64,000 nt of DNA from Leptolyngbya sp. (GTDB lineage: Bacteria; Cyanobacteriota; Cyanobacteriia; Phormidesmidales; Phormidesmidaceae): contig QBLT01000002.1 of NCBI GenBank assembly GCA_003249105.1, forward strand, positions 2,505-66,504, written 5' to 3'. The notes below the pieces were generated by a model that saw only the letters and a list, made by a program, of their open reading frames with translations, did not search any database and was not told the DNA's origin. The position numbers and the translations under genes are program-made. Positions 1 through 64,000 of the stretch are shown here, in pieces (within the stretch, counting starts at the first letter, position 1; each line of letters opens with the position of its first letter).

Positions 1-1958
1 TATTTGCAGGCATTGTTCAGCAATTCGGCCAGCACCCGCTCTAGGCTGGCCAGGTCAGTGTGCAGCACCGGCAGGGTCGAAGTAGCCACTAACTTTAGGG
101 TTTGGTTGCGGCTTTTAGCGCGGGTCACAAAGCTGTCAATCCAGCCGGTGAGCCAGGTTTCTAGCAAAATGGGTTCCGGCTGAATCGGGTGATTGCCCAC
201 ATCCAGTCGCTGAAGATCGAGCAGGTCGTTGATTAAACTAATTTCGCGCTCGCACTCCTCTTGCAGAATGCTGTAGTAGCGGCCAATGCGGGTCTGCTCG
301 GTCTTGGGCTTTTGCAGGTCAGCGGTGAGGTCAAACTCCTGGTTAAGGGTGACTCCTAGAAGCTGTAGCGCCACCCGCATGCTGGTCACCGGGGTGCGCA
401 GCTCGTGGGAGACTGTGCTGAGAAAATCGTCTTTGAGGGTGTTGAGCCGCTCTAGCTCGGCCACCTGCGACTGGGCCGCCTGGTAGAGCCGCGCCTGGCG
501 AATGGCGATCGCACATTGGTTAGCCACCTGCTGCACTAGGCGAATCTCAATGTCGTTAAAGCCGTAATCGCGATCGTTGATCAGCCAAAGATCGCCCAGC
601 ACACCGCGGTCATCCACCACCGGGCAGGCCAGCATAGCCACATAGCCCCGCACCGGATTCGGCTCCACCGAGCAAAACTGAAAATACTGTCCGTCCAGCA
701 GCTGATGGTAAACCTCTGGAAAGGCCTCCATCTGAGCGACCCGGCCCTGGTAGGACGGGCTAGAGCTGTTGTACTCGTAATAGATGGTCGAGGTGCCCTG
801 TTCTAGATCGTAGAGCGAGGTGTTTGATCCCTTCACCTCCAGGGCCTCGGTTAGCTCCTTTACCGCCGTCAGCATAATCTGATTGACATCCAGGCTATCG
901 CGCACCCGGTCAGTGATCCGTTTGAGGGTCGCCTCAAACTCAAGGGCAGTTTGCAACTCCTCGGTGCGCTGGGCCACCTGCTGTTCCAGGTCAGTATTCA
1001 GCCGCTGCACCTGGTTGTAGAGGCGCGCCTGCTTGATGGCACCGCCCACCTGGGTGGCCACCTCTCGCAGGGTCTCGATCTCCCAGGTGGCCCAGGGGCG
1101 AGGGCCGCTACAGTTGAGGGCACACACCAGGCCATAGAGAGCATCCCCCTGCACGATCGGCATCACCAGGCAGGCATTGACCTGGGCCAGGGCAAACTTC
1201 GCCAGGTAGGCCGGTGGCAGGTGAGCCGTAGCAATGTCGTCGATCACCTCCATCTCGCCCCGGCGGTAGCGCATCAGATCCGCAGCAGTAAAGCTGAGAT
1301 CGGTCTGGGCGGTGACCGCGTTGGCCACAGCGCCACTGGCCGACTCAGCCACCACTCCGTTGTAGTCGGGGTCAAAGCTATAGAACAGCACCCGGTCGAT
1401 GCGCAAAAAGCGCCTCACCTCGTTCACCGTCGTTTGCAATAAGTCTTCAGAGTTGAGCGATTGCAGCAAGTGCTGGGCGATCGCCCCCAGCAGTCGATCG
1501 CGCTCCGACTGTCGCTGGAGGGTCTGCTCCACCTCATGGAGGGGGGTCATATCCTGGAGACTCACCATCAGCTGAGGTTCGCGGCTAGCAGTCCCAAATC
1601 GGCGCGCCGTCGCCAGCAGCCGCCGACGCTCTCCGGCAGCATCGGTGATTTCTAGGACAGCGGTTTGTTCATCGCCACTGGCCAAGGCCTGCTGTCCTGC
1701 CACTAGCACGGTTTGGCTAACCTCCGATGGCAGTATGCCCATGCCTAATTGAGGTTCGCGGCTAGCCAACCGATCGATCCCCAACAGGGCAGCACAGGCC
1801 CGGTTGTAAAAGTGCCAGCGATCGCTAGCATCCGTTATCCAGAGTGGCGTCGCGATCGCATCGAGCACCTCTCCAAGGGCGGCTCCAAGGGCGGCATCGG
1901 CGACCTCCAGCTGAGGCCGATCTTCCTGGGGCAAGGGGTCGAAGGGCAGAGTAGACAT
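1..1958 (-). CDS. PAS-GAF-GAF sensor histidine kinase; runs off the left edge of the window
   Basis: Not in the ORF track; translated by hand from ATG at 1958 (MSTLPFDPLP...). Two GAF-like segments, then the HisKA H-box KDDFLSTVSHELRTPVTSM. Confidence 0.9.
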   Translation of the reverse strand, partial: MSTLPFDPLPQEDRPQLEVADAALGAALGEVLDAIATPLWITDASDRWHFYNRACAALLGIDRLASREPQLGMGILPSEVSQTVLVAGQQALASGDEQTAVLEITDAAGERRRLLATARRFGTASREPQLMVSLQDMTPLHEVEQTLQRQSERDRLLGAIAQHLLQSLNSEDLLQTTVNEVRRFLRIDRVLFYSFDPDYNGVVAESASGAVANAVTAQTDLSFTAADLMRYRRGEMEVIDDIATAHLPPAYLAKFALAQVNACLVMPIVQGDALYGLVCALNCSGPRPWATWEIETLREVATQVGGAIKQARLYNQVQRLNTDLEQQVAQRTEELQTALEFEATLKRITDRVRDSLDVNQIMLTAVKELTEALEVKGSNTSLYDLEQGTSTIYYEYNSSSPSYQGRVAQMEAFPEVYHQLLDGQYFQFCSVEPNPVRGYVAMLACPVVDDRGVLGDLWLINDRDYGFNDIEIRLVQQVANQCAIAIRQARLYQAAQSQVAELERLNTLKDDFLSTVSHELRTPVTSMRVALQLLGVTLNQEFDLTADLQKPKTEQTRIGRYYSILQEECEREISLINDLLDLQRLDVGNHPIQPEPILLETWLTGWIDSFVTRAKSRNQTLKLVATSTLPVLHTDLASLERVLAELLNNACK

Positions 1959-2103
1959 AACCGTGGGGGTTCAGGAAGATTAGGTAACAACAACCTTGGC
2001 AAAAAGGGGCGCATGCTCTATAAACACTATGCCCAGAGCCGCTAGAGAATACCCAGTCCGCCCCCACAAAAATCCATTGCCGAAAAACATTGGCCCAAGC
2101 TAT

Positions 2104-2131
2104 TTGCTTAGCGCCACCTATAGTCTATAAT
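2104..2131 (+). promoter_or_regulatory. sigma70-type promoter for rplS
   Basis: TTGCTT-N16-TATAAT, 27 nt upstream of the rplS ATG. Confidence 0.7.
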
Positions 2132-2158
2132 CGTAGACCGTGCACATTTGCAGGCCCT

Positions 2159-2524
2159 ATGAACGCAGAGGAAATTATCCGCTCAATTGAGGCGGAGCAG
2201 CTAAAGACCGACCTTCCCACCATCTACGTCGGCGACACCATCCGTGTTGGCGTGCGCATTCAAGAAGGTGGCAAAGAGCGGATCCAGCCCTACGAGGGCA
2301 CCGTTATCGCCATGCGCAATGGCGGCATCAATCGCTCCATCACGGTGCGAAAGATTTTTCAGGGGGTCGGCGTTGAGCGAGTTTTTCTCGTCCATGCTCC
2401 CAAGGTGGCTAGCATTGCTGTGCTGCGTCGGGGTAAGGCTCGTCGGGCCAAGCTTTACTACCTGCGCGATCGCGTCGGCAAAGCTACCCGTCTGAAGCAG
2501 CGTTTTGATCGCCCAATCAACTAG
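2159..2524 (+). CDS. rplS: 50S ribosomal protein L19
   Basis: [11 protein letters not shown]...GVGVERVF...[14 protein letters not shown]; true start at 2159 within ORF 2090..2524. Confidence 0.98.
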
Positions 2525-2571
2525 AATTGAGTAAAGTTGGGCAGTGGTGCTAGAACAGCACCTGGTTTCAT

Positions 2572-2644
2572 GCGTCCTTAGTTCAGTTGGTAGAACGCGG
2601 GTCTCCAAAACCCGATGTCGGGGGTTCGAGTCCTCCAGGGCGCG
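2572..2644 (+). tRNA. trnW: tRNA-Trp (CCA)
   Basis: Cloverleaf: acceptor GCGTCCT/AGGGCGC, D arm GTTC/GAAC, anticodon arm CGGGT-CTCCAAA-ACCCG, T loop TTCGAGT. Typical position before secE. Confidence 0.97.
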
Positions 2645-2849
2645 CTGAGTAACGGCAGCGACATTTCCCAAGTCTCTTAGTCCCTAGGGCCAACTAGAGC
2701 GGCGGGATTTGTCACTGCCCTCAACTCGTAATCAAACCAGGAGCTATAGGCTCTTCAGTCCAATATTTTCTCAGATTAGTTGAGCCGGCTTGCCGGTCTG
2801 TGTTTTCCCGTCAGTTCAGTGTGGATAAGCGCCAACAGGAGCCAAGCCA

Positions 2850-3095
2850 GTGGTTAAAAAAGACGCCGCAATAGAGTCTAAGGGTAAGACCACAGACCCT
2901 CAGGTTGCTGAGCAGGGCTTCAGTGTAGTGACCTTTTTGCAGGGCACCAAGGAAGAGCTGGGGAAAGTCGTTTGGCCCAGTCGGCAGCAGCTCATCAGTG
3001 AATCTGCCGCCGTTATTCTTATGGTTAGCCTGTCCGCAACGCTGATTTATCTGGTCGACCGACTGTTTGGGTGGGTTTCGGGGCAAGTATTCTAA
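2850..3095 (+). CDS. secE: preprotein translocase subunit SecE
   Basis: FLQGTKEELGKVVWPSRQQL motif plus one TM helix; between trnW and nusG. Confidence 0.96.
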   Translation: MVKKDAAIESKGKTTDPQVAEQGFSVVTFLQGTKEELGKVVWPSRQQLISESAAVILMVSLSATLIYLVDRLFGWVSGQVF

Positions 3096-3805
3096 TGGTG
3101 GTAACTGAAGAAGACTTCAACTACGATGACGCTCCCCTCGACGAGCCCTTAGACGACGATCTAGGGGCTGAGTCTTTAGCAGAAGGAGCTGGGTCATCTA
3201 CCGAGGAAGGTAACGAAGGTGAGGCAGCTCGCTTCTATCAGCGTAAGGCTCGGTGGTATGCCGTGCAGGTGGCCTCTGGCTGCGAAAAGCGCGTCAAGCT
3301 CAACCTTGAGCAGCGCATTGGTACTCTAGATGTGGTCAACCGGATTTTTCAGGTTGAGATTCCTCAAACGCCAGCGGTTAAGCTCCGTAAAGACGGCAGT
3401 CGTCAAAGCATTGACGAGAAAGTCTTCCCTGGCTACGTGCTGGTACGCATGTACATGGATGACGAAGCCTGGTCAGTGGTTAAAAACACCCCTCACGTCA
3501 TCAATTTTGTCGGAGCTGAGCAGCGCCGGGCCTACGGTCGCGGCCGTGGCCACGTCAAGCCCATGCCATTAGGCATGAGCGAGGTGAAGCGGATCTTCAA
3601 GCGCACCGAAGAGCAAAAGCCGGTGATCAAGGTCGACATGGCTCCGGGAGACAAAATTACCGTGCTCTCGGGTCCCTTCAAAGACTTTGAAGGCGAGGTG
3701 GTGGAAGTCAGCCCCGAGCGCAGTAAGCTGAAAGCTTTGCTGTCGATTTTTGGGCGCGACACCCCAGTGGAGCTGGAATTCAATCAAGTGGAAAAAGAGA
3801 GTTAA
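3095..3805 (+). CDS. nusG: transcription termination/antitermination factor NusG
   Basis: WYAVQVASGCEKRVK, FPGYVLV, KOW GPFKDFEG, IFGRDTPVELEF. ATG overlaps the secE stop. Confidence 0.98.
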   Translation: MVVTEEDFNYDDAPLDEPLDDDLGAESLAEGAGSSTEEGNEGEAARFYQRKARWYAVQVASGCEKRVKLNLEQRIGTLDVVNRIFQVEIPQTPAVKLRKDGSRQSIDEKVFPGYVLVRMYMDDEAWSVVKNTPHVINFVGAEQRRAYGRGRGHVKPMPLGMSEVKRIFKRTEEQKPVIKVDMAPGDKITVLSGPFKDFEGEVVEVSPERSKLKALLSIFGRDTPVELEFNQVEKES

Positions 3806-3808
3806 TTA

Positions 3809-4234
3809 ATGGCTAAGAAAGTTGTAGCGCTAATTAAGCTGGCACTCCCTGCTGGCAAGGCCAACCCAGCTCCCCCCGTCGGCCCAGCTCTGGGTCAGCA
3901 CGGGGTTAACATCATGGCGTTCTGCAAAGAGTACAACGCCCGTACCCAGGAGAAAGTGGGTCTGGTGATACCGGTTGAGATCTCGGTCTTTGAAGATCGC
4001 AGCTTTACCTTTATTCTCAAGACGCCGCCAGCCTCGGTATTGATTAAAAAAGCAGCGGGCATTGAGCGGGGTTCGGGCGAACCCCGCACTAAGAAGGTAG
4101 GCTCCATTACTCGGGCTCAGCTCAAAGAGATTGCCGAAACCAAGATGCCCGACCTCAACGCCAACGACATTGAGGCGGCCATGAACATCGTTGAGGGCAC
4201 CGCCCGCAACATGGGTGTTACCGTTTCTGGCTAG
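3809..4234 (+). CDS. rplK: 50S ribosomal protein L11
   Basis: [22 protein letters not shown]. Confidence 0.99.
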
Positions 4235-4285
4235 GCCATTGCCCTAGATTATTGGCTGTTATCTAAGTTTCACTTGTTCACACTA

Positions 4286-4320
4286 CGGGGAAGAGGCGTT
4301 GCTTCGTTTGACCCCAGGGA
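4286..4320 (+). promoter_or_regulatory. L1-binding autoregulatory RNA site ahead of rplA
   Basis: GGGG/CCCC outer stem, asymmetric internal loop, GAGGC/GCTTC inner stem abutting the SD. L1 sites precede rplA in cyanobacteria (established). Confidence 0.65.
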
Positions 4321-4327
4321 GATCACC

Positions 4328-5041
4328 ATGGCTAAAGTATCTAAGCGCCTGCGCGAAGCTCAGGCCAAAGTAGAAGACCGTCTTTACGAGCCCCTAGAAG
4401 CTCTAGAACTGCTCAAGGAAACCGCTACCGCTAAATTTGTTGAGTCAGCTGAGGCTCACATTCGCCTCGGTATTGACCCTAAATACACGGACCAGCAGCT
4501 GCGCACCACGGTTATTTTACCTAAGGGCACTGGTCAGACCATTCGAGTCGCTGTCATTGCTAAGGGTGAAAAAGTGGCTGAGGCCACCGCCGCTGGGGCC
4601 GACCTGGTGGGTTCTGAAGAACTGATTGACGAAATTCAGAAGGGCATGATGGACTTTGACATCCTGATTGCCACTCCGGACGTCATGCCTCAGGTGGCTA
4701 AGCTCGGTCGTCAGTTAGGCCCGCGCGGCCTGATGCCCTCACCCAAGGGGGGTACCGTGACCTTCGACCTGCCCCAGGCCATCAGCGAGTTCAAAGCGGG
4801 TAAGCTAGAGTTTCGCGCCGACAAAACGGGCATTGTTCATGTTATGTTTGGCAAGGCCGACTTCAGTGCTGAAGATCTGTTGGTCAATCTTAAAGCACTG
4901 CAAGAGTGCGTTGACCGCAACCGTCCGTCTGGGGCTAAGGGCCGCTACTGGAGAACCGTAGCGATCGCCTCTACTATGGGTCCCGCCATTCGCCTCGACG
5001 TGAATGCCCTGCGGGACTTTAAGATGGTCGACGCAGTCTAG
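4328..5041 (+). CDS. rplA: 50S ribosomal protein L1
   Basis: [31 protein letters not shown]; start MAKVSKR. Confidence 0.99.
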
Positions 5042-5107
5042 GCCCAACAAGTTTTACCCTAGCCAACCAGGAGTTACGCCCACTGACACAACCCCTCACA
5101 ACTGCAT

Positions 5108-5247
5108 AGACGACCAGAGACAGCAGGTAGCCGCCCAGCGCTGCATAAATCCTGCCGAGGTTGACGTCAATGACTACGGTGCTCTTGCCTATGGTGAGCA
5201 CTCCGGGTTGTTGGTCTACCCCGGCAGAGCTGTCGGGGTTTTGTTTT
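5108..5247 (+). promoter_or_regulatory. L10 leader (rplJL r-leader) with downstream terminator-like hairpin
   Basis: AGACAGCAGGT...TAAATCCTGCCGAGG core, then hairpin ACCCCGGCA-gagc-TGTCGGGGT plus T-run (5218-5247). Confidence 0.8.
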
Positions 5248-5320
5248 ACTAAGGGCTAAGTGCAAACCTGGATCGGGTAATTGAGTTCCCAATCCCCAAC
5301 TAAAAGGAGGTGAGATCGAT

Positions 5321-5881
5321 ATGGGGAGAACCCTAGCGAATAAGAAAGAGCTGGTGGCCGAAATTCAGGCCCTGCTAGACGATGCCCAACTAGCCTTTGT
5401 AATTGATTACAAAGGTCTGACGGTATCGGAAATCAGCGACCTACGCAACCGGCTGCGTCCTAAGGGTGCTGAGTGCAAGATTGCCAAAAACACGCTGATG
5501 CGGATCGCCGTTGACGGCAATGAAAACTGGCAACCGATCACCGAGTTCCTCAAAGATTCTTCGGCCTTTGTGCTGGTTAAAGAAGACTTTGGCGGAGCGA
5601 TCAAGGAATACCAGGCATTCCAAAAAGACACCAAAAAAACCACTTTGCGTGGTGGTGTTATGGAAGGCCAGGCCCTCAACGAGGACCAGATCAAGGCCAT
5701 CACCGAACTGCCCACCAAGGAAGAGCTTATGGCTCGTCTGGCTGGAGCAATCAAGGCGATGCCGACTCGGGTGGCGGTGGGCGTCAACGCCGTACCGACC
5801 AAACTGGCTGTGGGCGTCAAAGAGGTGCCCGCATCTCTGGCCCGTGCTCTCAAGGCCGTCTCCGAAAAAGATGCAGCCTAG
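5321..5881 (+). CDS. rplJ: 50S ribosomal protein L10
   Basis: IDYKGLTVSEISDLR, KIAKNTL, LPTKEEL; strong SD AAGGAGG. Confidence 0.98.
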   Translation: MGRTLANKKELVAEIQALLDDAQLAFVIDYKGLTVSEISDLRNRLRPKGAECKIAKNTLMRIAVDGNENWQPITEFLKDSSAFVLVKEDFGGAIKEYQAFQKDTKKTTLRGGVMEGQALNEDQIKAITELPTKEELMARLAGAIKAMPTRVAVGVNAVPTKLAVGVKEVPASLARALKAVSEKDAA

Positions 5882-5942
5882 GCTCATCTCTCACGATTTT
5901 GTCTGTGTTTAATTATTTTCAACCAGGAGTTAACCGGTAACT

Positions 5943-6350
5943 ATGTCTGCTAAAACTGACGAAATTCTTGAACAGCTAAAGTCTCTTTCTCTGCTAGAAG
6001 CTTCCGAGCTGGTCAAGCAAATTGAGGAAGCCTTTGGTGTTGATGCCTCTGCCTCCGCTGGCGGCGGCATGATGATGATGGCCCCCGGCATGATGGGTGG
6101 CGGTGGCGCCGCTGCTGCCGAGCCTGAAGAAGAGAAGACTGAATTTGACGTCGTTCTCGAAGAAGTCCCCGCTGACAAGAAGATCGCCGTTCTTAAGGTT
6201 GTGCGCAGCCTGACCGGTCTGGGTCTGAAGGAAGCCAAGGAACTGGTAGAAGCTGCTCCCAAGGCCGTCAAGGAAGCCACCACCAAAGACGACGCCGAAG
6301 ATGCCAAGAAGCAGCTCGAAGAAGCCGGCGGCAAGGTTGCTATCAAGTAG
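5943..6350 (+). CDS. rplL: 50S ribosomal protein L7/L12
   Basis: [41 protein letters not shown]. Confidence 0.99.
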
Positions 6351-6382
6351 CCTGACGTTTTGCCACTGAGGCTAAAACGTTA

Positions 6383-6416
6383 GAAAGCTCCCTGTGGTCT
6401 CACGGGGAGCTTTTTC
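6383..6416 (+). terminator. intrinsic terminator of the rplKAJL transcript
   Basis: AAAGCTCCCTGTG-gtct-CACGGGGAGCTTTTT. Confidence 0.85.
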
Positions 6417-6529
6417 TATCGTCAGTTAAGGATGGTTTTTCCACCTTAAACAGCGGCTCTCTGGCTACCCATCTCCAACAGAGAAGGATAGCATTGGGAA
6501 GATAGTCAGGTAGTTAATGGGAGTTAGCC

Positions 6530-6793
6530 ATGGCGCAGCACCTGAAACGATGGGAGTCGCCCCGTAAGTTGGGTCGCAATGACAAAGGACGAGGCGGTGC
6601 CGCCCGCCAGCGACAGCTGCAAAAACGCCAGCAGACTTTGCGTAAGCGCCTAGGGGGGCGATCGCCGTCTAATCCAGACATGCAGCAAAAAGGGGAGTCA
6701 GTGACTCCCCTTTTTGCTGCATGTCTGACTGCCACACTTAACCCTAGCCAATCAGTAGCTCTTCTTCAGGGTACTGAACAGAGGACGGCTTAG
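6530..6793 (+). CDS. small basic hypothetical protein
   Basis: SD-like GGGAG upstream; Arg/Lys-rich N-half (KRWESPRKLGRNDKGRGGAARQRQLQKR). The 3' third is the translated palindrome and overlaps the ktrB end, so the C-terminus is doubtful. Confidence 0.6.
   Translation: MAQHLKRWESPRKLGRNDKGRGGAARQRQLQKRQQTLRKRLGGRSPSNPDMQQKGESVTPLFAACLTATLNPSQSVALLQGTEQRTA
6675..6727. repeat. perfect 26-bp inverted repeat with 1-nt spacer; core resembles a bidirectional terminator
   Basis: CAGACATGCAGCAAAAAGGGGAGTCA-G-TGACTCCCCTTTTTGCTGCATGTCTG. Confidence 0.95.
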
Positions 6794-8078
6794 GATCGCC
6801 CAGCAGCGCCGCCATAAAGAGCAGCACCCCGACCCGACCCAGGTACATAGTACAGATAATTACGTATTTGCCGATGTCAGAGAGGTCAGCGGTGATGCCG
6901 GTGGAAAGCCCCACTGTGGCAAAGGCAGACACGGCTTCAAAGAGAATATCAATAAAGCCCACAGTGGGGTTAGTTAAAGAGACTAAGGCAGTAGCAACTA
7001 CGACTACAAGGCCCGACCCCACGACCACAGAGATTGCCTTCAGCACCCGAATAGTAGCAATCTGCCGCCGAAATACGAGAACCTGCTCTTTGCCCTGAAG
7101 CGCCATGCGCGTGCAGGCTAGCAAAATGCTTAGGGTAGTAGTTTTAATACCGCCGCCAGTGCTGCCGGGGCTAGCCCCGACAAACATGAGGGCAATCATA
7201 ATAAACAGTGAGGCGTTGCCCATGGCCCCAATGTCAATGCTGTTGAATCCGGCGGTGCGGGCGACAACCGAGTGAAACCAAGCTATCAACAGCTTGTACT
7301 GAGGAGCCACCGGCCCCAAAGTATCTGGGTTTTGGTACTCGATTAGAAAAAATGCCAGAGTACCCAGCACTAACAGCACAGCTGTAGTGCTGGTCACAAC
7401 TTTGAAGTGAAGGGAAAACGGGTTGCGGCAGCGGTTGCCACCCAGGCGAGTTCGGAACCATGCCAGAAACTCCATAATCACCTGGTAGCCAATGCCACCG
7501 AGAATGACCAGGGCGGTAATCACCGCGTTGACCCAGGGGTTAAGTGCATAGCCAACAATATTGTCTTTAAATAGGCCAAAACCTGCATTGTTAAAAGCGC
7601 TGACACTGTGGAACATAGAGAGCCACAGCCCGTAGGCAGGTCCGTAGTCTCGACTGAAGGTTGGATATAGACAAAATAGCCCTGTCAGCTCAATGACCAA
7701 CGTCATGGCAATGATCGATAGGATCAGCGGTTTGCCACCCGCCAGAACTGAGTTATCCATAGACTGCTGAATGGCAAGTCGTTCTCGCAACCCCAACCGT
7801 CGCCCCAGCAGGAGCAGCAGGAACGTGTTGACGGTCATATAGCCTAGGCCGCCTACCTGAATCAGCGCCAGAATGGTCGCTTCGCCAAAGTCAGAGAAGT
7901 AGGTACCCGTGTCGACCACCACAAGCCCCGTCACGCAGACAGCAGAGGTAGAGGTAAACAGAGCCACTAGAGGATCGCCCCAGCCTTGCTCGGTGGTAGA
8001 TATAGGCAGCGTCAATAGCAGTGCACCAACGGTAATTAATACCAAAAAACCGAGGCATATAGTGCGCGGAACCGTCAT
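6744..8078 (-). CDS. ktrB: Ktr/Trk potassium uptake membrane subunit
   Basis: LFTSTSAVCVTGL, SAFNNAGF, ARTAGFN, GSTGGGIKTTT, SAFATVGLSTG pore loops; start MTVPRTI. Confidence 0.92.
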   Translation of the reverse strand: MTVPRTICLGFLVLITVGALLLTLPISTTEQGWGDPLVALFTSTSAVCVTGLVVVDTGTYFSDFGEATILALIQVGGLGYMTVNTFLLLLLGRRLGLRERLAIQQSMDNSVLAGGKPLILSIIAMTLVIELTGLFCLYPTFSRDYGPAYGLWLSMFHSVSAFNNAGFGLFKDNIVGYALNPWVNAVITALVILGGIGYQVIMEFLAWFRTRLGGNRCRNPFSLHFKVVTSTTAVLLVLGTLAFFLIEYQNPDTLGPVAPQYKLLIAWFHSVVARTAGFNSIDIGAMGNASLFIMIALMFVGASPGSTGGGIKTTTLSILLACTRMALQGKEQVLVFRRQIATIRVLKAISVVVGSGLVVVVATALVSLTNPTVGFIDILFEAVSAFATVGLSTGITADLSDIGKYVIICTMYLGRVGVLLFMAALLGDPKPSSVQYPEEELLIG

Positions 8079-8210
8079 CTGCATGGGCAGGGCATCCAGG
8101 GCATGGGGATTTAGTAAGGCAACCCTATATTTCCACGAGTTGACGCTCTCGACCACTATGCCGCAAGATTTAACCGACTGGCCACGCTGTTCTGTAGGTG
8201 TCGAGTTGTC

Positions 8211-9071
8211 ATGACCAATGCCCTGTACAAAAAGATTCAAACGTTCTATGACGACTCCTCTGGGCTGTGGGAGCAGATCTGGGGTGAGCACATGCACCAC
8301 GGCTACTACGGTGCCGATGGCCGTCAGCGCAAAGATCGCCGCCAGGCTCAGATTGATCTAATTGACGAGTGTTTGAGCTGGGGAGGCGTCACCCAAGCGG
8401 AAGCTATTCTCGACTGTGGCTGCGGCATTGGCGGCAGCGCCCTGGAGTTGGCCACCCGGTTTGGGGCCAGAGTAACTGGCATTACCCTCAGCCCGGTACA
8501 GGCCCAGCGAGCCACAGAGCGAGCTACAGCGGCAAACTTAGACAGCGATGCCGCACCCTGTGCCACATTTCAGGTGGCGGATGCTTTAAACACTCCCTTT
8601 GCTGACCACAGCTTTGACTTGGTGTGGTCGATGGAGAGCGGGGAGCACATGCCCGACAAGGTGGCGTTTTTGCAGGAGTGCTATCGGGTGCTGAAGCCAG
8701 GGGGCAAACTGCTGATGGCTACCTGGTGCCACCGCCCTACCGATTCACTCGGGGGGCCGCTGACCTGGCTAGAGCAGCGGCAGCTCGACTGGATCTATCG
8801 CGTCTACGGTCTGCCCTACGTGATTTCTCTGCCTGACTATGAGGCGATCGCCCAAAACTGCGGCTTTAACCAGCTCAAAGCCGCCGACTGGTCGCTGGCG
8901 GTCGCCCCCTTTTGGGATGAGGTGATTGCCTCGGCCCTCAGCCCTGAAGGCCTGGCGGGGCTGATTCAGGCAGGGCCTGGCACCCTCCAGGGGGCGCTGG
9001 CCCTGGGGCCAATGCGCCAGGGGTTGTATAGCGGCCTAATCCGCTACGGGCTGTTGTGCGCGGTGCGCTAG
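8211..9071 (+). CDS. vte4: SAM-dependent methyltransferase, gamma-tocopherol methyltransferase type
   Basis: FYDDSSGLWEQIWGEHMHHGYYG, ILDCGCGIGGS, WSMESGEHMPDK. Confidence 0.85.
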   Translation: MTNALYKKIQTFYDDSSGLWEQIWGEHMHHGYYGADGRQRKDRRQAQIDLIDECLSWGGVTQAEAILDCGCGIGGSALELATRFGARVTGITLSPVQAQRATERATAANLDSDAAPCATFQVADALNTPFADHSFDLVWSMESGEHMPDKVAFLQECYRVLKPGGKLLMATWCHRPTDSLGGPLTWLEQRQLDWIYRVYGLPYVISLPDYEAIAQNCGFNQLKAADWSLAVAPFWDEVIASALSPEGLAGLIQAGPGTLQGALALGPMRQGLYSGLIRYGLLCAVR

Positions 9072-9086
9072 GCAAGGCAACTCGAC

Positions 9087-9120
9087 AAAAAAAGGGTGAC
9101 TTCTGTAGGGAAGTCACCCT
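9087..9120 (-). terminator. intrinsic terminator between the convergent vte4 and DUF3747 genes
   Basis: 11-bp arms AGGGTGACTTC/GAAGTCACCCT with an A-run on the left (T-run on the minus strand). Confidence 0.8.
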
Positions 9121-9152
9121 GGAGCTATTGCCTAGTCGAATGTTGGCTGGCC

Positions 9153-10499
9153 CTACTGGGGACGCGCCGCCGGGCAGTCAATGGCCCGCACGGCAACGGC
9201 GGCGGTGTAGTCGCGCAGCGCGTTGGCGTTAGGCGCAAAGTTAGTCCCGGTTTCGTTGAGGGGGGTTGCGATCGCGCAGAAGGCCGCCATCTGCTTAATC
9301 GTCGCCTCGCCCCAGTGACCGCTGATATCAGTGAAGGTGGGTGGGTTGCTAATGTTGGGAATAATCCCCCTGGTGGACTGGTCAATGCCCGGCACCGGGC
9401 TGGTGCTAGTGGTGTCACCCGCGCCCGCGTTAGCTCGCACTAGGGCCAGCTTGTAGGTCATCGCCATCAGCTCGGCCCGAGAGACGTTGTCGGTGGGGCG
9501 GAAGTTGCTGCTGTCAGCGTCCCCCGTCACAATGCCCAGCTGCTTAGCCTGCTGAATTTTGACCGCACTCCAGCGGTTGGCGGCCACATCGGAGAAGGGG
9601 GCGCTAAAGACCGACTGGGGCAGGTTGGCCAACACCGAGGTCGGCAGAACCTTTCTAGCGGTTTCCATCATTACAGAAACCGCCTGCTCGCGGGTGAGCG
9701 GTGCGTTAGGCCGGAAGGTGCCATCCTCAGGGAAGCCGGAGATGACCCCCAGGCTAGAGGCACGGGTGATCTCGGCGGCGTAGCGGTTGCCTCGAATATC
9801 GTTGAAAGCCAAGGCGGGCGGCGTCACGGGCGGCGTCACGACAGGCGGCGTGCCACCACCGGTTTGACCTCCCTGGAGCTGTGCCAGGGTCAGATCGTTG
9901 GTGAAGTACACCAGGTGCGAGCTGACGATCGCCCCGTTAAAGGTGCGCTTGGTCAGCGACCAGCCAGGGTTGAGATCGAGCTGGGTAAAGCCTGTGGGGC
10001 TGATGCCGTTGGCGCGACCGATGGTGATGCGATCGCGCGAGACGGTGCTAGGAGCAAACTGCAACAGCAAATCGCCGTCGCGCTGGTTGACTTCAAACCG
10101 AACCCCAGATAGATCCTGTCCTGCCAAACGGATGGCGTAGCCATTGGTATCGCGCTGGAGACGACAGACACCCGTAAAGTCAAAGGTATTCCACAGGGCG
10201 TTCACCTGGGTAGGTTCGCCACCGGGGTTGGCAATCGTCCAGCAGGGGGGGTTGGGCTGGAGCTGCTCCACAATATAGAGCCGGTAGGGTTGGGAGGTGC
10301 TACCCGGCACCGCCACCACCAAAAAATTGGCCGCATTGATGGGAGTGTTGCCAAAGGTCTGGGCCAGCAGCGGGCCCGTCTCGCGCACGGCGGGCTGAAC
10401 TGAGGTGGGATTGGGGGCAACGGCCTGCCCCGCTGCGCTGACTACCACGAGGGTAGCTGCAGTCAGCGCAGCCACTTTCAACATTGATATAAGCTTCAT
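9153..10499 (-). CDS. exported DUF3747-like protein with C-terminal S-layer homology (SLH) repeats
   Basis: Signal peptide; FDFTGVCRLQRDTNGYAIR; SLH motifs GVISGFPEDGTFRPNAPLTREQ and FRPTDNVSRAE. Confidence 0.8.
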   Translation of the reverse strand: MKLISMLKVAALTAATLVVVSAAGQAVAPNPTSVQPAVRETGPLLAQTFGNTPINAANFLVVAVPGSTSQPYRLYIVEQLQPNPPCWTIANPGGEPTQVNALWNTFDFTGVCRLQRDTNGYAIRLAGQDLSGVRFEVNQRDGDLLLQFAPSTVSRDRITIGRANGISPTGFTQLDLNPGWSLTKRTFNGAIVSSHLVYFTNDLTLAQLQGGQTGGGTPPVVTPPVTPPALAFNDIRGNRYAAEITRASSLGVISGFPEDGTFRPNAPLTREQAVSVMMETARKVLPTSVLANLPQSVFSAPFSDVAANRWSAVKIQQAKQLGIVTGDADSSNFRPTDNVSRAELMAMTYKLALVRANAGAGDTTSTSPVPGIDQSTRGIIPNISNPPTFTDISGHWGEATIKQMAAFCAIATPLNETGTNFAPNANALRDYTAAVAVRAIDCPAARPQ

Positions 10500-10924
10500 T
10501 GTCACCCGTCCTAAATAGCGATTTGTGATGGGGGGGAATAGTTTCTTTACCTTAGCCCTGGCAATGGTGGGCAAACCTTTGACCTCAACCACTTATCAGA
10601 CCGTCTGATAGTTAAGCTGACGATCCAATATCAGCGGCTGAATCTCAGTTACCCAGACCTAAAATCTAGGTTGCTGCCCCCAAGACCAGACCTAAGCCAA
10701 CCACGGCCAACGGTCACGACCAAACCAGCTCTTCCAAGCTCAACCCCTATAGATCAGGTCGGCAAATCAATGCCAGATTTGCGCGATTTAGCTTAGAAAA
10801 GCCGCCATTATTGTAGGAGGATCATCGGTATAGAACTCTACTTTTTGCAGGAATTACTTAGGATTCGTTGCAAAACCTCACCCTCACAGTCCTGGGTTTC
10901 GGCGGGGGCCTGTGAAGGGCATCT

Positions 10925-12928
10925 CTAAATTTGAAATTCGTCTAGGGAGGTGGGGGGTAGCCCCGCCGGGGCGATCGCACGGCTGACCGAGGCTTTGTAG
11001 CTTTCCTGCTGGGTGATCATGTCCACCGAAATGGCCTCAAACCACGCCTCCAAACAGCCAAAGGGAGCCGTAAGCTGAAGATTGCCCTCGAGCTGTCCCT
11101 GGCCATTGGGCAGCAGATTCAGCACCTGACGAGGCTCGTCGGCCAGGGTGCGGGTTTGGGGATCAGTAATCCACACTTTGAGGTAAAGGCGGTTGGGATG
11201 AAAGGGCACCCGCAGCGTAACGACCACTGGTTCACCTGCGGTCAGCTCACCCTCTGGCAGCTCTAAAATCGGCCTGGGCGGGGTCACCACCTCAGGCGGC
11301 TCCTCGGCCTCTGGGGCGGGCATCGCTGCTGCTTCTAAATCCCGTAGGGTAGGGTCTTCATCTTCGTAGATCACCACTTCGCCGGCAAACGGGATAAACG
11401 GCGGTGGCTCAACCAGGGCTTCCACAGGAGCTTCCACAGGAGCGGCGGCCACCTCGTTGCGCTGCTCGATCGCCTCCTGCTGAAGGTTGACCGCTAGCTC
11501 GTTGAGTCGATTCCAAAAGCGATCTTGCAGCTTGAGGTCTCTAAACCCCATGGCCTCGTGGGAAATCAGCTGGGGTGCCGCGCCCTGGGGTTTAGGGCTG
11601 GCACTGGGGGATGCCTGCCCAGTCAAGACGGCCACTGGGTCATCGGCCTTGGGCGGCGAGGCGATAGGCGGCAGGCTCAGCCCCCGCACTGGTTCTGGGC
11701 TGGGCGTCGCGTCGCTCAGAGTGTCGGGGCTGCGATCGCCGGGAGATGGCGCAACGGGGCGAGGCCGACCCACCGGAGGCAGCGACGGCTGGTGGGCCGC
11801 CGCCTCGTGGGGTGAGGGGTAGTAAATTTTGGGCGGCAGCTCAGGACTGTTGCGAGGCAGGGTGAGAATGGGCATCTGCCGAGGCGGTGCCGCCCGCCCG
11901 ACAATGTCCCAGATTTTGAGCTCGGGGGCGGAGGACTGGGGAGAGGCCGAGCCTGCCTCTGAGTCTTCAGTCGGAAAGACAACGTCTAGAGCAGCTTCAG
12001 TTTCGGCCTGGTTGGCGATCGCGTCAAACAGCGAGGCCACATCCACCGTTACCGTAAATCGTTGCAGAGCCGCGATCTCAGTGCCCACAAAGAGGCCTAC
12101 TTCTCCCAGCAGCAGCCGGGTCGATAGCTGAGTGGGCACGGTTACGGTCAGCGTCAGGGTACTGGGCAGCAGCGCCAGCGCCAGCGGCACCGGGGCCATG
12201 GCCACTGTAACCGCCGTCTGGGGATCCGATAATCGTACTACCAGGGTCGGAGGCGGGCCGGGTTCGCTGTCATAGGGGCCCGTCACCGTCGCCGTTAGCC
12301 CCAGGCTTTCCCCAGCGCTGCCCAAGAGCGCGGCGTGGGGCAGCGTTAGCCCGTAGGGCAAGGAAGCTGCGTCCAGGTCGTCCAGCTGGGTTTGAAACGC
12401 GTCCATAGCCGCCGCTGCGGTCCGGAGGTCAATGACTGGAGCCAGGGTCACCGAGGCTCTATCGTGGGAGGGCAGGCGAGAGGCGGCGATCGCGCCCAAC
12501 CCAGCACTGCCGTCGTCGGCAAACCAGTCACCCTCGTCGGCGGAGTCTTGGGCCACCACCCGCAGCTGCACCGCATAGCGCCAGGGCAGAGGGGCGTTGG
12601 CGTCATTGGCCTCTTCGGGGGCGGCCTCGGGGGCGATCGCGCTGGCGCACTGAATATTCCAGGCCCCCTCGCTGAGGCGAGTAAAGGGCATGACGACCAT
12701 CAGACCGTTTTCATTGATTTGACCCTGGCGACGCAGGATTCGCTGCCGAGGGGGCACGCTTTGTGAATCGGGTAGCAGCTGGCCGATCTGAATTTGTACC
12801 GGGGTATTGGTGCGGCTGGTGTGGGCCATCACTCGGTAGCGGCCCTCTAAAATTTCTACCTGGGAAGTGTCGAGGGGCAACCAACTCTGGTCGCCCTCCT
12901 TTTGCAGCAGAAATTCCCAATACTCCAT
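10925..12928 (-). CDS. hypothetical protein (667 aa) with Pro-rich centre
   Basis: Long ORF starting MEYWEFLLQKEGDQSWLPL; no recognisable catalytic motif. Confidence 0.8.
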   Translation of the reverse strand: MEYWEFLLQKEGDQSWLPLDTSQVEILEGRYRVMAHTSRTNTPVQIQIGQLLPDSQSVPPRQRILRRQGQINENGLMVVMPFTRLSEGAWNIQCASAIAPEAAPEEANDANAPLPWRYAVQLRVVAQDSADEGDWFADDGSAGLGAIAASRLPSHDRASVTLAPVIDLRTAAAAMDAFQTQLDDLDAASLPYGLTLPHAALLGSAGESLGLTATVTGPYDSEPGPPPTLVVRLSDPQTAVTVAMAPVPLALALLPSTLTLTVTVPTQLSTRLLLGEVGLFVGTEIAALQRFTVTVDVASLFDAIANQAETEAALDVVFPTEDSEAGSASPQSSAPELKIWDIVGRAAPPRQMPILTLPRNSPELPPKIYYPSPHEAAAHQPSLPPVGRPRPVAPSPGDRSPDTLSDATPSPEPVRGLSLPPIASPPKADDPVAVLTGQASPSASPKPQGAAPQLISHEAMGFRDLKLQDRFWNRLNELAVNLQQEAIEQRNEVAAAPVEAPVEALVEPPPFIPFAGEVVIYEDEDPTLRDLEAAAMPAPEAEEPPEVVTPPRPILELPEGELTAGEPVVVTLRVPFHPNRLYLKVWITDPQTRTLADEPRQVLNLLPNGQGQLEGNLQLTAPFGCLEAWFEAISVDMITQQESYKASVSRAIAPAGLPPTSLDEFQI

Positions 12929-13164
12929 AGTTCAAGCCCCAGTTTAAGTCCTGAGTTTAAAGCCGATTTTGGGGAACAAGCCACCCATGATGCTTCAGGA
13001 TACTCCCTAGCGGCAAACCTGCACTGTTACCCCAGCAAACATTCAGGGCCAAATCGTAGCAATGCCTACATTTTGAGAGAGCCTGCTTTCTACCTCTCTA
13101 CAGAGGGGGCTGCCTCAACCTCGCCCTACGCTATAGAAGTAACCTCTTAGGAGACGATTACATC

Positions 13165-13347
13165 ATGTCTATCGAAGATAGAGCCAAGGCCACTGCCAAA
13201 GATGTTGAAGGTAAGCTTCAGGAAGGCGCTGGCAAGCTGACCGGCGATCGCGAAGCTCAAGCTAAAGGTAAGGCCAAGCAGGCTGAGGCCGACGTGCGCC
13301 ACGGTGTGGAAGATGCAAAAGACAACGTCAAGCGCGCCATTGACTAA
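13165..13347 (+). CDS. CsbD-family stress protein
   Basis: 60 aa, EGKLQEGAGKLTGDREAQAKGKAKQ; SD AGGAG. Confidence 0.9.
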   Translation: MSIEDRAKATAKDVEGKLQEGAGKLTGDREAQAKGKAKQAEADVRHGVEDAKDNVKRAID

Positions 13348-13384
13348 TGCCTTAGCAGCTCTGCTTAAGGTTGTCTAATCTTAG

Positions 13385-13414
13385 AAGCTCCGATCCATAG
13401 AGGGTCGGAGCTTT
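13385..13414 (+). terminator. intrinsic terminator after the CsbD gene
   Basis: AAGCTCCGATC...GGTCGGAGCTTTT. Confidence 0.75.
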
Positions 13415-13506
13415 TGATTACAGGGGATAGCGGCGGCAACCCAAAATCCCCTGGCAATGCTTGTATCATTCTCAGCCCTGCGCACTGGCACTTTTGGCTC
13501 AGGTGT

Positions 13507-13860
13507 TTAGCCCAGCAAGTCGTTTAACTCGGCCTCGGTCGCTCGAAACCCAACCAATACCGCCTGACCGTCTTTGACAAACAGGGGGCGCTTGAGCAGC
13601 ATGGCATCGTTAGTAAAGGCGTCAATCCAATCGGCATCGCCCCAGGACTGCTTCTCGTCTCCCAGCGCCCGGTAGGATTGCCCCGAGGTATTGCGCATGG
13701 GCTTGCTGCTGAGGTTGTCTACCCAGGTCGCGATCATGGCCCGGCTGGGAGGATGTTCTTTGGTGTTGACAAAGTTGTAGGCAATGGCGCGGCTATCTAG
13801 CCATTGCAGCGCTTTTTTGCAGGTGCTACAGGTGGGAATGCCATAGACTGTCAGCGTCAT
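13507..13860 (-). CDS. ArsC/Spx-family thioredoxin-fold protein
   Basis: YGIPTCSTCKKA (CxxC) and MLLKRPL. Confidence 0.88.
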   Translation of the reverse strand: MTLTVYGIPTCSTCKKALQWLDSRAIAYNFVNTKEHPPSRAMIATWVDNLSSKPMRNTSGQSYRALGDEKQSWGDADWIDAFTNDAMLLKRPLFVKDGQAVLVGFRATEAELNDLLG

Positions 13861-14035
13861 AGCGGCGATCGGTTAAGGAATAATTTTAAGGACAAGCAAT
13901 TACAACAGACAAAAAGCGGAGATTAGGACCACATCCGAATCACACAACCCCGCTTCCCCACAGGTGAAACTGCAGGGGCAAATGGTATTTGCCTAGAGAA
14001 ATCACAAGGTAGACAAGTAGGGTTTAGCATAAAAC

Positions 14036-14068
14036 GCAAAAACGTCCCGGCGATCGAGACGTTTTTGC
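14036..14068. terminator. hairpin downstream of cp12
   Basis: 11-bp arms GCAAAAACGTC/GACGTTTTTGC. Confidence 0.7.
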
Positions 14069-14102
14069 AGCGCTTTAACCTCTCGTGGGGTAGCCCACTA
14101 GC

Positions 14103-14330
14103 TTAGGTGTCGTACACGCGGCACTCGTCGGCCTCAGGGTTGCTGTCGCAGTAGACTTCTAGAGAGTTTTTATCGGTGCCTTTGTCGCGCTGGTGAGAGG
14201 CTTCTGCCTGGAGCTCTTCTACAGCATCCCAAGCAGCGGCGCACTCCTGGGAGCTGCCGCCGCTGGCGTCACAGGCGGCCCGGGCACCTTCAATTTCTTT
14301 TTCGATGCGCTCTTTGATATTCTCGCTCAT
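14103..14330 (-). CDS. cp12: Calvin cycle regulator CP12
   Basis: Both Cys pairs, AWDAVEELQAE core, YCDSNPEADECRVYD end; start MSENIKE. Confidence 0.96.
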   Translation of the reverse strand: MSENIKERIEKEIEGARAACDASGGSSQECAAAWDAVEELQAEASHQRDKGTDKNSLEVYCDSNPEADECRVYDT

Positions 14331-14548
14331 GTCCTTTCTTACCGTTGTAAACAACTAGTGGGGGCCTAGGGCCTGGTCAGCAGGGGCAAACTATAAGATT
14401 AGATTGGCAAATCCCGACTCCAGGCTCAGTATACTGCACCAATTCAGGGGCCCTGGCGGTAGAAACTCTACCTCTACGGGGTAGAGTCACGCCCTTGACA
14501 GATCCCCCGGTGATCTAGAGGAGGTCAGTATAAGTACTTATTGATCAT

Positions 14549-14564
14549 TGTACACATCTCTACA
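14549..14564. promoter_or_regulatory. NtcA-consensus site between cp12 and the FIST gene
   Basis: TGTA-CACATCTC-TACA matches GTA-N8-TAC with ideal flanks. Confidence 0.55.
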
Positions 14565-14665
14565 AGGGCCGGGGTAACCGCTGAACATTCTGACCCCAGG
14601 TGAATTTACTCAGGGGGAGGAGCAATCCGATCTAGACTGGAACCACCCAAGGAGGGGGTTACCCA

Positions 14666-15916
14666 ATGACCGACATTCCCCAAATCGACCACCCACCTAT
14701 GGAGTGGGTCAATGCGGTGTCGACCCGTCCCTCCCTGGAGGGGGCTGTGAAGGACGTGGTAGAGCAGCTGAAGCACCAATTGACGGGGGCGCCTGATCTG
14801 GGCCTGGTGTTTATTTCGTCGTCATTTACCAGCGAGTTTGCTCGCCTGCTGCCCCTGCTCCACGACCTGTTGCCCATACCAGCTCTGGTGGGATGCAGCG
14901 GTGGCGGCATTGTGGGCATGGATGACCAGGGCCATCCCCAAGAACTAGAGGACACCCCGGCCCTCAGTTTGACGCTGGCGAGGCTGCCAGGGGTAACGGT
15001 GCGGAGCTTTCATCTGTCGAGCGATGACCTGCCGGATCTCGACAGCCCACCCGATGCCTGGTCTGAGCTGATGGGGGTCGCACCAGAGGCAAACCCCCAG
15101 TTTATTTTGATGGCTGACCCGTTCTCATCCAACGTCACCGACCTGCTCCAGGGGCTCGATTTTGCCTACCCCAGCGGCGTGAAGATTGGCGGTCTGGCCA
15201 GCGTTGACGGGTTCAATCGCCACAGTGGGCTGTTTTGCGATCGCACTCTCTATACCGAAGGCGCGGTTGGGGTAGCCCTAACGGGGCCGATTGTGCTCGA
15301 CACCATTGTGGCCCAGGGCTGTCGCCCCATCGGCCCGGTCTATCGGGTGGACAAGGCTGAACGCAACATTCTGCTGTCGCTGAGCGACCCAAAAGACGAC
15401 GACTCGGCGCGCCCGCCCCTAGAGCTGCTGCAAGAGCTGTTTGAAACTCTGCCTGAGAGCGATCGCCAGCTGGCCCAGAGTTCTCTTTTCATCGGCATGG
15501 CCCAGGACAGCTTTAAGCTCAGCTTGAATCCGGGCGACTTTTTGATTCGCACGCTGCTGGGGGTTGACCCCAAAATGGGGGCGATCGCCGTGGGCGATCG
15601 GCTGCGCCCGGGGCAGCGAGTGCAGTTTCACCTGCGCGATGCCCACACCTCCGCTACCGATCTCGAAACCCTGTTGCAGCACTACCAGCAGCAGGCTCCC
15701 GTCGCGATCGCTCCCGCCGGAGCGCTGATGTTTGCCTGCATGGGTCGCGGCGCCGGACTCTATAACCAGGCCAACTTTGACTCCGGTCTGTTTGCCCAAT
15801 ACCTACCTGGGCTTCCCCTAGGGGGCTTTTTCTGCGGCGGCGAGATTGGCCCCGTGGGGCAGACGACATTTCTGCACGGGTTCACGTCGGTGTTTGGAAT
15901 TTGTCGGCAGCCGTAG
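14666..15916 (+). CDS. FIST N/C domain protein
   Basis: LVGCSGGGIVG, VAQGCRPIG, FACMGRG, GFFCGGEIGPVG. Confidence 0.9.
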   Translation: MTDIPQIDHPPMEWVNAVSTRPSLEGAVKDVVEQLKHQLTGAPDLGLVFISSSFTSEFARLLPLLHDLLPIPALVGCSGGGIVGMDDQGHPQELEDTPALSLTLARLPGVTVRSFHLSSDDLPDLDSPPDAWSELMGVAPEANPQFILMADPFSSNVTDLLQGLDFAYPSGVKIGGLASVDGFNRHSGLFCDRTLYTEGAVGVALTGPIVLDTIVAQGCRPIGPVYRVDKAERNILLSLSDPKDDDSARPPLELLQELFETLPESDRQLAQSSLFIGMAQDSFKLSLNPGDFLIRTLLGVDPKMGAIAVGDRLRPGQRVQFHLRDAHTSATDLETLLQHYQQQAPVAIAPAGALMFACMGRGAGLYNQANFDSGLFAQYLPGLPLGGFFCGGEIGPVGQTTFLHGFTSVFGICRQP

Positions 15917-16000
15917 AGGGGTAAGGAGAAGGTGAGGGAGGTGGGGAAGATGAAGAGGATCGAAACTTTCTAGCTTCCCTATCTTCCTAACCTCACCCCT

Positions 16001-16891
16001 CTACCGCAAACCCAGCTCTAGCGAAGGCGTCAGTCCTTCAATGGTTAGGGTATAAGTAATAGCGCTGGTGCCAATGCCCTGCCAGCCGGTGATAAACCCA
16101 CCTTCGTCGAGAATTGGCCGGTGTTCGGGGGTGGTGACAGCGGCATAGTAAACCCCAGTAGCAGACAGGGGTTTAGCCCCCAAGTAAGGCTCCTGGCCAG
16201 CGGTGGTGCGGCCCGCAGACAGCAATCGACCAGCGGCATCGAACAGGAACAGCTGAGCCGCATCGTTGGTATAGAGCACACCAGGACGCTGCTGAATGAC
16301 GGTTAGATCGAGGCTAGCGCTGTCTCCCTGGGCACCGAGAAAGGCGTAGATATCGATGCGGCGGCTGACGGCTCCGGTGGTGACGCCGCTGCCGCTGCGG
16401 GTGTTGACGCGCTGGGCCTCGGCCAGGGGGCTGAGGGGAGTGTCGGCGGTAACGCCCAGACCGGCCTGCCAGAGGGCTTCATACTGGCGCAGGGTCTGAT
16501 CGGCGGCAACTACGGGAGTGCCCCGGCCCACGCTGGAGTACACCCCTCGATCAAAATCCAGGGGGCGACCGCTGTAGCCGGGCAGACCAAACCCGGCAAG
16601 CACGGGTTCACAGCCGTCGATGGGGCTCACCACCGTCTGGTTTTGGCGAAATAGCTGCATTTGGCGGCGAAACGTCACTAGCTGGGCGCGGGTTTTGATG
16701 GGGAGCTCAGGAACTTGTTCGAGCTGGCTACTGTGGGCGATCGCGCTATCCCAGTCATTCAAGCAGACCGCTAGCCGCAAAGCCTCTTGCACAACGGCGG
16801 TAGATTGGCCGTGGGCTGGGGCGGCAGCCAGCGTCGCTAGCAAGGCAATCGTTGACCGGCACAACCAAGACCTAACTTTTGTCGCCCTCAT
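16001..16891 (-). CDS. exported hypothetical protein with a C-terminal beta-sandwich (PPC-like) domain
   Basis: Signal peptide ending AHG-Q; IDIYAFLG...LFLFDAAGRLL...GVYYAAV pattern. Confidence 0.7.
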   Translation of the reverse strand: MRATKVRSWLCRSTIALLATLAAAPAHGQSTAVVQEALRLAVCLNDWDSAIAHSSQLEQVPELPIKTRAQLVTFRRQMQLFRQNQTVVSPIDGCEPVLAGFGLPGYSGRPLDFDRGVYSSVGRGTPVVAADQTLRQYEALWQAGLGVTADTPLSPLAEAQRVNTRSGSGVTTGAVSRRIDIYAFLGAQGDSASLDLTVIQQRPGVLYTNDAAQLFLFDAAGRLLSAGRTTAGQEPYLGAKPLSATGVYYAAVTTPEHRPILDEGGFITGWQGIGTSAITYTLTIEGLTPSLELGLR

Positions 16892-16930
16892 TGCCGCTGA
16901 CTCCTCTAGGTACTGCTGCATCCGCTGGTC

Positions 16931-17656
16931 TCACTGTACCCACAAGTCTACCGAGGCTCGCCCATAGTGGGCCAAAAACTTGTCGCTGCCGGTTTCTTGC
17001 CGCCGCAGCCAGGCCCAGAGCTGATCGCCCAGAGAAAAGTGCCACCACTCGTTGGGATGGCGGCGAAAGCCCGCCGATTTCATCGCCTGATTGAGCAGGG
17101 TGCGGTGGGCGTGGAAGGCTTGCTCGGCAGAGGTCGTGCCAGCAGCAAAATGGTCGGGGTGCGATCGCGGCGACACCTCATCAATGGGCGACCCCATATC
17201 GACTACGCTCCCGCTAGCATCGATCAGCGTCACATCTAAGGCGGCCCCAGTACTGTGGGGCGGCGGCGTGGCTGGGTCATCGCTGGGCATGGCCCAAAAC
17301 TGCACCACCTCCGCCATCACCTCGTCGCGCTGGGCAGGGGTGATGGCATTCATCTGCCAACCCCGCGCCTGGACCTGCTCTAGAAACGTGTGATCTACCA
17401 TGAACCGCTGCACCGCCACGGGGCGAAAGGCGTCAAAAATCTGCATGCACCAGCCAGGATATTGGTGCTGCAAGGATGCCTGAGCCTGTAGGAGGGCCTT
17501 CAACACCTCCTCTCGTAGATAGAAAGGCGACTGATTGCCGTAGGGGGCTCCTAGTGCCTGGTAGGGATGGGGCTGCACCAGGGCAAAGCGATCGCCGGGT
17601 ATGGACACCAGCGGTTCATTGCGATCGCAGATCGGAATAGCCTGGTAGAGTTTCAT
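16931..17656 (-). CDS. D-alanyl-D-alanine dipeptidase (M15D, VanX/DdpX-like)
   Basis: IFDAFRP, PPHSTGAALD, NEWWHFS. Confidence 0.9.
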   Translation of the reverse strand: MKLYQAIPICDRNEPLVSIPGDRFALVQPHPYQALGAPYGNQSPFYLREEVLKALLQAQASLQHQYPGWCMQIFDAFRPVAVQRFMVDHTFLEQVQARGWQMNAITPAQRDEVMAEVVQFWAMPSDDPATPPPHSTGAALDVTLIDASGSVVDMGSPIDEVSPRSHPDHFAAGTTSAEQAFHAHRTLLNQAMKSAGFRRHPNEWWHFSLGDQLWAWLRRQETGSDKFLAHYGRASVDLWVQ

Positions 17657-17801
17657 GGTACTTTTCCCCAGCTTGAAGAGTTCGTAAATAGTTAGGCCCA
17701 ACATCATTTTTAGGCTGGTGCTCAACTCCAGAAGCATCGATAGTCGAATGTATAGGTGATTGGAACCGTGCCCCTACGTTGTGCTAAAAGCAGTCTACCG
17801 A

Positions 17802-18266
17802 ATGAACATCGGCGCAATTTTGGCCTTAGCCGGACAAATCGGAATGCTCATCCTTGGGGTTGGCCTGTGGGGATGGTGGCTTGCCGCCCTAGCGGCCCCG
17901 CAGTCTACGATTCTGATCGCGGGGCTACTGCTGGCCTACGGGCTGGGGACGGGATGGGGCAGCGTGGTGCCAGCCAGCGCGGCTGTTTCTATGGCGATCG
18001 CCCTGGTGGTCGCCTTCGACATCTTCCCGCCCTTTTGGCCCGACAACATCCACTACAAATATTGGGCCTACACCGTACTGCTGCTGTGGGCCGCGAGTGT
18101 CGCCCTCATCGGTCTGCTGGCGGCAGTAGGTCAACGGCTGCGCCGAGCAAAGCCAGCCGATCGCTGGGGTGGGCGGTTAGCTCTGTTAGCCAGTTTGTTG
18201 GGCATGCTGTGGATCGGAGCCCACCTCTACCAGTCCCATTGGCCCAGGTGGATACCTTGGCCTTAG
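17802..18266 (+). CDS. hypothetical membrane protein
   Basis: Several hydrophobic segments; no known motif. Confidence 0.65.
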   Translation: MNIGAILALAGQIGMLILGVGLWGWWLAALAAPQSTILIAGLLLAYGLGTGWGSVVPASAAVSMAIALVVAFDIFPPFWPDNIHYKYWAYTVLLLWAASVALIGLLAAVGQRLRRAKPADRWGGRLALLASLLGMLWIGAHLYQSHWPRWIPWP

Positions 18267-18323
18267 CCATCTTTCTCCAACCAGCTTGTTTGGGAAAACT
18301 CTAGCAACGGGTTTCAGCGAGTT

Positions 18324-18770
18324 ATGAAAGCCTACTTCCAAAATTTGCGGCGGCTGAATGTGCAGGGCACCACCACCCGGCGACCCTCACCCACGCCTGC
18401 CACCTACTTGGCCCAGATTGACCCTCAAGTACAGGCCAGCCTAAATACTGAGCAGTGGACAGAATTAGAGCGGGTAGTTGGCCTAGCCATTCCCAAACCG
18501 GCCCCCAAGCTGGTCGATCTCAGGTTTGAGGTTGACCTGTTGATTAGCCGCTACTTCATTGTGCTGATGGTGGGCAAAGACCGCCGTCGCGTTCCCCGCA
18601 ATACTCCGGTTTCTAAACTTACCCAGTTCGGCAACTGGGTGGCAGCAGTGCTGCTGCTACTGGGGTTTAACCTGGCCCTTAGCACTAGCGTGTTGATGGC
18701 AGCCTATCTGATTAAGTCGGCCCTGGGCATCAACCTGCTGCCGGGTCACTTTCGGGGGTTTGGCAACTAG
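18324..18770 (+). CDS. hypothetical protein with a C-terminal TM segment
   Basis: ORF with VDLRFEVDLLISRYFIVLMVGKDRR and YLIKSALGINL. Confidence 0.75.
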   Translation: MKAYFQNLRRLNVQGTTTRRPSPTPATYLAQIDPQVQASLNTEQWTELERVVGLAIPKPAPKLVDLRFEVDLLISRYFIVLMVGKDRRRVPRNTPVSKLTQFGNWVAAVLLLLGFNLALSTSVLMAAYLIKSALGINLLPGHFRGFGN

Positions 18771-18900
18771 AACCCAACGGTGTCGGCCCGCTAAGCCCCC
18801 CTGCCAGCCGCCCTAGGCCAATTCCCAAACTAGTGTATTGCCGGATATAGGGCTGCATGGCGAATTTCGATACAGTGGCTTCAGCGTTGTTTTTTGCCCC

Positions 18901-20175
18901 ATGAGCCAGCCGCCAAAATTGGATTCCGCAGCCGTAGAGCCACTTCAGGAAAATTTATCGGCTCGGTTAGGCGAGCTGGCCCGACTTTTTTTAAAACTGG
19001 GAGCGATCGGCTTTGGTGGCCCCCAGGCGCACATTGCCATGATTCACGATGAGGCCGTGGTGCGGCGTGGCTGGCTCAAGGAAGAGCAGTTTCTAGAGGG
19101 GGTAGCGATCTGCGAAATGCTGCCCGGCCCGGCCTCAACCCAGACTGGTATTTACACCGGGTACTTGCGAGCGGGGCAGTTGGGGGCGTTGGTAGCGGGC
19201 GTTTGCTTTATCTTGCCTGCGTTTTTGATTGTGCTGGTGCTGTCGTGGGCCTACTTCAAGTTCCAGGGAGTGCCCCAAATCGAGGACTTGTTTTTGGGCA
19301 TTTCACCCGTAGTGATCGCCATTGTTTTTGGCTTCTGCTGGAAGCTGGGCAAAAAGGCGATTAAAGACTGGCAGGGGGTGGCGATCGCCCTCACCGTCCT
19401 TCTGCTTTCCCTCATCTTCCGCGTCAACATTCTGCTGCTCTTTTTGCTGGCGGGCTTGGCTGGACTCGCTATCTATCGCCCTACCGCGCCACCACCGGCT
19501 GGGCCATCGACCCGCACCAGCGCCTGGCTCGCCCCTCTGCTGCCCATTACCCAGGGACTGCCTAACCTGCTAGGGAATCTGCCCGCCGACCCCGTGGCGG
19601 TGTCTAGCTTCTGGGGGTTCGATCGCATCCAAGCCTCCGTTGTCCCCCTCTCGACCTTCTTTCTCAAGACCGGGGCTTTTATCTTTGGCGGCGGCCTGGT
19701 GATCATTCCTCTGCTAGAAACCGCCGTGGTAGATGACTTTGGCTGGATGACCCGCAACGAGTTTATCGACGGTGTGGCCCTGGGCGAACTCACGCCCGGC
19801 CCGGTGGTGATCACCGCCGCCTTCGTGGGCTATAAGGTTGCCGGGGCGCTGGGGGCGCTGGTTGCCACGATCGCTATCTTCACCCCATCCTTTCTATTCA
19901 TCATGTTTGCCTCGCCGTTTCTGGTGCGGCTGCGGCAAAACCCTTGGGTGAAAAGCTTTCTCAAGGGGGTAATGCCAGCGGTATTGGGGGCGATCGCCGC
20001 CGCCGCCATTCCCCTTGCCGTTGCCGCCCTGCGACAGGACACTGTGCCCCGCACGGTTGTTGCCGTCACCGTGGGCCTCGCCGCATTGGTGGCCCTGGTG
20101 CGCTATCAACGTCCCACCTGGCAACTGGTGCCCGCTGGGGCGATCGTAGGGCTAATTGCGGGAGCAGTGGTTTGA
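18901..20175 (+). CDS. chrA: long-chain chromate efflux transporter (CHR family)
   Basis: Two repeats: LGAIGFGGPQAHI...EMLPGP and GAFIFGGGLVII...ELTPGP. Confidence 0.92.
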   Translation: MSQPPKLDSAAVEPLQENLSARLGELARLFLKLGAIGFGGPQAHIAMIHDEAVVRRGWLKEEQFLEGVAICEMLPGPASTQTGIYTGYLRAGQLGALVAGVCFILPAFLIVLVLSWAYFKFQGVPQIEDLFLGISPVVIAIVFGFCWKLGKKAIKDWQGVAIALTVLLLSLIFRVNILLLFLLAGLAGLAIYRPTAPPPAGPSTRTSAWLAPLLPITQGLPNLLGNLPADPVAVSSFWGFDRIQASVVPLSTFFLKTGAFIFGGGLVIIPLLETAVVDDFGWMTRNEFIDGVALGELTPGPVVITAAFVGYKVAGALGALVATIAIFTPSFLFIMFASPFLVRLRQNPWVKSFLKGVMPAVLGAIAAAAIPLAVAALRQDTVPRTVVAVTVGLAALVALVRYQRPTWQLVPAGAIVGLIAGAVV

Positions 20176-20289
20176 TTTTGAATTTTAGGTTTTGGCAAGG
20201 TTGACCCTTTTGTCGGCCAGACTCGGGCCAGCACCAATCTAAATCCTCGACGCATTCCACTCGTTCTACAAACCTTATTTAGCGCAGTT

Positions 20290-20916
20290 TTATCGACCAG
20301 CTTCTAGGATTTGGTCAGCCGTCAGTTCTAAACCTGGAAAGGTGAGCGAAACAACTGGCTGATCGCTTCGAAGCTGCTGAATTTCGTACTCTCCGCCAAC
20401 CAATGTGCAAATTGAGAGCATAGGTTGCTTAGGTTTGCCAATGTGTCGAGTGCCCCCTAGCCCAGCATAGTCGGCAATCCAATACTCTGGAACGCCTAAA
20501 ACGGCGTAGTCTTCAACCTTGCGAGCATAGTCGTTTTGCCAGTTGCTGCTTACTACTTCTGCCACAAACTTAATTGAGCTACCCAACGTCAAAACTGACT
20601 GCTCAGCCCAAAGCGGCTCTTGAGAAAGCCGATCGCGATCAACAATCGCAACATCGGGTCGAAAGGCTGTCATCCCGCTATTAGAAGGACGCAACAGCCC
20701 TCGCTGAAGCACAAGCCAGGGTAAGTCCAATCTATCAATCTGCACACAGAGCTTTGCCGTAATAAAAGCCGCAACTTCTTCATGGAGACCAGTAGGTTCC
20801 AAATCGAAAACCTCGCCATCGATTAGTTCGTAGCGGTTATCGCCACTATACCGGGCGAGAAATTCGTCAAAGCTAACGGGCTTCTGCTGGATGGTTTGAT
20901 CGATCGCAGTGGCCAC
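20290..20916 (-). CDS. Uma2-family (DUF820) endonuclease-like protein
   Basis: RYELIDG, RPDVAIV, VAEVVSSNWQNDYARKVEDY, GVPEYWIAD. Confidence 0.9.
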   Translation of the reverse strand: MATAIDQTIQQKPVSFDEFLARYSGDNRYELIDGEVFDLEPTGLHEEVAAFITAKLCVQIDRLDLPWLVLQRGLLRPSNSGMTAFRPDVAIVDRDRLSQEPLWAEQSVLTLGSSIKFVAEVVSSNWQNDYARKVEDYAVLGVPEYWIADYAGLGGTRHIGKPKQPMLSICTLVGGEYEIQQLRSDQPVVSLTFPGLELTADQILEAGR

Positions 20917-20950
20917 AATTTACCTCTGTGCAATCAGCACCTTCAGCCTA

Positions 20951-21649
20951 TCAAGTTGTCACCATGCCGTGTTCTAGGGCGAAGCGCACCAGTTCTGTGC
21001 GGCTGTTGGTACCGGTTTTGCTAAATAGACGGCTAACGTACTTTTCAACGTTGCGTACGCTAGTCTCCAGGCGGCTGGCGATTTCTTTGTTCATTAGCCC
21101 TTCGGCCACCAGATCCAGCACGCTCTGCTCGCGGGGGGTAAGGTCGATGCGAATGTCTGAGGTCACCTTGGCGATGCCGCTCTTTTGGGTCAGCATGGCT
21201 TTGATTTCTTCGATCTGGCGGGCCATGACGGCGATGTCAGGAATGTCGCCCGCGTCGATAGTTTGGGCGGCGCGACGGCCCATCAGGTTGCTGACCACTG
21301 CTACCAGTTCTTCGGGGTCGAAGGGTTTTGAGAGGTAGGCGTCGCAGCCCGCGTTGTAGCCCTGGATGCGATCGCTGGTCATGCCCCGCGCCGTCAAAAA
21401 CAGCACCGGCAGGCCCTTAAAGCGAATGTCGTCGCGCACTTGGGCTAAGAAGGCGTAACCGTCGACCTGGGGCATCATAATATCGGAGATCAGCACGTCG
21501 GGCGTCTCCTGTTGCAGTAGATCCCAGCCTTCCTTGGCGTTGCTGGCAGAACGCACCGTAAAACCGCTGTCTTCTAGGTAAGCTTGTACCGCCTCGCGCA
21601 GACCTGGCTCATCGTCTACCAGCAAGATATTCCCGGTTTGCTCAGACAT
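20951..21649 (-). CDS. ycf29: NarL/LuxR-family response regulator, Ycf29/Rre1 type
   Basis: ILLVDDEPGLR, SDIMMPQVDG, LTPREQSVL...NKEIA...RNVEKYVSRLFSKT. Confidence 0.85.
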   Translation of the reverse strand: MSEQTGNILLVDDEPGLREAVQAYLEDSGFTVRSASNAKEGWDLLQQETPDVLISDIMMPQVDGYAFLAQVRDDIRFKGLPVLFLTARGMTSDRIQGYNAGCDAYLSKPFDPEELVAVVSNLMGRRAAQTIDAGDIPDIAVMARQIEEIKAMLTQKSGIAKVTSDIRIDLTPREQSVLDLVAEGLMNKEIASRLETSVRNVEKYVSRLFSKTGTNSRTELVRFALEHGMVTT

Positions 21650-21758
21650 AACATCGCCCCAGATGACCTATTCATGCCCACTTTAACGCGGAATTGTCAG
21701 GGCGGAATCAGTTCACGCCCCTGAAGCCAACAAGACGCTAACCCAATGGTGCCGCAAA

Positions 21759-22166
21759 ATGGAAAACCTGCTGTTTTATCTAGGCTTTGCCACCCTCATG
21801 GCCCACGAACTCGACGCCATGACCCAGGCCGAGTGGCGACTTCTGCTTGTGCTCAACCGCCTGCCCGATGCGATCGCCGAAATGGCCTTTGTGCTGGTTC
21901 ACATTCCCCTGGTGGCAGGGCTGCTGTGGATCACCAATAGCGGCAATCCTGTCCTACGCCGCTGGTCGCGCATAGCTGTGGCGATCTTTCTCGTCATCCA
22001 CGCCGGCTTGCACAAACGGCTCGATCACAGTCCTCTCTATACCTTCGACTCCGACCTCTCCCTGGGGTTAATCTACGGCGGCGGTGCGCTGGGGCTGCTG
22101 TATCTGTTGACTGTTTTGGTCATCGCTCGACAAACTCTACCGATAGATTCTCAAACCACGAACTAG
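21759..22166 (+). CDS. membrane protein, DUF6713-like
   Basis: LMAHELDAMTQAEWR followed by TM helices. Confidence 0.7.
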   Translation: MENLLFYLGFATLMAHELDAMTQAEWRLLLVLNRLPDAIAEMAFVLVHIPLVAGLLWITNSGNPVLRRWSRIAVAIFLVIHAGLHKRLDHSPLYTFDSDLSLGLIYGGGALGLLYLLTVLVIARQTLPIDSQTTN

Positions 22167-22296
22167 CGAACACCTGATCACGCCCTACCCGTGCTTGGTC
22201 AAGGGCCAAGTTTGATCGACTACCATGGGTTACAAGACCCCATCCAGGCCAAAGACACGTTTGGGCTTGGGCTAGCGATCGTAGGAGTGCTGATTT

Positions 22297-23253
22297 ATGG
22301 ACGGGTCATTTCCCCAAGGCTTGCTCAAGAGCGAGTTGCTCCACCGCCTGGCCATTAACCTCGACACCGCCGAGGAGTTTGGCCCCATTGCCGAGGTTTG
22401 GGTAAGCGGGCGCACCCACCAGATCAAAGGCATTGGCTGTAGTGCTGGCGGGCTGTTGAACCGCCAAAGTCGACGGTTTTTGTGGTCTCAGATTGGCTCG
22501 ATCGGGCGCGATGGGGTAGTGGTCAAGGCGGGGGCTGGCATCGAGGCCATTGATGAGCATTTGCAAGACTGTTTGCCCCTAGGCGAAGTCGAGCTGTGGT
22601 CAGACCACGGCGATCGCATCGGTCAGCTCACCGACTACCGCTTTGACCCCACCAGCGGCAACATTCTTGAATACCTGTTTATTCCCGAAGTCACCAGCGC
22701 CCTGCCCCCTGGCGTTTACGCCCTCGACCCGATCGCGGTGATCAGCACCGGTCGCCGCCGCATGATGGCCGAAGATACCGCCCTGCGGGCTGCGCCCCTA
22801 GTCCGAGAGGGGTTACCCCAGCCCCCCGAGCCAGCGGCGACTCGATCGCCCTTTGCCCACATCCCCCTAGATCGCGTACCCCTAGACAAAATGCCCGACC
22901 CCCGACGCGGCTGGGATGCTGCCGTCAAGGGCACCCAAACCATGCGCGACCAGGTGAATGAACAGTTTCAGGAAGGCCGCCACAGGCTGGGGGCCGAGAC
23001 CCAAGATCGCCGCCAAAAACTTCAGGCCGAGGCCCAAGATAAGCTAAGCGGCCTGCTGGGTAGCGTCAAAAAGCGCACCCGTGGCCTGCGCAATCAGCTG
23101 CGCGAGGCGGTCACCGACGCTACCGCTGGCTTGCCCAGCGGCCCCAACCTGCGTGACGACAAAGTGCCCACCATTGATGTGGACGCCATGGAGTTGTGGC
23201 CTGAGGACGATTTTCCGCCAGAACGGCCCGGTCATCGCCCCGATCGACGTTAG
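22297..23253 (+). CDS. tandem PRC-barrel domain protein
   Basis: Two repeats (INLDTAEEFGPIAEVW; WSDHGDRIGQLTDYRFD...SIGRDGV) and a helical tail. Confidence 0.8.
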   Translation: MDGSFPQGLLKSELLHRLAINLDTAEEFGPIAEVWVSGRTHQIKGIGCSAGGLLNRQSRRFLWSQIGSIGRDGVVVKAGAGIEAIDEHLQDCLPLGEVELWSDHGDRIGQLTDYRFDPTSGNILEYLFIPEVTSALPPGVYALDPIAVISTGRRRMMAEDTALRAAPLVREGLPQPPEPAATRSPFAHIPLDRVPLDKMPDPRRGWDAAVKGTQTMRDQVNEQFQEGRHRLGAETQDRRQKLQAEAQDKLSGLLGSVKKRTRGLRNQLREAVTDATAGLPSGPNLRDDKVPTIDVDAMELWPEDDFPPERPGHRPDRR

Positions 23254-23562
23254 CTATAGATCGCGCTGGTAGTCGGCAATCGCGTCCAGCAGATCGGCCT
23301 TACCCGATGCTGGGATCAAATCGGCCAGGGTGACGGTTTTTTGGCCCCCGCCAATGGCCACCGACGTGCTGGTCAAAATATCGGCTACGGCAGACTCAGT
23401 TACCTTGTCGCCAGCGACCAGGGGATAGAGCTTTTCGGCCAGGGGGGTGTGCAGTTTGGCATCGCCCAGATACAGGTGCCACTTGGCCACATCGAGATAC
23501 ACCTTGTCGCCAATGGTGGCGGCTAAAGACTCAATGGCGCGGGCGGTAGAGGCGTCAGACAT
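23254..23562 (-). CDS. DUF3181-family protein
   Basis: IGDKVYLDVAKWHLYLGDAKL. Confidence 0.8.
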   Translation of the reverse strand: MSDASTARAIESLAATIGDKVYLDVAKWHLYLGDAKLHTPLAEKLYPLVAGDKVTESAVADILTSTSVAIGGGQKTVTLADLIPASGKADLLDAIADYQRDL

Positions 23563-23578
23563 CGCTGGGGTTCTCCAT

Positions 23579-23863
23579 CTAGGGGTCTGGGTTGGCGTCA
23601 GAATCAGCCGTAGAGGCTAGGGGCGCAGGGGAGTAGTCTGCGATCGCAAAAATATAGACCGCATTAGCGACCAAAATCGGCAGCCAGGTCAGGGTTACCT
23701 TACTTGCCCAGGGCACCCACTCAGGGTTAAGGGTATTAAAAAACCACAGCCCAGAGTTAACGGCAGTGAATGCTGCCACATGCACCGCAAAGTTGATGCG
23801 GTCTTCTAACTTGCGGTAGGCGGGGTCTTCTCGGGTGGGTTTACGGGGCCAACGGGGTGGCAT
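23579..23863 (-). CDS. 2TM-domain small membrane protein
   Basis: MPPRWPRKP...RINFAVHVAAF...NSGLWF. Confidence 0.8.
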   Translation of the reverse strand: MPPRWPRKPTREDPAYRKLEDRINFAVHVAAFTAVNSGLWFFNTLNPEWVPWASKVTLTWLPILVANAVYIFAIADYSPAPLASTADSDANPDP

Positions 23864-23893
23864 AGGCCAAATATCACAATTACGCTACACCCT

Positions 23894-24427
23894 TCATTCT
23901 AAAGGCGCGCGGGCTAAAGACGTGGGGGGCATTCCCCACTGGCCGATGTAGGCATAGATTGCCAAAGCCGCCGCCGTCTGAACGTTGAGCGACTGCACCA
24001 CACCATACTGCGGAATCACTACAGCCTGGTCGCAGGCCGCCGCCACGGCTGGGGGAATGCCCGTTAGCTCACGCCCCAGCACCAGCACCGCCCGCTCAGG
24101 AAAGCGCATCTCGGCTAGGGGAACCGCTTCGGGTCGAAGATCCAGCGCAATGGAGATGTAACCTTGCTGCCGCCGGTCATCCAGCCACTGGGGCAGCCGC
24201 TCCGCTGTGCAGGCCACCACAGGTTGCCACTGGTGGGTGGCCACCGCCACTTGACGAAACTTGCGATTTCGAGCCAGCGCTAACTCCCTGAGCACCAGAG
24301 CCTCCAGCCGAAAGGCTTCGGCAGTGCGGCACAGCATGCCCAGATTCATAGGATTTTCGACCAACGAGGCGCACACTACCAAAGGGTGGCGGGGCAAATT
24401 TGGGTACTGAGTCCGAAATAACGCCAT
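23894..24427 (-). CDS. SpoU/TrmH-family RNA methyltransferase
   Basis: NPMNLGMLCRTAEAF, VLGRELTGI, IPQYGVVQSLNV. Confidence 0.88.
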   Translation of the reverse strand: MALFRTQYPNLPRHPLVVCASLVENPMNLGMLCRTAEAFRLEALVLRELALARNRKFRQVAVATHQWQPVVACTAERLPQWLDDRRQQGYISIALDLRPEAVPLAEMRFPERAVLVLGRELTGIPPAVAAACDQAVVIPQYGVVQSLNVQTAAALAIYAYIGQWGMPPTSLARAPLE

Positions 24428-24761
24428 AGATCAGGTGTCTGGGTTAGAACAGCCCAAAATGCCAAAATTCCGGCCTATCGAGCACTTTTTTCAGTTTTTG
24501 CTCTTCTATAGCCATCGCCAGATCGGTTAGGACATTCTGCACAATTCCTTGAAGCGATGACTATACGTCAGTGCGCTGCCTCTGTTTTTGTCCATGGTAG
24601 TAACTGTGTCCCAAGCGCAGTGGCCAACGCTATATTTTCGTACTTTTGCCACGGATGATGATGCGATCGCACCTGGGACAACAGAAAACCCGTCCTGCCT
24701 AGACAGAACGGGTGAGGTGCCATCATCAACTAGATGATCGCAAACTAGACGGGCGTAGCCA

Positions 24762-25409
24762 TTAGTCTGCGATCAGAGCAATGTTAGAAAACACAAATTC
24801 CTGCTTATCGGTGTCGTCGTCAACCCCGGTTTCGATAGAGCGGCGAGAGAGAATGTAGTAGCCGCCAACCTCGGTGTATTCGTCTTCAAAATCGCTGAGG
24901 CCGCCCTTTTGCTCACCAGTTTTAGGGTCGTGATAGACCGAGTCGTAGCGGTGTGACAGGTAGCCTGAGCCAGTGTCGTGGCTGCTGTAGGTGTGAATGG
25001 TGACCACAACGCCGTGGATGTGGCGGTGCACCATCGACACTTCGTTGTCTTTGAGCTGGTAGCGATCGCCCTCAGCCTTACCGCCCATCAAGATCTCTAT
25101 CGAACCGTCGGCCAGGGTTTCGCCATAACTAAAGGTGTTGTTGCCGTGGCTGTCTTCAAACTCGCGCCGCACCCGGTGAATCGAGACCTCAAACAGCTGA
25201 CCATGCACCATTTTTTGGGCCGCCTCATCGGCAATGCCGCTCACTTCCAGCTTGAGGTCGGCGCTGACCTTGACCTGGCCGCTGTGGGTCTGGCCGTTGT
25301 GGGTAAACGTCACATCGGCGGTGTAACCGGGGAACGCGGCATCCCAGGTATAGCGATTTTCGTAGGCAGCGCGAAATAAGTCCCGTGCTGCAAGCTGAGT
25401 TCCAACCAT
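24762..25409 (-). CDS. DUF3386-family protein
   Basis: ARDLFRAAYENRYTWDAAFPGYTAD. Confidence 0.85.
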   Translation of the reverse strand: MVGTQLAARDLFRAAYENRYTWDAAFPGYTADVTFTHNGQTHSGQVKVSADLKLEVSGIADEAAQKMVHGQLFEVSIHRVRREFEDSHGNNTFSYGETLADGSIEILMGGKAEGDRYQLKDNEVSMVHRHIHGVVVTIHTYSSHDTGSGYLSHRYDSVYHDPKTGEQKGGLSDFEDEYTEVGGYYILSRRSIETGVDDDTDKQEFVFSNIALIAD

Positions 25410-25553
25410 TAAAAAATTCTCCCGGTTCATGTTTGGTGCACAAACAGCGCCCTGCCGCTGTGCTGGAGCTTCTCTAGCATAGCGATTCTGGGCTCCCCTG
25501 GGCTTGGCCTGGGCTGAAGTAGTCAGCAGGGTCAGCCATCAATTGCAAAGAAA

Positions 25554-25597
25554 TGTATTGTAGTTTACAGTGCTAACGGGGGTCGCCTCTTTAGAAT
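25554..25597 (+). promoter_or_regulatory. NtcA-activated (class II) promoter
   Basis: TGTA-TTGTAGTT-TACA (25554-25569), then 22 nt, then TAGAAT (25592-25597). Confidence 0.65.
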
Positions 25598-25602
25598 AAA
25601 AG

Positions 25603-25750
25603 ACCCATAATTCATTTAGGCTTGTGCTGCCGCATTTTGCTGGGTAGATCGGGTTCTAAAAGCTCAATTTAGCTCTAGTTTTCCACAGGCTGCTCGTGAG
25701 CCTCGGCTTTAAGGTATCTGCTAAAAAGCCTGCCTAGTCAGGGCTTTTTA
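25603..25750 (+). ncRNA. candidate nitrogen-regulated small RNA (~145 nt)
   Basis: Follows the NtcA promoter; no plus-strand ORF; ends in hairpin GCTAAAAAGCC/GGCTTTTTAGC (25720-25752). Inferred; family not recognised. Confidence 0.45.
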
Positions 25751-25819
25751 GCATAATCGCTATTGTTAAACGGTCAAAGCTGTGGGTTATCCACAGCTTT
25801 TTGGTCTGTCTGTGGATAA
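25679..25819. promoter_or_regulatory. cluster of three DnaA boxes
   Basis: TTTTCCACA 25679-87, TTATCCACA 25787-95, TGTGGATAA 25811-19. Confidence 0.55.
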
Positions 25820-25854
25820 CTTATTGTCGGTGAATGATTGGACGATCGCACCCC

Positions 25855-27291
25855 TCATCCACCGATGCTACCGGCGTACTGATCGATCGCCTTAAAGAGC
25901 TGGTTCACCTCAGCCACCGTAGTAAACGGGTTGAGCAGTACCGCCTTTAACCATCGCTGCCCCCGAAAGTTAGGCACCGACAAAAAGATCTGGTGCTGCT
26001 TCAGCAGGTAGTCCTGCAAGCTGACGTTCCAGGCATCCCACTGGGATGGCGGCAGCGTCGGAGGGCAGCCGCGAAAGCAGATCAGATTCATCTCCGGCTC
26101 GCTAGCCAATTCTAGATAGGGCCGCTGGCGCACCTGGGCGACAAAGTGAGCGCCTAGGGCATAGCTGGCCTCAATCAGTTCGGCGCAGCCCGCCTGGCCC
26201 AAATGCTGAAGGGTGAGCCACAGCTTGAGCACGTCGGCATGGCGGGTGCCCTGCACTGTCAGTTCCCCCAGGTTTACCCAATCCGGCTCACTGTTCATGT
26301 AGGGTGCTGACACTCGAAAGTGACTGTGCAGCAACCCCAGATCGCGAAAGAGCACCGAGGCACAGGTTTTAGTGACATACAGCCATTTTTGGGGGTTGAA
26401 CGTCACTGAGTCAGCCTGTTCAATGCCTGTCAGCCGCTGACGGTGCTGGGGCGAAAAGGCGATCGCCCCCCCATAGGCCGCATCCACATGGAACCATAGC
26501 CCATAGGTCTGGGCAATGCGGGCGATCGCGGGTAGCGGGTCAATGTTGCCGGTGACGGTGGTGCCCGCCGTGCCCACCACCGCAAAAGGCCGCTGCCCGC
26601 GGGCGATCGCTCCCTGAATTTTCTCTTCTAGGGCATTGGCGTCCATTTGAGCATTGGCATTCGCAGGCACCAGCACCACCCCCTCCAGCCCCAGCCCCAG
26701 CACCATCGCCGCCTTTTGAATCGAGGTGTGGGCCATTTCCGAGGCCAAGATCACCGGTGGCGGCCCCCCGGCCAACCCCTGCCGTAAACAGTCCAGCTTG
26801 ACGTTGCGAGCCACGGTCAGCGCCTGCAAATTGGCCAGGCTGCCGCCACTGGCCAGCAGCCCCCCGGCCTGCTCCCCCAGCCCAAACATTTGGGCCAGTT
26901 CTGCCAGCAGCAGCGGCTCCAGGCGCGACAGCGCGGGCGACATCTCCACACTCAGCATGTTGTTGTTCAAGGCTGCCGCCGCCCAGTCGCCCACAATCGA
27001 AGCCGTGCTGGGCAAGGGGTCCATATGGCCCATATAACCAGGGTGGGCCGGGTTCATCGACTGGGCCATCAGGTCGCCCAGGGAGGCTAACAGAGGAGCG
27101 ATCGCCGTAGGCTGAGCGGGAATACCGCTAAACTCAACATCCTTGATCGCGGGCAGAGGGGCGTGGCTAGCTGCCCCAGTGGAGTAGTCGAGAATTTGCT
27201 CGACCACCCGCTGCAAAATCTCTGCGATGGCCGCCCGATTATGGCCCTGGGGATCGATAAACGCGGTAGCAGGCAAAACCGATGGAGCCAA
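25855..27291 (-). CDS. group II PLP-dependent amino-acid decarboxylase
   Basis: [36 protein letters not shown] (PLP Lys). Probable TTG start with SD GAGG. Confidence 0.9.
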
Positions 27292-27365
27292 CGTACACCT
27301 CTTGCACGAACTATGGCTCAATTATCTCGCCAATGCTCTACCCCATGCTAGAGAAACCAGGGTTT

Positions 27366-28145
27366 CTACAGGCGTTGAATCAGCAGCGGCGGTGAGAGAT
27401 GTGCCTGGGGGGCAGCGGCGCTCTCTTTGGTGATAGCTACGGCCCGTACGAGACTGCGATCGCGGCGGTACACCGGCGGCAGATCAATCGGTTGTGACAC
27501 CTGACCCTGCTCATCCACCGTGAATACGGTAGTGAGAATAGCGTTTTTTTGATCCACGGTGGCGGTGGCACTGGGGTCTACCACCGTCCACAGCACGTAT
27601 ACAGAGCCAGGCTCCAGGGGAGGCAAGTTCGCCACCGTGAGGGAGCCTGCCAGGTTATTGGGGTCAATCACCACCTGAGCCTGCCCCACTGCCGCACCAC
27701 CCTCAGGAGCACCCAGGGCAACGGTTAGGGTTTCGTGCGGCTGGCTGGCCCGCTCAAGCTGTAGCGATCGCCAAAGCATCAGGTTGCTCAAACTGAGGCC
27801 AGCAATTAACGTTGCTGCCGCTGCTCCCCAAAGGTTTCCCCAGCGACGAGGTCGCCGCCCCAGAGTCGACACTGGAATCGCAACTGGAGCACTCCCCACT
27901 TCATCTCCAGACTCAGCCGACTTAGCAGCCTGTAACAGAGCCATCCTCAGATGGGCAGGCGGGCTGATCGGATCGTCGCCGTAGGCCATTTCCAACATCT
28001 GCTGAAGCTGGTCGATATCCTGCTGTAGATCGGGGTTGACCGCCAGCAGATCCGCTAGAGTAGCCGACTCTTCTCGGCTGAGGTCGTAGAGGACGTAGCC
28101 CGCCAGCAGGTACTGCAATTGTTCCGATGAAATCGACCCAGTCAT
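27366..28145 (-). CDS. anti-sigma factor, RskA-like
   Basis: LLAGYVLYDLSREE N-terminus, one TM helix, LPPLEPGSVYVLW...AVAITKE periplasmic domain. Confidence 0.85.
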   Translation of the reverse strand: MTGSISSEQLQYLLAGYVLYDLSREESATLADLLAVNPDLQQDIDQLQQMLEMAYGDDPISPPAHLRMALLQAAKSAESGDEVGSAPVAIPVSTLGRRPRRWGNLWGAAAATLIAGLSLSNLMLWRSLQLERASQPHETLTVALGAPEGGAAVGQAQVVIDPNNLAGSLTVANLPPLEPGSVYVLWTVVDPSATATVDQKNAILTTVFTVDEQGQVSQPIDLPPVYRRDRSLVRAVAITKESAAAPQAHLSPPLLIQRL

Positions 28146-28149
28146 AGTG

Positions 28150-28797
28150 CTAGTTACCCCAACGCTCTTGGAGAAGTTGTCGTAGCCTCAGCAGGCCGCG
28201 ACGAGAATGAGTTTTGACGGTTCCCAGGGGGGTATCGAGCTGTTCAGCAATGGTGACCTGGGATAGCCCTTCGTAGTAGGCTAGGCGCAAAATCTTTTGC
28301 TGACTCTCAGAAAGCTGGGCCAGAGCAGTCTGGATGTCTTGGGCACGCTCGGCCTGGGCTAAGGCCTGCTCAGGGGTCTGGGCTGCGGGCACTGTGTGGA
28401 TAGACTGAAGCCGTTCTACCGCAGCCCGAGCTACCTGGCGCGATCGCAGGCGGTCAATGGCGCGCGATCGCGTCAGTATGGCCAAGAACGTGCGCAACGA
28501 GCCTCGCTGGGGGGCATAGGCCGTCGATGGTAGCTTGACAAAGATGTCCTGCGTCAGGTCTTCGGCTTCCTGGGTGTGGCCCAGCACTTTGAGAGCAATG
28601 CCGTAGACCAGTCCACCGTGGCGATCGTATAGAGAACCAAGGGCGTCAGTTTGCCCTGTCTTTAAAGCTAACCAAAGGTCTGTATCCGTGGGCGCTCCAG
28701 CGTCCGCCGAGGTCAGTCGATCAAAATCCATATCCATCGGATGCTCAGACACCAGACCCGTCGTCGCGGCTGGAGGGCGCAGTTCTACCGCAGTCAT
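28150..28797 (-). CDS. ECF sigma-70 factor (SigK-like)
   Basis: LYDRHGGLVY, EAEDLTQDIF, RSRAIDRLRS, YYEGLSQVTIAEQLDTPLGTVKT. Confidence 0.92.
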   Translation of the reverse strand: MTAVELRPPAATTGLVSEHPMDMDFDRLTSADAGAPTDTDLWLALKTGQTDALGSLYDRHGGLVYGIALKVLGHTQEAEDLTQDIFVKLPSTAYAPQRGSLRTFLAILTRSRAIDRLRSRQVARAAVERLQSIHTVPAAQTPEQALAQAERAQDIQTALAQLSESQQKILRLAYYEGLSQVTIAEQLDTPLGTVKTHSRRGLLRLRQLLQERWGN

Positions 28798-28846
28798 TGT
28801 TCTATACAATGCCATGCTTTGGGCCATACATTGGGTCTGCTGCCAT

Positions 28847-28886
28847 CCTGTTGGGTGGGGCTGGCACTCAACCACCACCCAACAGG
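28847..28886. terminator. hairpin between the CHRD gene and the ECF sigma gene
   Basis: 12-bp perfect arms CCTGTTGGGTGG/CCACCCAACAGG; weak U-tail. Confidence 0.55.
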
Positions 28887-28907
28887 AATAGAGTCTGTCG
28901 CGATCGC

Positions 28908-29567
28908 CTAAGCAGGCATCAAAATGCCCCGCAGTTCGCCAGCCCGGTAGCGAGTAGTGTGGAAGTCGATATACAGCATGCCGTTTTGCAGAGCCTGAAG
29001 CTGTTCAGGCGTAAGGGTGTAGTCGCCCATGGCGCTGCCACCGCGACCGTTGGCATTCATCGTCACCTCTAGGGCGTACTGAAATGGCCCGTTTTCACTA
29101 GCGCTACCGCGGTGGACGTGAAACGCCGAGGTGATGTTGGGGTTGGGCGGATCGAGCGGGTCGGTGGCATAATCGCGCGGGGCACTGCTCAGTTGGCGAA
29201 AGCTACCGCGCACCACCAGGCGATTGCCGGACAGAGCCGCCCCAACCACTCCACGCGCATCGGTCATAACCCCTTTAGGCACAATATTCTGGCCGCTGAG
29301 CATGGCTATGTAGGTAACGATGGGCTCATTTAGCCCCTGAGCCAGCAGGGGAGCCATCGCCGCCGCCAGGTTTGCATCGATTTGTTCTCCTAGGGCAAAG
29401 GTATCACTAGAGGCACCAGACCAGGGAGTCGCTGCTGCGGTAGCGGGGGTTACTAACGGCACCTGAGCCACCACCCGGCTCAGCACGGGGGAGTAGAGTA
29501 TTGTCACAAACAGACAGGTCGCTAAGGCAAGTAAGCTATTGCGCCAATGCTTTCGCGCTCTCAACAT
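28908..29567 (-). CDS. exported CHRD-domain protein
   Basis: Signal peptide; LSGQNIVP, ITSAFHVHRG, LYIDFHTTRYRAGELRG. Confidence 0.85.
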   Translation of the reverse strand: MLRARKHWRNSLLALATCLFVTILYSPVLSRVVAQVPLVTPATAAATPWSGASSDTFALGEQIDANLAAAMAPLLAQGLNEPIVTYIAMLSGQNIVPKGVMTDARGVVGAALSGNRLVVRGSFRQLSSAPRDYATDPLDPPNPNITSAFHVHRGSASENGPFQYALEVTMNANGRGGSAMGDYTLTPEQLQALQNGMLYIDFHTTRYRAGELRGILMPA

Positions 29568-29626
29568 GATGCTTCATTCCACTCAACAAACGGCTAAAAG
29601 TCTCTTCGGTGAAGACTCATACCCAG

Positions 29627-29651
29627 TACGCAGCTCTCTACAGATTGGATG
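29627..29651 (-). promoter_or_regulatory. candidate ECF-sigma promoter for the CHRD gene
   Basis: On the minus strand CATCC-N16-CGTA, about 60 nt upstream of the ATG. Confidence 0.5.
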
Positions 29652-29795
29652 CAGTAGCATGGCATGAAAACTGAGCGAGCCACACAGTCAGTGGCGCAAT
29701 CGCTGAGTTGAGGGCAGATCCGTAAGCACATTGCCCTGCTTCAGCGTTGATCTCCGGTGCTGCTCAATAACGCCCCCTGCCAGCTAACCCCCTGC

Positions 29796-30851
29796 ATGGA
29801 AATCACCTGTCAGCCTTTTACCGTTCACAAGCGCGTGCCGCTCACCATCAGTCGCGGCACCACGGCCCAATCGACTAACCTCTGGCTAAAGCTCAGCGCC
29901 GAGGGCATAGAAGGCTGGGGCGAAGCGGCTCCTTTTTCTATTGGCACCCATCGGCAAACCTTAGCGATGTTGCAGGCAGATATAGTTCGCCTACAGACAG
30001 CCATAGCCCCTTACCATCCGCTAGAACGCCAGGCCGTTGAGTCTGTGATCGGCGTGCTATCGCTCCATTCGGCCACCCGCGCTGCGCTTGATGTAGCCCT
30101 GTGGGACTGGTGCGGCAAGTTTGTCGGGCAGCCCATCTGGCGGCTGCTGGGGTTAGATTTAGGCTGCATTCAGCCGACATCGGTTACAGTCGGCATTTCA
30201 TCGCCCGAGGCCGCCCATCAGCGATCGCAGGATTGGCTACAGCAGACTTCCGCCCGCGCCCTTAAGGTGAAGCTCGGCAGCCCCCAGGGCATCGCAGCCG
30301 ATCAAGCCATGTTTCAGGCCGTCTACGACCACATCCCCGCCACCGTCAGCCTCAGCGTCGATGCCAACGGCGGCTGGAATCTAGAGGAGGCCCAACACAT
30401 GGCGGCTTGGCTGAGCGATCGCCGTGTCACCCACCTAGAGCAGCCCCTACCTGTTAGCCAGGACGTCGATTTGGCCAAGCTCAGACAAAACTCGCCGCTG
30501 CCAATTTTTGTCGATGAGAGCTGCTTCAGCAGCTCAGATATTCCTCGCCTAATGGATTCAGTCGATGGCATTAACATTAAGCTGATGAAAGCCGGAGGGC
30601 TAACCGAAGCCCTGCGGATGATTCACACCGCGCGGGCCTGCGGCCTTCAGGTGATGTTCGGCTGCTATTCCGACAGCAGCCTGGCCAATGGGGCCATGGT
30701 TCAGCTCTCGCCTCTAGCCGACTACCTCGACCTCGACAGCCACCTTAACCTGCGCGACGACCCCTTCACTGGCCTGACGCTGGTCGATGGCCGCCTACTT
30801 CCCTCTGCCCACCCTGGACTTGGACTTAGCCATGCACCTCAAGCCCGATAG
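29796..30851 (+). CDS. enolase-superfamily dipeptide epimerase (AEE/DgcA-like)
   Basis: LKVKLG, VDANGGW, LEQP, DES, INIKLMKAGG, DLDSHL. Confidence 0.88.
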   Translation: MEITCQPFTVHKRVPLTISRGTTAQSTNLWLKLSAEGIEGWGEAAPFSIGTHRQTLAMLQADIVRLQTAIAPYHPLERQAVESVIGVLSLHSATRAALDVALWDWCGKFVGQPIWRLLGLDLGCIQPTSVTVGISSPEAAHQRSQDWLQQTSARALKVKLGSPQGIAADQAMFQAVYDHIPATVSLSVDANGGWNLEEAQHMAAWLSDRRVTHLEQPLPVSQDVDLAKLRQNSPLPIFVDESCFSSSDIPRLMDSVDGINIKLMKAGGLTEALRMIHTARACGLQVMFGCYSDSSLANGAMVQLSPLADYLDLDSHLNLRDDPFTGLTLVDGRLLPSAHPGLGLSHAPQAR

Positions 30852-31875
30852 CCGCATTGCCCTGCTCATGCACGAGGGCACCCAGAGCACCATGGGTAAG
30901 ACGGGCATGGCCCTGCTGCGCTTTAGCCAATCGCCGATTGTGGCGGTGATTGATTACCAGGCGGCGGGACAATCGCTCCACGACCTCACCGGCATCGATA
31001 AGCCCATCCCTGTAGTCGCATCGCTTACCGAGGCTCTGACCTATACTCCCGATGTGCTGGCGATCGGCATTGCCCCCTCCGGGGGGAAACTGCCCGACAC
31101 CTGGTTTCAAGAAATTGAGCAGGCGGTCAAGGCCGGGCTCAGTATTGTCAATGGTCTCCACACACCAATGGCCAACCATCCAGCACTTCTGCCCTGGGTG
31201 AGAGACTACCAATGGATTTGGGACGTACGCCAAGAACCAGAGGGGCTTACCGTCGGGTCGGGTCAGGCCAGTCAGCTGGCCTGCAAGCGCATTTTGACCG
31301 TGGGTACCGATATGTCAGTGGGTAAGATGTCCGCCACCCTAGAACTGCATCGCGCCTGCCTTCGACAGGGATTACGCTCTAAGGTAATTGCCACCGGACA
31401 AACCAACCTCATGTTGGGGGACGACGGCGTCCCGTTAGATGCGATCCGAGTCGATTACGCCTCAGGGGCCGTCGAGCAACAGCTCCTGCGCTACGGCCCC
31501 GACCACGACTTCGTTTTCGTGGAAGGCCAGGGGTCGTTACTCAACCCGGCTTCAACGGCTACCCTACCTCTGCTGCGAGGCACCCAGCCTACCCATCTGG
31601 TGCTGGTGCACCGAGCTGGGCAAACCCATATTCAAAATTTTCCCACCGTCAAAATCCCCGACCTGCCCAGCGTTATAGCGCTGTACGAGCAGGTAGCGAC
31701 GGCGGCGGGGGCCTTTTATCCGGCTAAAGTGGTGGCGATCGCCCTCAACACCGGTCACCTCACCACAGCAGATGCCGAAGAGGCTATTCAGTCAGTCGAA
31801 GCCCAAACAAAGCTGCCCTGCGCAGACATCTTCCGCACAGGGGCCGACAAACTATTGGCACCTATCCTGGCCTAA
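30832..31875 (+). CDS. DUF1611 protein (DgcN-like N-acetyltransferase)
   Basis: VGTDMSVGKM, ATGQT, VEGQGSLLNP; overlaps the epimerase stop. Confidence 0.88.
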   Translation: MHLKPDSRIALLMHEGTQSTMGKTGMALLRFSQSPIVAVIDYQAAGQSLHDLTGIDKPIPVVASLTEALTYTPDVLAIGIAPSGGKLPDTWFQEIEQAVKAGLSIVNGLHTPMANHPALLPWVRDYQWIWDVRQEPEGLTVGSGQASQLACKRILTVGTDMSVGKMSATLELHRACLRQGLRSKVIATGQTNLMLGDDGVPLDAIRVDYASGAVEQQLLRYGPDHDFVFVEGQGSLLNPASTATLPLLRGTQPTHLVLVHRAGQTHIQNFPTVKIPDLPSVIALYEQVATAAGAFYPAKVVAIALNTGHLTTADAEEAIQSVEAQTKLPCADIFRTGADKLLAPILA

Positions 31876-31880
31876 CGAGG

Positions 31881-32105
31881 CTACTTCTTGCGAAGACGGT
31901 AGGTAATACGCCCCTTGGTGAGGTCGTAGGGAGTAAGCTCTACCTTGACGCGATCGCCTGGCAAAATCTTGATGTAGTTACGACGAATCTTCCCGGAAAT
32001 GTGGGCTAACACGTTAAACCCATTATCCAAATCGACCCGAAACATCGCGTTCGGCAACGATTCAGTAATGGTGCCCTCCATTTCAATTAAGTCTTGCTTA
32101 GACAA
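31881..32105 (-). CDS. infA: translation initiation factor IF-1
   Basis: [28 protein letters not shown]; TTG start. Confidence 0.98.
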
Positions 32106-32162
32106 GCTGAACTCTCCCTCAGTACACAATCAACAGGCTGAACTCTAGCATAGCCCCAGGAA

Positions 32163-32717
32163 CTACTCGATCACTAGGCGCTTTAGGTCAGCATGAACTA
32201 CGTCCATGGTTTGATTCCCATCCACCGACACCAGCTGCTGACGGCTGCGATAAAAATCAATCAGCGGCTCCGTCTGCTCCCGGTAGACCTGAAGCCGATT
32301 TAGAATCACCGACTCTTCATCGTCGTCACGCCCCCGCTGCAGCAGACGAGCGACAATCACATCGTCCTCAACGTCCAGGTTCACTACAAAATCAACCGGC
32401 TGCTCAATCTGCTCTAGCAGCTTCTGCAAAAACTCAGCCTGGGGCACATTGCGAGGAAAACCGTCCAGCAGCCAACCCTTTTGAGTATCGTCCTGACCCA
32501 ACCGCTCCTGAATCAAATCCAGGATCAGTTCGTCAGGCACCAGCTCTCCAGCACTCATGTACTGCTCCGCTTTTTGGCCTAGCTCACTACCCGCAGCTAC
32601 CGCTGACCGCAGAATATCCCCAGTAGAAATATGAGGAACCTCGCAGTCCTTAGCAAGCAGCAGAGCTTGGGTGCCCTTGCCCGCCCCCGGCGGACCCAGA
32701 AAAATAAGTCGAGTCAC
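32163..32717 (-). CDS. adk: adenylate kinase (short LID)
   Basis: [25 protein letters not shown]. Confidence 0.98.
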
Positions 32718-34030
32718 TACTGCTTCACCATCCCTTCGTAGCGTTGGGAGATTACGTAGGTCTGAATCTGCTTAGCAGTGTCAATGGCAACACCAACCAG
32801 AATCAGTAGCGAAGTGGCTCCAAACCCTCGAAAGGTTTGCACTCGCGTCAAACTCTCTACCGCACTGGGCACAACCGCTACCATACCCAGAAAAATAGCC
32901 CCAAGAAAGGTCAACCGGTTGAGAATGCGGCTGATATACTCGGTGGTCGCCTTACCGGGTCGAATGCCAGGGATGCTAGCTCCCATCTTTTTCAGGTTGC
33001 GCGATACATCGTCTGGGTTCATCACCAGAGATGAATAAAAGTAGCTAAAGAAGAGAATCAGAACTAGATACAGCGAAACGTAGAACAGGGACGTTGGATT
33101 CAGATAGTTGTTAACGAACTGGCTAAACCCAGGGTTAGTGATGTACTGGGTCAGCGAAATCGGCAGCACTAGCACCGCAGAGGCAAAAATGATCGGCATT
33201 ACTCCACCCTGGTTAAGCCGCAGGGGTAAGTAGTTGCTCTGCTCTAGATAGAGCTTGCGACCCACCTGGCGACGAGCGGAGATAATGGGAATGCGGCGAG
33301 TTCCTTCCTGCACAAAGACAATGCCCACAATCATTGCCAGGAAAGCGAGCATAAGGATAATAATGCCGCCCACTAGGCCGCGATCGCCGCTCTGAGCCAA
33401 TTCAATCGTTTGGCCTAGCGATCGGGGCAGGGTGGAAACGATGTTGAGGAAAATCAGTAGCGAAGCACCGTTGCCAATGCCGCGCTCAGTGATTAACTCA
33501 CCCACCCACATCACAAACATCGAGCCTGCTGTTAAGGCAATCACCGTCTGGGCTACAAATGCAGGCCCAGGAACTTCCGCAAACTGATACAGCAGGAAGG
33601 AAGACAGCAGCGTGCTCTGCAAAATCGCCCAGCCTAAGGCTACATAGCGAGTGATCTGAGAGATCTTACGCCGCCCAGCCTCCCCTTCATTTTTTTGCAG
33701 ATCCTCTAGCTGAGGCAGAGCCGCCGTCAGCAGCTGCATAATGATCGAGGCATTGATGAAGGGCAAAATACCTAGGGCAAAGATACCCAGAGCAGACAAG
33801 CCGCCGCCCACGAAGATATCTAAAAATCCTACAAAGCCAGCCAGACTGCCCGATTGAATAGAAGCAGCAAAAGCTTGGCGATCAATACCCGGGACCGGAA
33901 TAAAAATCCCTAACCTAACTAATACCAGCAGCCCTAGGGTCACCAGCAAACGGCTGCGCAGGCCAGCGGCCTGGGCCATTTGCATAAATGTTTCCTGCGC
34001 GCTTGGATTTTTACCCCGACTTACGACCAT
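32717..34030 (-). CDS. secY: preprotein translocase SecY
   Basis: [46 protein letters not shown]. Confidence 0.99.
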
Positions 34031-34140
34031 GCAACCATACCTCAGGCCTACGTTTAGCAATACATTGACGGCAATAAATAACCACAAAATCTATGGTTAC
34101 AGTCCATAGCCCTAGTCTAAGGGATGAACGAGTCATCTCG

Positions 34141-34587
34141 CTATGAGACGACTTCCCATGTACCGCCAGCCTGCTCAATTTTCTCCTTAGCGGACTTGGT
34201 AAAAGCCGCCGCTCTAACGTTTAGGGCCACATCAATTTCACCATGACCCAGCACCTTCAAAGGCCCATCATTGGTGGTCAATATGCCTGCTTCGAGCAAG
34301 GACTCAAGCGAGACGTCAGTCCCTGCTGCCAGGTCAGACAGCCCTTTAACGTTGATAATGGTATATTCCTTCTGATTGACCAGAGGGAAGTGCTTGAGCT
34401 TAGGGATGCGGCGGTAGAGGGGCATTTGGCCACCCTCAAAGCCAGGTCGAGTACCGCTACCCGAACGAGACTTTTGCCCTCGCATGCCAAAGCCACAGCT
34501 CGCGCCCTGGCCAGCAGAAATACCGCGACCGACGCGGCGACGGCGGCGCTTAGAGCCGACTTGTGGTTGTGCGTCGTTGATTCTCAT
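34141..34587 (-). CDS. rplO: 50S ribosomal protein L15
   Basis: [29 protein letters not shown]. Confidence 0.99.
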
Positions 34588-34623
34588 GGCTGAGGAAAAT
34601 AAAAACAGCGATACCGAAATGAA

Positions 34624-35145
34624 TTAAACATAGAGGCTTTCAACCGGGATGTCCCGCTCTTCAGCCACGTCAGCAAAGGTGCGTAGAGAAGCTAGGGCAT
34701 CAGCGGCAGCCCGGGCGTTGTTGAGGGGGTTATTGGAGCCCAGCTGCTTAGCCAGAACATTTCGTACCCCAGCCAATTCGAGCACTGTACGCACAGCACC
34801 ACCAGCAATTACCCCAGTACCCGGGGCAGCAGGGCGCATAAACACCTTGGCCCCACCGCCGATCCCGTTGGAGGGATGGGGAATGGAGTAAGAACGAGTC
34901 AGGGGCACATCTACTAGATGCTTTTTGCCATCGGCTACGCCTTTCTTGACCGCACCAATGACATCGCCTGCTTTACCAACACCAACGCCGACCTGGCCTT
35001 TCTCATTGCCAACAACCACAATGGCGCGGAAGCTAAGTTTCTTACCCCCCTTCACCACCTTGGTCACGCGACGAATTTGGACAACGCGTTCCTGCCAGTC
35101 AGTCTTCTTTTCTTTAGTACGCGCTTCTTTGCGACGGTTTGCCAT
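34624..35145 (-). CDS. rpsE: 30S ribosomal protein S5
   Basis: [18 protein letters not shown]; start MANRRKE. Confidence 0.99.
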
Positions 35146-35209
35146 GCCTTTCCCAGCCTTGTTTACATCAAGCAAAATTAGGTGCTTTCATCCAACAATC
35201 ACGCTTGGC

Positions 35210-35569
35210 CTAGAGGCTCAAGCCTGCTTCACGGGCTGCTTCAGCCAGAGCCGCTACCCGTCCGTGATACAACTTGCCGCCCCGGTCAAAAACGACTTGA
35301 GTGATACCAGCCTTTAGCGCGCGCTCAGCTACCAATTTGCCGACTACCGCAGCAGAGTCCTGAGTAGCTCCCGACTCATCCTTTAGAACATCTGGTTCAA
35401 CCGTTGAGGCTGCTACCAAGGTGTGGTGAGCAGTATCATCAATGATCTGGGCATAAATATGCTGATTTGAGCGAAACACGGCTAACCGAGGCCGCTCAGA
35501 GGTGCCAAACACGCGGCGGCGAATGCGGACGTGACGGCGACGGGTTAATTCTTTTCGACTTGCTTTCAT
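35210..35569 (-). CDS. rplR: 50S ribosomal protein L18
   Basis: [28 protein letters not shown]. Confidence 0.99.
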
Positions 35570-35572
35570 GGC

Positions 35573-36112
35573 TTATTTCTTCCCTGACTTACCGGCCTTA
35601 CGTCTGACCTGCTCACCGGCGTAGCGCACGCCTTTACCTTTGTAGGGTTCAGGAGGGCGGCTGGCCCGAATGCTAGCGGCAATGTTGCCTACTAGCTCTT
35701 TGTCAATGCCGCTGATGACGACATTGGTATTGTTCTCGACTACAAACTCAATACCAGCGGGGGGCTCGAATACAACTGGGTGACTATAGCCTAGGCTAAG
35801 GTTCAAGTTGCGGCCCTGTAGCTGTGCCCGGTAACCAATACCTTGAATCTCCAGGCGCTTTTGATAGCCGTTCGAGACTCCCTCAACCATATTAGCCACC
35901 AGGGTGCGACAGAGACCGTGACGCTCGCGGGCTAGCCGAGAATCATCTTTGCGGTTGACCAAAACGGTTTCCCCGTCCTGAACCACCATCACTCCGCTGG
36001 GCAAGGTACGAGACAGCTCGCCCTTGGGCCCTTTAACCTGAATGTCCTGACCGTCAATCGTGATTGACACTTTAGCCGGGACTGGGATTGGCCGCTTGCC
36101 AATACGTGACAT
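35573..36112 (-). CDS. rplF: 50S ribosomal protein L6
   Basis: [17 protein letters not shown]. Confidence 0.99.
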
Positions 36113-36193
36113 GATGCAAAACTCCTAAATCCTTAGCACTCGATAACGCCCTTGATGACTAGCTATCAGCTGACAGCATCGGCTATTCAGCTA

Positions 36194-36595
36194 TTACCAG
36201 ACATAGCAAAGCACTTCGCCACCAATACCCTGGCGACGGGCATCGCGGTCAGTCATGATGCCGCTAGAGGTGGAAACAATTGCAATTCCAATACCCCCCA
36301 ACACCCGAGGTAGCTCTTTTCGGTTGGAATACACGCGCAAACCGGGCTTGCTAACGCGAGTAAGGTTGCGAATGATGGGCTGACGAGTCTTGCCCTTGTA
36401 CTTGAGGGCGACCACCAGTTGAGGACGCTCTTCAACGGTGGTTTCGGAGTAGTCCGTGATAAACCCTTCTTCCTTAAGCACCTTTGCAATACTCCGGGTC
36501 ATCCGGGTAGAAGGAATACCTACGGTTTGGTGCCGCGCCAGGTTCGCATTTCTGATGCGAGTCAACATATCCGCAATTGTGTCGTTAGCAGCCAT
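36194..36595 (-). CDS. rpsH: 30S ribosomal protein S8
   Basis: [21 protein letters not shown]. Confidence 0.99.
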
Positions 36596-36621
36596 AGTTC
36601 TAGTACGCGTATAAACCTGTG

Positions 36622-37167
36622 TTAGTTGTCACGGAACGGCATACCCAATTCCTTGAGTAGCGCTCGGCCTTCTTCATCGGTGCTGGCGGTAGTCACAATA
36701 GTGATATCCATACCGCGAATTTGATCGATGCTGTCGTAGTCAATTTCAGGAAAAATCAACTGCTCACGCAGACCCAAGGTGTAGTTACCACGCCCGTCGA
36801 AGCTCTTGGGGCTGATGCCGCGAAAGTCGCGAATCCGGGGCAGGGTCAAGTTGATGAGGCGATTTAGAAAGGCGTACATGCGGTCAGAACGCAGGGTGAC
36901 CATGATCCCCACGGGCATGCCTTGACGAATTTTGAACCCTGCGATCGCCTTTTTGGCGCGGGTTACCACCGGACGTTGACCGGTGATTAAAGCCAGTTCG
37001 CTCAGAGAGGACTCCAGCGCTTTGGCATTCTGAGACGCTTCACCTAGCCCCCGGTTGACGGTCACCTTGACAACCTTGGGCACTTGATGAATGTTGTCGT
37101 ACTTAAACTGTTCCATCAGCTTAGGTACAACGGTGTCTTTGTATATAGTCTTTAACTGGTCGGTCAT
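36622..37167 (-). CDS. rplE: 50S ribosomal protein L5
   Basis: [20 protein letters not shown]. Confidence 0.99.
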
Positions 37168-37231
37168 GGGTCGTTTCTATCGCTTTCCTGGGCTTGGTCA
37201 GGACTAGAGGATGAGCGTAAGACTAAAAGCC

Positions 37232-37579
37232 TTAATCAATGATTTCGCCGGTCTTTTTCAGCATCCGTACCTTACGCCCGTCGTCGGTAAAGGTGTAGGC
37301 AACTCGGCTAGCCACCTTCTCCTTCTCGGAGTAAAGCATGACGTTAGAGCTGTGGATGGGGCCCTCTTGGGTCACGATTTGACCCGATTCGCCCTCTTGC
37401 TGAGGTTTAACGTGCTTAGTGCGAATGTTTACGCCCTGCACGACCACTTGGCTGGTTTTAGGGATAACGGTGAGCACTTCACCCACTTTGCCGCGATCGC
37501 GTCCAGCAATCACCTGAACGGTGTCTCCCTTCCGCACATGCACCTTGTGGCGCACGGCCTGCTTTGATGTTGTTGCCAT
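37232..37579 (-). CDS. rplX: 50S ribosomal protein L24
   Basis: [23 protein letters not shown]. Confidence 0.99.
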
Positions 37580-37944
37580 TAGAGAACCTCCGGTGCCAGC
37601 GACACAATCTTGGTAAAGTTTTTGTCGCGCAGCTCACGGGCTACTGGCCCAAACACGCGAGTGCCTTTGGGGTTGCCATCCTGGTTGATAATCACCGCAG
37701 CGTTATCGTCGAAACGAATACTCATACCGCTACTGCGGCGCAAGCCCTTCTTAGTACGAACAACCACAGCTCGGACAACATCCGACTTTTTCACGGCCAT
37801 GTTTGGCAGTGCATCTTTGACGACAGCAATGATGACATCGCCCACTCCGGCATAGCGGCGATTACCACCCAGTACGCGAATGCACATGAGCTTCCGGGCA
37901 CCGCTGTTGTCGGCCACATTTAAGTACGATTCCTGCTGAATCAC
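37579..37944 (-). CDS. rplN: 50S ribosomal protein L14
   Basis: [26 protein letters not shown]. Confidence 0.99.
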
Positions 37945-37953
37945 AATTCCCCC

Positions 37954-38205
37954 CTATGCGTCTGCCGCACGATTAACAATGTCAGCCACCGTCCAACGCT
38001 TGGTTCGGCTCAGGGGACGGGTTTCAAGAATTCGCACCTGATCGCCTTCCTGGCACGTATTCTCTTCGTCATGGGCCTTATAGCGCTTTGTCCGCACCAC
38101 AATCTTGCCGTACTTAGGATGGGAGGTGCGGCTTTCCACAGCAACCACGACGGTTTTATCCATCTTGTTGCTAACAACCATTCCCACGCGTTCTTTAACC
38201 GCCAT
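37954..38205 (-). CDS. rpsQ: 30S ribosomal protein S17
   Basis: [21 protein letters not shown]. Confidence 0.99.
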
Positions 38206-38221
38206 CTAATTCACCTATTCC

Positions 38222-38494
38222 CTACGCTGTTACCGATTCTGCTGTGGCAGCAGCCACAGCGGTGGCTTGGGCCTCTACCTCTGCCTCTAGGGCAATTAGC
38301 TGGCGCTCCCGCTGAACCGTCATAAGCTGAGCCAAACGATGACGGAGATGCTTAAACTGGTGCACTTGCTTGTCGAGTTGCCGAGTAGCTTTCTGAAACC
38401 GTAGTTGAAACAGCTCACGCTTGGTTTCAGCGATCGCAGTCAACAACTCTTCATCGCTTAAGCTGCGTGCCTCTTTAATCTTGGTCAATGCCAT
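38222..38494 (-). CDS. rpmC: 50S ribosomal protein L29
   Basis: [13 protein letters not shown]; start MALTKIKE; Ala-rich tail. Confidence 0.97.
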
Positions 38495-38498
38495 TGGT

Positions 38499-38918
38499 CT
38501 ACGCCTCCTTGCTTTCGCGAGCAATGAATTTAGTCTTAAACGGCAGCTTGAAGGCAGCCAGACGCATTGCTTCCCGAGCCGTGGCTTCAGGTACCCCAGC
38601 AATCTCAAAAACGATTCGACCGGGCTTTACCACAGCGACCCAAAACTCAGGGTTACCCTTACCAGAACCCATACGAGTTTCTGCGGGACGCATGGTCACA
38701 GGTTTATCTGGAAAGACGCGAATCCAGATTTTGCCGCCGCGCCTTACATAGCGGGTCATGGCACGACGGGCAGCCTCGATCTGACGAGCAGTTAGCCAGC
38801 AGGGTTCGGTTGCCTGAAGAGCAAAATCACCAAAATTGATGTCGCTACCCCGCTGAGCCATACCGCGCATACGCCCACGGTGCTGCTTGCGAAATTTAGT
38901 TCGTTTTGGACTTAGCAT
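38499..38918 (-). CDS. rplP: 50S ribosomal protein L16
   Basis: [22 protein letters not shown]. Confidence 0.99.
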
Positions 38919-38973
38919 GAATCGGCACTCTTGAAGTCACAGGTAAAATCAATCAAAGAAACGCGAGGGAGGC

Positions 38974-39708
38974 CTAATCGTCGTTAGAACGGTCTTCAAA
39001 CTGCTGGCGGCGACGGGGTTGACGACGGCGAGGTTGAGCATTGGGGGCAGCAGCCGGAGCTTCTTCTTGGCCAGGAATGATCTCCCCCTTAAAGATCCAA
39101 ACCTTGACACCCAAAATCCCATAGGTGGTTTGGGCCGTGGTGTAGGCGTAGTCAACATCAGCCCGCAGGGTATGGAGAGGTACCCGACCTTCCCGAGTCC
39201 ACTCAGTACGAGCGATTTCTGCACCATTCAAACGGCCGCTTACCTGAATTTTGATGCCCTCCACTCCGGCGCGCTGAGCACGTTGAATCGCTTGGCGTAC
39301 CACCCGACGGAAAGAAACCCGGCGCTCTAGCTGCTGAATAATGTACTCAGCAACAAGGGCAGCGTCTGCATCCACGCGGTTCACTTCCACCACATTGACG
39401 CGGATTTGGCGGTTGGAGTCCTTAAGCAGCTTTTGCACACCCATGCGCAAAGACTCAATCCCTGCTCCACCACGACCTACCACAACGCCAGGACGAGCCG
39501 TACGCAACTCAAGATCAATCTGATCAGCTTTGCGCTCAATGCGAATGTCGGCAATGCCAGCATTGTTCAGAGTCTTTTGAACATACTCGCGAATGCGATA
39601 GTCTTCCTGAAGCAAATCAGGGTAACGCATGCCCTCTGCAAACCAGCGAGAGCGGTGCTCTTGAACTATGCCAAGGCGAAACCCGGTTGGATGAATCTTG
39701 TGTCCCAC
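38974..39708 (-). CDS. rpsC: 30S ribosomal protein S3
   Basis: [29 protein letters not shown]. Confidence 0.99.
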
Positions 39709-39774
39709 GAACTAACCCTCTGGAATTTTGGTTTCTGAACAACTGGTGTTTGGACAATGGAATCAGTAGACAAG

Positions 39775-40131
39775 CTATTCAGCAGCCGGAGCCACAGCAA
39801 TAGTGATGTGGCAAGTTGGCTTGCGAATTTGGTAAGCCCGACCCTGGGCTCGAGGGCGAAACCGCTTCAGAGCTGGGCCTGCATCAGCAAATGCCTCGCT
39901 TACCACCAAACCCGCTGGGTCAAGACCATTGTTGTGCTCAGCGTTAGCCACAGCAGAACGCAACACCTTGATAATGGGTTCGCACGCTTTATAGGGCATA
40001 AACTCTAGGATGATTAGCGCATCCCGGTAGCTTTTACCGCGAATTTGGTCAAGCACCCGACGCACCTTACGGGGCGACATGCGCACGTAGCGGGCTACCG
40101 CCTTAACCTGCTCTGAGGTATCCACAGCCAT
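39775..40131 (-). CDS. rplV: 50S ribosomal protein L22
   Basis: [20 protein letters not shown]. Confidence 0.99.
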
Positions 40132-40155
40132 TTCTCCAGTTCCTCTACCTAATAC

Positions 40156-40434
40156 CTAACGACGAGCTTTTTTATCGGTCTTAGCGTGGCCACGAAAGGT
40201 TCGCGTGGGGGCAAATTCACCCAGCTTATGGCCTACCATCTGCTCAGTAACGTAGACCGGCACATGCTGGCGACCGTTATGCACCGCGATCGTGTGACCA
40301 ATCATCTGGGGCAAGATCGTCGATGCCCGCGACCAGGTTTTAATTACCTGCTTATCACCCTTGGCATTCAGAGCTTCGACTTTAGATAGAAGATGATCGG
40401 CCACAAACGGCCCTTTTTTTAACGAGCGAGACAT
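40156..40434 (-). CDS. rpsS: 30S ribosomal protein S19
   Basis: [19 protein letters not shown]. Confidence 0.99.
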
Positions 40435-40497
40435 GATTTTTCAGCCCCCATAGCAATCACAACAGCCACGATCAAGAAACAGCAGACAAATTAGTAA

Positions 40498-41361
40498 CTA
40501 AGCGTTACGACCGCCACGACCCCGCTTAGAAACCCGACGGCGACGACGCACAACGTATTTATCGCTATCTTTATTCTTCTTACGGGTTTTATAGCCTAAG
40601 GCTGGCTTGCCCCAAGGGGTCACAGGGCCAGAACGACCAATGGGAGCCCGCCCCTCACCACCACCGTGAGGGTGATCGACCGGGTTCATCACGCTACCGC
40701 GCACCTCGGGACGACGGCCCAACCAACGTTTGCGGCCAGCTTTACCAAGGCTGACGTTGCGGATGTCAGCGTTGCCGACTTGGCCAATGGTGGCGTAGCA
40801 CTCGCGGCGCACCATACGAACTTCCGTAGAGGGAAGCTTAAGGGTGACGTAGTCACCTTCTTTGGCCACAACCTGGGCACCAGTACCAGCAGAGCGCACC
40901 ATCTGCCCGCCCTTACCGGCCTGCATTTCAACGTTATGCACCGTGGTGCCAAGCGGAATCTTGTATAGCGGTAGAGCGTTGCCGATTTCAAGCGGTGCAT
41001 CGGGGCCAGCAACTACCGTTGAACCTACCGTTAACCCCGCAGGACAGAGAATATACCGCTTCTCACCATCTTCGTAATGAAGTAGGGAAATACGGGCGTT
41101 GCGGTTTGGGTCATATTCGATAGATGCGACCTTGGCGGGTATACCGAGTTTGTTGCGATGAAAATCGATCACGCGATACAAACGCTTGTGGCCGCCGCCC
41201 CGGTGGCGACAGGTAATTACCCCCCTGTTGTTACGCCCCTTGGGACGATGGGTGGAGCGAGTTAAAGACTTCTCAGGCTCGCTGCGGGTGATTTCGGCAA
41301 ACTCGGAGACAGTTCGCTCACGAGTACCAGGGGTATAGGGTCGATAGGAACGGATGCCCAT
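40498..41361 (-). CDS. rplB: 50S ribosomal protein L2
   Basis: [21 protein letters not shown]. Confidence 0.99.
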
Positions 41362-41423
41362 GGGAATACTTGCTGGCTACACGGCTAAGGTTGAAACAAT
41401 GAAAACCTAAACCCAGTGATCGT

Positions 41424-41729
41424 TTAGAGATCAGGGAAGAGGGGGATAGAGTCTCCAGCGGCCAGAGTGACCACGGAGCGCTTGTAGTGCGGACGATGCC
41501 CGACAAAGCGCCCCATCCGACGCTTTTTCTTAGGAGGGTTGTAGGTGTTGACCGATACAACCTTGACCTCAAACAGTTCCTCGATTGCCGCTTTAATCTG
41601 CAGCTTGTTGGCCCGAGGGTCAACCTCGAAGACGTACTGGTTGTTCTCCAGAAGGAGTGTAGCCTTTTCGGTAATCAGGGGCCGACGAATGAGATCAGCC
41701 AAAGATGGGGTATTGGCGGCGTTAATCAC
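41424..41729 (-). CDS. rplW: 50S ribosomal protein L23
   Basis: [19 protein letters not shown]. Confidence 0.98.
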
Positions 41730-42354
41730 TGTAAACCTCCTGAATAGCCTCTAGGGCAGGGGACGTAATAACAAGGTGGTCAGCATTCAGCAAATCGTGA
41801 ACGTTGAGATTGGCAGCAGTAATCAGTTTGACGTTCTCAATATTGCGGGCCGAGAGATAGACCAGTTCCTGTCGTTCGGCAATGATCAAGAGAATCTTGG
41901 CATTGGGATCGATACCCCAACGAGCAATGGCATCAAGCAGCTCACGGGTTTTGGGGCGAGAAAATTTATCCTCAAACCCCTCGACCACCACTAGATCGTC
42001 GACCCGACTCTGCAAGACAGTGCGTAGAGCTAATCGCCGCTCTTTGCGGTTCATTTTGACGCTGTAGTCGCGAGGCTTAGGACCAAAGATAACGCCACCG
42101 CCACGCCAGAGGGGAGAACGATTGGAACCAGCTCGGGCCCGACCGGTACCCTTTTGACGCCAAGGCTTGCGGCCACCGCCTCTGACCTCAGCGCGGGTTT
42201 TAGTAGAAACCGTGCCTTGACGGGCATTGTTCATCTGACGCACTAGAGCGCGGTGAACAATGTGAGAGGCAGACTCTTCCTTGGCAACCTGAAGATCTAA
42301 GGATGCCGTACCCGCCTCTTGGCCCTCCCAATTTTTTACGACGCACTCAACCAT
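41722..42354 (-). CDS. rplD: 50S ribosomal protein L4
   Basis: [19 protein letters not shown]. Confidence 0.99.
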
Positions 42355-42431
42355 TGTCTGAACCTATCTCTTAAAAAGCTTTGGATGCCCGAAAGTCAAA
42401 GACCTAAACCACTTACTTAATCCTGGAAGAA

Positions 42432-43067
42432 CTAGGCCTTCACCCATTGGGCTGGAGCAATGCTCAGCAAGCCACCGGGCTTGCCAGGAATAGCACCTTT
42501 AATCAGCAGGAGGTTGCGATCGCCATCTACTCGGATCACTTCCAACTTCCGAATAGTCACTCTGGCATTGCCCATTTGACCCGCCATCCGCTTGCCAGGA
42601 TAGACACGACCCGGAGTCGTACCTGCGCCAGTAGAACCGGGCAGACGATGGTTTTTAGAACCGTGGGCCATGGGGCCGCGACGGAAGTTATGACGCTTTT
42701 GGTAGCCCGCGAAGCCGCGACCCATGCTCTTGCCGGTGACATCCACTAGCTGACCCTGGGTGAAGGTTTCAGCGGTGACGGTCTGCCCCAGCTCAAAACC
42801 ATCGGCGGCATCAACCCGATATTCTTTCAGGTGACGCAGAGGAGCGCTGCTAGAGCGAGCCAGATGGCCCAACTCAGGCTTGTTTAGCTTCTTTTCGGTC
42901 ACTTCATCAAAACCTAGCTGGACAGCCGCATAGCCATCGGTATCTGAGGTCTTTATCTGAGTAACAACACAAGGACCGGCCTGCACCACCGTAACGGGGA
43001 TGGCATTGCCTGCCTCATCGAATACTTGGGTCATGCCCAGCTTTTTGCCGAGAATACCGACTGCCAC
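42432..43067 (-). CDS. rplC: 50S ribosomal protein L3
   Basis: [25 protein letters not shown]; GTG start. Confidence 0.99.
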
Positions 43068-43357
43068 AGTCCTGTCTCCCTACTAACACACTACGAAATG
43101 CGCAGGACTCCCCAAAAGGAGAGCTTTGCGCATCAACGACATCAACTTTTGAACACCCCAGACTGAAAAGCTCGCCGGGGTAAGCGTTGCCGGCCTAAAC
43201 CGGTGACTATTCAAAAGAAAATTGACTTGAGCTGACTACGGCTTACTCTGGAGCCAAAACCGCAAACACCTTAATGTTGGGGCATCAGAACAGTCAAATG
43301 CCAGGACTTGGGTAACCCGCTGGACTACTCAGTATCCTTTTTTGTCGGCGATTTACC

Positions 43358-43386
43358 ATAGTACACCCCTTGCCGGCGGATGTCTA
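43358..43386 (-). promoter_or_regulatory. sigma70-type promoter of the rplC operon
   Basis: On the minus strand TAGACA-N17-TACTAT, about 290 nt upstream of rplC. Confidence 0.7.
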
Positions 43387-43536
43387 TACCGATTTTCAAA
43401 AAAGTCGAAAACCTGCTGCTGTCACCCCTGCCCACGGGGGGTGAGCCCGGCAAAGGCTCTAGATTTGCTGGGTTTACTCTTCACTTGAACACAGTACAAT
43501 GACACCTGATAGATAGCCAATGGCCGAGGGTTGATT

Positions 43537-44004
43537 ATGGCGCTGCTGACAACGGGTAAGCCCTTTATGAAGGATTTGGAGAGTAACGGTGCGATCGCCG
43601 TTCGCATGCCCCTAGAGGGAGGGTTTGAAGGTCGCTACGAGCGCCGGTTAAAGGCTGCTGGTTACGAGACAATGAATCTCACGGCTCGTGGGTTGGGAGA
43701 CGTATCGTCTTATCTCACTGGAATCCATGGGGTACGCCCGCCCCACTTAGGCAAGAAAACCTTGGGCAGCGGTGCGGCGGTTGGCTACACTTACTTTATT
43801 CCGCCTATGCTCACGTACCGGCTAGACACTATGTCGGCTAAGGCTAAGGGCATGGTGCTGTGGCTGATTGAGGGGCATATTTTATCGCGCCAGGAGCTGG
43901 CCTATTTGGTTAGCCTGCCGACTATTGAGCCTCGGGTCAAGGTGGTGGTAGAGATGGGTGGCGATCGCGCCTTTAGCTGGAAGCCCTTGGCTAGCCTGAT
44001 TTAA
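43537..44004 (+). CDS. ndhN: NDH-1 complex subunit N
   Basis: PLEGGFEGRY, TARGLGD, GVRPPHLGK. Confidence 0.96.
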   Translation: MALLTTGKPFMKDLESNGAIAVRMPLEGGFEGRYERRLKAAGYETMNLTARGLGDVSSYLTGIHGVRPPHLGKKTLGSGAAVGYTYFIPPMLTYRLDTMSAKAKGMVLWLIEGHILSRQELAYLVSLPTIEPRVKVVVEMGGDRAFSWKPLASLI

Positions 44005-44069
44005 ATTCTGAAATGAGTCAGAAAGGCTGGTTGGCAAAAAGCTGGGGTTAACCCCGTCGGAATTTCCGC

Positions 44070-45398
44070 ATGGCTATTGGAATCGCTCCCGGAGCTGCAT
44101 CTGGGAGCCAACATCAAGAAGGCTCTTTGCCATTGCCCCACCGATCGCTACACATGGGGCAATGGGTAAAACTAATTTGCGGTGCCAGCTACCAGGACAT
44201 GCCAACGGTGCGGCGGTTGGTGATGCTCTATGCCTTAGCGGGAGTAGATTGCATCGACGTAGCAGCCGATGGGGCAGTGGTGTCCGCGGCCCGACAGGGT
44301 CTGGCAGATGCCGTGCGTTTGGCGAAGTATTTGAGTAACGGCGGAGCATCTGCGGAGAATCACAACCATCTAATTCCCGGTTTACCCTGGCTGATGGTGA
44401 GTCTCAATGACAGCGAAGACCCCCACTTTCGCAAAGCTCACTTCGATGCGGCCCTCTGCCCACCCGATTGCGATCGCCCCTGCGAAGCCATTTGCCCCAC
44501 CGCCGCCATTCAGTTTCAGGCTCCTAGCCAAGGGGGCGTGGCGGCGGACCTCTGCTACGGCTGCGGTCGCTGCATCACCGTTTGCCCGATAGCTAATATC
44601 GAAGCCCAGCCTTATATGGCTAGCCCAGAAGCCTTCTCTAGTGAGCATCTGGCCCACATCGACGCCGTAGAAATTCACACTCAAACTGGGCATCAAGCTC
44701 AGTTCGCGCAGCTCTGGCAACGGCTGCAAACCTGGCGGCCCCACCTCAAGCTCATCTCTATCAGCTGCCCCGACGACGACCAGGTAGTTCCGTATTTGTG
44801 GGATCTCTACGCCCTGATGGCACCGCTGGAGGTGCCCCTGATCTGGCAGACCGATGGCCGCCCCATGAGCGGTGACCTGGGCAAAGGCACTACCCACGCC
44901 GCCATTCGTCTGGCCCAAAAGATTCTTGACGCGGGGCCACCGGGCTATGTGCAACCCGCTGGCGGTACCAATGGCTACACTGTAGATAAGTTGCTCAATC
45001 TCGGTTTGGTCAATACAGCGTTTCCACGTCAGCCCAATGCGTCTCAGCCCAGTGCACAGCCTTGTGTTCGCCAAGCTGGGATGACCAACAGCGATACAAC
45101 TTTAGCCTCCAAAACCATTTCGGGCATTGCCTACGGCAGCTATGGGCGATCGCAGGTGCTGCCGCTGCTTGACGCCCTTGACCAAGAACTTCAACCCTGG
45201 TTAGGGAACGACTCCCTTGACCAGCGCACCATCGGTCAAAGCACTTCAGTCTCAAGCAGTGACAGCCTCGCCAAAACAATCGTTGCCCCCTGGCAGCGGC
45301 TAGACAGCAGTGCCCTGGGCCAAGGGTTAACCCTGGCCCGGCAGCTGGTAGGCCAACTCAAATCCCATAGACACTTTTTACCAACACGTTATGGTTAG
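44070..45398 (+). CDS. ldpA: circadian input Fe-S protein LdpA
   Basis: WVKLICGASYQD; two 4Fe-4S motifs (CPPDCDRPCEAICP, CYGCGRCITVCP); WQTDGRPMSGD. Start uncertain. Confidence 0.92.
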   Translation: MAIGIAPGAASGSQHQEGSLPLPHRSLHMGQWVKLICGASYQDMPTVRRLVMLYALAGVDCIDVAADGAVVSAARQGLADAVRLAKYLSNGGASAENHNHLIPGLPWLMVSLNDSEDPHFRKAHFDAALCPPDCDRPCEAICPTAAIQFQAPSQGGVAADLCYGCGRCITVCPIANIEAQPYMASPEAFSSEHLAHIDAVEIHTQTGHQAQFAQLWQRLQTWRPHLKLISISCPDDDQVVPYLWDLYALMAPLEVPLIWQTDGRPMSGDLGKGTTHAAIRLAQKILDAGPPGYVQPAGGTNGYTVDKLLNLGLVNTAFPRQPNASQPSAQPCVRQAGMTNSDTTLASKTISGIAYGSYGRSQVLPLLDALDQELQPWLGNDSLDQRTIGQSTSVSSSDSLAKTIVAPWQRLDSSALGQGLTLARQLVGQLKSHRHFLPTRYG

Positions 45399-47265
45399 CT
45401 ATAGCGACGACCGCTCGATGAGTGCCGGATCGAGCAGCAACGCCCCCGCCAACAACATTTCTGCCACTAATAACTTTGCCGTGGACTTTTTACCCACTGA
45501 ATCTGAAGGGACAGCGCAACACCAGTCTGCCCCTGACCAACACCTGCCCATTGATGACCTCGAGCAAATCCTCAGCATTCTGCCCCCGTCTATCCGTGCT
45601 CAGCTGCTACACCACCCCCAGCGCCAGAGCCTGATTGAAGTTGTTTTAGACCTGGGTCGCCTGCCCGAAGCAAGATTTTTTGGCAGTGTCGAGTACCTGT
45701 CTGAAGAGCCCGTCACCCATGCCGATCTAGACCACTGCATCAAACGGGTGGGTATCTTTGGCGGCGACAACCGGGCCGGCATTGAAAAAACCCTGCACCG
45801 CATCAGCGCCATTCGCAACCGCTCTGGGGAGGTGATTGGCCTCACCTGCCGCGTGGGGCGCGCCATTTTTGGCACCATCGGCATGATTCGGGATCTGGTA
45901 GAAACAGGCCGCTCCATTTTGATGCTAGGACGACCTGGTGTGGGTAAAACAACTGCCCTGCGCGAAATCGCCCGAGTGCTGGCCGACGACCTGCAAAAAC
46001 GGGTGGTGATTATCGACACATCTAATGAGATTGCTGGGGATGGCGACATTCCCCACCCGGCCATCGGTCGGGCCCGGCGCATGCAGGTAGCCCGCCCCGA
46101 AGAGCAACACCGGGTGATGATCGAGGCGGTGGAAAACCATATGCCCGAAGTGATTGTCATCGACGAGATTGGCACCGAGCTGGAAGCCCTGGCCGCTCGT
46201 ACCATCGCCGAGCGCGGGGTGCAGCTCGTGGGTACCGCCCACGGCAATCAGCTGGAAAATCTGATTAAAAACCCCACACTTTCAGACTTGATTGGTGGCA
46301 TTCAATCGGTAACCCTAGGGGATGAAGAAGCGCGTCGTCGGGGCAGCCAAAAAAGCGTGCTAGAGCGCAAGGCTCCCCCGACCTTTGACATCGCCGTGGA
46401 GATGCTAGAGCGACAGCGCTGGGCCATCCATGAGGATGTTACCGTTACGATTGATAACCTGCTGCGGGGGCGACAGCCGGGGCTACAGATTCGCACTGTA
46501 GATGAGAACCAGAAGGTGATCATCACCCACGAGCTACCGGGTTCAGGGCGAGAGGTCGCCAAGCCTTCGCGATCGGGCATGGGCTGGCGCGCAGCAGGGC
46601 AAATGGTGCCGCCAGCCCATGCCGCGATCGCCCAGCGCCCAACAGGCAACAGCAACAACGTTCGGCCCCTGGGTCAGGTCTACAGCCAAAAACCGACCAC
46701 TGACCCCATGTTTGCCCACCTGCTAGAGATGACCCCCGATGATGACATCGTCGGTCCTAATGGGGAAGACGCCATGCGCCTCTATCCCCACGGTCTCAGC
46801 CGTCACCAGATCGAGCGGGTAATTCAAACGCTGCATATGCCTGTAGTGATCACCAAGGATTTGGACAACGCCGATGCGGTGCTGGCGCTGCGATCGCACG
46901 CCAAGGCCCAGGCCAAGCTCAAGCACATGGCCCAGGGGCGGCAGATTCCTGTCCACTTGGTCAAGTCCAACAGCATTCCCCAAATTACCCGCGCCCTTCA
47001 GCGCCTACTGGATCTGGACGACAATCCAGCCGCCATCGATCTGGAGCTGTTTAGCCACAGCGGCGGTGACGATGAGCTAGAAGCCTTAGAAGAAGCTCGT
47101 TTAGCGGTTGAGCAGATTGTAATTCCCAAAGGCCAGCCAGTAGAATTATTGCCCCGCTCAGCCCACATCCGCAAGATGCAGCATGAGCTAGCCGAACATT
47201 ACCGACTCAAATCCCTCAGCTGCGGCGAAGAACCTAACCGACGGCTGCGCATTTATCCAGCCTGA
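45391..47265 (+). CDS. ycf45: Ycf45-like AAA ATPase with C-terminal R3H domain
   Basis: GRPGVGKTT, VIVIDEIG, GTAHG; R3H IRKMQHELAEHY. Confidence 0.88.
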   Translation: MVSYSDDRSMSAGSSSNAPANNISATNNFAVDFLPTESEGTAQHQSAPDQHLPIDDLEQILSILPPSIRAQLLHHPQRQSLIEVVLDLGRLPEARFFGSVEYLSEEPVTHADLDHCIKRVGIFGGDNRAGIEKTLHRISAIRNRSGEVIGLTCRVGRAIFGTIGMIRDLVETGRSILMLGRPGVGKTTALREIARVLADDLQKRVVIIDTSNEIAGDGDIPHPAIGRARRMQVARPEEQHRVMIEAVENHMPEVIVIDEIGTELEALAARTIAERGVQLVGTAHGNQLENLIKNPTLSDLIGGIQSVTLGDEEARRRGSQKSVLERKAPPTFDIAVEMLERQRWAIHEDVTVTIDNLLRGRQPGLQIRTVDENQKVIITHELPGSGREVAKPSRSGMGWRAAGQMVPPAHAAIAQRPTGNSNNVRPLGQVYSQKPTTDPMFAHLLEMTPDDDIVGPNGEDAMRLYPHGLSRHQIERVIQTLHMPVVITKDLDNADAVLALRSHAKAQAKLKHMAQGRQIPVHLVKSNSIPQITRALQRLLDLDDNPAAIDLELFSHSGGDDELEALEEARLAVEQIVIPKGQPVELLPRSAHIRKMQHELAEHYRLKSLSCGEEPNRRLRIYPA

Positions 47266-47416
47266 GACAGAGCGCCCTCAAGCAACCAGTGAATACTATG
47301 ACCACGGTGAGCTATAGAATAAAAACACCGAAATGACACCAGCGCAGCTTTAGCACGGGATCCACTGCCTGTTTTCCCTGGCCTGTCGTTTGACCTAACC
47401 TCTTTCGAAGAATCCT

Positions 47417-47818
47417 ATGAAATCTTTAATTTCTCGTCTCTTGGCCCTGGTCCTCGTGGCCGTTGTTGGCCTCACAGGGTGCAGCGCAGGCACTAGCGGC
47501 ATGCTCACTGGCGACTACCGTCAAGACACGCTGATGCTGGTAGATAGCCTCAGAACCTCCATCAACTTGCCTGACGACGATCCAGCTAAGGTAGAGGCCC
47601 AGGCTGAGGCCAAAGCTGTGATCAGCGATTTTGCCTCTCGCTATCGCCGGGATACTTCCGTAGCCAACCTCAGCTCGTTTACGACCATGCGCACGGCACT
47701 CAATGCGATCGCAGGTCACTACAGCAGCTACCCAAACCGTCCCCTGCCCGAAAAGCTCAAGACTCGCGTTGAGCAAGAACTGAAGCAGGTAGAATCCGCC
47801 CTCAAGCGCGGAGCTTAA
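47417..47818 (+). CDS. psb27: photosystem II assembly lipoprotein Psb27
   Basis: Lipobox LTGC; SFTTMRTALNAIAGHYSSYPNRPLP. Confidence 0.96.
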   Translation: MKSLISRLLALVLVAVVGLTGCSAGTSGMLTGDYRQDTLMLVDSLRTSINLPDDDPAKVEAQAEAKAVISDFASRYRRDTSVANLSSFTTMRTALNAIAGHYSSYPNRPLPEKLKTRVEQELKQVESALKRGA

Positions 47819-47864
47819 TGCTAAAAGCCATATACTTTCATCAAACTTTCTAGCAATTCTGAGC

Positions 47865-47893
47865 AAGAGGTCGTCCATGGACGGCCTCTTTTT
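47865..47893 (+). terminator. intrinsic terminator after psb27
   Basis: AAGAGGTCGTCC-at-GGACGGCCTCTTTTT. Confidence 0.8.
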
Positions 47894-47926
47894 GCTCTGG
47901 GCATAACCCCAAGGAGAAATATTTAT

Positions 47927-47955
47927 TTGACTGGTTGGCGTCAGTTTGCTAGCAT
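47927..47955 (+). promoter_or_regulatory. sigma70-type promoter for the rpmJ operon
   Basis: TTGACT-N17-TAGCAT, 30 nt upstream of rpmJ. Confidence 0.7.
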
Positions 47956-47985
47956 AGCAATTCTGTAGTGAAGTGCGAGTTGGAC

Positions 47986-48099
47986 ATGAAAGTCCGTGCG
48001 TCTGTGCGCAAGATGTGTGATAAGTGTCGTGTGATCCGCCGCCGTGGCCGGGTCATGGTGATTTGTTCTAACCCCAAGCATAAGCAACGACAGGGGTAA
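47986..48099 (+). CDS. rpmJ: 50S ribosomal protein L36 (Zn-binding form)
   Basis: Below the ORF-track cutoff; hand translation [37 protein letters not shown]. Confidence 0.99.
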
Positions 48100-48312
48100 T
48101 CGAGGTCTGGCAGGATGTTCACACTGTTGTGAACATCGCTCTAATATGCCAGATAGTGCTGAGTATACTGACTTAGAGCAACTGAATCTAAACATTCTGT
48201 TCGAGTTTTTGTATAAGGCTTTTGACGGTTTGGGCAGCAGCCCAACGTAGCAGACTGAGTAGCCGTAACTGGGCTGCATGGTTGAAACCATACACTGGGG
48301 GAATAGTTAAAG

Positions 48313-48696
48313 GTGGCACGGATAGCAGGCGTGGATTTGCCACGCGACAAACGAGTTGAAATTGGCCTGACCTATATCTACGGTATCGGCCCCACCCGTT
48401 CTAAGGAAATTCTCGCTAAAACCGGGGTCAATCCCGACGTGCGGGTTAAGGACTTAACCGATTCGGACGTAGCTAAGCTACGGGATTCCGTTGAGAGCGA
48501 CTACCAAGTAGAGGGCGATCTACGACGGTTGGAAAGCATGAACATCAAGCGATTGATGGACATCGGCTCCTACCGCGGACGGCGTCACCGCGCTGGCCTA
48601 CCAGTGCGCGGTCAGCGTACCCGAACCAACTCTCGCACCCGCCGTGGTGGTACCCGTCGCACAGTGGCTGGCAAGAAGAAGGCCCCACGCAAGTAA
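48313..48696 (+). CDS. rpsM: 30S ribosomal protein S13
   Basis: [30 protein letters not shown]. Confidence 0.99.
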
Positions 48697-48859
48697 AACC
48701 GCTTCGCCTCAGCCTCCAGTCCTGCGGGGGTTGGAGCAGAAAGCTCGCTAAGCTTTGTAGCGAGTTTTTCTGACTGTTTACCGGTGTTTGCTAATGTTAG
48801 TGGCCCACCGACAATCGTATTGACTCAAGTTTCCTTGAATTGAATTTAGTGACAACGCT

Positions 48860-49252
48860 ATGGCCAAACCGACTCGAAAGACTGGACCTCGTAAGAGTAA
48901 GAAGAACGTACCGAGCGGTGTCGCTCACATCCGTTCAACTTTCAACAACACCATTGTGACTATTACTGACCAGTCAGGGGAAGCAATTTCCTGGGCTTCA
49001 GCAGGCTCTAGTGGATTCAAGGGAGCAAAGAAAGGCACCCCCTTTGCCGCTCAAACAGCAGCCGATAGCGCTGCCCGACGAGCAATGGATCAAGGGATGC
49101 GGCAGATTGAAGTTATGGTGAGCGGCCCTGGGGCTGGTCGCGAAACCGCTATCCGTGCCTTACAGGGAGCGGGTTTAGAAATTACTCTTATCAGAGATGT
49201 TACTCCTATCCCCCACAACGGTTGTCGACCACCCAAGCGTCGTCGGGTTTAG
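48860..49252 (+). CDS. rpsK: 30S ribosomal protein S11
   Basis: [29 protein letters not shown]. Confidence 0.99.
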
Positions 49253-49318
49253 GTACTTATCAGTATCAGTGGCGCAGTTGGCGGGCAGGGTATCGCGAGG
49301 TTTAAGGGAGGCAGGATT

Positions 49319-50266
49319 GTGGCACAGTTTCATGTTGATTGCGTAGAGTCTGTCGTTGAAAACGACCAAAGTCAATACGGTCGATTTGTCATCGAGCCTC
49401 TAGAGCGTAGTCAGGGTACTACCGTAGGCAACTCGCTAAGGCGAGTATTGCTATCTAACCTAGAGGGTATTGCAATTACAGCTGTGAGAATTGCTGGGGC
49501 GACCCATGAGTTCTCAACCATCGTTGGTGTGCGGGAAGATGTTCTCGACATTCTTCTCAACATGAAGGAGATTGTCCTCAGAAGCTACACCAGCCAGCCC
49601 CAAATCGGTCGTCTTCTAGTTCAAGGACCGGCTCGGGTGACGGCAGGTCACTTTGAACTGCCGTCTGAGGTGGAAGTGGTCAATCCTGAGCAGTATGTAG
49701 CGACAGTGGCCGACGGCCATACGCTGGAGATGGAGTTTAGGATTGAGCGGGGTCAGGGCTATCGGGCCGTGGAACGGAGTAAAGACGATGTCACTGCGCT
49801 AGACTTTATCCAAATTGACTCGGTATTTATGCCGGTCAAAAAAGTAAATTATACCGTTGAAGAGGTTGTCGTTTCTGGATCCATGCAGCGCGATCAGCTG
49901 ATCATGGATATTTGGACAAATGGCAGTATCACGCCCCAGCAAGCGATGAGCCAGGCCGCCGACATTTTAGTGGGTCTGTTTATGCCCCTCAAGGATGTCA
50001 CCTTAGAGCCCAAGTTTGATGAAGAGGTTAAGGAAGAAGACCCCAATAACCAAATTCCCATCGAGGAGCTAAGGCTTTCGGTACGGGCCTACAACTGCCT
50101 GAAGCGGGCACAAATTAATTCTGTAGCCGACTTACTGGACTTCAGTCAAGAAGATCTTCTAGAGATCAAAAACTTCGGCCAGAAATCTGCTGAAGAGGTA
50201 ATTGAGGCTCTTCAAGAGCGTTTGGGTATCACCCTACCCCTTGAGAAGGCTTCTAAAACAGCCTGA
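49319..50266 (+). CDS. rpoA: RNA polymerase alpha subunit
   Basis: EPLERSQGTTVGNSLRRVLLS, LSVRAYNCLKRA, NFGQKS. Confidence 0.99.
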   Translation: MAQFHVDCVESVVENDQSQYGRFVIEPLERSQGTTVGNSLRRVLLSNLEGIAITAVRIAGATHEFSTIVGVREDVLDILLNMKEIVLRSYTSQPQIGRLLVQGPARVTAGHFELPSEVEVVNPEQYVATVADGHTLEMEFRIERGQGYRAVERSKDDVTALDFIQIDSVFMPVKKVNYTVEEVVVSGSMQRDQLIMDIWTNGSITPQQAMSQAADILVGLFMPLKDVTLEPKFDEEVKEEDPNNQIPIEELRLSVRAYNCLKRAQINSVADLLDFSQEDLLEIKNFGQKSAEEVIEALQERLGITLPLEKASKTA

Positions 50267-50369
50267 TCCCAGAGTTAGCATTAGAACTTAAAAACCTGAT
50301 GCGCTAAGTGCTCTAGTTTTTCCTTGGGTACCTATTCTTTAATTTTGTCGTTCATCTGAGTTCAGTACC

Positions 50370-50720
50370 ATGCGTCACCAGTGTCGCGTTCATCAACTTG
50401 GGAAGCCCGCAGACCAGCGCAAAGCCCTGCTGCGTTCCCTAACCACAGAGCTAATTCGCCACGGTCGAATTACCACGACCAAGGCTCGGGCTAGAGCCGT
50501 GCGCGAAGAAGCCGATCGTATGATCACCCTAGCTAAAGATGGTTCTTTGCCGGCCCGCCGACAGGCCATGGGGTACATCTATGACAAGCAGCTAGTGCAT
50601 GCCCTTTTTAGCCAAGCAAGTGAGCGCTACGGCAGTCGCAACGGTGGTTATACCCGCATCGTTAAAACTATTCGTCGCCGGGGTGATAACTCTGAGATGG
50701 CCATCATTGAGTTGACTTAG
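50370..50720 (+). CDS. rplQ: 50S ribosomal protein L17
   Basis: [18 protein letters not shown]. Confidence 0.99.
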
Positions 50721-50766
50721 CCTATTTACCCTAGCGTTCCTGGTTGTTAGCCCCTAACCTGTCCTG

Positions 50767-51639
50767 ATGGAGAAGTTGTCACCTATACAGCGCAGTCTAG
50801 AAAGCCAGCCCGCAGAGTTTGCTCAGTCAACTCAGCGGGTGGCCTTGGTTGTGCAGTATGTGGGTACGCATCTTCACGGTTGGCAATGGCAACCTAATGC
50901 TCGTACGGTGCAGGGCGAGATTGAAGCTGCCATTCGTTCAGTTCTGGGTTACGAGGTGCGTCTCAACGGTGCAGGGCGAACTGACACGGGTGTCCATGCG
51001 GCAGCTCAAGTGGCTCATTTCGATGCGCCTGGCTTCATCCCAGCACATCGATGGGCCGATGTGCTCAATGCTCGCCTGCCGGAGGACATTTTGATTCGGG
51101 CTTCGGCGGCGGTCGATGATAACTGGCATGCCCAATTTTCAGCTTGCTGGCGGCGCTACCGCTATACCCTCTACACGGGGCAGCGGCCAAACCTGTTTGT
51201 GCGTCCTTTTGTGTGGCATTACTACCGCCAATATTTAGACCAGGGAAAAATTCAGGTGGCCCTCGATGCCATGGTGGGCCATCATGATATGACGGCCTTT
51301 CACCGAGCGCGCTCAGGCAAGAGTCATTCCTGGGTAGATCTACAGGTAGCTGAGTGTCGCCGCCAAGATACCTTTCTCACCGTTGAGCTTCAGGCCAAGG
51401 GTTTTTTGTATGGCATGGTGCGGCTGATTATGGGCCTGGTGGTCAAGGTAGGTAGTGGCGAGCTGACCCCGACGGAGTATGGTGAGCTATGGCAGCAACG
51501 TCAACGCCAGAAGGTCAAGTATGCGGCCCCTGCCCAAGGGTTGTGCCTACTTCGGGTTGGTTACGACGACCACCCCTTTTCCCAGGAAGTTTGGTTTGAT
51601 ACTCAGCCCCATTTTTTCTGGGGTTCGGCAGTAGCCTAA
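50767..51639 (+). CDS. truA: tRNA pseudouridine(38-40) synthase
   Basis: GWQWQP, AGRTDTGVHA, FLYGMVR. Confidence 0.97.
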   Translation: MEKLSPIQRSLESQPAEFAQSTQRVALVVQYVGTHLHGWQWQPNARTVQGEIEAAIRSVLGYEVRLNGAGRTDTGVHAAAQVAHFDAPGFIPAHRWADVLNARLPEDILIRASAAVDDNWHAQFSACWRRYRYTLYTGQRPNLFVRPFVWHYYRQYLDQGKIQVALDAMVGHHDMTAFHRARSGKSHSWVDLQVAECRRQDTFLTVELQAKGFLYGMVRLIMGLVVKVGSGELTPTEYGELWQQRQRQKVKYAAPAQGLCLLRVGYDDHPFSQEVWFDTQPHFFWGSAVA

Positions 51640-51711
51640 GGTTTATCCGGTTTTGTTTAGCTCGTTTGTTTTATTTAGTGTGGTTCATTCAAGAAAGGCA
51701 GCTCAAGCGCT

Positions 51712-52170
51712 ATGACTACTAAGACCTACATTCCCCCCACCGATTCTATTCAGAGGCAGTGGCACGTAATCGACGCTGAAGGTCAGCGCCTGGGACGGTT
51801 GGCAACCGAAATTGCCACTATTCTACGCGGCAAAAACAAGCCGACTTTTACTCCCCATATGGACACTGGCGACTTTGTTGTCGTGGTGAACGCTGAAAAA
51901 GTGGTGGTTACTGGCCGTAAGTCCAGCACCAAGCTCTACCGACGCCACTCGGGTCGTCCTGGGGGAATGAAGGTTGAGACCTTCGACAAGCTCCAGGCGC
52001 GGATTCCGGCGCGGATTCTTGAGCAGGCCGTGAAGGGCATGCTGCCGAAGAACTCTTTGGGTCGTAGGCAGTTCACCAAGCTCAAGGTGTACGCTGGGCC
52101 GGAGCATCCCCACCAGGCTCAGAATCCTGTGATCCACACTGTAAACACTATTCCTGGAGAAGCTAAATAA
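51712..52170 (+). CDS. rplM: 50S ribosomal protein L13
   Basis: [23 protein letters not shown]. Confidence 0.99.
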
Positions 52171-52583
52171 TGCAGGCTACCGATCAATCTGAACGGGCTG
52201 TGTACTGGGGTACCGGTCGCCGCAAGACCTCCATCGCGCGGGTACGTCTAGTGCCCGGAAGCGGTCAGCTAGTAATCAATAAGCGCCCTGGTGATGATTA
52301 TCTACAGTTCAACCCGGCCTATCTGAACGCCACCAAGGCGCCCCTTGAGGTGCTGGGTTTGGAAAACGCCTACGACATTCTAGTCAATGTCAAAGGCGGC
52401 GGCCTGACAGGTCAAGCGGATGCCATTCGGCTTGGGGTAGCCCGAGCGCTGTGTGAGCTTGACCCCGAAAACCGCAAGCCTCTCAAAGTAGAAGGGTATT
52501 TAACTCGTGATCCTCGGGCTAAGGAGCGTCGCAAGTACGGTCTGAAGAAGGCCCGTAAGGCACCTCAGTTCTCCAAGCGCTAG
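52170..52583 (+). CDS. rpsI: 30S ribosomal protein S9
   Basis: [26 protein letters not shown]. Confidence 0.99.
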
Positions 52584-52711
52584 ATTGAATTTAGGGATTT
52601 AGACAGGGTTTGGCAAAGCTCAAACTTTGGGTTCTTGCCATTACTGCTAAATCGCTGCTTCTAGGCTATTAAGTTTGTCCTCATTCTGTTGACGTTGTTT
52701 CAAACCCTGTT

Positions 52712-52960
52712 ATGGCAAAGTCTGATATTCATCCCACTTGGTACCCCGAGGCCAAAGTCTTCTGCGATGGTAAAGAGATTATGACCGTGGGCTCTACCAA
52801 GCCTGAACTGCATGTAGATGTGTGGTCTGGAAATCACCCGTTCTACACTGGTACCCAGAAAATTATTGACACGGAAGGCCGTGTTGAGCGCTTTCTTCGT
52901 AAGTACGGTATGGCTGATACATCGGCTACTACCACCGACGACGCTGCCGACAAGGCCTAG
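52712..52960 (+). CDS. rpmE: 50S ribosomal protein L31
   Basis: IHPTWY, NHPFYTG, EGRVERF. Confidence 0.98.
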   Translation: MAKSDIHPTWYPEAKVFCDGKEIMTVGSTKPELHVDVWSGNHPFYTGTQKIIDTEGRVERFLRKYGMADTSATTTDDAADKA

Positions 52961-53020
52961 TTTGCTGTGCTTTAGTAGTAGGGCAAAGCATTCTGGCTAG
53001 ACGGCGGACACAAGGGGACT

Positions 53021-54121
53021 ATGGCTGAGGCGTACTTAATCGAAAAACTCAACTCTGTGGAACAAACGTTTCAAGAGCTGACGCGGAGAATGGCTGACCC
53101 TGATGTAGCTAAGGATCCGGATGAGTTTCAGCGTATCGCCAAGTCTAGATCTTCGCTAGAGGAAACGGTCACAACCTACGCTGAGTGGAAATCTACCGGC
53201 GAGGAACTGGCCGATGCACGCGAAATCTACAAGGAAGCTAACAGCGATCCTGAGATGAAGGCAATGGCGGGTCTAGAGGTTGAGGCTCTAGACACAAGGC
53301 TAGCGGAGCTAGAAGCTCGACTCAAGGTGCTACTGCTACCGCGCGATCCCAATGATGACAAAAACATCATGTTGGAAATTCGTGCCGGTACTGGCGGTGA
53401 TGAGGCTAGTATCTGGGCTGGAGACTTGGTGCGCCTCTATTCTCGCTATGCCGAAACGCAGGGCTGGCGCGTAAAGCTGCTCAGCGAGTCGGCGGCCGAT
53501 ATGGGCGGCTTTAAAGAAGCAATTTTAGAAATTGCGGGCGATCGCGTCTATAGCCAGCTCAAGTTTGAGGCGGGAGTTCACCGCGTTCAGCGGGTGCCGG
53601 TCACTGAGGCGGGCGGGCGGGTGCATACCTCTACGGCTACTGTGGCAATTATGCCTGAGGTAGACGAAGTAGAAGTGCAAATCGATCCTAAGGATATTGA
53701 GCTCACCACGGCGCGATCGGGTGGGGCCGGTGGCCAAAACGTCAACAAGGTAGAAACAGCGGTTGACCTAATCCACAAGCCCACGGGCATTCGTGTGTTT
53801 TGCACTGAGGAGCGATCGCAGCTGAAGAACCGCGAGCGAGCCATGCAGATTCTGCGGGCTAAGCTCTTTGACATAAAGATGCGAGAGCAGCAGGAGGCCG
53901 TATCTTCGATGCGGAAGTCTCAGGTGGGCAGTGGGGCGCGATCGGAAAAAATTCGCACCTACAACTACAAAGACAACCGGGTGACTGACCATCGCCTCAA
54001 CCAGAACTTTACCCTCACCCCGGTTTTAGAAGGGGATATTGAAGACCTGATTCAATCCTGCGTTAGTCGAGACCAGCAGGAGCGATTAGAAGAACTGGCG
54101 GCCGAGTCATCTGCGGTCTAG
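53021..54121 (+). CDS. prfA: peptide chain release factor 1
   Basis: GTGGDEA, PVT tripeptide (RVPVTE), GAGGQNVN. Confidence 0.98.
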
Positions 54122-54170
54122 GAATCCTTGGGGTCATGGGCGGTCAGGATACTAATCAGAAATTTTTTGC

Positions 54171-54198
54171 CCAAAATCAAAACTCCAAAATCCAAAAT
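54171..54198 (+). repeat. STRR-like heptamer tandem (CCAAAAT)x4
   Basis: CCAAAAT CAAAACT CCAAAAT CCAAAAT. Confidence 0.7.
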
Positions 54199-54236
54199 TG
54201 GAACTAGGCTGAGGAAGTAGCGCTGCGAGCCGCCTG

Positions 54237-55571
54237 ATGGCTAAGTTTCTCCATATTGCCGACATTCACCTGGGGTTTGATCGCTACGACACCCCTGAGC
54301 GCACCAAAGACTTTTTTCGCGCCCTGCAAACGGTGTTGGAACGATACGCTGTTGAGGAGGGAGTGGACTTTGTGGCGATCGCGGGCGATCTCTTCGAGCA
54401 CCGCAACATTAAACCCGCTACCCTCAACCAGGCTCAGGTTTGTCTCCAAATGCTAAGGGAGGCCAATATTCCAGTGGTAGCTATTGAGGGCAACCACGAC
54501 AATCGCCCCTACGGCACCCGCACCAGCTGGCTCAAGTACCTTTCTGAGTGGAACCTACTCAAGCTGCTGGAGCCCAACGACGGCGCCAACGCCGAAGAGC
54601 GTCTCACCACGTGGAATGACAACACCCGCTCTGGCGGCTATATCGATTTGGCCTGCGGCGTGCGGGTGATTGGCTCTAACTGGTATGGAGCCACTGCCCC
54701 TCGCGCTATTGAGCTGTTAGCTGACGCTATTAAAGACCTGCCCGCCGGGCCTGAGCATACAGTTTTGCTGTTTCACCACGGTCTAGAGGGGCAAATCTCT
54801 CGCTACGCCGGGGCGCTGCGCTACAGCGAACTGCTGCCGCTCAAGGAGGCCGGGGTAGATTATTTGGCCCTGGGACACATCCACAAAAATTACACTGCCG
54901 AGGGGTGGGTGTTTAATCCTGGCTCATTAGAGGCTAACAACGTTGAGGAGAGCCGCTATGCCCGAGGGGCTTACCTGGTGGAGCTGTTGCCCAATGGCGT
55001 CGACGCGCAGCTCAAGACAGATTACTTCCAGCGCCCCATCGAACGGGTAGAGCTGGTGGCCAAGGGCCAGGAAAGCCTGGACGAACTAAACCAGATGGCG
55101 CTAGATTGCGCGATCGCCGCCGCTTCTAAACACCAGACTGGCATCGCCCCCATTCTTGAACTCAAAATTACCGGCCAGGTAGGCTTTGATCGGCTCGAAC
55201 TCGACACGCGCCGCCTACAGGAAGCCATTAAAGCTGCCAGCAATGCCCTCGTGGTGCTGGTTAAGTATGACGTGGAGGATGTGGCCTATCAAACTCCCCT
55301 CAACGATGGCCAAAATCGAGTTGAAATTGAGCAATCTATTTTTGAGGATATGCTCACCGCCCACCGCGACTACAAGAGCAGAGCCCCCGAACTCGCCCAA
55401 GGACTTACCGACCTCAAAGATCGCCAGCTTTCTGGGGCAGACGAAATCGCGCTCTATGGACTCGTCGAAACGCTGCTGGGCTTAGACAGTCAGGCAGAAC
55501 ACTCCAAAGACCTACTAGACACAAGCCAAGACGCCTCAGAAAATTTGCAGGCTAACAGTCAGCCTACATAA
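54237..55571 (+). CDS. sbcD: SbcD/Mre11-family metallophosphoesterase nuclease
   Basis: HIADIHLG, AGDLF, GNHD, LALGHIH. Confidence 0.88.
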   Translation: MAKFLHIADIHLGFDRYDTPERTKDFFRALQTVLERYAVEEGVDFVAIAGDLFEHRNIKPATLNQAQVCLQMLREANIPVVAIEGNHDNRPYGTRTSWLKYLSEWNLLKLLEPNDGANAEERLTTWNDNTRSGGYIDLACGVRVIGSNWYGATAPRAIELLADAIKDLPAGPEHTVLLFHHGLEGQISRYAGALRYSELLPLKEAGVDYLALGHIHKNYTAEGWVFNPGSLEANNVEESRYARGAYLVELLPNGVDAQLKTDYFQRPIERVELVAKGQESLDELNQMALDCAIAAASKHQTGIAPILELKITGQVGFDRLELDTRRLQEAIKAASNALVVLVKYDVEDVAYQTPLNDGQNRVEIEQSIFEDMLTAHRDYKSRAPELAQGLTDLKDRQLSGADEIALYGLVETLLGLDSQAEHSKDLLDTSQDASENLQANSQPT

Positions 55572-56310
55572 ACCAGACAGTCAAAAAATGGCGCTGCTGC
55601 CAGATCATAGCTACACCGCTCACCGCTACAAAGGCAAACACCAGCTGCCTAAACTGCTGGGCAGACATTTTTGCCAGCACGATCTTACCCAGCCAGTTAG
55701 CCGGTATGGCTCCCAGTCCAATTACCAATCCGTAGAGCAGGTAGTCGGAACTGAGGCTACCAAAGGCAGCGTAGGCTACTAACTTAACCAGGTGCAGCAC
55801 CGCCTTGTTGAAAGCCTTGGTGGCTACCATGGCTTCTTTTTCTAGCCCGTAGTTTAAATACAGCGGATTCATGACTGGGCCAGTGCTGCCGATTAGCCCA
55901 GACCCAATGGCGTTAATCAAGGACAGCGGCAAAAAGTACCAGGCTTTGACCGCAAACTGAGCATCTTTGGGAACCAGCAGATAGTTGGCAACCATTGCCA
56001 GCAGCCCGATGCCGAGCAGGAATTGCAGCCCCTCCACGTGAATCTGGGTGAGTCCATAACCACCAATAATGGCTCCCACCGTAGCCCCTGGTACGTACCA
56101 GGCTGTTACTTGCCAGTCCACATGGTGCCAAAAGGAAATTCCCCGTTGGGTATTGCCAATCAGCAGCCCCGTCGTAATTACCGGGGCTACCGCTGGGGTT
56201 CCCAGCAGCAGAGAAATCATGGGAATTAGAATAAACGGGCTGCCGCCCCCTGCTAGCATGCTAAGAAACCAGGCTAGGAAACTAGCAACAAAAAGGCTAA
56301 CGGCAATCAT
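55564..56310 (-). CDS. TauE/SafE (TSUP) family membrane transporter
   Basis: LAGGGSPF, VPGATVGA, GLIGSTGP; about 8 TM helices. Confidence 0.85.
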   Translation of the reverse strand: MIAVSLFVASFLAWFLSMLAGGGSPFILIPMISLLLGTPAVAPVITTGLLIGNTQRGISFWHHVDWQVTAWYVPGATVGAIIGGYGLTQIHVEGLQFLLGIGLLAMVANYLLVPKDAQFAVKAWYFLPLSLINAIGSGLIGSTGPVMNPLYLNYGLEKEAMVATKAFNKAVLHLVKLVAYAAFGSLSSDYLLYGLVIGLGAIPANWLGKIVLAKMSAQQFRQLVFAFVAVSGVAMIWQQRHFLTVWFM

Positions 56311-56492
56311 ATGATCAGCAGCAACAGTGGCGTTGTTGCTTAGTCTAGAGGGCAACTGTAACCCTCTGCCATGTTTTGTCTCCCCAACTGTTATCAAACG
56401 GTCATCCACAGAAGGAAGAAACAGAATGGGAATAGTTGGTTATCCTTGAACTTCGAACTTTTCCTCTGCTTTTCTACCCTAAATAGCGGCGT

Positions 56493-59030
56493 ATGGCGCA
56501 GCCCATAGACCCCAACTCCCAAGCTTCTACCCCTAATAATCGCTCTGGTGCTTCAGCTAAGCAGGTGTACCAGCAGGCGGTGATTGCTTTTAAAGCCCAA
56601 AACTATGATCAAGCCCTAGCGCTTTTTCAGCGTCTGAGGCGGTTGCCACCGGGTTCTCCCTACTATCTCAAGGCTGTGATGGGTCAGGTAAAGGTACACC
56701 AGCGCTTGAAGCAGGTTGACCAGGCCCGATCGGGTTGCCAAGTTCTGCTCGACAGTTCTTCGCCGGAGGCGCAGCAGTGGGCGCAGCAGGTTTTGAGCCA
56801 GCTACCCGACAGCACCAAGGTAGCTGCCCCTGCGGCAAGCCCACTAACCAACCCATCAGCTAAGGCCGACTTGAGCGGCTTTGTACCGTTAGCAGACACT
56901 ACAAGTTCTCAGTCTTCACCGCCTTCACCACCAAAATCTGCATTCCCAAAAACACCGACCCCCCTCCCTGAGCCAGAAAACCTTGATCAGCTGAAGCCGG
57001 AAGACGCTAATTTGAATGCCGCTGAGGCGGGGGAACCAGAGCCAGCTTACCAATCGCTCTTTCACTTTCAGCAGCTCAACCAGCGCCCGGGTATCGATCA
57101 AAACGGTAGCGGTCTTCCTCCGGTTACCACCGCCGATGCAGCGATTCCGGCGTCTAAATCCAGTGATGAGCCAGTCTCGCAATCGAGAGCTACCCCAAGT
57201 TATCAGCGGCGTCCCCAGGATCCTTTGCCAAAGTACCCGCTGGGGCTTTGGTTGCAGCAAGGGCTGACGGCGATCGCTCTGCTCTGGGGGATAAACTGGG
57301 CCATCCATTTTGCCCTTCGAACCGTGGATAGGCTGCTGCAATGGGTACGGTGGCCGGTACAGCTTCGTTTGCCGGGGGCGAGCCAGAACTACACTGTTTG
57401 GGTGATCAGCGGGCTGGTGCTGCTAGCCCTGGCCAGCCCGTGGATTATGGATTTTGCCCTGGCTTTTTGGCATGGCCAAAAGCCGCTATCAACCCGCCAG
57501 CTCCAGGGCTACAGCCCTGAAGCCCTGCGCCTGTTGCGCCAGGTGTGCCGCCAGCGCGGTTGGCAAATGCCCGAGCTGCGAGTTATCCCCGATCCGGCTC
57601 CTCTGTGCTTTAGCTATGGCTGGCTGGCGCGCAATACTCGCATTGTCGTCAGTCAGGGAATTTTAGACCAGGGGACTGATGAGATAGTGACGGCGCTGTA
57701 TGGGTGCGAATTGGCCCGGATGGTGAACGGGAGCGGAGCGGTTCTCTCGGCGGTAGGGCTGCTGCTGCTGCTGTTGCACAGCGCTTACCATCGCCTAGCC
57801 CAGGGTGGAGATAGATTAGCCCAACCCCTCCTACGCAATAGCTTAGGAGTACTATCGAGCATTTTTTATGGTCTGTTTTGGCTGCTGCGGCAGCTGATGC
57901 TATGGCTGTCGAGGCTGTGCTGTAGCTGGGGCGATCGCCGCGCCATTGACCTCACGCAGCACCCCGACCACCTAGCGGATGGGCTGCTCCAGTTGACTGA
58001 GGCGATCGCAATCGACCTCCAGCAGCGGGACACCCTCCACCCCTTGCTCACTAGCCTAGAGATTTTAATGCCCGTCAGCGGTCGCCAGGCAATTACCCCA
58101 GGCAGCCTCCTGGCACAGGTAGACCGCGATGGTCAAAACCTGAATCCAGAAAACAATGCCGCCAGCGATCGCTTCGCGAATCGCGCCAATACCATCGCTA
58201 CCCTGCTGGCTATAGACAGCCTCAACCCCTACCGGCAGTGGCTGCGGGGCAGTGCCTCCCACCCACCCTTAGGCGAGCGACTGCTCAATCTTGGCCAGCA
58301 AGCTATCCTCCGCCAGCAGCCAACCACTGTCGCCTTACCGGTGGCACCTCGAACCTCCAACGGCTTTTCGCTCCCACTGCTGCTGCTGCAAAAAAGTCCG
58401 CTCGCGGGCCTCCTAACAGGGGTCGGAATCGCCATGGGGCTGTGGTTTATCGGTGGAATTGTCAACCGGCTGGGTTGGCAACGGTTAAGCTGGCTCTACC
58501 AAGACCCCAGCATTCTAATGGGAGGGCTGTGGTTGGGTTTAGGCCTAGGCTTATTGCTGCGTATCAATGCTCTGTTTCCCGATCCAGATAGCACGCCTTC
58601 CGTCAGACAGACGACTGCTACGGCCCCAACCACCACTGTTGAGCTACTCCACAGCAGCTCAGTTCTGCCCGTGCAAGGGAAGCCTATAACCCTGCGAGGT
58701 CAGTTGCGGGGTTCAGCAGGGTTAGAAAACTGGGGCTGCCAAAATTTGTATCTTGACGATGGGTTAGGGCTAGTCAAACTGGTTAACCCAGTCCCCCTAG
58801 GCAGTCTTCAAGGGCTATTTCAGCAGCGCAGTCACCCCCGGCAATGGGTAGGGCAGGCTGTTACGGTTAGCGGCTGGAGTCGCTATGGTGCTGGCCTGCT
58901 GTGGGTCGACATTCACCAGGTGCAGCTCAATTCCCAGCACCGCTTTCAGGCCTATGGCCCAAATTGGGCCACGCTCTTGAGTCTAGCTATCAGCCTGATG
59001 GGAATTTTGACGATTTTTCGAGGAGGCTAA
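56493..59030 (+). CDS. TPR-like + M48/HtpX-like membrane protein with degenerate zinc site
   Basis: N-terminal TPR-like helices; PELRVIPDPAPLCFSYG, IVVSQGIL, SHPPLGERL; CELAR in place of HExxH. Confidence 0.8.
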   Translation: MAQPIDPNSQASTPNNRSGASAKQVYQQAVIAFKAQNYDQALALFQRLRRLPPGSPYYLKAVMGQVKVHQRLKQVDQARSGCQVLLDSSSPEAQQWAQQVLSQLPDSTKVAAPAASPLTNPSAKADLSGFVPLADTTSSQSSPPSPPKSAFPKTPTPLPEPENLDQLKPEDANLNAAEAGEPEPAYQSLFHFQQLNQRPGIDQNGSGLPPVTTADAAIPASKSSDEPVSQSRATPSYQRRPQDPLPKYPLGLWLQQGLTAIALLWGINWAIHFALRTVDRLLQWVRWPVQLRLPGASQNYTVWVISGLVLLALASPWIMDFALAFWHGQKPLSTRQLQGYSPEALRLLRQVCRQRGWQMPELRVIPDPAPLCFSYGWLARNTRIVVSQGILDQGTDEIVTALYGCELARMVNGSGAVLSAVGLLLLLLHSAYHRLAQGGDRLAQPLLRNSLGVLSSIFYGLFWLLRQLMLWLSRLCCSWGDRRAIDLTQHPDHLADGLLQLTEAIAIDLQQRDTLHPLLTSLEILMPVSGRQAITPGSLLAQVDRDGQNLNPENNAASDRFANRANTIATLLAIDSLNPYRQWLRGSASHPPLGERLLNLGQQAILRQQPTTVALPVAPRTSNGFSLPLLLLQKSPLAGLLTGVGIAMGLWFIGGIVNRLGWQRLSWLYQDPSILMGGLWLGLGLGLLLRINALFPDPDSTPSVRQTTATAPTTTVELLHSSSVLPVQGKPITLRGQLRGSAGLENWGCQNLYLDDGLGLVKLVNPVPLGSLQGLFQQRSHPRQWVGQAVTVSGWSRYGAGLLWVDIHQVQLNSQHRFQAYGPNWATLLSLAISLMGILTIFRGG

Positions 59031-59080
59031 CTGGGGCAACGTGAAGTTGTGTTGCGACAATGGCGCATTAATGTTAACTT

Positions 59081-59207
59081 AGTTTACAGAAACACATTCC
59101 TGGGTGCCTGGGTCGACCTTCCGGGGTCGGTCTTGGGGTTGTTAGGTAATGGGTTCTCCTACTCTCAACACAGCAAATGAACCAGCCTTAACGGCTGGTT
59201 TTTATTT
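59081..59207 (+). ncRNA. candidate small RNA (~125 nt)
   Basis: ORF-free; TAATGT -10 at 59069-74; internal stems; terminator AACCAGCC-ttaac-GGCTGGTT plus T-run. Inferred. Confidence 0.45.
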
Positions 59208-59712
59208 AGGGGCTAATTTTGGTTTGCGGTTGCGCCCGTTGCGGGGCATTTAACGTGTTACCGTAATAGATGGTTATGTATAAGGATGGAGCGCTGGCAT
59301 TTTATTGGCCAGATTATCTATTGAAAGGCCTGCGCATGTCGGGTCTTTCTTTGGGCAGATGATTGAGGCAGACAGATTCTGAGAAACTTAGGAAGTTTGA
59401 TAAGTCGTTTCTTTCCAAGACGGCAATCAAGATTATTCCCTCGTGTCTGGGGTTTTAAAACTATTTCTAACGGTAGATTAAAGCCTAGGAGCGATCGCAC
59501 TGAGCAAGATTTGCAAAGTTGACGCAGGATTTAGATTTGACGTTTTAGTGCGATTTTATTGGGCTTTTTGGAGCAAAATCTGTAATCCTGATAAAACCGA
59601 TCGCGTGAATAGGGTTGTCAAAGGCGGCGGTTGACTTGCTATTCAAACTTCACTTGGTGAGTCATCGATTTCAATTTTTGCCCTTTGTTTTAGAACACCA
59701 GAGGTATCTCAA

Positions 59713-60159
59713 ATGTCAATTCGCCTTTACGTTGGTAACCTTTCCAAAGATTTAGAGCGCCAAGAGTTTGAAAACGTTTTCGCTGACTTTACGGCTGACT
59801 TAGTCTCTGTCAAGTTAATCGCCGACAAAAAAACCGGAAAATGCCGCGGATTTGGCTTTGTAACCGTAAAAACCGACGAAAAGGCCGATGAGATTGTAGA
59901 AAAGCTAAACGGCCAGATGCTAGCAGAGCTGCCGATTAAAATTGAAAAAGCGCTGCCTCGCACTAAGCCAGAGGGTGAAGGAGAAGCTCCTACCAGTGGT
60001 GAATCCACTGGTAAGCGGTCGGCTAAGGGAAGTACCCGTAAGGCCGCTACTCCAGCGGCCGCTGCCAGCAGCAGTGCCTCCGTTCAGCCTGATCCTCGCT
60101 GGGCTGGCGAACTAGAAAAACTGAAGCAGATGCTGGCGGCCCAAACCACCTCCGGCTAA
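59713..60159 (+). CDS. rbp3: RRM RNA-binding protein, Rbp3 type
   Basis: RLYVGNL, RGFGFV, no Gly-rich tail, PDPRWAGELEKLK end. Confidence 0.88.
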   Translation: MSIRLYVGNLSKDLERQEFENVFADFTADLVSVKLIADKKTGKCRGFGFVTVKTDEKADEIVEKLNGQMLAELPIKIEKALPRTKPEGEGEAPTSGESTGKRSAKGSTRKAATPAAAASSSASVQPDPRWAGELEKLKQMLAAQTTSG

Positions 60160-60191
60160 ACTACTGCGGTAATATCCCCAGCATTATACCG

Positions 60192-60226
60192 AGGCCGTAG
60201 AGACGACAACGCTCTACGGCCTTCTT
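60192..60226. terminator. hairpin between the convergent rbp3 and SRPBCC genes
   Basis: 11-bp arms AGGCCGTAGAG/CTCTACGGCCT. Confidence 0.7.
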
Positions 60227-60251
60227 GGTTGGCTGAACCCCATACCCGCGA

Positions 60252-60707
60252 TTAGCACTGATTGGTCTGGGTTTCAGCGACCTGTTTCAAGCGGCGCAGT
60301 TGAGCCGCCATATCTCGCTGAGTCAAGCTGGCGGCAAACCAGTTAAACCCAACTTGTACAACAGGGTTAGGAATCTCAAACTCAAACCGATTCAGCAGCC
60401 GGGTTCCTGCTGGTTCAGGAGTGCATTCCCAGCGATCGCGACCGTCAAAAAAGCCTGCGAATGCCCATACGATCAGCCCTGGCTGACGCTCAACCACCGT
60501 ACTGACCAGCGCGGGCTGCCACAGCGGCACCTGAATGACAAACCGGCTTTTGGCCCCTAGATCGGTGCTCCAGTCGCCGATGGGGTCGCAGCGCAGGACC
60601 GGGTTAAGCCAGCGGTGCATCAGGTCTGGGCGGGTTAGACACTGCTCCACCTGACTAGCGCTAGCGCTGATGGAAATGCTGTGCTCAAAGACATGGCGAG
60701 TAGACAT
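60252..60707 (-). CDS. SRPBCC/START-fold protein
   Basis: LMHRWLNP, GFFDGRDRWEC, NRFEF. Confidence 0.8.
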   Translation of the reverse strand: MSTRHVFEHSISISASASQVEQCLTRPDLMHRWLNPVLRCDPIGDWSTDLGAKSRFVIQVPLWQPALVSTVVERQPGLIVWAFAGFFDGRDRWECTPEPAGTRLLNRFEFEIPNPVVQVGFNWFAASLTQRDMAAQLRRLKQVAETQTNQC

Positions 60708-60949
60708 CTTGACGGACTCCTGAGAGAATCAGCCCGAGTGTAGGTACCAGAATCCCCAAAAACTTGTATTTTTGGAAAGTTTCTATCGTACCTGCCCTGG
60801 GCGGTCTCGTTTCTAAACCGAAATGCTGGTTCATGGGATGACATGATTTGGTGATCGGTTTATTTGCCTGTAGTTAATGGCCAACAGTCGAGATCGCGCA
60901 ATGGCCCCCTGCACGGTGCTCTTTCAGGATGCTCCCAACTACAAGGATC

Positions 60950-62611
60950 ATGATTGATTTTTTCTCTCTAACGCTGCTTCAGGTGACTGAGCCTGGAGTT
61001 CAACCTGCCAACCCTGGACCGCTGACTAGCCCTGTGGAGTCTCCCAGTCGCTTTTTTCAAGAGGCTTCTGGGCAACTGGGGCGATTTTTGCCCAGCTTGA
61101 TTTGGGCGATCGCGCTGCTGGTGGTGGGCTGGATTGTGGCCACATTAGCGGCTCTGGCGGTACGCAATCTGCTGCGGCGCACTAGCCTAGATGACCGCGT
61201 CGCCAACTGGGCACTGGGTCGCTCGTCAGACCAGTCGATCCCGATTGAGAAATGGGTATCGACCCTGGTTTATTGGGTGATTTTTCTGTTCGCCATTGTG
61301 GCGTCGCTCAATGCCCTTAATCTAGCTGGCGTATCGGCCCCGCTCAACAACTTTCTCGACCAGATTTTTCTCTATCTGCCCCGTATCGGCGGCGCGCTGC
61401 TGCTGCTGGGGCTGGCCTGGCTGGCGGCGACTCTGGTGCGATCGCTGGTGGTCAATGGCCTAGGCCGCTTTAACCTAGACGATCGCCTGGCCCAGCAGAC
61501 TGGCATAGACCAGGGCAGTTCCCCAGTCGTGCTGAATGAAACCATCGGCAACGTGCTGTACTGGTTCATTCTGCTGCTGTTTATTCCGCTGATTTTGAGC
61601 GCCCTGCAGCTGCCCGGGCTGCTAGCTCCGGTGGAAGGGTTAATTAATTCTTTCCTCCAGGCCATTCCCCGCATTGTCACCGCCGGAATTGTTTTAGCCA
61701 TTGGCTGGGTGATTGCGCGGATTGTGCGCGGAGTCGTGACCAATCTGCTGCTGGCGGCTGGAGTCGACCAGCTCGGTCGCCGGCTGGGGCTGCAAAGCAG
61801 CGCGACAGGAGGAGTCTCCCTCGCCAGTCTAGCTGGCACCGTAGCCTACGTGCTGGTGCTCATCCCCGCCGTGGTAGCCGCCCTCAACGAGCTGGATATC
61901 GAGGCCATTTCGGCTCCCGCCATTGGGATGCTAGAGCAGATTTTGACCGCGATTCCCCAGGTGATTATGGCGGGGGTTGTGATCGCCGCCGCTTACTTTG
62001 TCGGGCGCTTTGTGGCCGATCTAGTCACAAGCCTGCTACAGGGGGCTGGCTTTGACAATATTTTGGGCATTTTGGGGCTGCCCGATCTAAACCTGGGTAC
62101 GGGGGCGACGGTACAGCCAGGACTCGATGCCGAAGGTCGCCCTATGGCCACGGTACAGACCCCAAGTCGCACGCCATCAGAGATTGTCGGTATTGTCACC
62201 CTGGTAGCGATCGTGCTATTTGGGGCCGTGACCGCCACTGAAATTCTCAACTTCGCCGGTCTGACCGAGATTGTGCGGGCGATTCTGCGGATTGGGGCAC
62301 GGGTGCTCAGCGGGGTGGTGGTATTTGCGGTGGGTCTCTACCTGGCCAACCTAGCCTTTCGCCTGGTCAACGCCATGGGCACCGGGCAAGCCAGGGTACT
62401 GGCCCAGGCGGCCCGCATCGCCATCTTGATCTTTGTGGGAGCCATGGCTCTCCAGCAGATGGGCGTGGCCCCTGACATCGTTAACCTGGCCTTTGGACTG
62501 CTGCTGGGGGCGATCGCCGTAGCGATCGCGATCGCCTTTGGTTTGGGGGGGCGCGACGTTGCCGCCGACCAACTGAGGGAGTGGCTATCCGCCTTTAAAC
62601 AACGCCAGTAA
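60950..62611 (+). CDS. CmpX-like protein with repeated conserved TM helices (MscS-associated type)
   Basis: Four repeats of the form LPRI...ALLLL.GW..A; end AIAIAFGLGGRDVAA. Confidence 0.8.
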   Translation: MIDFFSLTLLQVTEPGVQPANPGPLTSPVESPSRFFQEASGQLGRFLPSLIWAIALLVVGWIVATLAALAVRNLLRRTSLDDRVANWALGRSSDQSIPIEKWVSTLVYWVIFLFAIVASLNALNLAGVSAPLNNFLDQIFLYLPRIGGALLLLGLAWLAATLVRSLVVNGLGRFNLDDRLAQQTGIDQGSSPVVLNETIGNVLYWFILLLFIPLILSALQLPGLLAPVEGLINSFLQAIPRIVTAGIVLAIGWVIARIVRGVVTNLLLAAGVDQLGRRLGLQSSATGGVSLASLAGTVAYVLVLIPAVVAALNELDIEAISAPAIGMLEQILTAIPQVIMAGVVIAAAYFVGRFVADLVTSLLQGAGFDNILGILGLPDLNLGTGATVQPGLDAEGRPMATVQTPSRTPSEIVGIVTLVAIVLFGAVTATEILNFAGLTEIVRAILRIGARVLSGVVVFAVGLYLANLAFRLVNAMGTGQARVLAQAARIAILIFVGAMALQQMGVAPDIVNLAFGLLLGAIAVAIAIAFGLGGRDVAADQLREWLSAFKQRQ

Positions 62612-62641
62612 TCGTCCTAGCCACCACCAATACCACCCGTT

Positions 62642-62671
62642 ACAGGCCGGAGGGTTGACCCTCCGGCCTGT
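62642..62671 (+). terminator. hairpin after the CmpX-like gene
   Basis: 14-bp perfect arms ACAGGCCGGAGGGT/ACCCTCCGGCCTGT. Confidence 0.7.
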
Positions 62672-62854
62672 TGGCGCGTTAGTATGATTAACTTCAGCCT
62701 TAACAAATCTGCCTGAGGGGTTGTAACCCAGAGCCAGAGCCATCTATGGACAACCAAGAGCAGGCTCAATCTCGGAGTCAAAAGGACAGACGGCTGGGAC
62801 AGGAAAACCCTGAATTGGGTAACCGGGAGTGATGTTCAGGGGAGTCTTAAAACC

Positions 62855-64000
62855 ATGGCCACGGCAGAGCGTCGCAGTGGTAAACCAGCGGCCAATCTCA
62901 GCGACCCTCAGTACTACATCAGCCGCGAGCTGAGCTGGATAGAGTTTAACCGGCGGGTGCTCCACGAGGCCCTAGACGAGCGCACGCCACTGTTAGAAGC
63001 GCTGAAGTTTCTAGCGATCTTCAGCACCAACCTAGACGAATATTTCATGGTGCGGGTAGCGGCCCTCAAGCAGCAGATCGAGGCTCAGGTCACCCGGCGA
63101 TCGCCCGATGGGCGATCGCCCCAGGAGCACCTCGACGAGGTCAGCACCACCCTGCGCCCCATTGTCGAGCAGCAGCACCAAGCCTTTAGCACCGACCTCA
63201 GACAGCAGATGGCCGACCAGGGCATCTGGCTACTCGACTATGACGAGCTGACGACGGCTCAGCAGACCTACTGCCGCGACTATTTTGAAGAGCAAATTTT
63301 CCCGGTTCTAACCCCCCTGGCCGTCGATCCGGGCCATCCATTCCCCTACATTTCGAACCTCAGCTTAAATCTAGCGGTCGTAGTGCAAGACCCCCATACC
63401 CAGCAGCCCCACTTCGCCCGAGTTAAAGTGCCTCGGGTGCTCCCCCGGTTCATTCCCCTACCAGCCCCTCAAGGGGAAGACCGGGATAGTAGACTCTATC
63501 GCTGGCTAGGCGTGCCCCTCGAACAGATCATTGCCGCCAATCTGTCCGCTCTTTTTCCGGGCATGGTGGTGCAGGAACACTACTGCTTTCGCATTACCCG
63601 CGACGCCGATTTAGCCGTCGAAGAAGACGAAGCCGACGACCTGATGCTGGCCATTGAGCAAGAGCTGCGTAAGCGTCGCCGGGGTGGGTCAGCCGTACGC
63701 ATGGAAATTCAGCGGGCGACTCCAGGCCCGGTGCGCGCCATGCTGGCAGAAGAACTGGGCCTGGCCGAAACCGATGTGTACAACATTGACGGGTTGCTAG
63801 GGCTAGGCGACCTAATGACCTTCATGGCCCTCCCCCTGCCTGACCTCAAAGCCCCCAGTTGGTCGGCCACCGTGCCAACTGCCCTAGAACGCCTCACCCC
63901 ACCAGGGGTAGAGGACGACGACACAACCCTAGAGACCGCCGAAGACCTATTCTCGCTGCTGCGGCACCAGGAGCTGCTGCTGCACCATCCTTACCACTCG
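62855..64000 (+). CDS. ppk1: polyphosphate kinase 1; runs off the right edge of the window
   Basis: Not in the ORF track; hand translation YISRELSWIEFNRRVL, FLAIFSTNLDEYFMVRVA, HPFPYISNLSLNLAV, LLHHPYHS. Confidence 0.97.
   Translation, partial: MATAERRSGKPAANLSDPQYYISRELSWIEFNRRVLHEALDERTPLLEALKFLAIFSTNLDEYFMVRVAALKQQIEAQVTRRSPDGRSPQEHLDEVSTTLRPIVEQQHQAFSTDLRQQMADQGIWLLDYDELTTAQQTYCRDYFEEQIFPVLTPLAVDPGHPFPYISNLSLNLAVVVQDPHTQQPHFARVKVPRVLPRFIPLPAPQGEDRDSRLYRWLGVPLEQIIAANLSALFPGMVVQEHYCFRITRDADLAVEEDEADDLMLAIEQELRKRRRGGSAVRMEIQRATPGPVRAMLAEELGLAETDVYNIDGLLGLGDLMTFMALPLPDLKAPSWSATVPTALERLTPPGVEDDDTTLETAEDLFSLLRHQELLLHHPYHS

Follow-up and report, generated by a model that had tools for sequence, protein, structure and literature searches.

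Genomic context of the locus

The locus is an intergenic spacer of 424 nt (25431-25854) within the window, that is, the whole 64,000-nt stretch of DNA that was analysed. It is bounded on the left by a DUF3386 gene (24762-25430) and on the right by a gene encoding a PLP-dependent decarboxylase (25855-27321), the latter resembling diaminobutyrate and aspartate decarboxylases at scores under the NCBIfam cut-offs. Both genes are encoded on the minus strand, so that the first-pass annotation, which had described an NtcA-type promoter aimed into a gene-less spacer against the direction of its two neighbours, was accurate as to the setting. From left to right the spacer contains a putative NtcA site with a -10 hexamer, a variable non-coding segment, a DnaA box (box 1), a hairpin followed by a T-run, and an inverted pair of DnaA boxes (boxes 2 and 3), the three boxes being referred to here as the triad.

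In all counts given below, the genus is Nodosilinea (cyanobacteria), which includes the genome of the window. Of the 24 species of the genus that were sampled by BLAST, five yielded the stretch at 79-84% identity, with an identical gene order in all five. The DUF3386 locus was taken from 30 species of the genus, 28 of which have the decarboxylase gene next to it on the upstream side, and a total of 44 units were compared. Identities are reported as pairwise means over 20 genomes, with the four-fold degenerate sites of DUF3386 (identity 0.60) used as the neutral reference.

The left part of the spacer carries sequences that are associated with DUF3386, a name that gave no hit in the papers searched. 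The promoter block of this gene consists of a near-invariant minus-strand motif (TAGAATCGGTATGCTAGAGAAGC; 25468-25490), the window copy of which reads CAGAAT, and was regarded as a property of the neighbour, outside the unit considered here. The 5'UTR of DUF3386 (region 25431-25492, minus strand) was also found to harbour a hairpin that shows clear compensatory changes when 23 genomes are compared, and this hairpin may represent a conserved leader element. Another minus-strand promoter, TTGACC-16-TATGCT, was proposed by a consensus scan and rejected, as the alignment of relatives showed no conservation of it.

An NtcA-type promoter of class-II geometry

The putative NtcA site, TGTA-N8-TACA (TGTATTGTAGTTTACA), was read directly at 25554-25569 of the plus strand, and is followed after 22 nt (23 nt when counted from the TAC core) by the -10 hexamer TAGAAT (25592-25597, plus strand), which was likewise read directly and is supported by the alignment of relatives. 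Extrapolating from the -10 hexamer, in a conserved A-rich/CCC context, transcription is predicted to start at approximately 25603-25605 on the plus strand, which would place the centre of the NtcA site at about -41.5/-42.5 relative to the start. A GTA-N8-TAC site and a -10 of the form TAN3T in this arrangement have been described for NtcA-activated promoters of class II (PMC5714215). The geometry reported in the first-pass annotation was present as claimed and is textbook-like in its class-II layout; the binding site, the -10 spacing, the presence of ntcA in the genome (385 bits; cut-off 245) and the regulon motif found elsewhere in the genome all conform to this class.

The 64-kb window contains a single combination of GTA-N8-TAC with TAnnnT located 21-23 nt downstream, and the 5.08-Mb genome contains 38 (both strands counted), with the full TGTA..TACA form present in only three of those 38 matches. 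Two of the 38 were situated upstream of nirA (ferredoxin-nitrite reductase) and glnA (type I glutamine synthetase), which are classic NtcA targets and served as positive controls. Given that the promoter is both rare in the genome and conserved in relatives, a chance match is ruled out. The other two full TGTA-N8-TACA sites with a -10 were found on contigs C28 (near 3183, plus strand) and C77 (near 23473, minus strand); neither has an ORF of at least 80 aa starting within 400 nt downstream, and they are therefore further candidates for NtcA-driven non-coding transcripts.

Amongst the 30 close-range loci, an exact GTA-N8-TAC was present in 20, and most of the others harboured single-mismatch forms at the same position. 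The -10 hexamer of close-range relatives was always TAnnAT, with the first two and the last positions kept and the middle variable, and in distant species it read TAACCT. The distance between the site and the -10 hexamer was 21-23 nt across relatives, and the identities of the two elements were 0.80 and 0.76, respectively. Insertions were observed on both sides of this pair: in locus L053 an inserted segment of 165 nt sets the NtcA site apart from the DUF3386 promoter, whilst in L057, L059, L062 and L066 insertions of 100-220 nt separate the promoter from box 1. The insertions of all five loci are rich in hairpins and may be small MITE-like elements. As the 21-23 nt spacing was kept despite these insertions, the NtcA site is tied to the plus-strand -10 hexamer rather than to DUF3386.

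This observation bears on a different reading of the site, according to which it would serve the divergent DUF3386 gene as an upstream activator or repressor element acting from about -81, the plus-strand -10 hexamer being irrelevant. The palindromic site is indeed located 124 nt from the DUF3386 start codon and approximately 81 nt from the predicted start of that gene, and upstream-acting NtcA sites have been reported (PMC5714215). However, it is the plus-strand -10 hexamer that is conserved at 21-23 nt, whereas a minus-strand TAnnnT at that spacing is absent, and in L053 the inserted segment separates the site from the DUF3386 promoter. Furthermore, the orientation of the promoter is unchanged where the gene on its left is a different one (DUF4230, in the G005 group described below), and 18 of 19 distant DUF3386 genes have neither DnaA boxes nor an NtcA site upstream. 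A role in DUF3386 expression is thus highly improbable.

In loci L040-L042, L044 and L048 (genomes G046, G022, G016, G020 and G047), an 8-nt tandem duplication, AATGTATT-AATGTATT, was observed directly 5' of the NtcA site, where it generates a second half-site.

A DnaA-box triad of fixed geometry

The first-pass annotation had mentioned that the proposed RNA contains a DnaA box. The 9-mer in question, TTTTCCACA (25679-25687), is the cyanobacterial DnaA-box consensus (PMC4674748), and conservation extends over a slightly longer element, GTTTTCCACAGG (25678-25689), designated box 1, which was unchanged in the 44 units except for one CAA variant and had an identity of 0.90. Beyond the proposed RNA, two further perfect DnaA boxes, box 2 (GTTATCCACAG; 25786-25796) and box 3 (CTGTGGATAAC; 25810-25820), the latter inverted relative to the former, constitute the pair GTTATCCACAG-N13-CTGTGGATAAC (25786-25820). 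The arms of this pair were invariant, with no compensatory changes, the spacing between the 11-mers was 12-13 bp, and the identity of the whole block was 0.83 with its variable spacer included.

Box 1 and box 2 were separated by 94-98 nt in 44 of 44 units. The interior of the triad (25690-25785) is hence fixed in length and variable in sequence, being largely unrelated between clades, and its folding showed neither a stability beyond expectation (mean z of -0.56) nor a bias towards one strand, the plus strand being the more stable of the two in only 27 of the 44 units. Genomes were searched with the pattern TTTTCCACAG-N95-125-TTATCCACAG-N10-16-CTGTGGATAA, using the reversed pattern as a control; of 53 genomes of the genus, 42 contained the full triad in exactly one copy, and the control returned no hits. 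The inverted pair alone was present in 38 of 39 sampled genomes of the genus and in two sister genera, and the exact 11-mer pair was absent from 394 sampled cyanobacterial genomes outside the genus. The three perfect boxes make up the best DnaA-box cluster in the genome.

In the window, box 2 sits within a 10-bp hairpin, AAAGCTGTGG / CCACAGCTTT, that is followed by TTT (25776-25803) and was seen in this genome only; it was rejected as an element of the unit, since its arms are not conserved in relatives. A second type of DnaA-box palindrome, GTTTTCCACAG-N6-CTGTGGAAAAC together with a third box, was encountered at contig C311:1772-1820 of the same genome, approximately 360 nt upstream of a sigma-70-family gene, and at G018:C1:2956924-2956973. 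Pairs of the form TTTTCCACAG-N8-CTGTGGAAAA were found in about half of the genomes of the genus.

Location of the triad relative to the probable replication origin

A single-copy cluster of three perfect boxes with fixed geometry, the best in its genome, might be taken for a replication origin or a second origin, which NtcA-driven transcription would activate or block in the manner of mioC and gidA at E. coli oriC. An oriC with only three DnaA boxes has experimental validation in Cyanothece (PMC4674748), and in G062 the interior of the triad is strongly AT-rich, though this holds for some species and not for most. Against an origin at this position, 4-6 degenerate DnaA boxes (up to one mismatch) precede dnaN by 300-500 nt in almost every one of 30 genomes inspected, with boxes counted within 400 bp and a background expectation of 0.12, and the region upstream of dnaN is the usual position of oriC in cyanobacteria (PMC4674748). 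In the genome of the window, dnaA and dnaN are encoded on other contigs, the dnaN-associated cluster being located at C188:15760-15891 (the corresponding loci of relatives are L118-L146), and the boxes of these clusters match the consensus less well than do those of the triad, all three of which are perfect. A distance of 1.4-2.3 Mb separates the triad from dnaN in complete genomes. No GC-skew switch was detected at 25.7 kb, where the profile of the window tracks gene orientation, although skew is uninformative in this genus, as twenty 20-kb samples from the one-contig relative G062 showed no replication skew. The oriC is probably located upstream of dnaN, away from the triad, and it is very unlikely that the triad itself acts as an origin.

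Coding capacity, folding and 3' end of the proposed RNA

The predicted non-coding transcript would begin with a variable 5' segment (25603-25677, plus strand), the identity of which was 0.46. Values of 0.48 for the stretch 3' of box 1, 0.57 for the hairpin that follows and 0.47 for the stretch up to box 2 were obtained in the same comparison, so that the body of the RNA evolves without conservation in excess of the neutral rate, its identity lying at or below that of the reference. There is no ATG in the spacer between 25598 and 25833, and the longest ORF within the proposed RNA comprises 16 codons, beginning with TTG and lacking a Shine-Dalgarno sequence, which agrees with the earlier estimate of about 16 codons and no plausible ORF. 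On these grounds, and in view of the near-neutral identity and the indels amongst relatives, a small-protein reading was rejected.

Both of the small hairpins that had been noted were found, AGCT-caattt-AGCT (25661-25674) within the 5' segment and AGGCT-gctcgtg-AGCCT (25687-25703) further downstream. The 3' end of the proposed RNA of approximately 145 nt had been placed at an 11-bp terminal stem with a T-run, which corresponds to the hairpin at 25720-25752; this has a 12-bp stem as predicted by RNAfold, a loop of 9 nt, and runs of A5 before and T5 after. Whilst the stem and T-run are thus present, the consensus terminator scan made no call for this hairpin, and only about a third of relatives have it, with a plus-strand hairpin and T-run in 8 of 28 and a minus-strand counterpart in 1 of 28. 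The A5 and T5 runs on either side mean that the hairpin could equally terminate the convergent decarboxylase gene, and it may be a leaky or bidirectional terminator.

Folding of the whole proposed RNA (149 nt) was no better than that of shuffled sequence (RNAfold, z = -0.74), and RNAalifold returned an empty consensus structure over 20 genomes for the plus and the minus strand alike. When restricted to the eight closest relatives the same program gave -24 kcal/mol, at a level of variation too low to be informative. A pairing of 5' GCCUGUG with box 1 was rejected as it is lost in more distant species. The Rfam comparison that had been suggested as a check of novelty yielded no match to any family, either at the gathering threshold or at E <= 10, the output being noise with no NsiR4 model amongst the matches. 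No paralogue of the RNA stretch exists in its own genome, and a multi-copy RNA family or repeat was rejected for that reason.

These results allow an appraisal of the nitrogen-starvation sRNA originally put forward, considered here as an NtcA-induced, trans-acting RNA of the NsiR kind that base-pairs with mRNAs. Such an RNA would be approximately 145 nt in length, or approximately 230 nt if it ended at the box 2/3 palindrome, with the invariant GUUUUCCACAGG as its seed and the DnaA boxes as a means of DnaA control or a roadblock. The existence of sRNAs that depend on NtcA is well established (PMC5714215, PMC8491059), and the unit resembles a gene in that it has its own conserved promoter, no ORF, a single copy and an identity that is kept as its neighbours change; the hairpin and T-run of the window and its nearest relatives are also mainly on the plus strand. 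The promoter, the gene-less target and the lack of an Rfam family all stood, but the RNA sequence itself proved to be unconstrained, and the most conserved element was the DnaA box (0.90 for box 1). The DnaA consensus, in one of its three copies, is the only invariant stretch that would be transcribed, large insertions are tolerated in the body, and the conserved seed or structure generically expected of a trans-acting sRNA was not found (identities of 0.46-0.48 against 0.60, an empty RNAalifold consensus, and z = -0.56). Moreover, an RNA function leaves the fixed-length frame of the other two boxes unexplained, and in G058, where the triad adjoins the decarboxylase gene, boxes 1 to 3 were retained even though DUF3386, the promoter and the 5' half were lost. 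A trans-acting sRNA is, on balance, less likely, though still a serious rival.

Recurrence of promoter and triad in different gene neighbourhoods

A perfect GTA-N8-TAC with a -10 hexamer aimed at box 1 was present in 24 of the 44 units, for which the chance expectation was estimated at 0.006 per unit. Approximately ten further units have a one-mismatch site, and because the chance of such a site is about 0.1 per unit, these weigh less individually. Another seven (for example G058, G062 and G014) possess the triad with no recognisable NtcA promoter, indicating that the triad is not strictly dependent on transcription from it. The distance between promoter and box 1 ranged from 50 to approximately 350 nt, so that the promoter is no part of the phased complex.

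The genes surrounding the unit differ between species. For instance, the triad is flanked by genes for a DUF4230 protein and an SDR in G005, G019, G063 and G067, and is followed by a K+ channel gene in G055 and G052, a GGDEF gene in G062, G014 and G066, and a NUDIX gene in G004 and G044. In the DUF4230 context (G005, G063 and G067), a perfect GTA-N8-TAC, a gap of 22 nt and the hexamer TAACCT were found 106 nt before box 1, and G019 and G050 have the same arrangement as G005 except for GTG. The sequence GCTTTC-TTAA preceding the -10 hexamer in these units resembles, as judged by eye, that of mid-distance members of the window's clade, which suggests homology over convergence. In G447, from a sister genus, the triad was identified with the same 107-nt offset, together with a site that has one mismatch and is located 128 nt ahead of box 1. 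Promoter and triad are accordingly a conserved single-copy unit that is independent of neighbouring genes. As the species are related, genome counts overstate the number of independent events, and the strongest independent support comes from the recurrence of the promoter-plus-triad arrangement in at least two gene neighbourhoods.

Of 15 distant units, 11 have a gene after the triad that is oriented in the same direction as the promoter, and the promoter in those units may simply be that of the gene. This raises the possibility that the NtcA promoter ancestrally drove a co-oriented gene via a DnaA-controlled leader, and that in the window's clade this gene was replaced by the decarboxylase gene, leaving a transcript that is a remnant or that acts as an antisense or convergent RNA to damp the 3' end of the decarboxylase gene in nitrogen starvation. 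The plus-strand genes of the distant units (SDR, GGDEF, K+ channel) start 50-400 nt after box 3, the central hairpin of the G005 group has no T-run after it, and the hairpin of the window is common to the 3' end of the decarboxylase gene, all of which would fit an orphaned or shared promoter-leader. It is nonetheless quite unlikely, as the promoter has been kept in about 30 species with nothing co-oriented downstream, and a hairpin with a T-run and two DnaA boxes separate it from the decarboxylase gene. The downstream gene also differs by clade, such that no single gene can be said to own the promoter.

A proposed role for NtcA-dependent transcription at the triad

Taken together, the anatomy of the unit, its conservation, its single-copy status, its independence of neighbours and the unconstrained body of its RNA are established. 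The interpretation that best accommodates them, to which we assign a probability of roughly 0.4, has NtcA-dependent transcription running into a DnaA-binding locus that is not an origin, the conserved entity being the promoter and the DnaA sites rather than a classical sRNA. The interval highlighted by the first-pass annotation would then be the promoter-proximal part of a composite Nodosilinea unit. In this scheme, which is built on sequence comparisons, the transcript, its start and 3' end, the nitrogen response and the binding of NtcA and of DnaA are all predictions.

Under nitrogen limitation, NtcA with 2-oxoglutarate would switch on the class-II promoter, which would transcribe rightward through the variable non-coding segment of approximately 75 nt. 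The transcript would cross box 1 and then the weak or leaky hairpin with its T-run, proceeding towards the inverted box pair. What matters would be that RNA polymerase meets DnaA assembled as a complex over the three boxes; transcription may remodel or displace the complex and bound DnaA may attenuate the transcript, so that the RNA of approximately 145 nt would be an attenuated product and not a seed-bearing regulator. Such a locus would work in a similar way to the read-through from the glyVXY promoter into datA, the DnaA-inactivating locus of E. coli, and would thereby link nitrogen status with DnaA status. There is as yet no settled view of what DnaA does in cyanobacteria, which counts against this interpretation, as do the units that have the triad but no NtcA promoter, the variable distance from promoter to box 1 and the co-oriented genes of the distant units. 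Cyanobacteria are also not known to have IHF, and sites for IHF or Fis are not expected in them, which counts against the likeness to datA in particular.

A more specific version can be formulated by analogy, in which the three boxes carry a rigid complex that is an analogue of datA or DARS, and NtcA-driven read-through remodels this complex with the RNA as a by-product, rendering the locus a nitrogen-gated device for the control of DnaA. We consider this version unlikely; if it were correct, the capacity for replication initiation in this lineage would be coupled directly to the 2-oxoglutarate/nitrogen signal. The coupling of replication to nutrients in cyanobacteria and the role of DnaA beyond oriC would find in the unit a concrete and testable meeting point. 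There is also a caution here for sRNA prediction, in that a promoter and a terminator may frame a stretch that is informative only as DNA-binding sites. Were a trans-acting sRNA encoded here after all, it would be a genus-specific addition to the NtcA regulon, of modest interest.

Comparison with known systems

In B. subtilis, clusters of high-affinity DnaA boxes located outside oriC near promoters titrate DnaA and regulate the adjacent promoter. The triad is similar to these clusters in having high-affinity boxes that are intergenic, outside oriC and next to a promoter. The B. subtilis clusters differ in being origin-proximal and without coupling to a nitrogen regulator, and we know of no description of a rigid long-range spacing amongst their features.

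The likeness to the NtcA-dependent sRNAs NsiR4 and NsiR7 resides in the class-II promoter near -41.5 and in a non-coding transcript that would form its own intergenic unit. NsiR4 is a short RNA with a conserved single-stranded stretch and a terminator stem-loop (PMC8491059). Compared by description, this architecture differs from that of the RNA predicted here, which would be approximately 145 nt in length with several weak hairpins and with the DnaA box alone conserved. Unlike sRNAs of the NsiR4 type, the unit has an unconstrained body, no seed other than a DnaA box, an inconsistent terminator and three DnaA boxes.

The core of the E. coli loci DARS1 and DARS2 comprises three DnaA boxes, two of which are oppositely oriented (PMC6868365). 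The triad likewise has a three-box core with an opposed pair in a non-origin, intergenic position. The DARS pair is, however, 5 bp apart with all boxes adjacent; this head-to-head spacing was not found in the triad, the pair of which is separated by 12-13 bp, with the third box 94-98 bp away.

At E. coli datA, read-through from glyVXY across a terminator/attenuator regulates the nucleoprotein complex, and DnaA binding in turn attenuates transcription (PMC10950094). The two loci are dissimilar in that datA is IHF-dependent, has another number and layout of boxes, and is read into from a growth-tied tRNA promoter rather than from one under nitrogen control, whilst the present locus is known from its sequence alone. 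As in loci of the datA and DARS type, a high-affinity box cluster outside oriC includes an opposed pair (boxes 2 and 3), and, as at datA, this non-origin cluster is situated directly downstream of a putative short-RNA unit, with a possible terminator/attenuator between them.

Follow-up and report, generated by a model that had tools for sequence, protein, structure and literature searches.

In the 64,000-nucleotide stretch of DNA analyzed here (the window), which belongs to a Nodosilinea-like metagenome-assembled genome (MAG), the S10-spc-alpha ribosomal cluster is broken between infA and rpmJ. The split most probably arose through one ancient, now fixed inversion in the ancestor shared by most genera of the Nodosilinea/Leptolyngbya PCC 6406 family after one genus, g30, had branched off. 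Gene identities were assigned from NCBIfam and Pfam profile matches, and the layout of the region is as follows.

29757-30851: enolase-superfamily DgcA-like gene, 5' of the DUF1611/DgcN-like gene
30787-31875, plus strand: DUF1611/DgcN-like gene forming the left flank (Pfam DUF1611_N and DUF1611; the NCBIfam NF041892 score is below its cutoff)
31876-31880: junction 1, the 5 bp separating the dgcN-like and infA stop codons, read directly from the sequence
31881-34087, minus strand: infA, adk and secY together, the distal end of the S10-spc block
31881-32129, minus strand: infA (TIGR00008, above cutoff)
32163-32717, minus strand: adk (NF002700, above cutoff)
32717-34087, minus strand: secY (TIGR00967, above cutoff)
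34141-43067, minus strand: rplO back to rplC, the spc and S10 ribosomal protein genes (open reading frame list)
42432-43067, minus strand: rplC (TIGR03625)
43531-44004, plus strand: ndhN (Pfam NdhN)
44070-45398, plus strand: ldpA (NCBIfam LdpA, NF045992)
45391-47265, plus strand: ycf45-like gene, encoding an AAA+R3H protein
47417-47818, plus strand: psb27 (TIGR03044, 180 bits), terminal gene of the inverted segment
47865-47890, plus strand: hairpin resembling an intrinsic terminator 3' of psb27 (11 pairs, then a T-run)
47927-47968, plus strand: predicted rpmJ promoter, TTGACT-N17-TAGCAT (47927-47955, with a TG extension), then N8 and a conserved TGTAG
47986-48099, plus strand: rpmJ (true ATG at 47986)
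47986-54121, plus strand: rpmJ-rpsM-rpsK-rpoA-rplQ-truA-rplM-rpsI-rpmE-prfA (NCBIfam)

From rplC to rpmE the full gene set is present in the window with its conserved internal order, and all 20 proteins of the rplO-rplC stretch were found again in relatives by tblastn. The canonical infA-rpmJ-rpsM adjacency is absent from the window; infA (minus strand) and rpmJ (plus strand) lie ~16 kb apart on opposite strands. The DUF1611/DgcN-like gene is convergent with infA, and ndhN-ldpA-ycf45 is divergent from rplC. The analysis confirmed the split as described in a first-pass annotation (coordinates, strands and gene identities), the position of ndhN-ldpA-ycf45-psb27 between the two halves (43531-47818, plus strand), and the sites given for the psb27 terminator and the TTGACT-N17-TAGCAT element. 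As had also been claimed, no inverted repeat or insertion sequence pairing the two junctions was seen in the window; the age of the event would account for this, and such repeats are not required for inversion. An Rfam search over the window returned one tRNA only and no known ribosomal protein leader.

The canonical cyanobacterial rpl3-rpl31 cluster, as in Synechocystis PCC 6803, is the equivalent of S10-spc-alpha and has the same gene content and order within each half, the same divergent ndhN upstream of rplC, and likewise an internal promoter before rpl36. It differs from the window in that the infA-rpmJ link is broken in the latter, where the S10-spc half and ndhN-ldpA-ycf45-psb27 form one block that runs inverted with respect to the alpha half. 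Synechococcus PCC 6301/7942 also has the canonical rpl3-rpl31 order. In E. coli-type clusters rpmJ ends the spc operon; the cut in the window, falling between infA and rpmJ, does not coincide with a boundary between E. coli-type operons. A published rearrangement in another phylum is of the same kind, in that the concatenation between operons of a conserved cluster is broken, but in the window both transcription units are intact and no transposon or duplicate was seen at the junctions. A search of the literature found no description of this infA/rpmJ rearrangement.

At least 17 further assemblies from the genus have the split order, with rpsM 5-6 kb from rplC and divergent from it, and infA ~16 kb off on one contig; named examples include N. 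nodulosa PCC 7104 and LEGE and FACHB strains. None of the 36 genomes of the genus has infA beside rpsM. Twelve more genera of the same GTDB family share the split order (g27, g28, g29, g31, g32, g33, g34 [Leptolyngbya PCC 6406], g37, g38, g39, g41 and g42), and g26 and g36 retain both new junctions, with dgcA-dgcN facing infA and psb27 reading toward rpmJ. The dgcN/infA junction is kept in PCC 7104, Shackletoniella, CCP5, a Trichocoleus MAG, g26 and g36, and the psb27-rpmJ adjacency was found family-wide. The split is thus fixed in Nodosilinea and at least 14 other sampled genera and is not specific to one genome or species. The source MAG consists of 412 contigs, so a chimeric join or mis-oriented contig had to be considered, but identical junctions recur in dozens of independently assembled isolate genomes and MAGs, with closed or near-closed, single-contig genomes among them, which leaves a negligible chance of an assembly artefact. 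The novelty envisaged in the first-pass annotation did not survive this comparison of gene order across related genomes, in which the arrangement proved old and widespread in the family. The blocks are scattered anew in g26, g36 and a Nodosilinea subclade (G035 [CP089923], G003 and G033), and the region is clearly prone to rearrangement. On the right flank, 3' of prfA, an sbcD-like gene and orf281 are kept in g28, g31 and g34 and not in g30; this flank is uninformative on the inversion.

Canonical order is found in both genomes of g30 (loci L095 and L096), where ycf45, ldpA and ndhN on the minus strand precede rplC on the plus strand and adk, infA, rpmJ, rpsM, rpsK and rpoA follow one another. 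The same order was found in 15 of the 24 other cyanobacterial families sampled; ndhN is divergent upstream of rplC in 7 of these 15, four of which have ndhN-ldpA-ycf45. Compared with g30 and the outgroups, the inverted segment is collinear inside and reversed relative to its flank. In an IQ-TREE phylogeny of 23 concatenated proteins (4009 columns), built on the rearranged cluster's own genes with five outgroup families, g30, on a long branch, is sister to all the split genera, whose clade has 100% UFBoot support. Both new junctions co-occur in this one monophyletic group, while its sister g30 and the outgroups retain the old order. A single ancient inversion is indicated by the canonical order in g30 and the 15 families, together with the position of the split genera as a fully supported sister clade. 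Alternatively, the split order could be ancestral to the family, with g30 returned to the canonical state by a second inversion or through uptake of a foreign cluster. Reversal of an inversion between the same spacers is possible in principle, and the g30 branch is long; yet the outgroup families match the g30 order exactly, down to ycf45-ldpA-ndhN upstream of rplC, the g30 ribosomal proteins are sister to the family rather than grouped with another one, and g30 has neither derived junction and no trace of psb27 at rpmJ, which makes reversion very improbable. Independent separations of infA and rpmJ in five families (G039, G040, G043, G050 and G059) broke the same spacer as here, and in G059 rpmJ retains the promoter signature seen in the window. 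Unlike the window, these families have other new neighbors and no psb27 upstream of rpmJ, which identifies them as separate events.

In the proposed inversion, the ancestral order would have been ycf45, ldpA and ndhN reading leftward, followed by rplC through secY, adk and infA and then rpmJ, rpsM, rpsK and rpoA through prfA, all reading rightward. The flipped segment would have run from infA to a point past ycf45, with psb27 as its terminal gene on that side, so that infA came to abut the DUF1611 gene and psb27 to abut rpmJ. The claim that flipping this segment restores the canonical order holds for the match with g30 and the outgroups, but psb27 is an exception. In g30, psb27 lies on a different contig, next after chlP, and the DUF1611 gene is likewise away from the cluster contigs; both g30 contigs end 157-834 bp past ycf45, hiding further context. 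The chlP-psb27 arrangement was seen only in g30, and the other outgroup psb27 loci have no chlP, ycf45 or DUF1611 gene nearby. The old left junction was sought by comparing the open reading frames beyond ycf45 in the 15 canonical outgroups and g30 with the whole G000 genome, and none mapped to the left flank. Its absence does not weigh strongly against an inversion, since the lineages are too diverged.

A single step would require that ycf45 and psb27 were adjacent in the stem lineage, and such adjacency was not observed. Several steps might have been involved instead: an inversion with its left breakpoint just past ycf45 plus an earlier or later relocation of psb27 and the DUF1611 pair, two nested inversions, or an inverted transposition. 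This would fit the finding that in g30 and every outgroup examined psb27 is not beside ycf45 and DUF1611 is beside neither, as well as the renewed scattering of blocks in g26, g36 and the Nodosilinea subclade. More events are needed than for a single inversion, however, both new junctions occur together across the whole clade with no intermediate state found, and the stem branch is long enough to have held an earlier ycf45-psb27 adjacency. A multistep origin is therefore considered unlikely, and one inversion probably suffices.

The right breakpoint would lie upstream of the -35 element of a pre-existing sigma-70-type promoter that presumably drives rpmJ-rpsM-rpsK-rpoA-rplQ-truA-rplM-rpsI-rpmE. 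A sigma-70-type motif directly upstream of rpmJ is conserved across lineages. In every split genus the signature TTGACn-N17/18-TAnnAT-N8-TGTAG is present 30-37 nt 5' of the rpmJ ATG, and the predicted transcription start in the window is at ~47962-47965. In canonical G051, G044, G058 and G060 the same signature occupies the infA-rpmJ spacer, and it was found in 57 of 61 rpmJ-upstream sequences, unsplit outgroups included, so the suggestion that rpmJ had newly gained its promoter was not borne out. In Synechocystis, transcriptomics divided the region into rpl3-rpl15, secY-adk, infA and rpl36-rpl31 units, the last being a transcription unit of its own (TU833), and Northern blotting detected an abundant ~4.7-kb rpoA transcript, with ~16-kb transcripts rare (PMC6037674). 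The rpmJ to rpmE stretch of the window corresponds to this rpl36-rpl31 unit, and prfA comes next.

Given the signature in unsplit relatives and the separate rpl36-rpl31 unit in Synechocystis, the breakpoint appears to coincide with a pre-existing operon boundary. The inversion would have cost at most rare read-through transcripts, and the proposed uncoupling of rpoA, S13, S11 and RF1 from the L3-SecY-IF1 block was probably slight because that unit is already separate in Synechocystis (PMC6037674). No transcription unit would have been cut, and the alpha-type operon would have retained its own promoter and leader, which probably explains how the rearrangement came to be tolerated and has remained fixed; the event may well have been neutral. 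Less conservatively, the -10/N8/TGTAG element with its ~25-nt leader might be a cyanobacteria-wide control element (a growth-rate or stringent discriminator, or an autoregulatory site) giving the rpoA operon autonomy, and the psb27-rpmJ junction might let additional read-through, linked to light or PSII repair, enter rpoA. This is regarded as quite unlikely; if true, such autonomy would explain why infA and rpmJ have been parted independently in six or more cyanobacterial lineages.

The split can be viewed as a natural experiment in which the S10-spc and rpoA halves proved separable at the rpl36 promoter with no visible cost, which fits the Synechocystis transcript data. It reveals no new mechanism and is otherwise ordinary beyond its use as a marker. 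The idea that it marks a lineage was borne out, since it is common to the family clade and absent from g30: the DUF1611/infA and psb27/rpmJ junctions are a clean rare genomic change that sets a single basal genus apart from the family's other members (Nodosilinea, PCC 6406 and relatives) and can aid both in binning contigs of MAGs and in classifying thin filamentous cyanobacteria, whose taxonomy is unsettled.

The genes of the window were identified from an ORF map and profile searches, which confirmed every gene named in the first-pass annotation. Its layout, hairpin and TTGACT-N17-TAGCAT site also agree with the window sequence in every detail. The rpmJ start is placed at the ATG at 47986 because, in the ORF called from a GTG, the TIGR01022 match covers only residue 7 onward.

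29757-30851, plus strand: DgcA-like enolase-superfamily gene (left side)
30787-31875, plus strand: DUF1611/DgcN-like gene (left side)
31881-32129, minus strand: infA
between infA and rplC, minus strand: adk, secY and r-protein genes
42432-43067, minus strand: rplC
43531-44004, plus strand: ndhN
44070-45398, plus strand: ldpA
45391-47265, plus strand: ycf45-like AAA/R3H gene
47417-47818, plus strand: psb27
47865-47890, plus strand: hairpin and T-run downstream of psb27
47927-47955, plus strand: TTGACT-N17-TAGCAT with TG extension, between the psb27 hairpin and rpmJ
47986 (ATG), plus strand: rpmJ
after rpmJ, to 54121, plus strand: rpsM, rpsK, rpoA, rplQ, truA, rplM, rpsI, rpmE, prfA

Downstream of prfA, an SbcD/Mre11-like nuclease gene and an ORF of 281 aa in convergent orientation (54237-56409) form a flank that is kept in genera g28, g31 and g34 of the family but is not conserved in g30.

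The window assembly is a MAG of 5.08 Mb in 412 contigs. Among the named relatives recovered by a Psb27 scan were 'Phormidium sp. VAR_61_metabat_6', whose locus is 100% identical, N. nodulosa PCC 7104, Shackletoniella, Tildeniella and numerous Nodosilinea strains and MAGs; the window genome was therefore assigned to Nodosilinea in the GTDB sense. The positions of infA, rpsM and rplC were then surveyed in 36 genomes of that genus. In at least 17, a single contig bears all three genes arranged as in the window: rplC and rpsM are divergent and 5-6 kb apart, and about 16 kb separate infA from rpsM. A further four contain the rplC/rpsM half, and infA adjoins rpsM in none of the 36. In tblastn maps of named loci, the order rplC(-) ndhN ldpA ycf45 psb27 rpmJ rpsM ... 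prfA recurs repeatedly. Mis-assembly is ruled out by the dozens of independent assemblies, some closed, that have the window's arrangement. Some Nodosilinea genomes are re-rearranged (for example closed genome CP089923 = G035, G003 and G033), and in a small-genome subclade (L073-L075, CP089923) the rplC..infA, ndhN..psb27 and rpmJ..prfA blocks lie scattered in distant places. Similar secondary scattering is seen in g26 and g36 (L097-L102; G154, G123).

The GTDB order to which the window genome belongs contains one family, represented by 18 genera in the sample of 151 genomes. Marker-gene positions in 33 representatives revealed the window arrangement in 12 more genera (g27, g28, g29, g31, g32, g33, g34, g37, g38, g39, g41, g42), including Leptolyngbya sp. 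PCC 6406 (g34) and filamentous cyanobacterium CCP5 (g42). Genera g26 and g36 have their blocks separated, yet retain both derived junctions, dgcA-dgcN> <infA and psb27> rpmJ>. The DUF1611|infA junction also occurs in PCC 7104, Shackletoniella, CCP5, a Trichocoleus MAG and others. The rearrangement is old and family-wide rather than a novelty of this genome, and useful as the taxonomic marker that had been proposed.

Both genomes of g30 have the order ycf45(-) ldpA(-) ndhN(-) rplC(+) ... secY adk infA rpmJ rpsM rpsK rpoA, which is what flipping the interval was said to restore exactly; psb27 is the exception. Among 24 other cyanobacterial families sampled, rplC...infA-rpsM is contiguous in 15; in seven of these ndhN lies divergently upstream of rplC, and in four the set is ndhN-ldpA-ycf45. 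In an IQ-TREE phylogeny of 23 concatenated cluster proteins (4009 columns, LG+F+G4), g30 is sister to every other sampled genus of the family, and the genera with derived junctions form one clade with 100% ultrafast-bootstrap support. This is most simply read as a single event on the stem leading to that clade. Five of the 24 other families (G039, G040, G043, G050, G059) likewise have infA and rpmJ separated, which is consistent with a permissive cut site in the spacer between them.

The proposed inversion is basically right. Relative orientation and adjacency both changed as a single inversion predicts, and the two derived junctions always co-occur. The old left junction was not found in g30 or among outgroup genes beyond ycf45, none of which map to the left flank of the window. 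A single inversion would for this reason require psb27 to have lain after ycf45 in the stem lineage. In g30 the DUF1611 gene is elsewhere and psb27, on a separate contig, directly follows chlP (geranylgeranyl reductase, TIGR02028; L107:8231-10100, L108), an adjacency seen in no other locus examined. Both g30 cluster contigs end 157-834 bp past ycf45 (L095:1-834; L096:1-157), which hints that a repeat or mobile element occupies the presumed old left breakpoint. Given the missing old junction, a multi-step path to the split order retains some weight, although we consider it unlikely. At the window junctions, no inverted repeat or mobile element linking the two was found, as the first-pass annotation had noted. 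The stop codons of the DgcN-like gene and infA are 5 bp apart, and in relatives the gap spans 5 to roughly 385 bp. The convergent ends (31873-31883) leave no room for a terminator, and the transcripts of the two genes probably overlap.

For the promoter, the 120 nt preceding rpmJ were aligned across 61 loci. In 57, TTGACn or a sequence close to it is followed by a spacer of 17-18 nt, TAnnAT, a further eight bases and TGTAG, with 29-43 nt from the end of the -10 to the ATG. This signature is present in every split genus, in independently split G059, and in the infA-rpmJ spacer of canonical genomes from other families (G051, G044, G058, G060); g30 keeps the -10, with CGTAG. In secondarily scattered genomes the promoter always remains with rpmJ. 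Because unsplit genomes have the signature, the promoter predates the inversion and moved together with rpmJ, contrary to the suggestion that rpmJ only now has one; the breakpoint lies just upstream of the -35. TGTAG, exactly 8 nt past the -10 (7 nt in g28; window 47950-47985; L126-L130, L076, L095, L096), is conserved across distant cyanobacterial families (CGTAG in g30), and the whole ~30-nt leader (AGCAATTCTGTAGTGAAGTGCGAGTTGGACATG) is almost invariant within Nodosilinea. These elements could mark a TSS or discriminator, or a regulatory site.

The rpmJ-rpsM spacer (48100-48312) is 213 nt long in the window, against a family range of 49 to 336 nt. A strong hairpin lacking a T-run (about 48113-48140) stands at its start, and the spacer also contains a second promoter-like site (48118-48147). 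It folds with z = -2.65, has no Rfam match, and may serve in processing or attenuation.

In Synechocystis PCC 6803, transcriptomics divides the region into rpl3-rpl15, secY-adk, infA and rpl36-rpl31 units, and Northern blotting with an rpoA probe detected a ~4.7-kb transcript in abundance, with ~16-kb transcripts only rare (PMC6037674). An ancestral rpmJ promoter with a breakpoint upstream of its -35 fits the rpl36-rpl31 unit (PMC6037674). The claim that the inversion uncouples rpoA/S13/S11 from the L3-SecY-IF1 block is largely moot, since these are already separate units there (PMC6037674); the inversion would have cost only occasional read-through. Other bacterial classes have documented breaks in the concatenation of conserved r-protein operons (PMC8046335), and no description of this cyanobacterial inversion was found in the literature searched. 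Public genomes, PCC 7104 and PCC 6406 among them, already show it; the kind of event is known and the instance is new. The finding would not surprise a specialist, and it supports the operon architecture inferred in Synechocystis.
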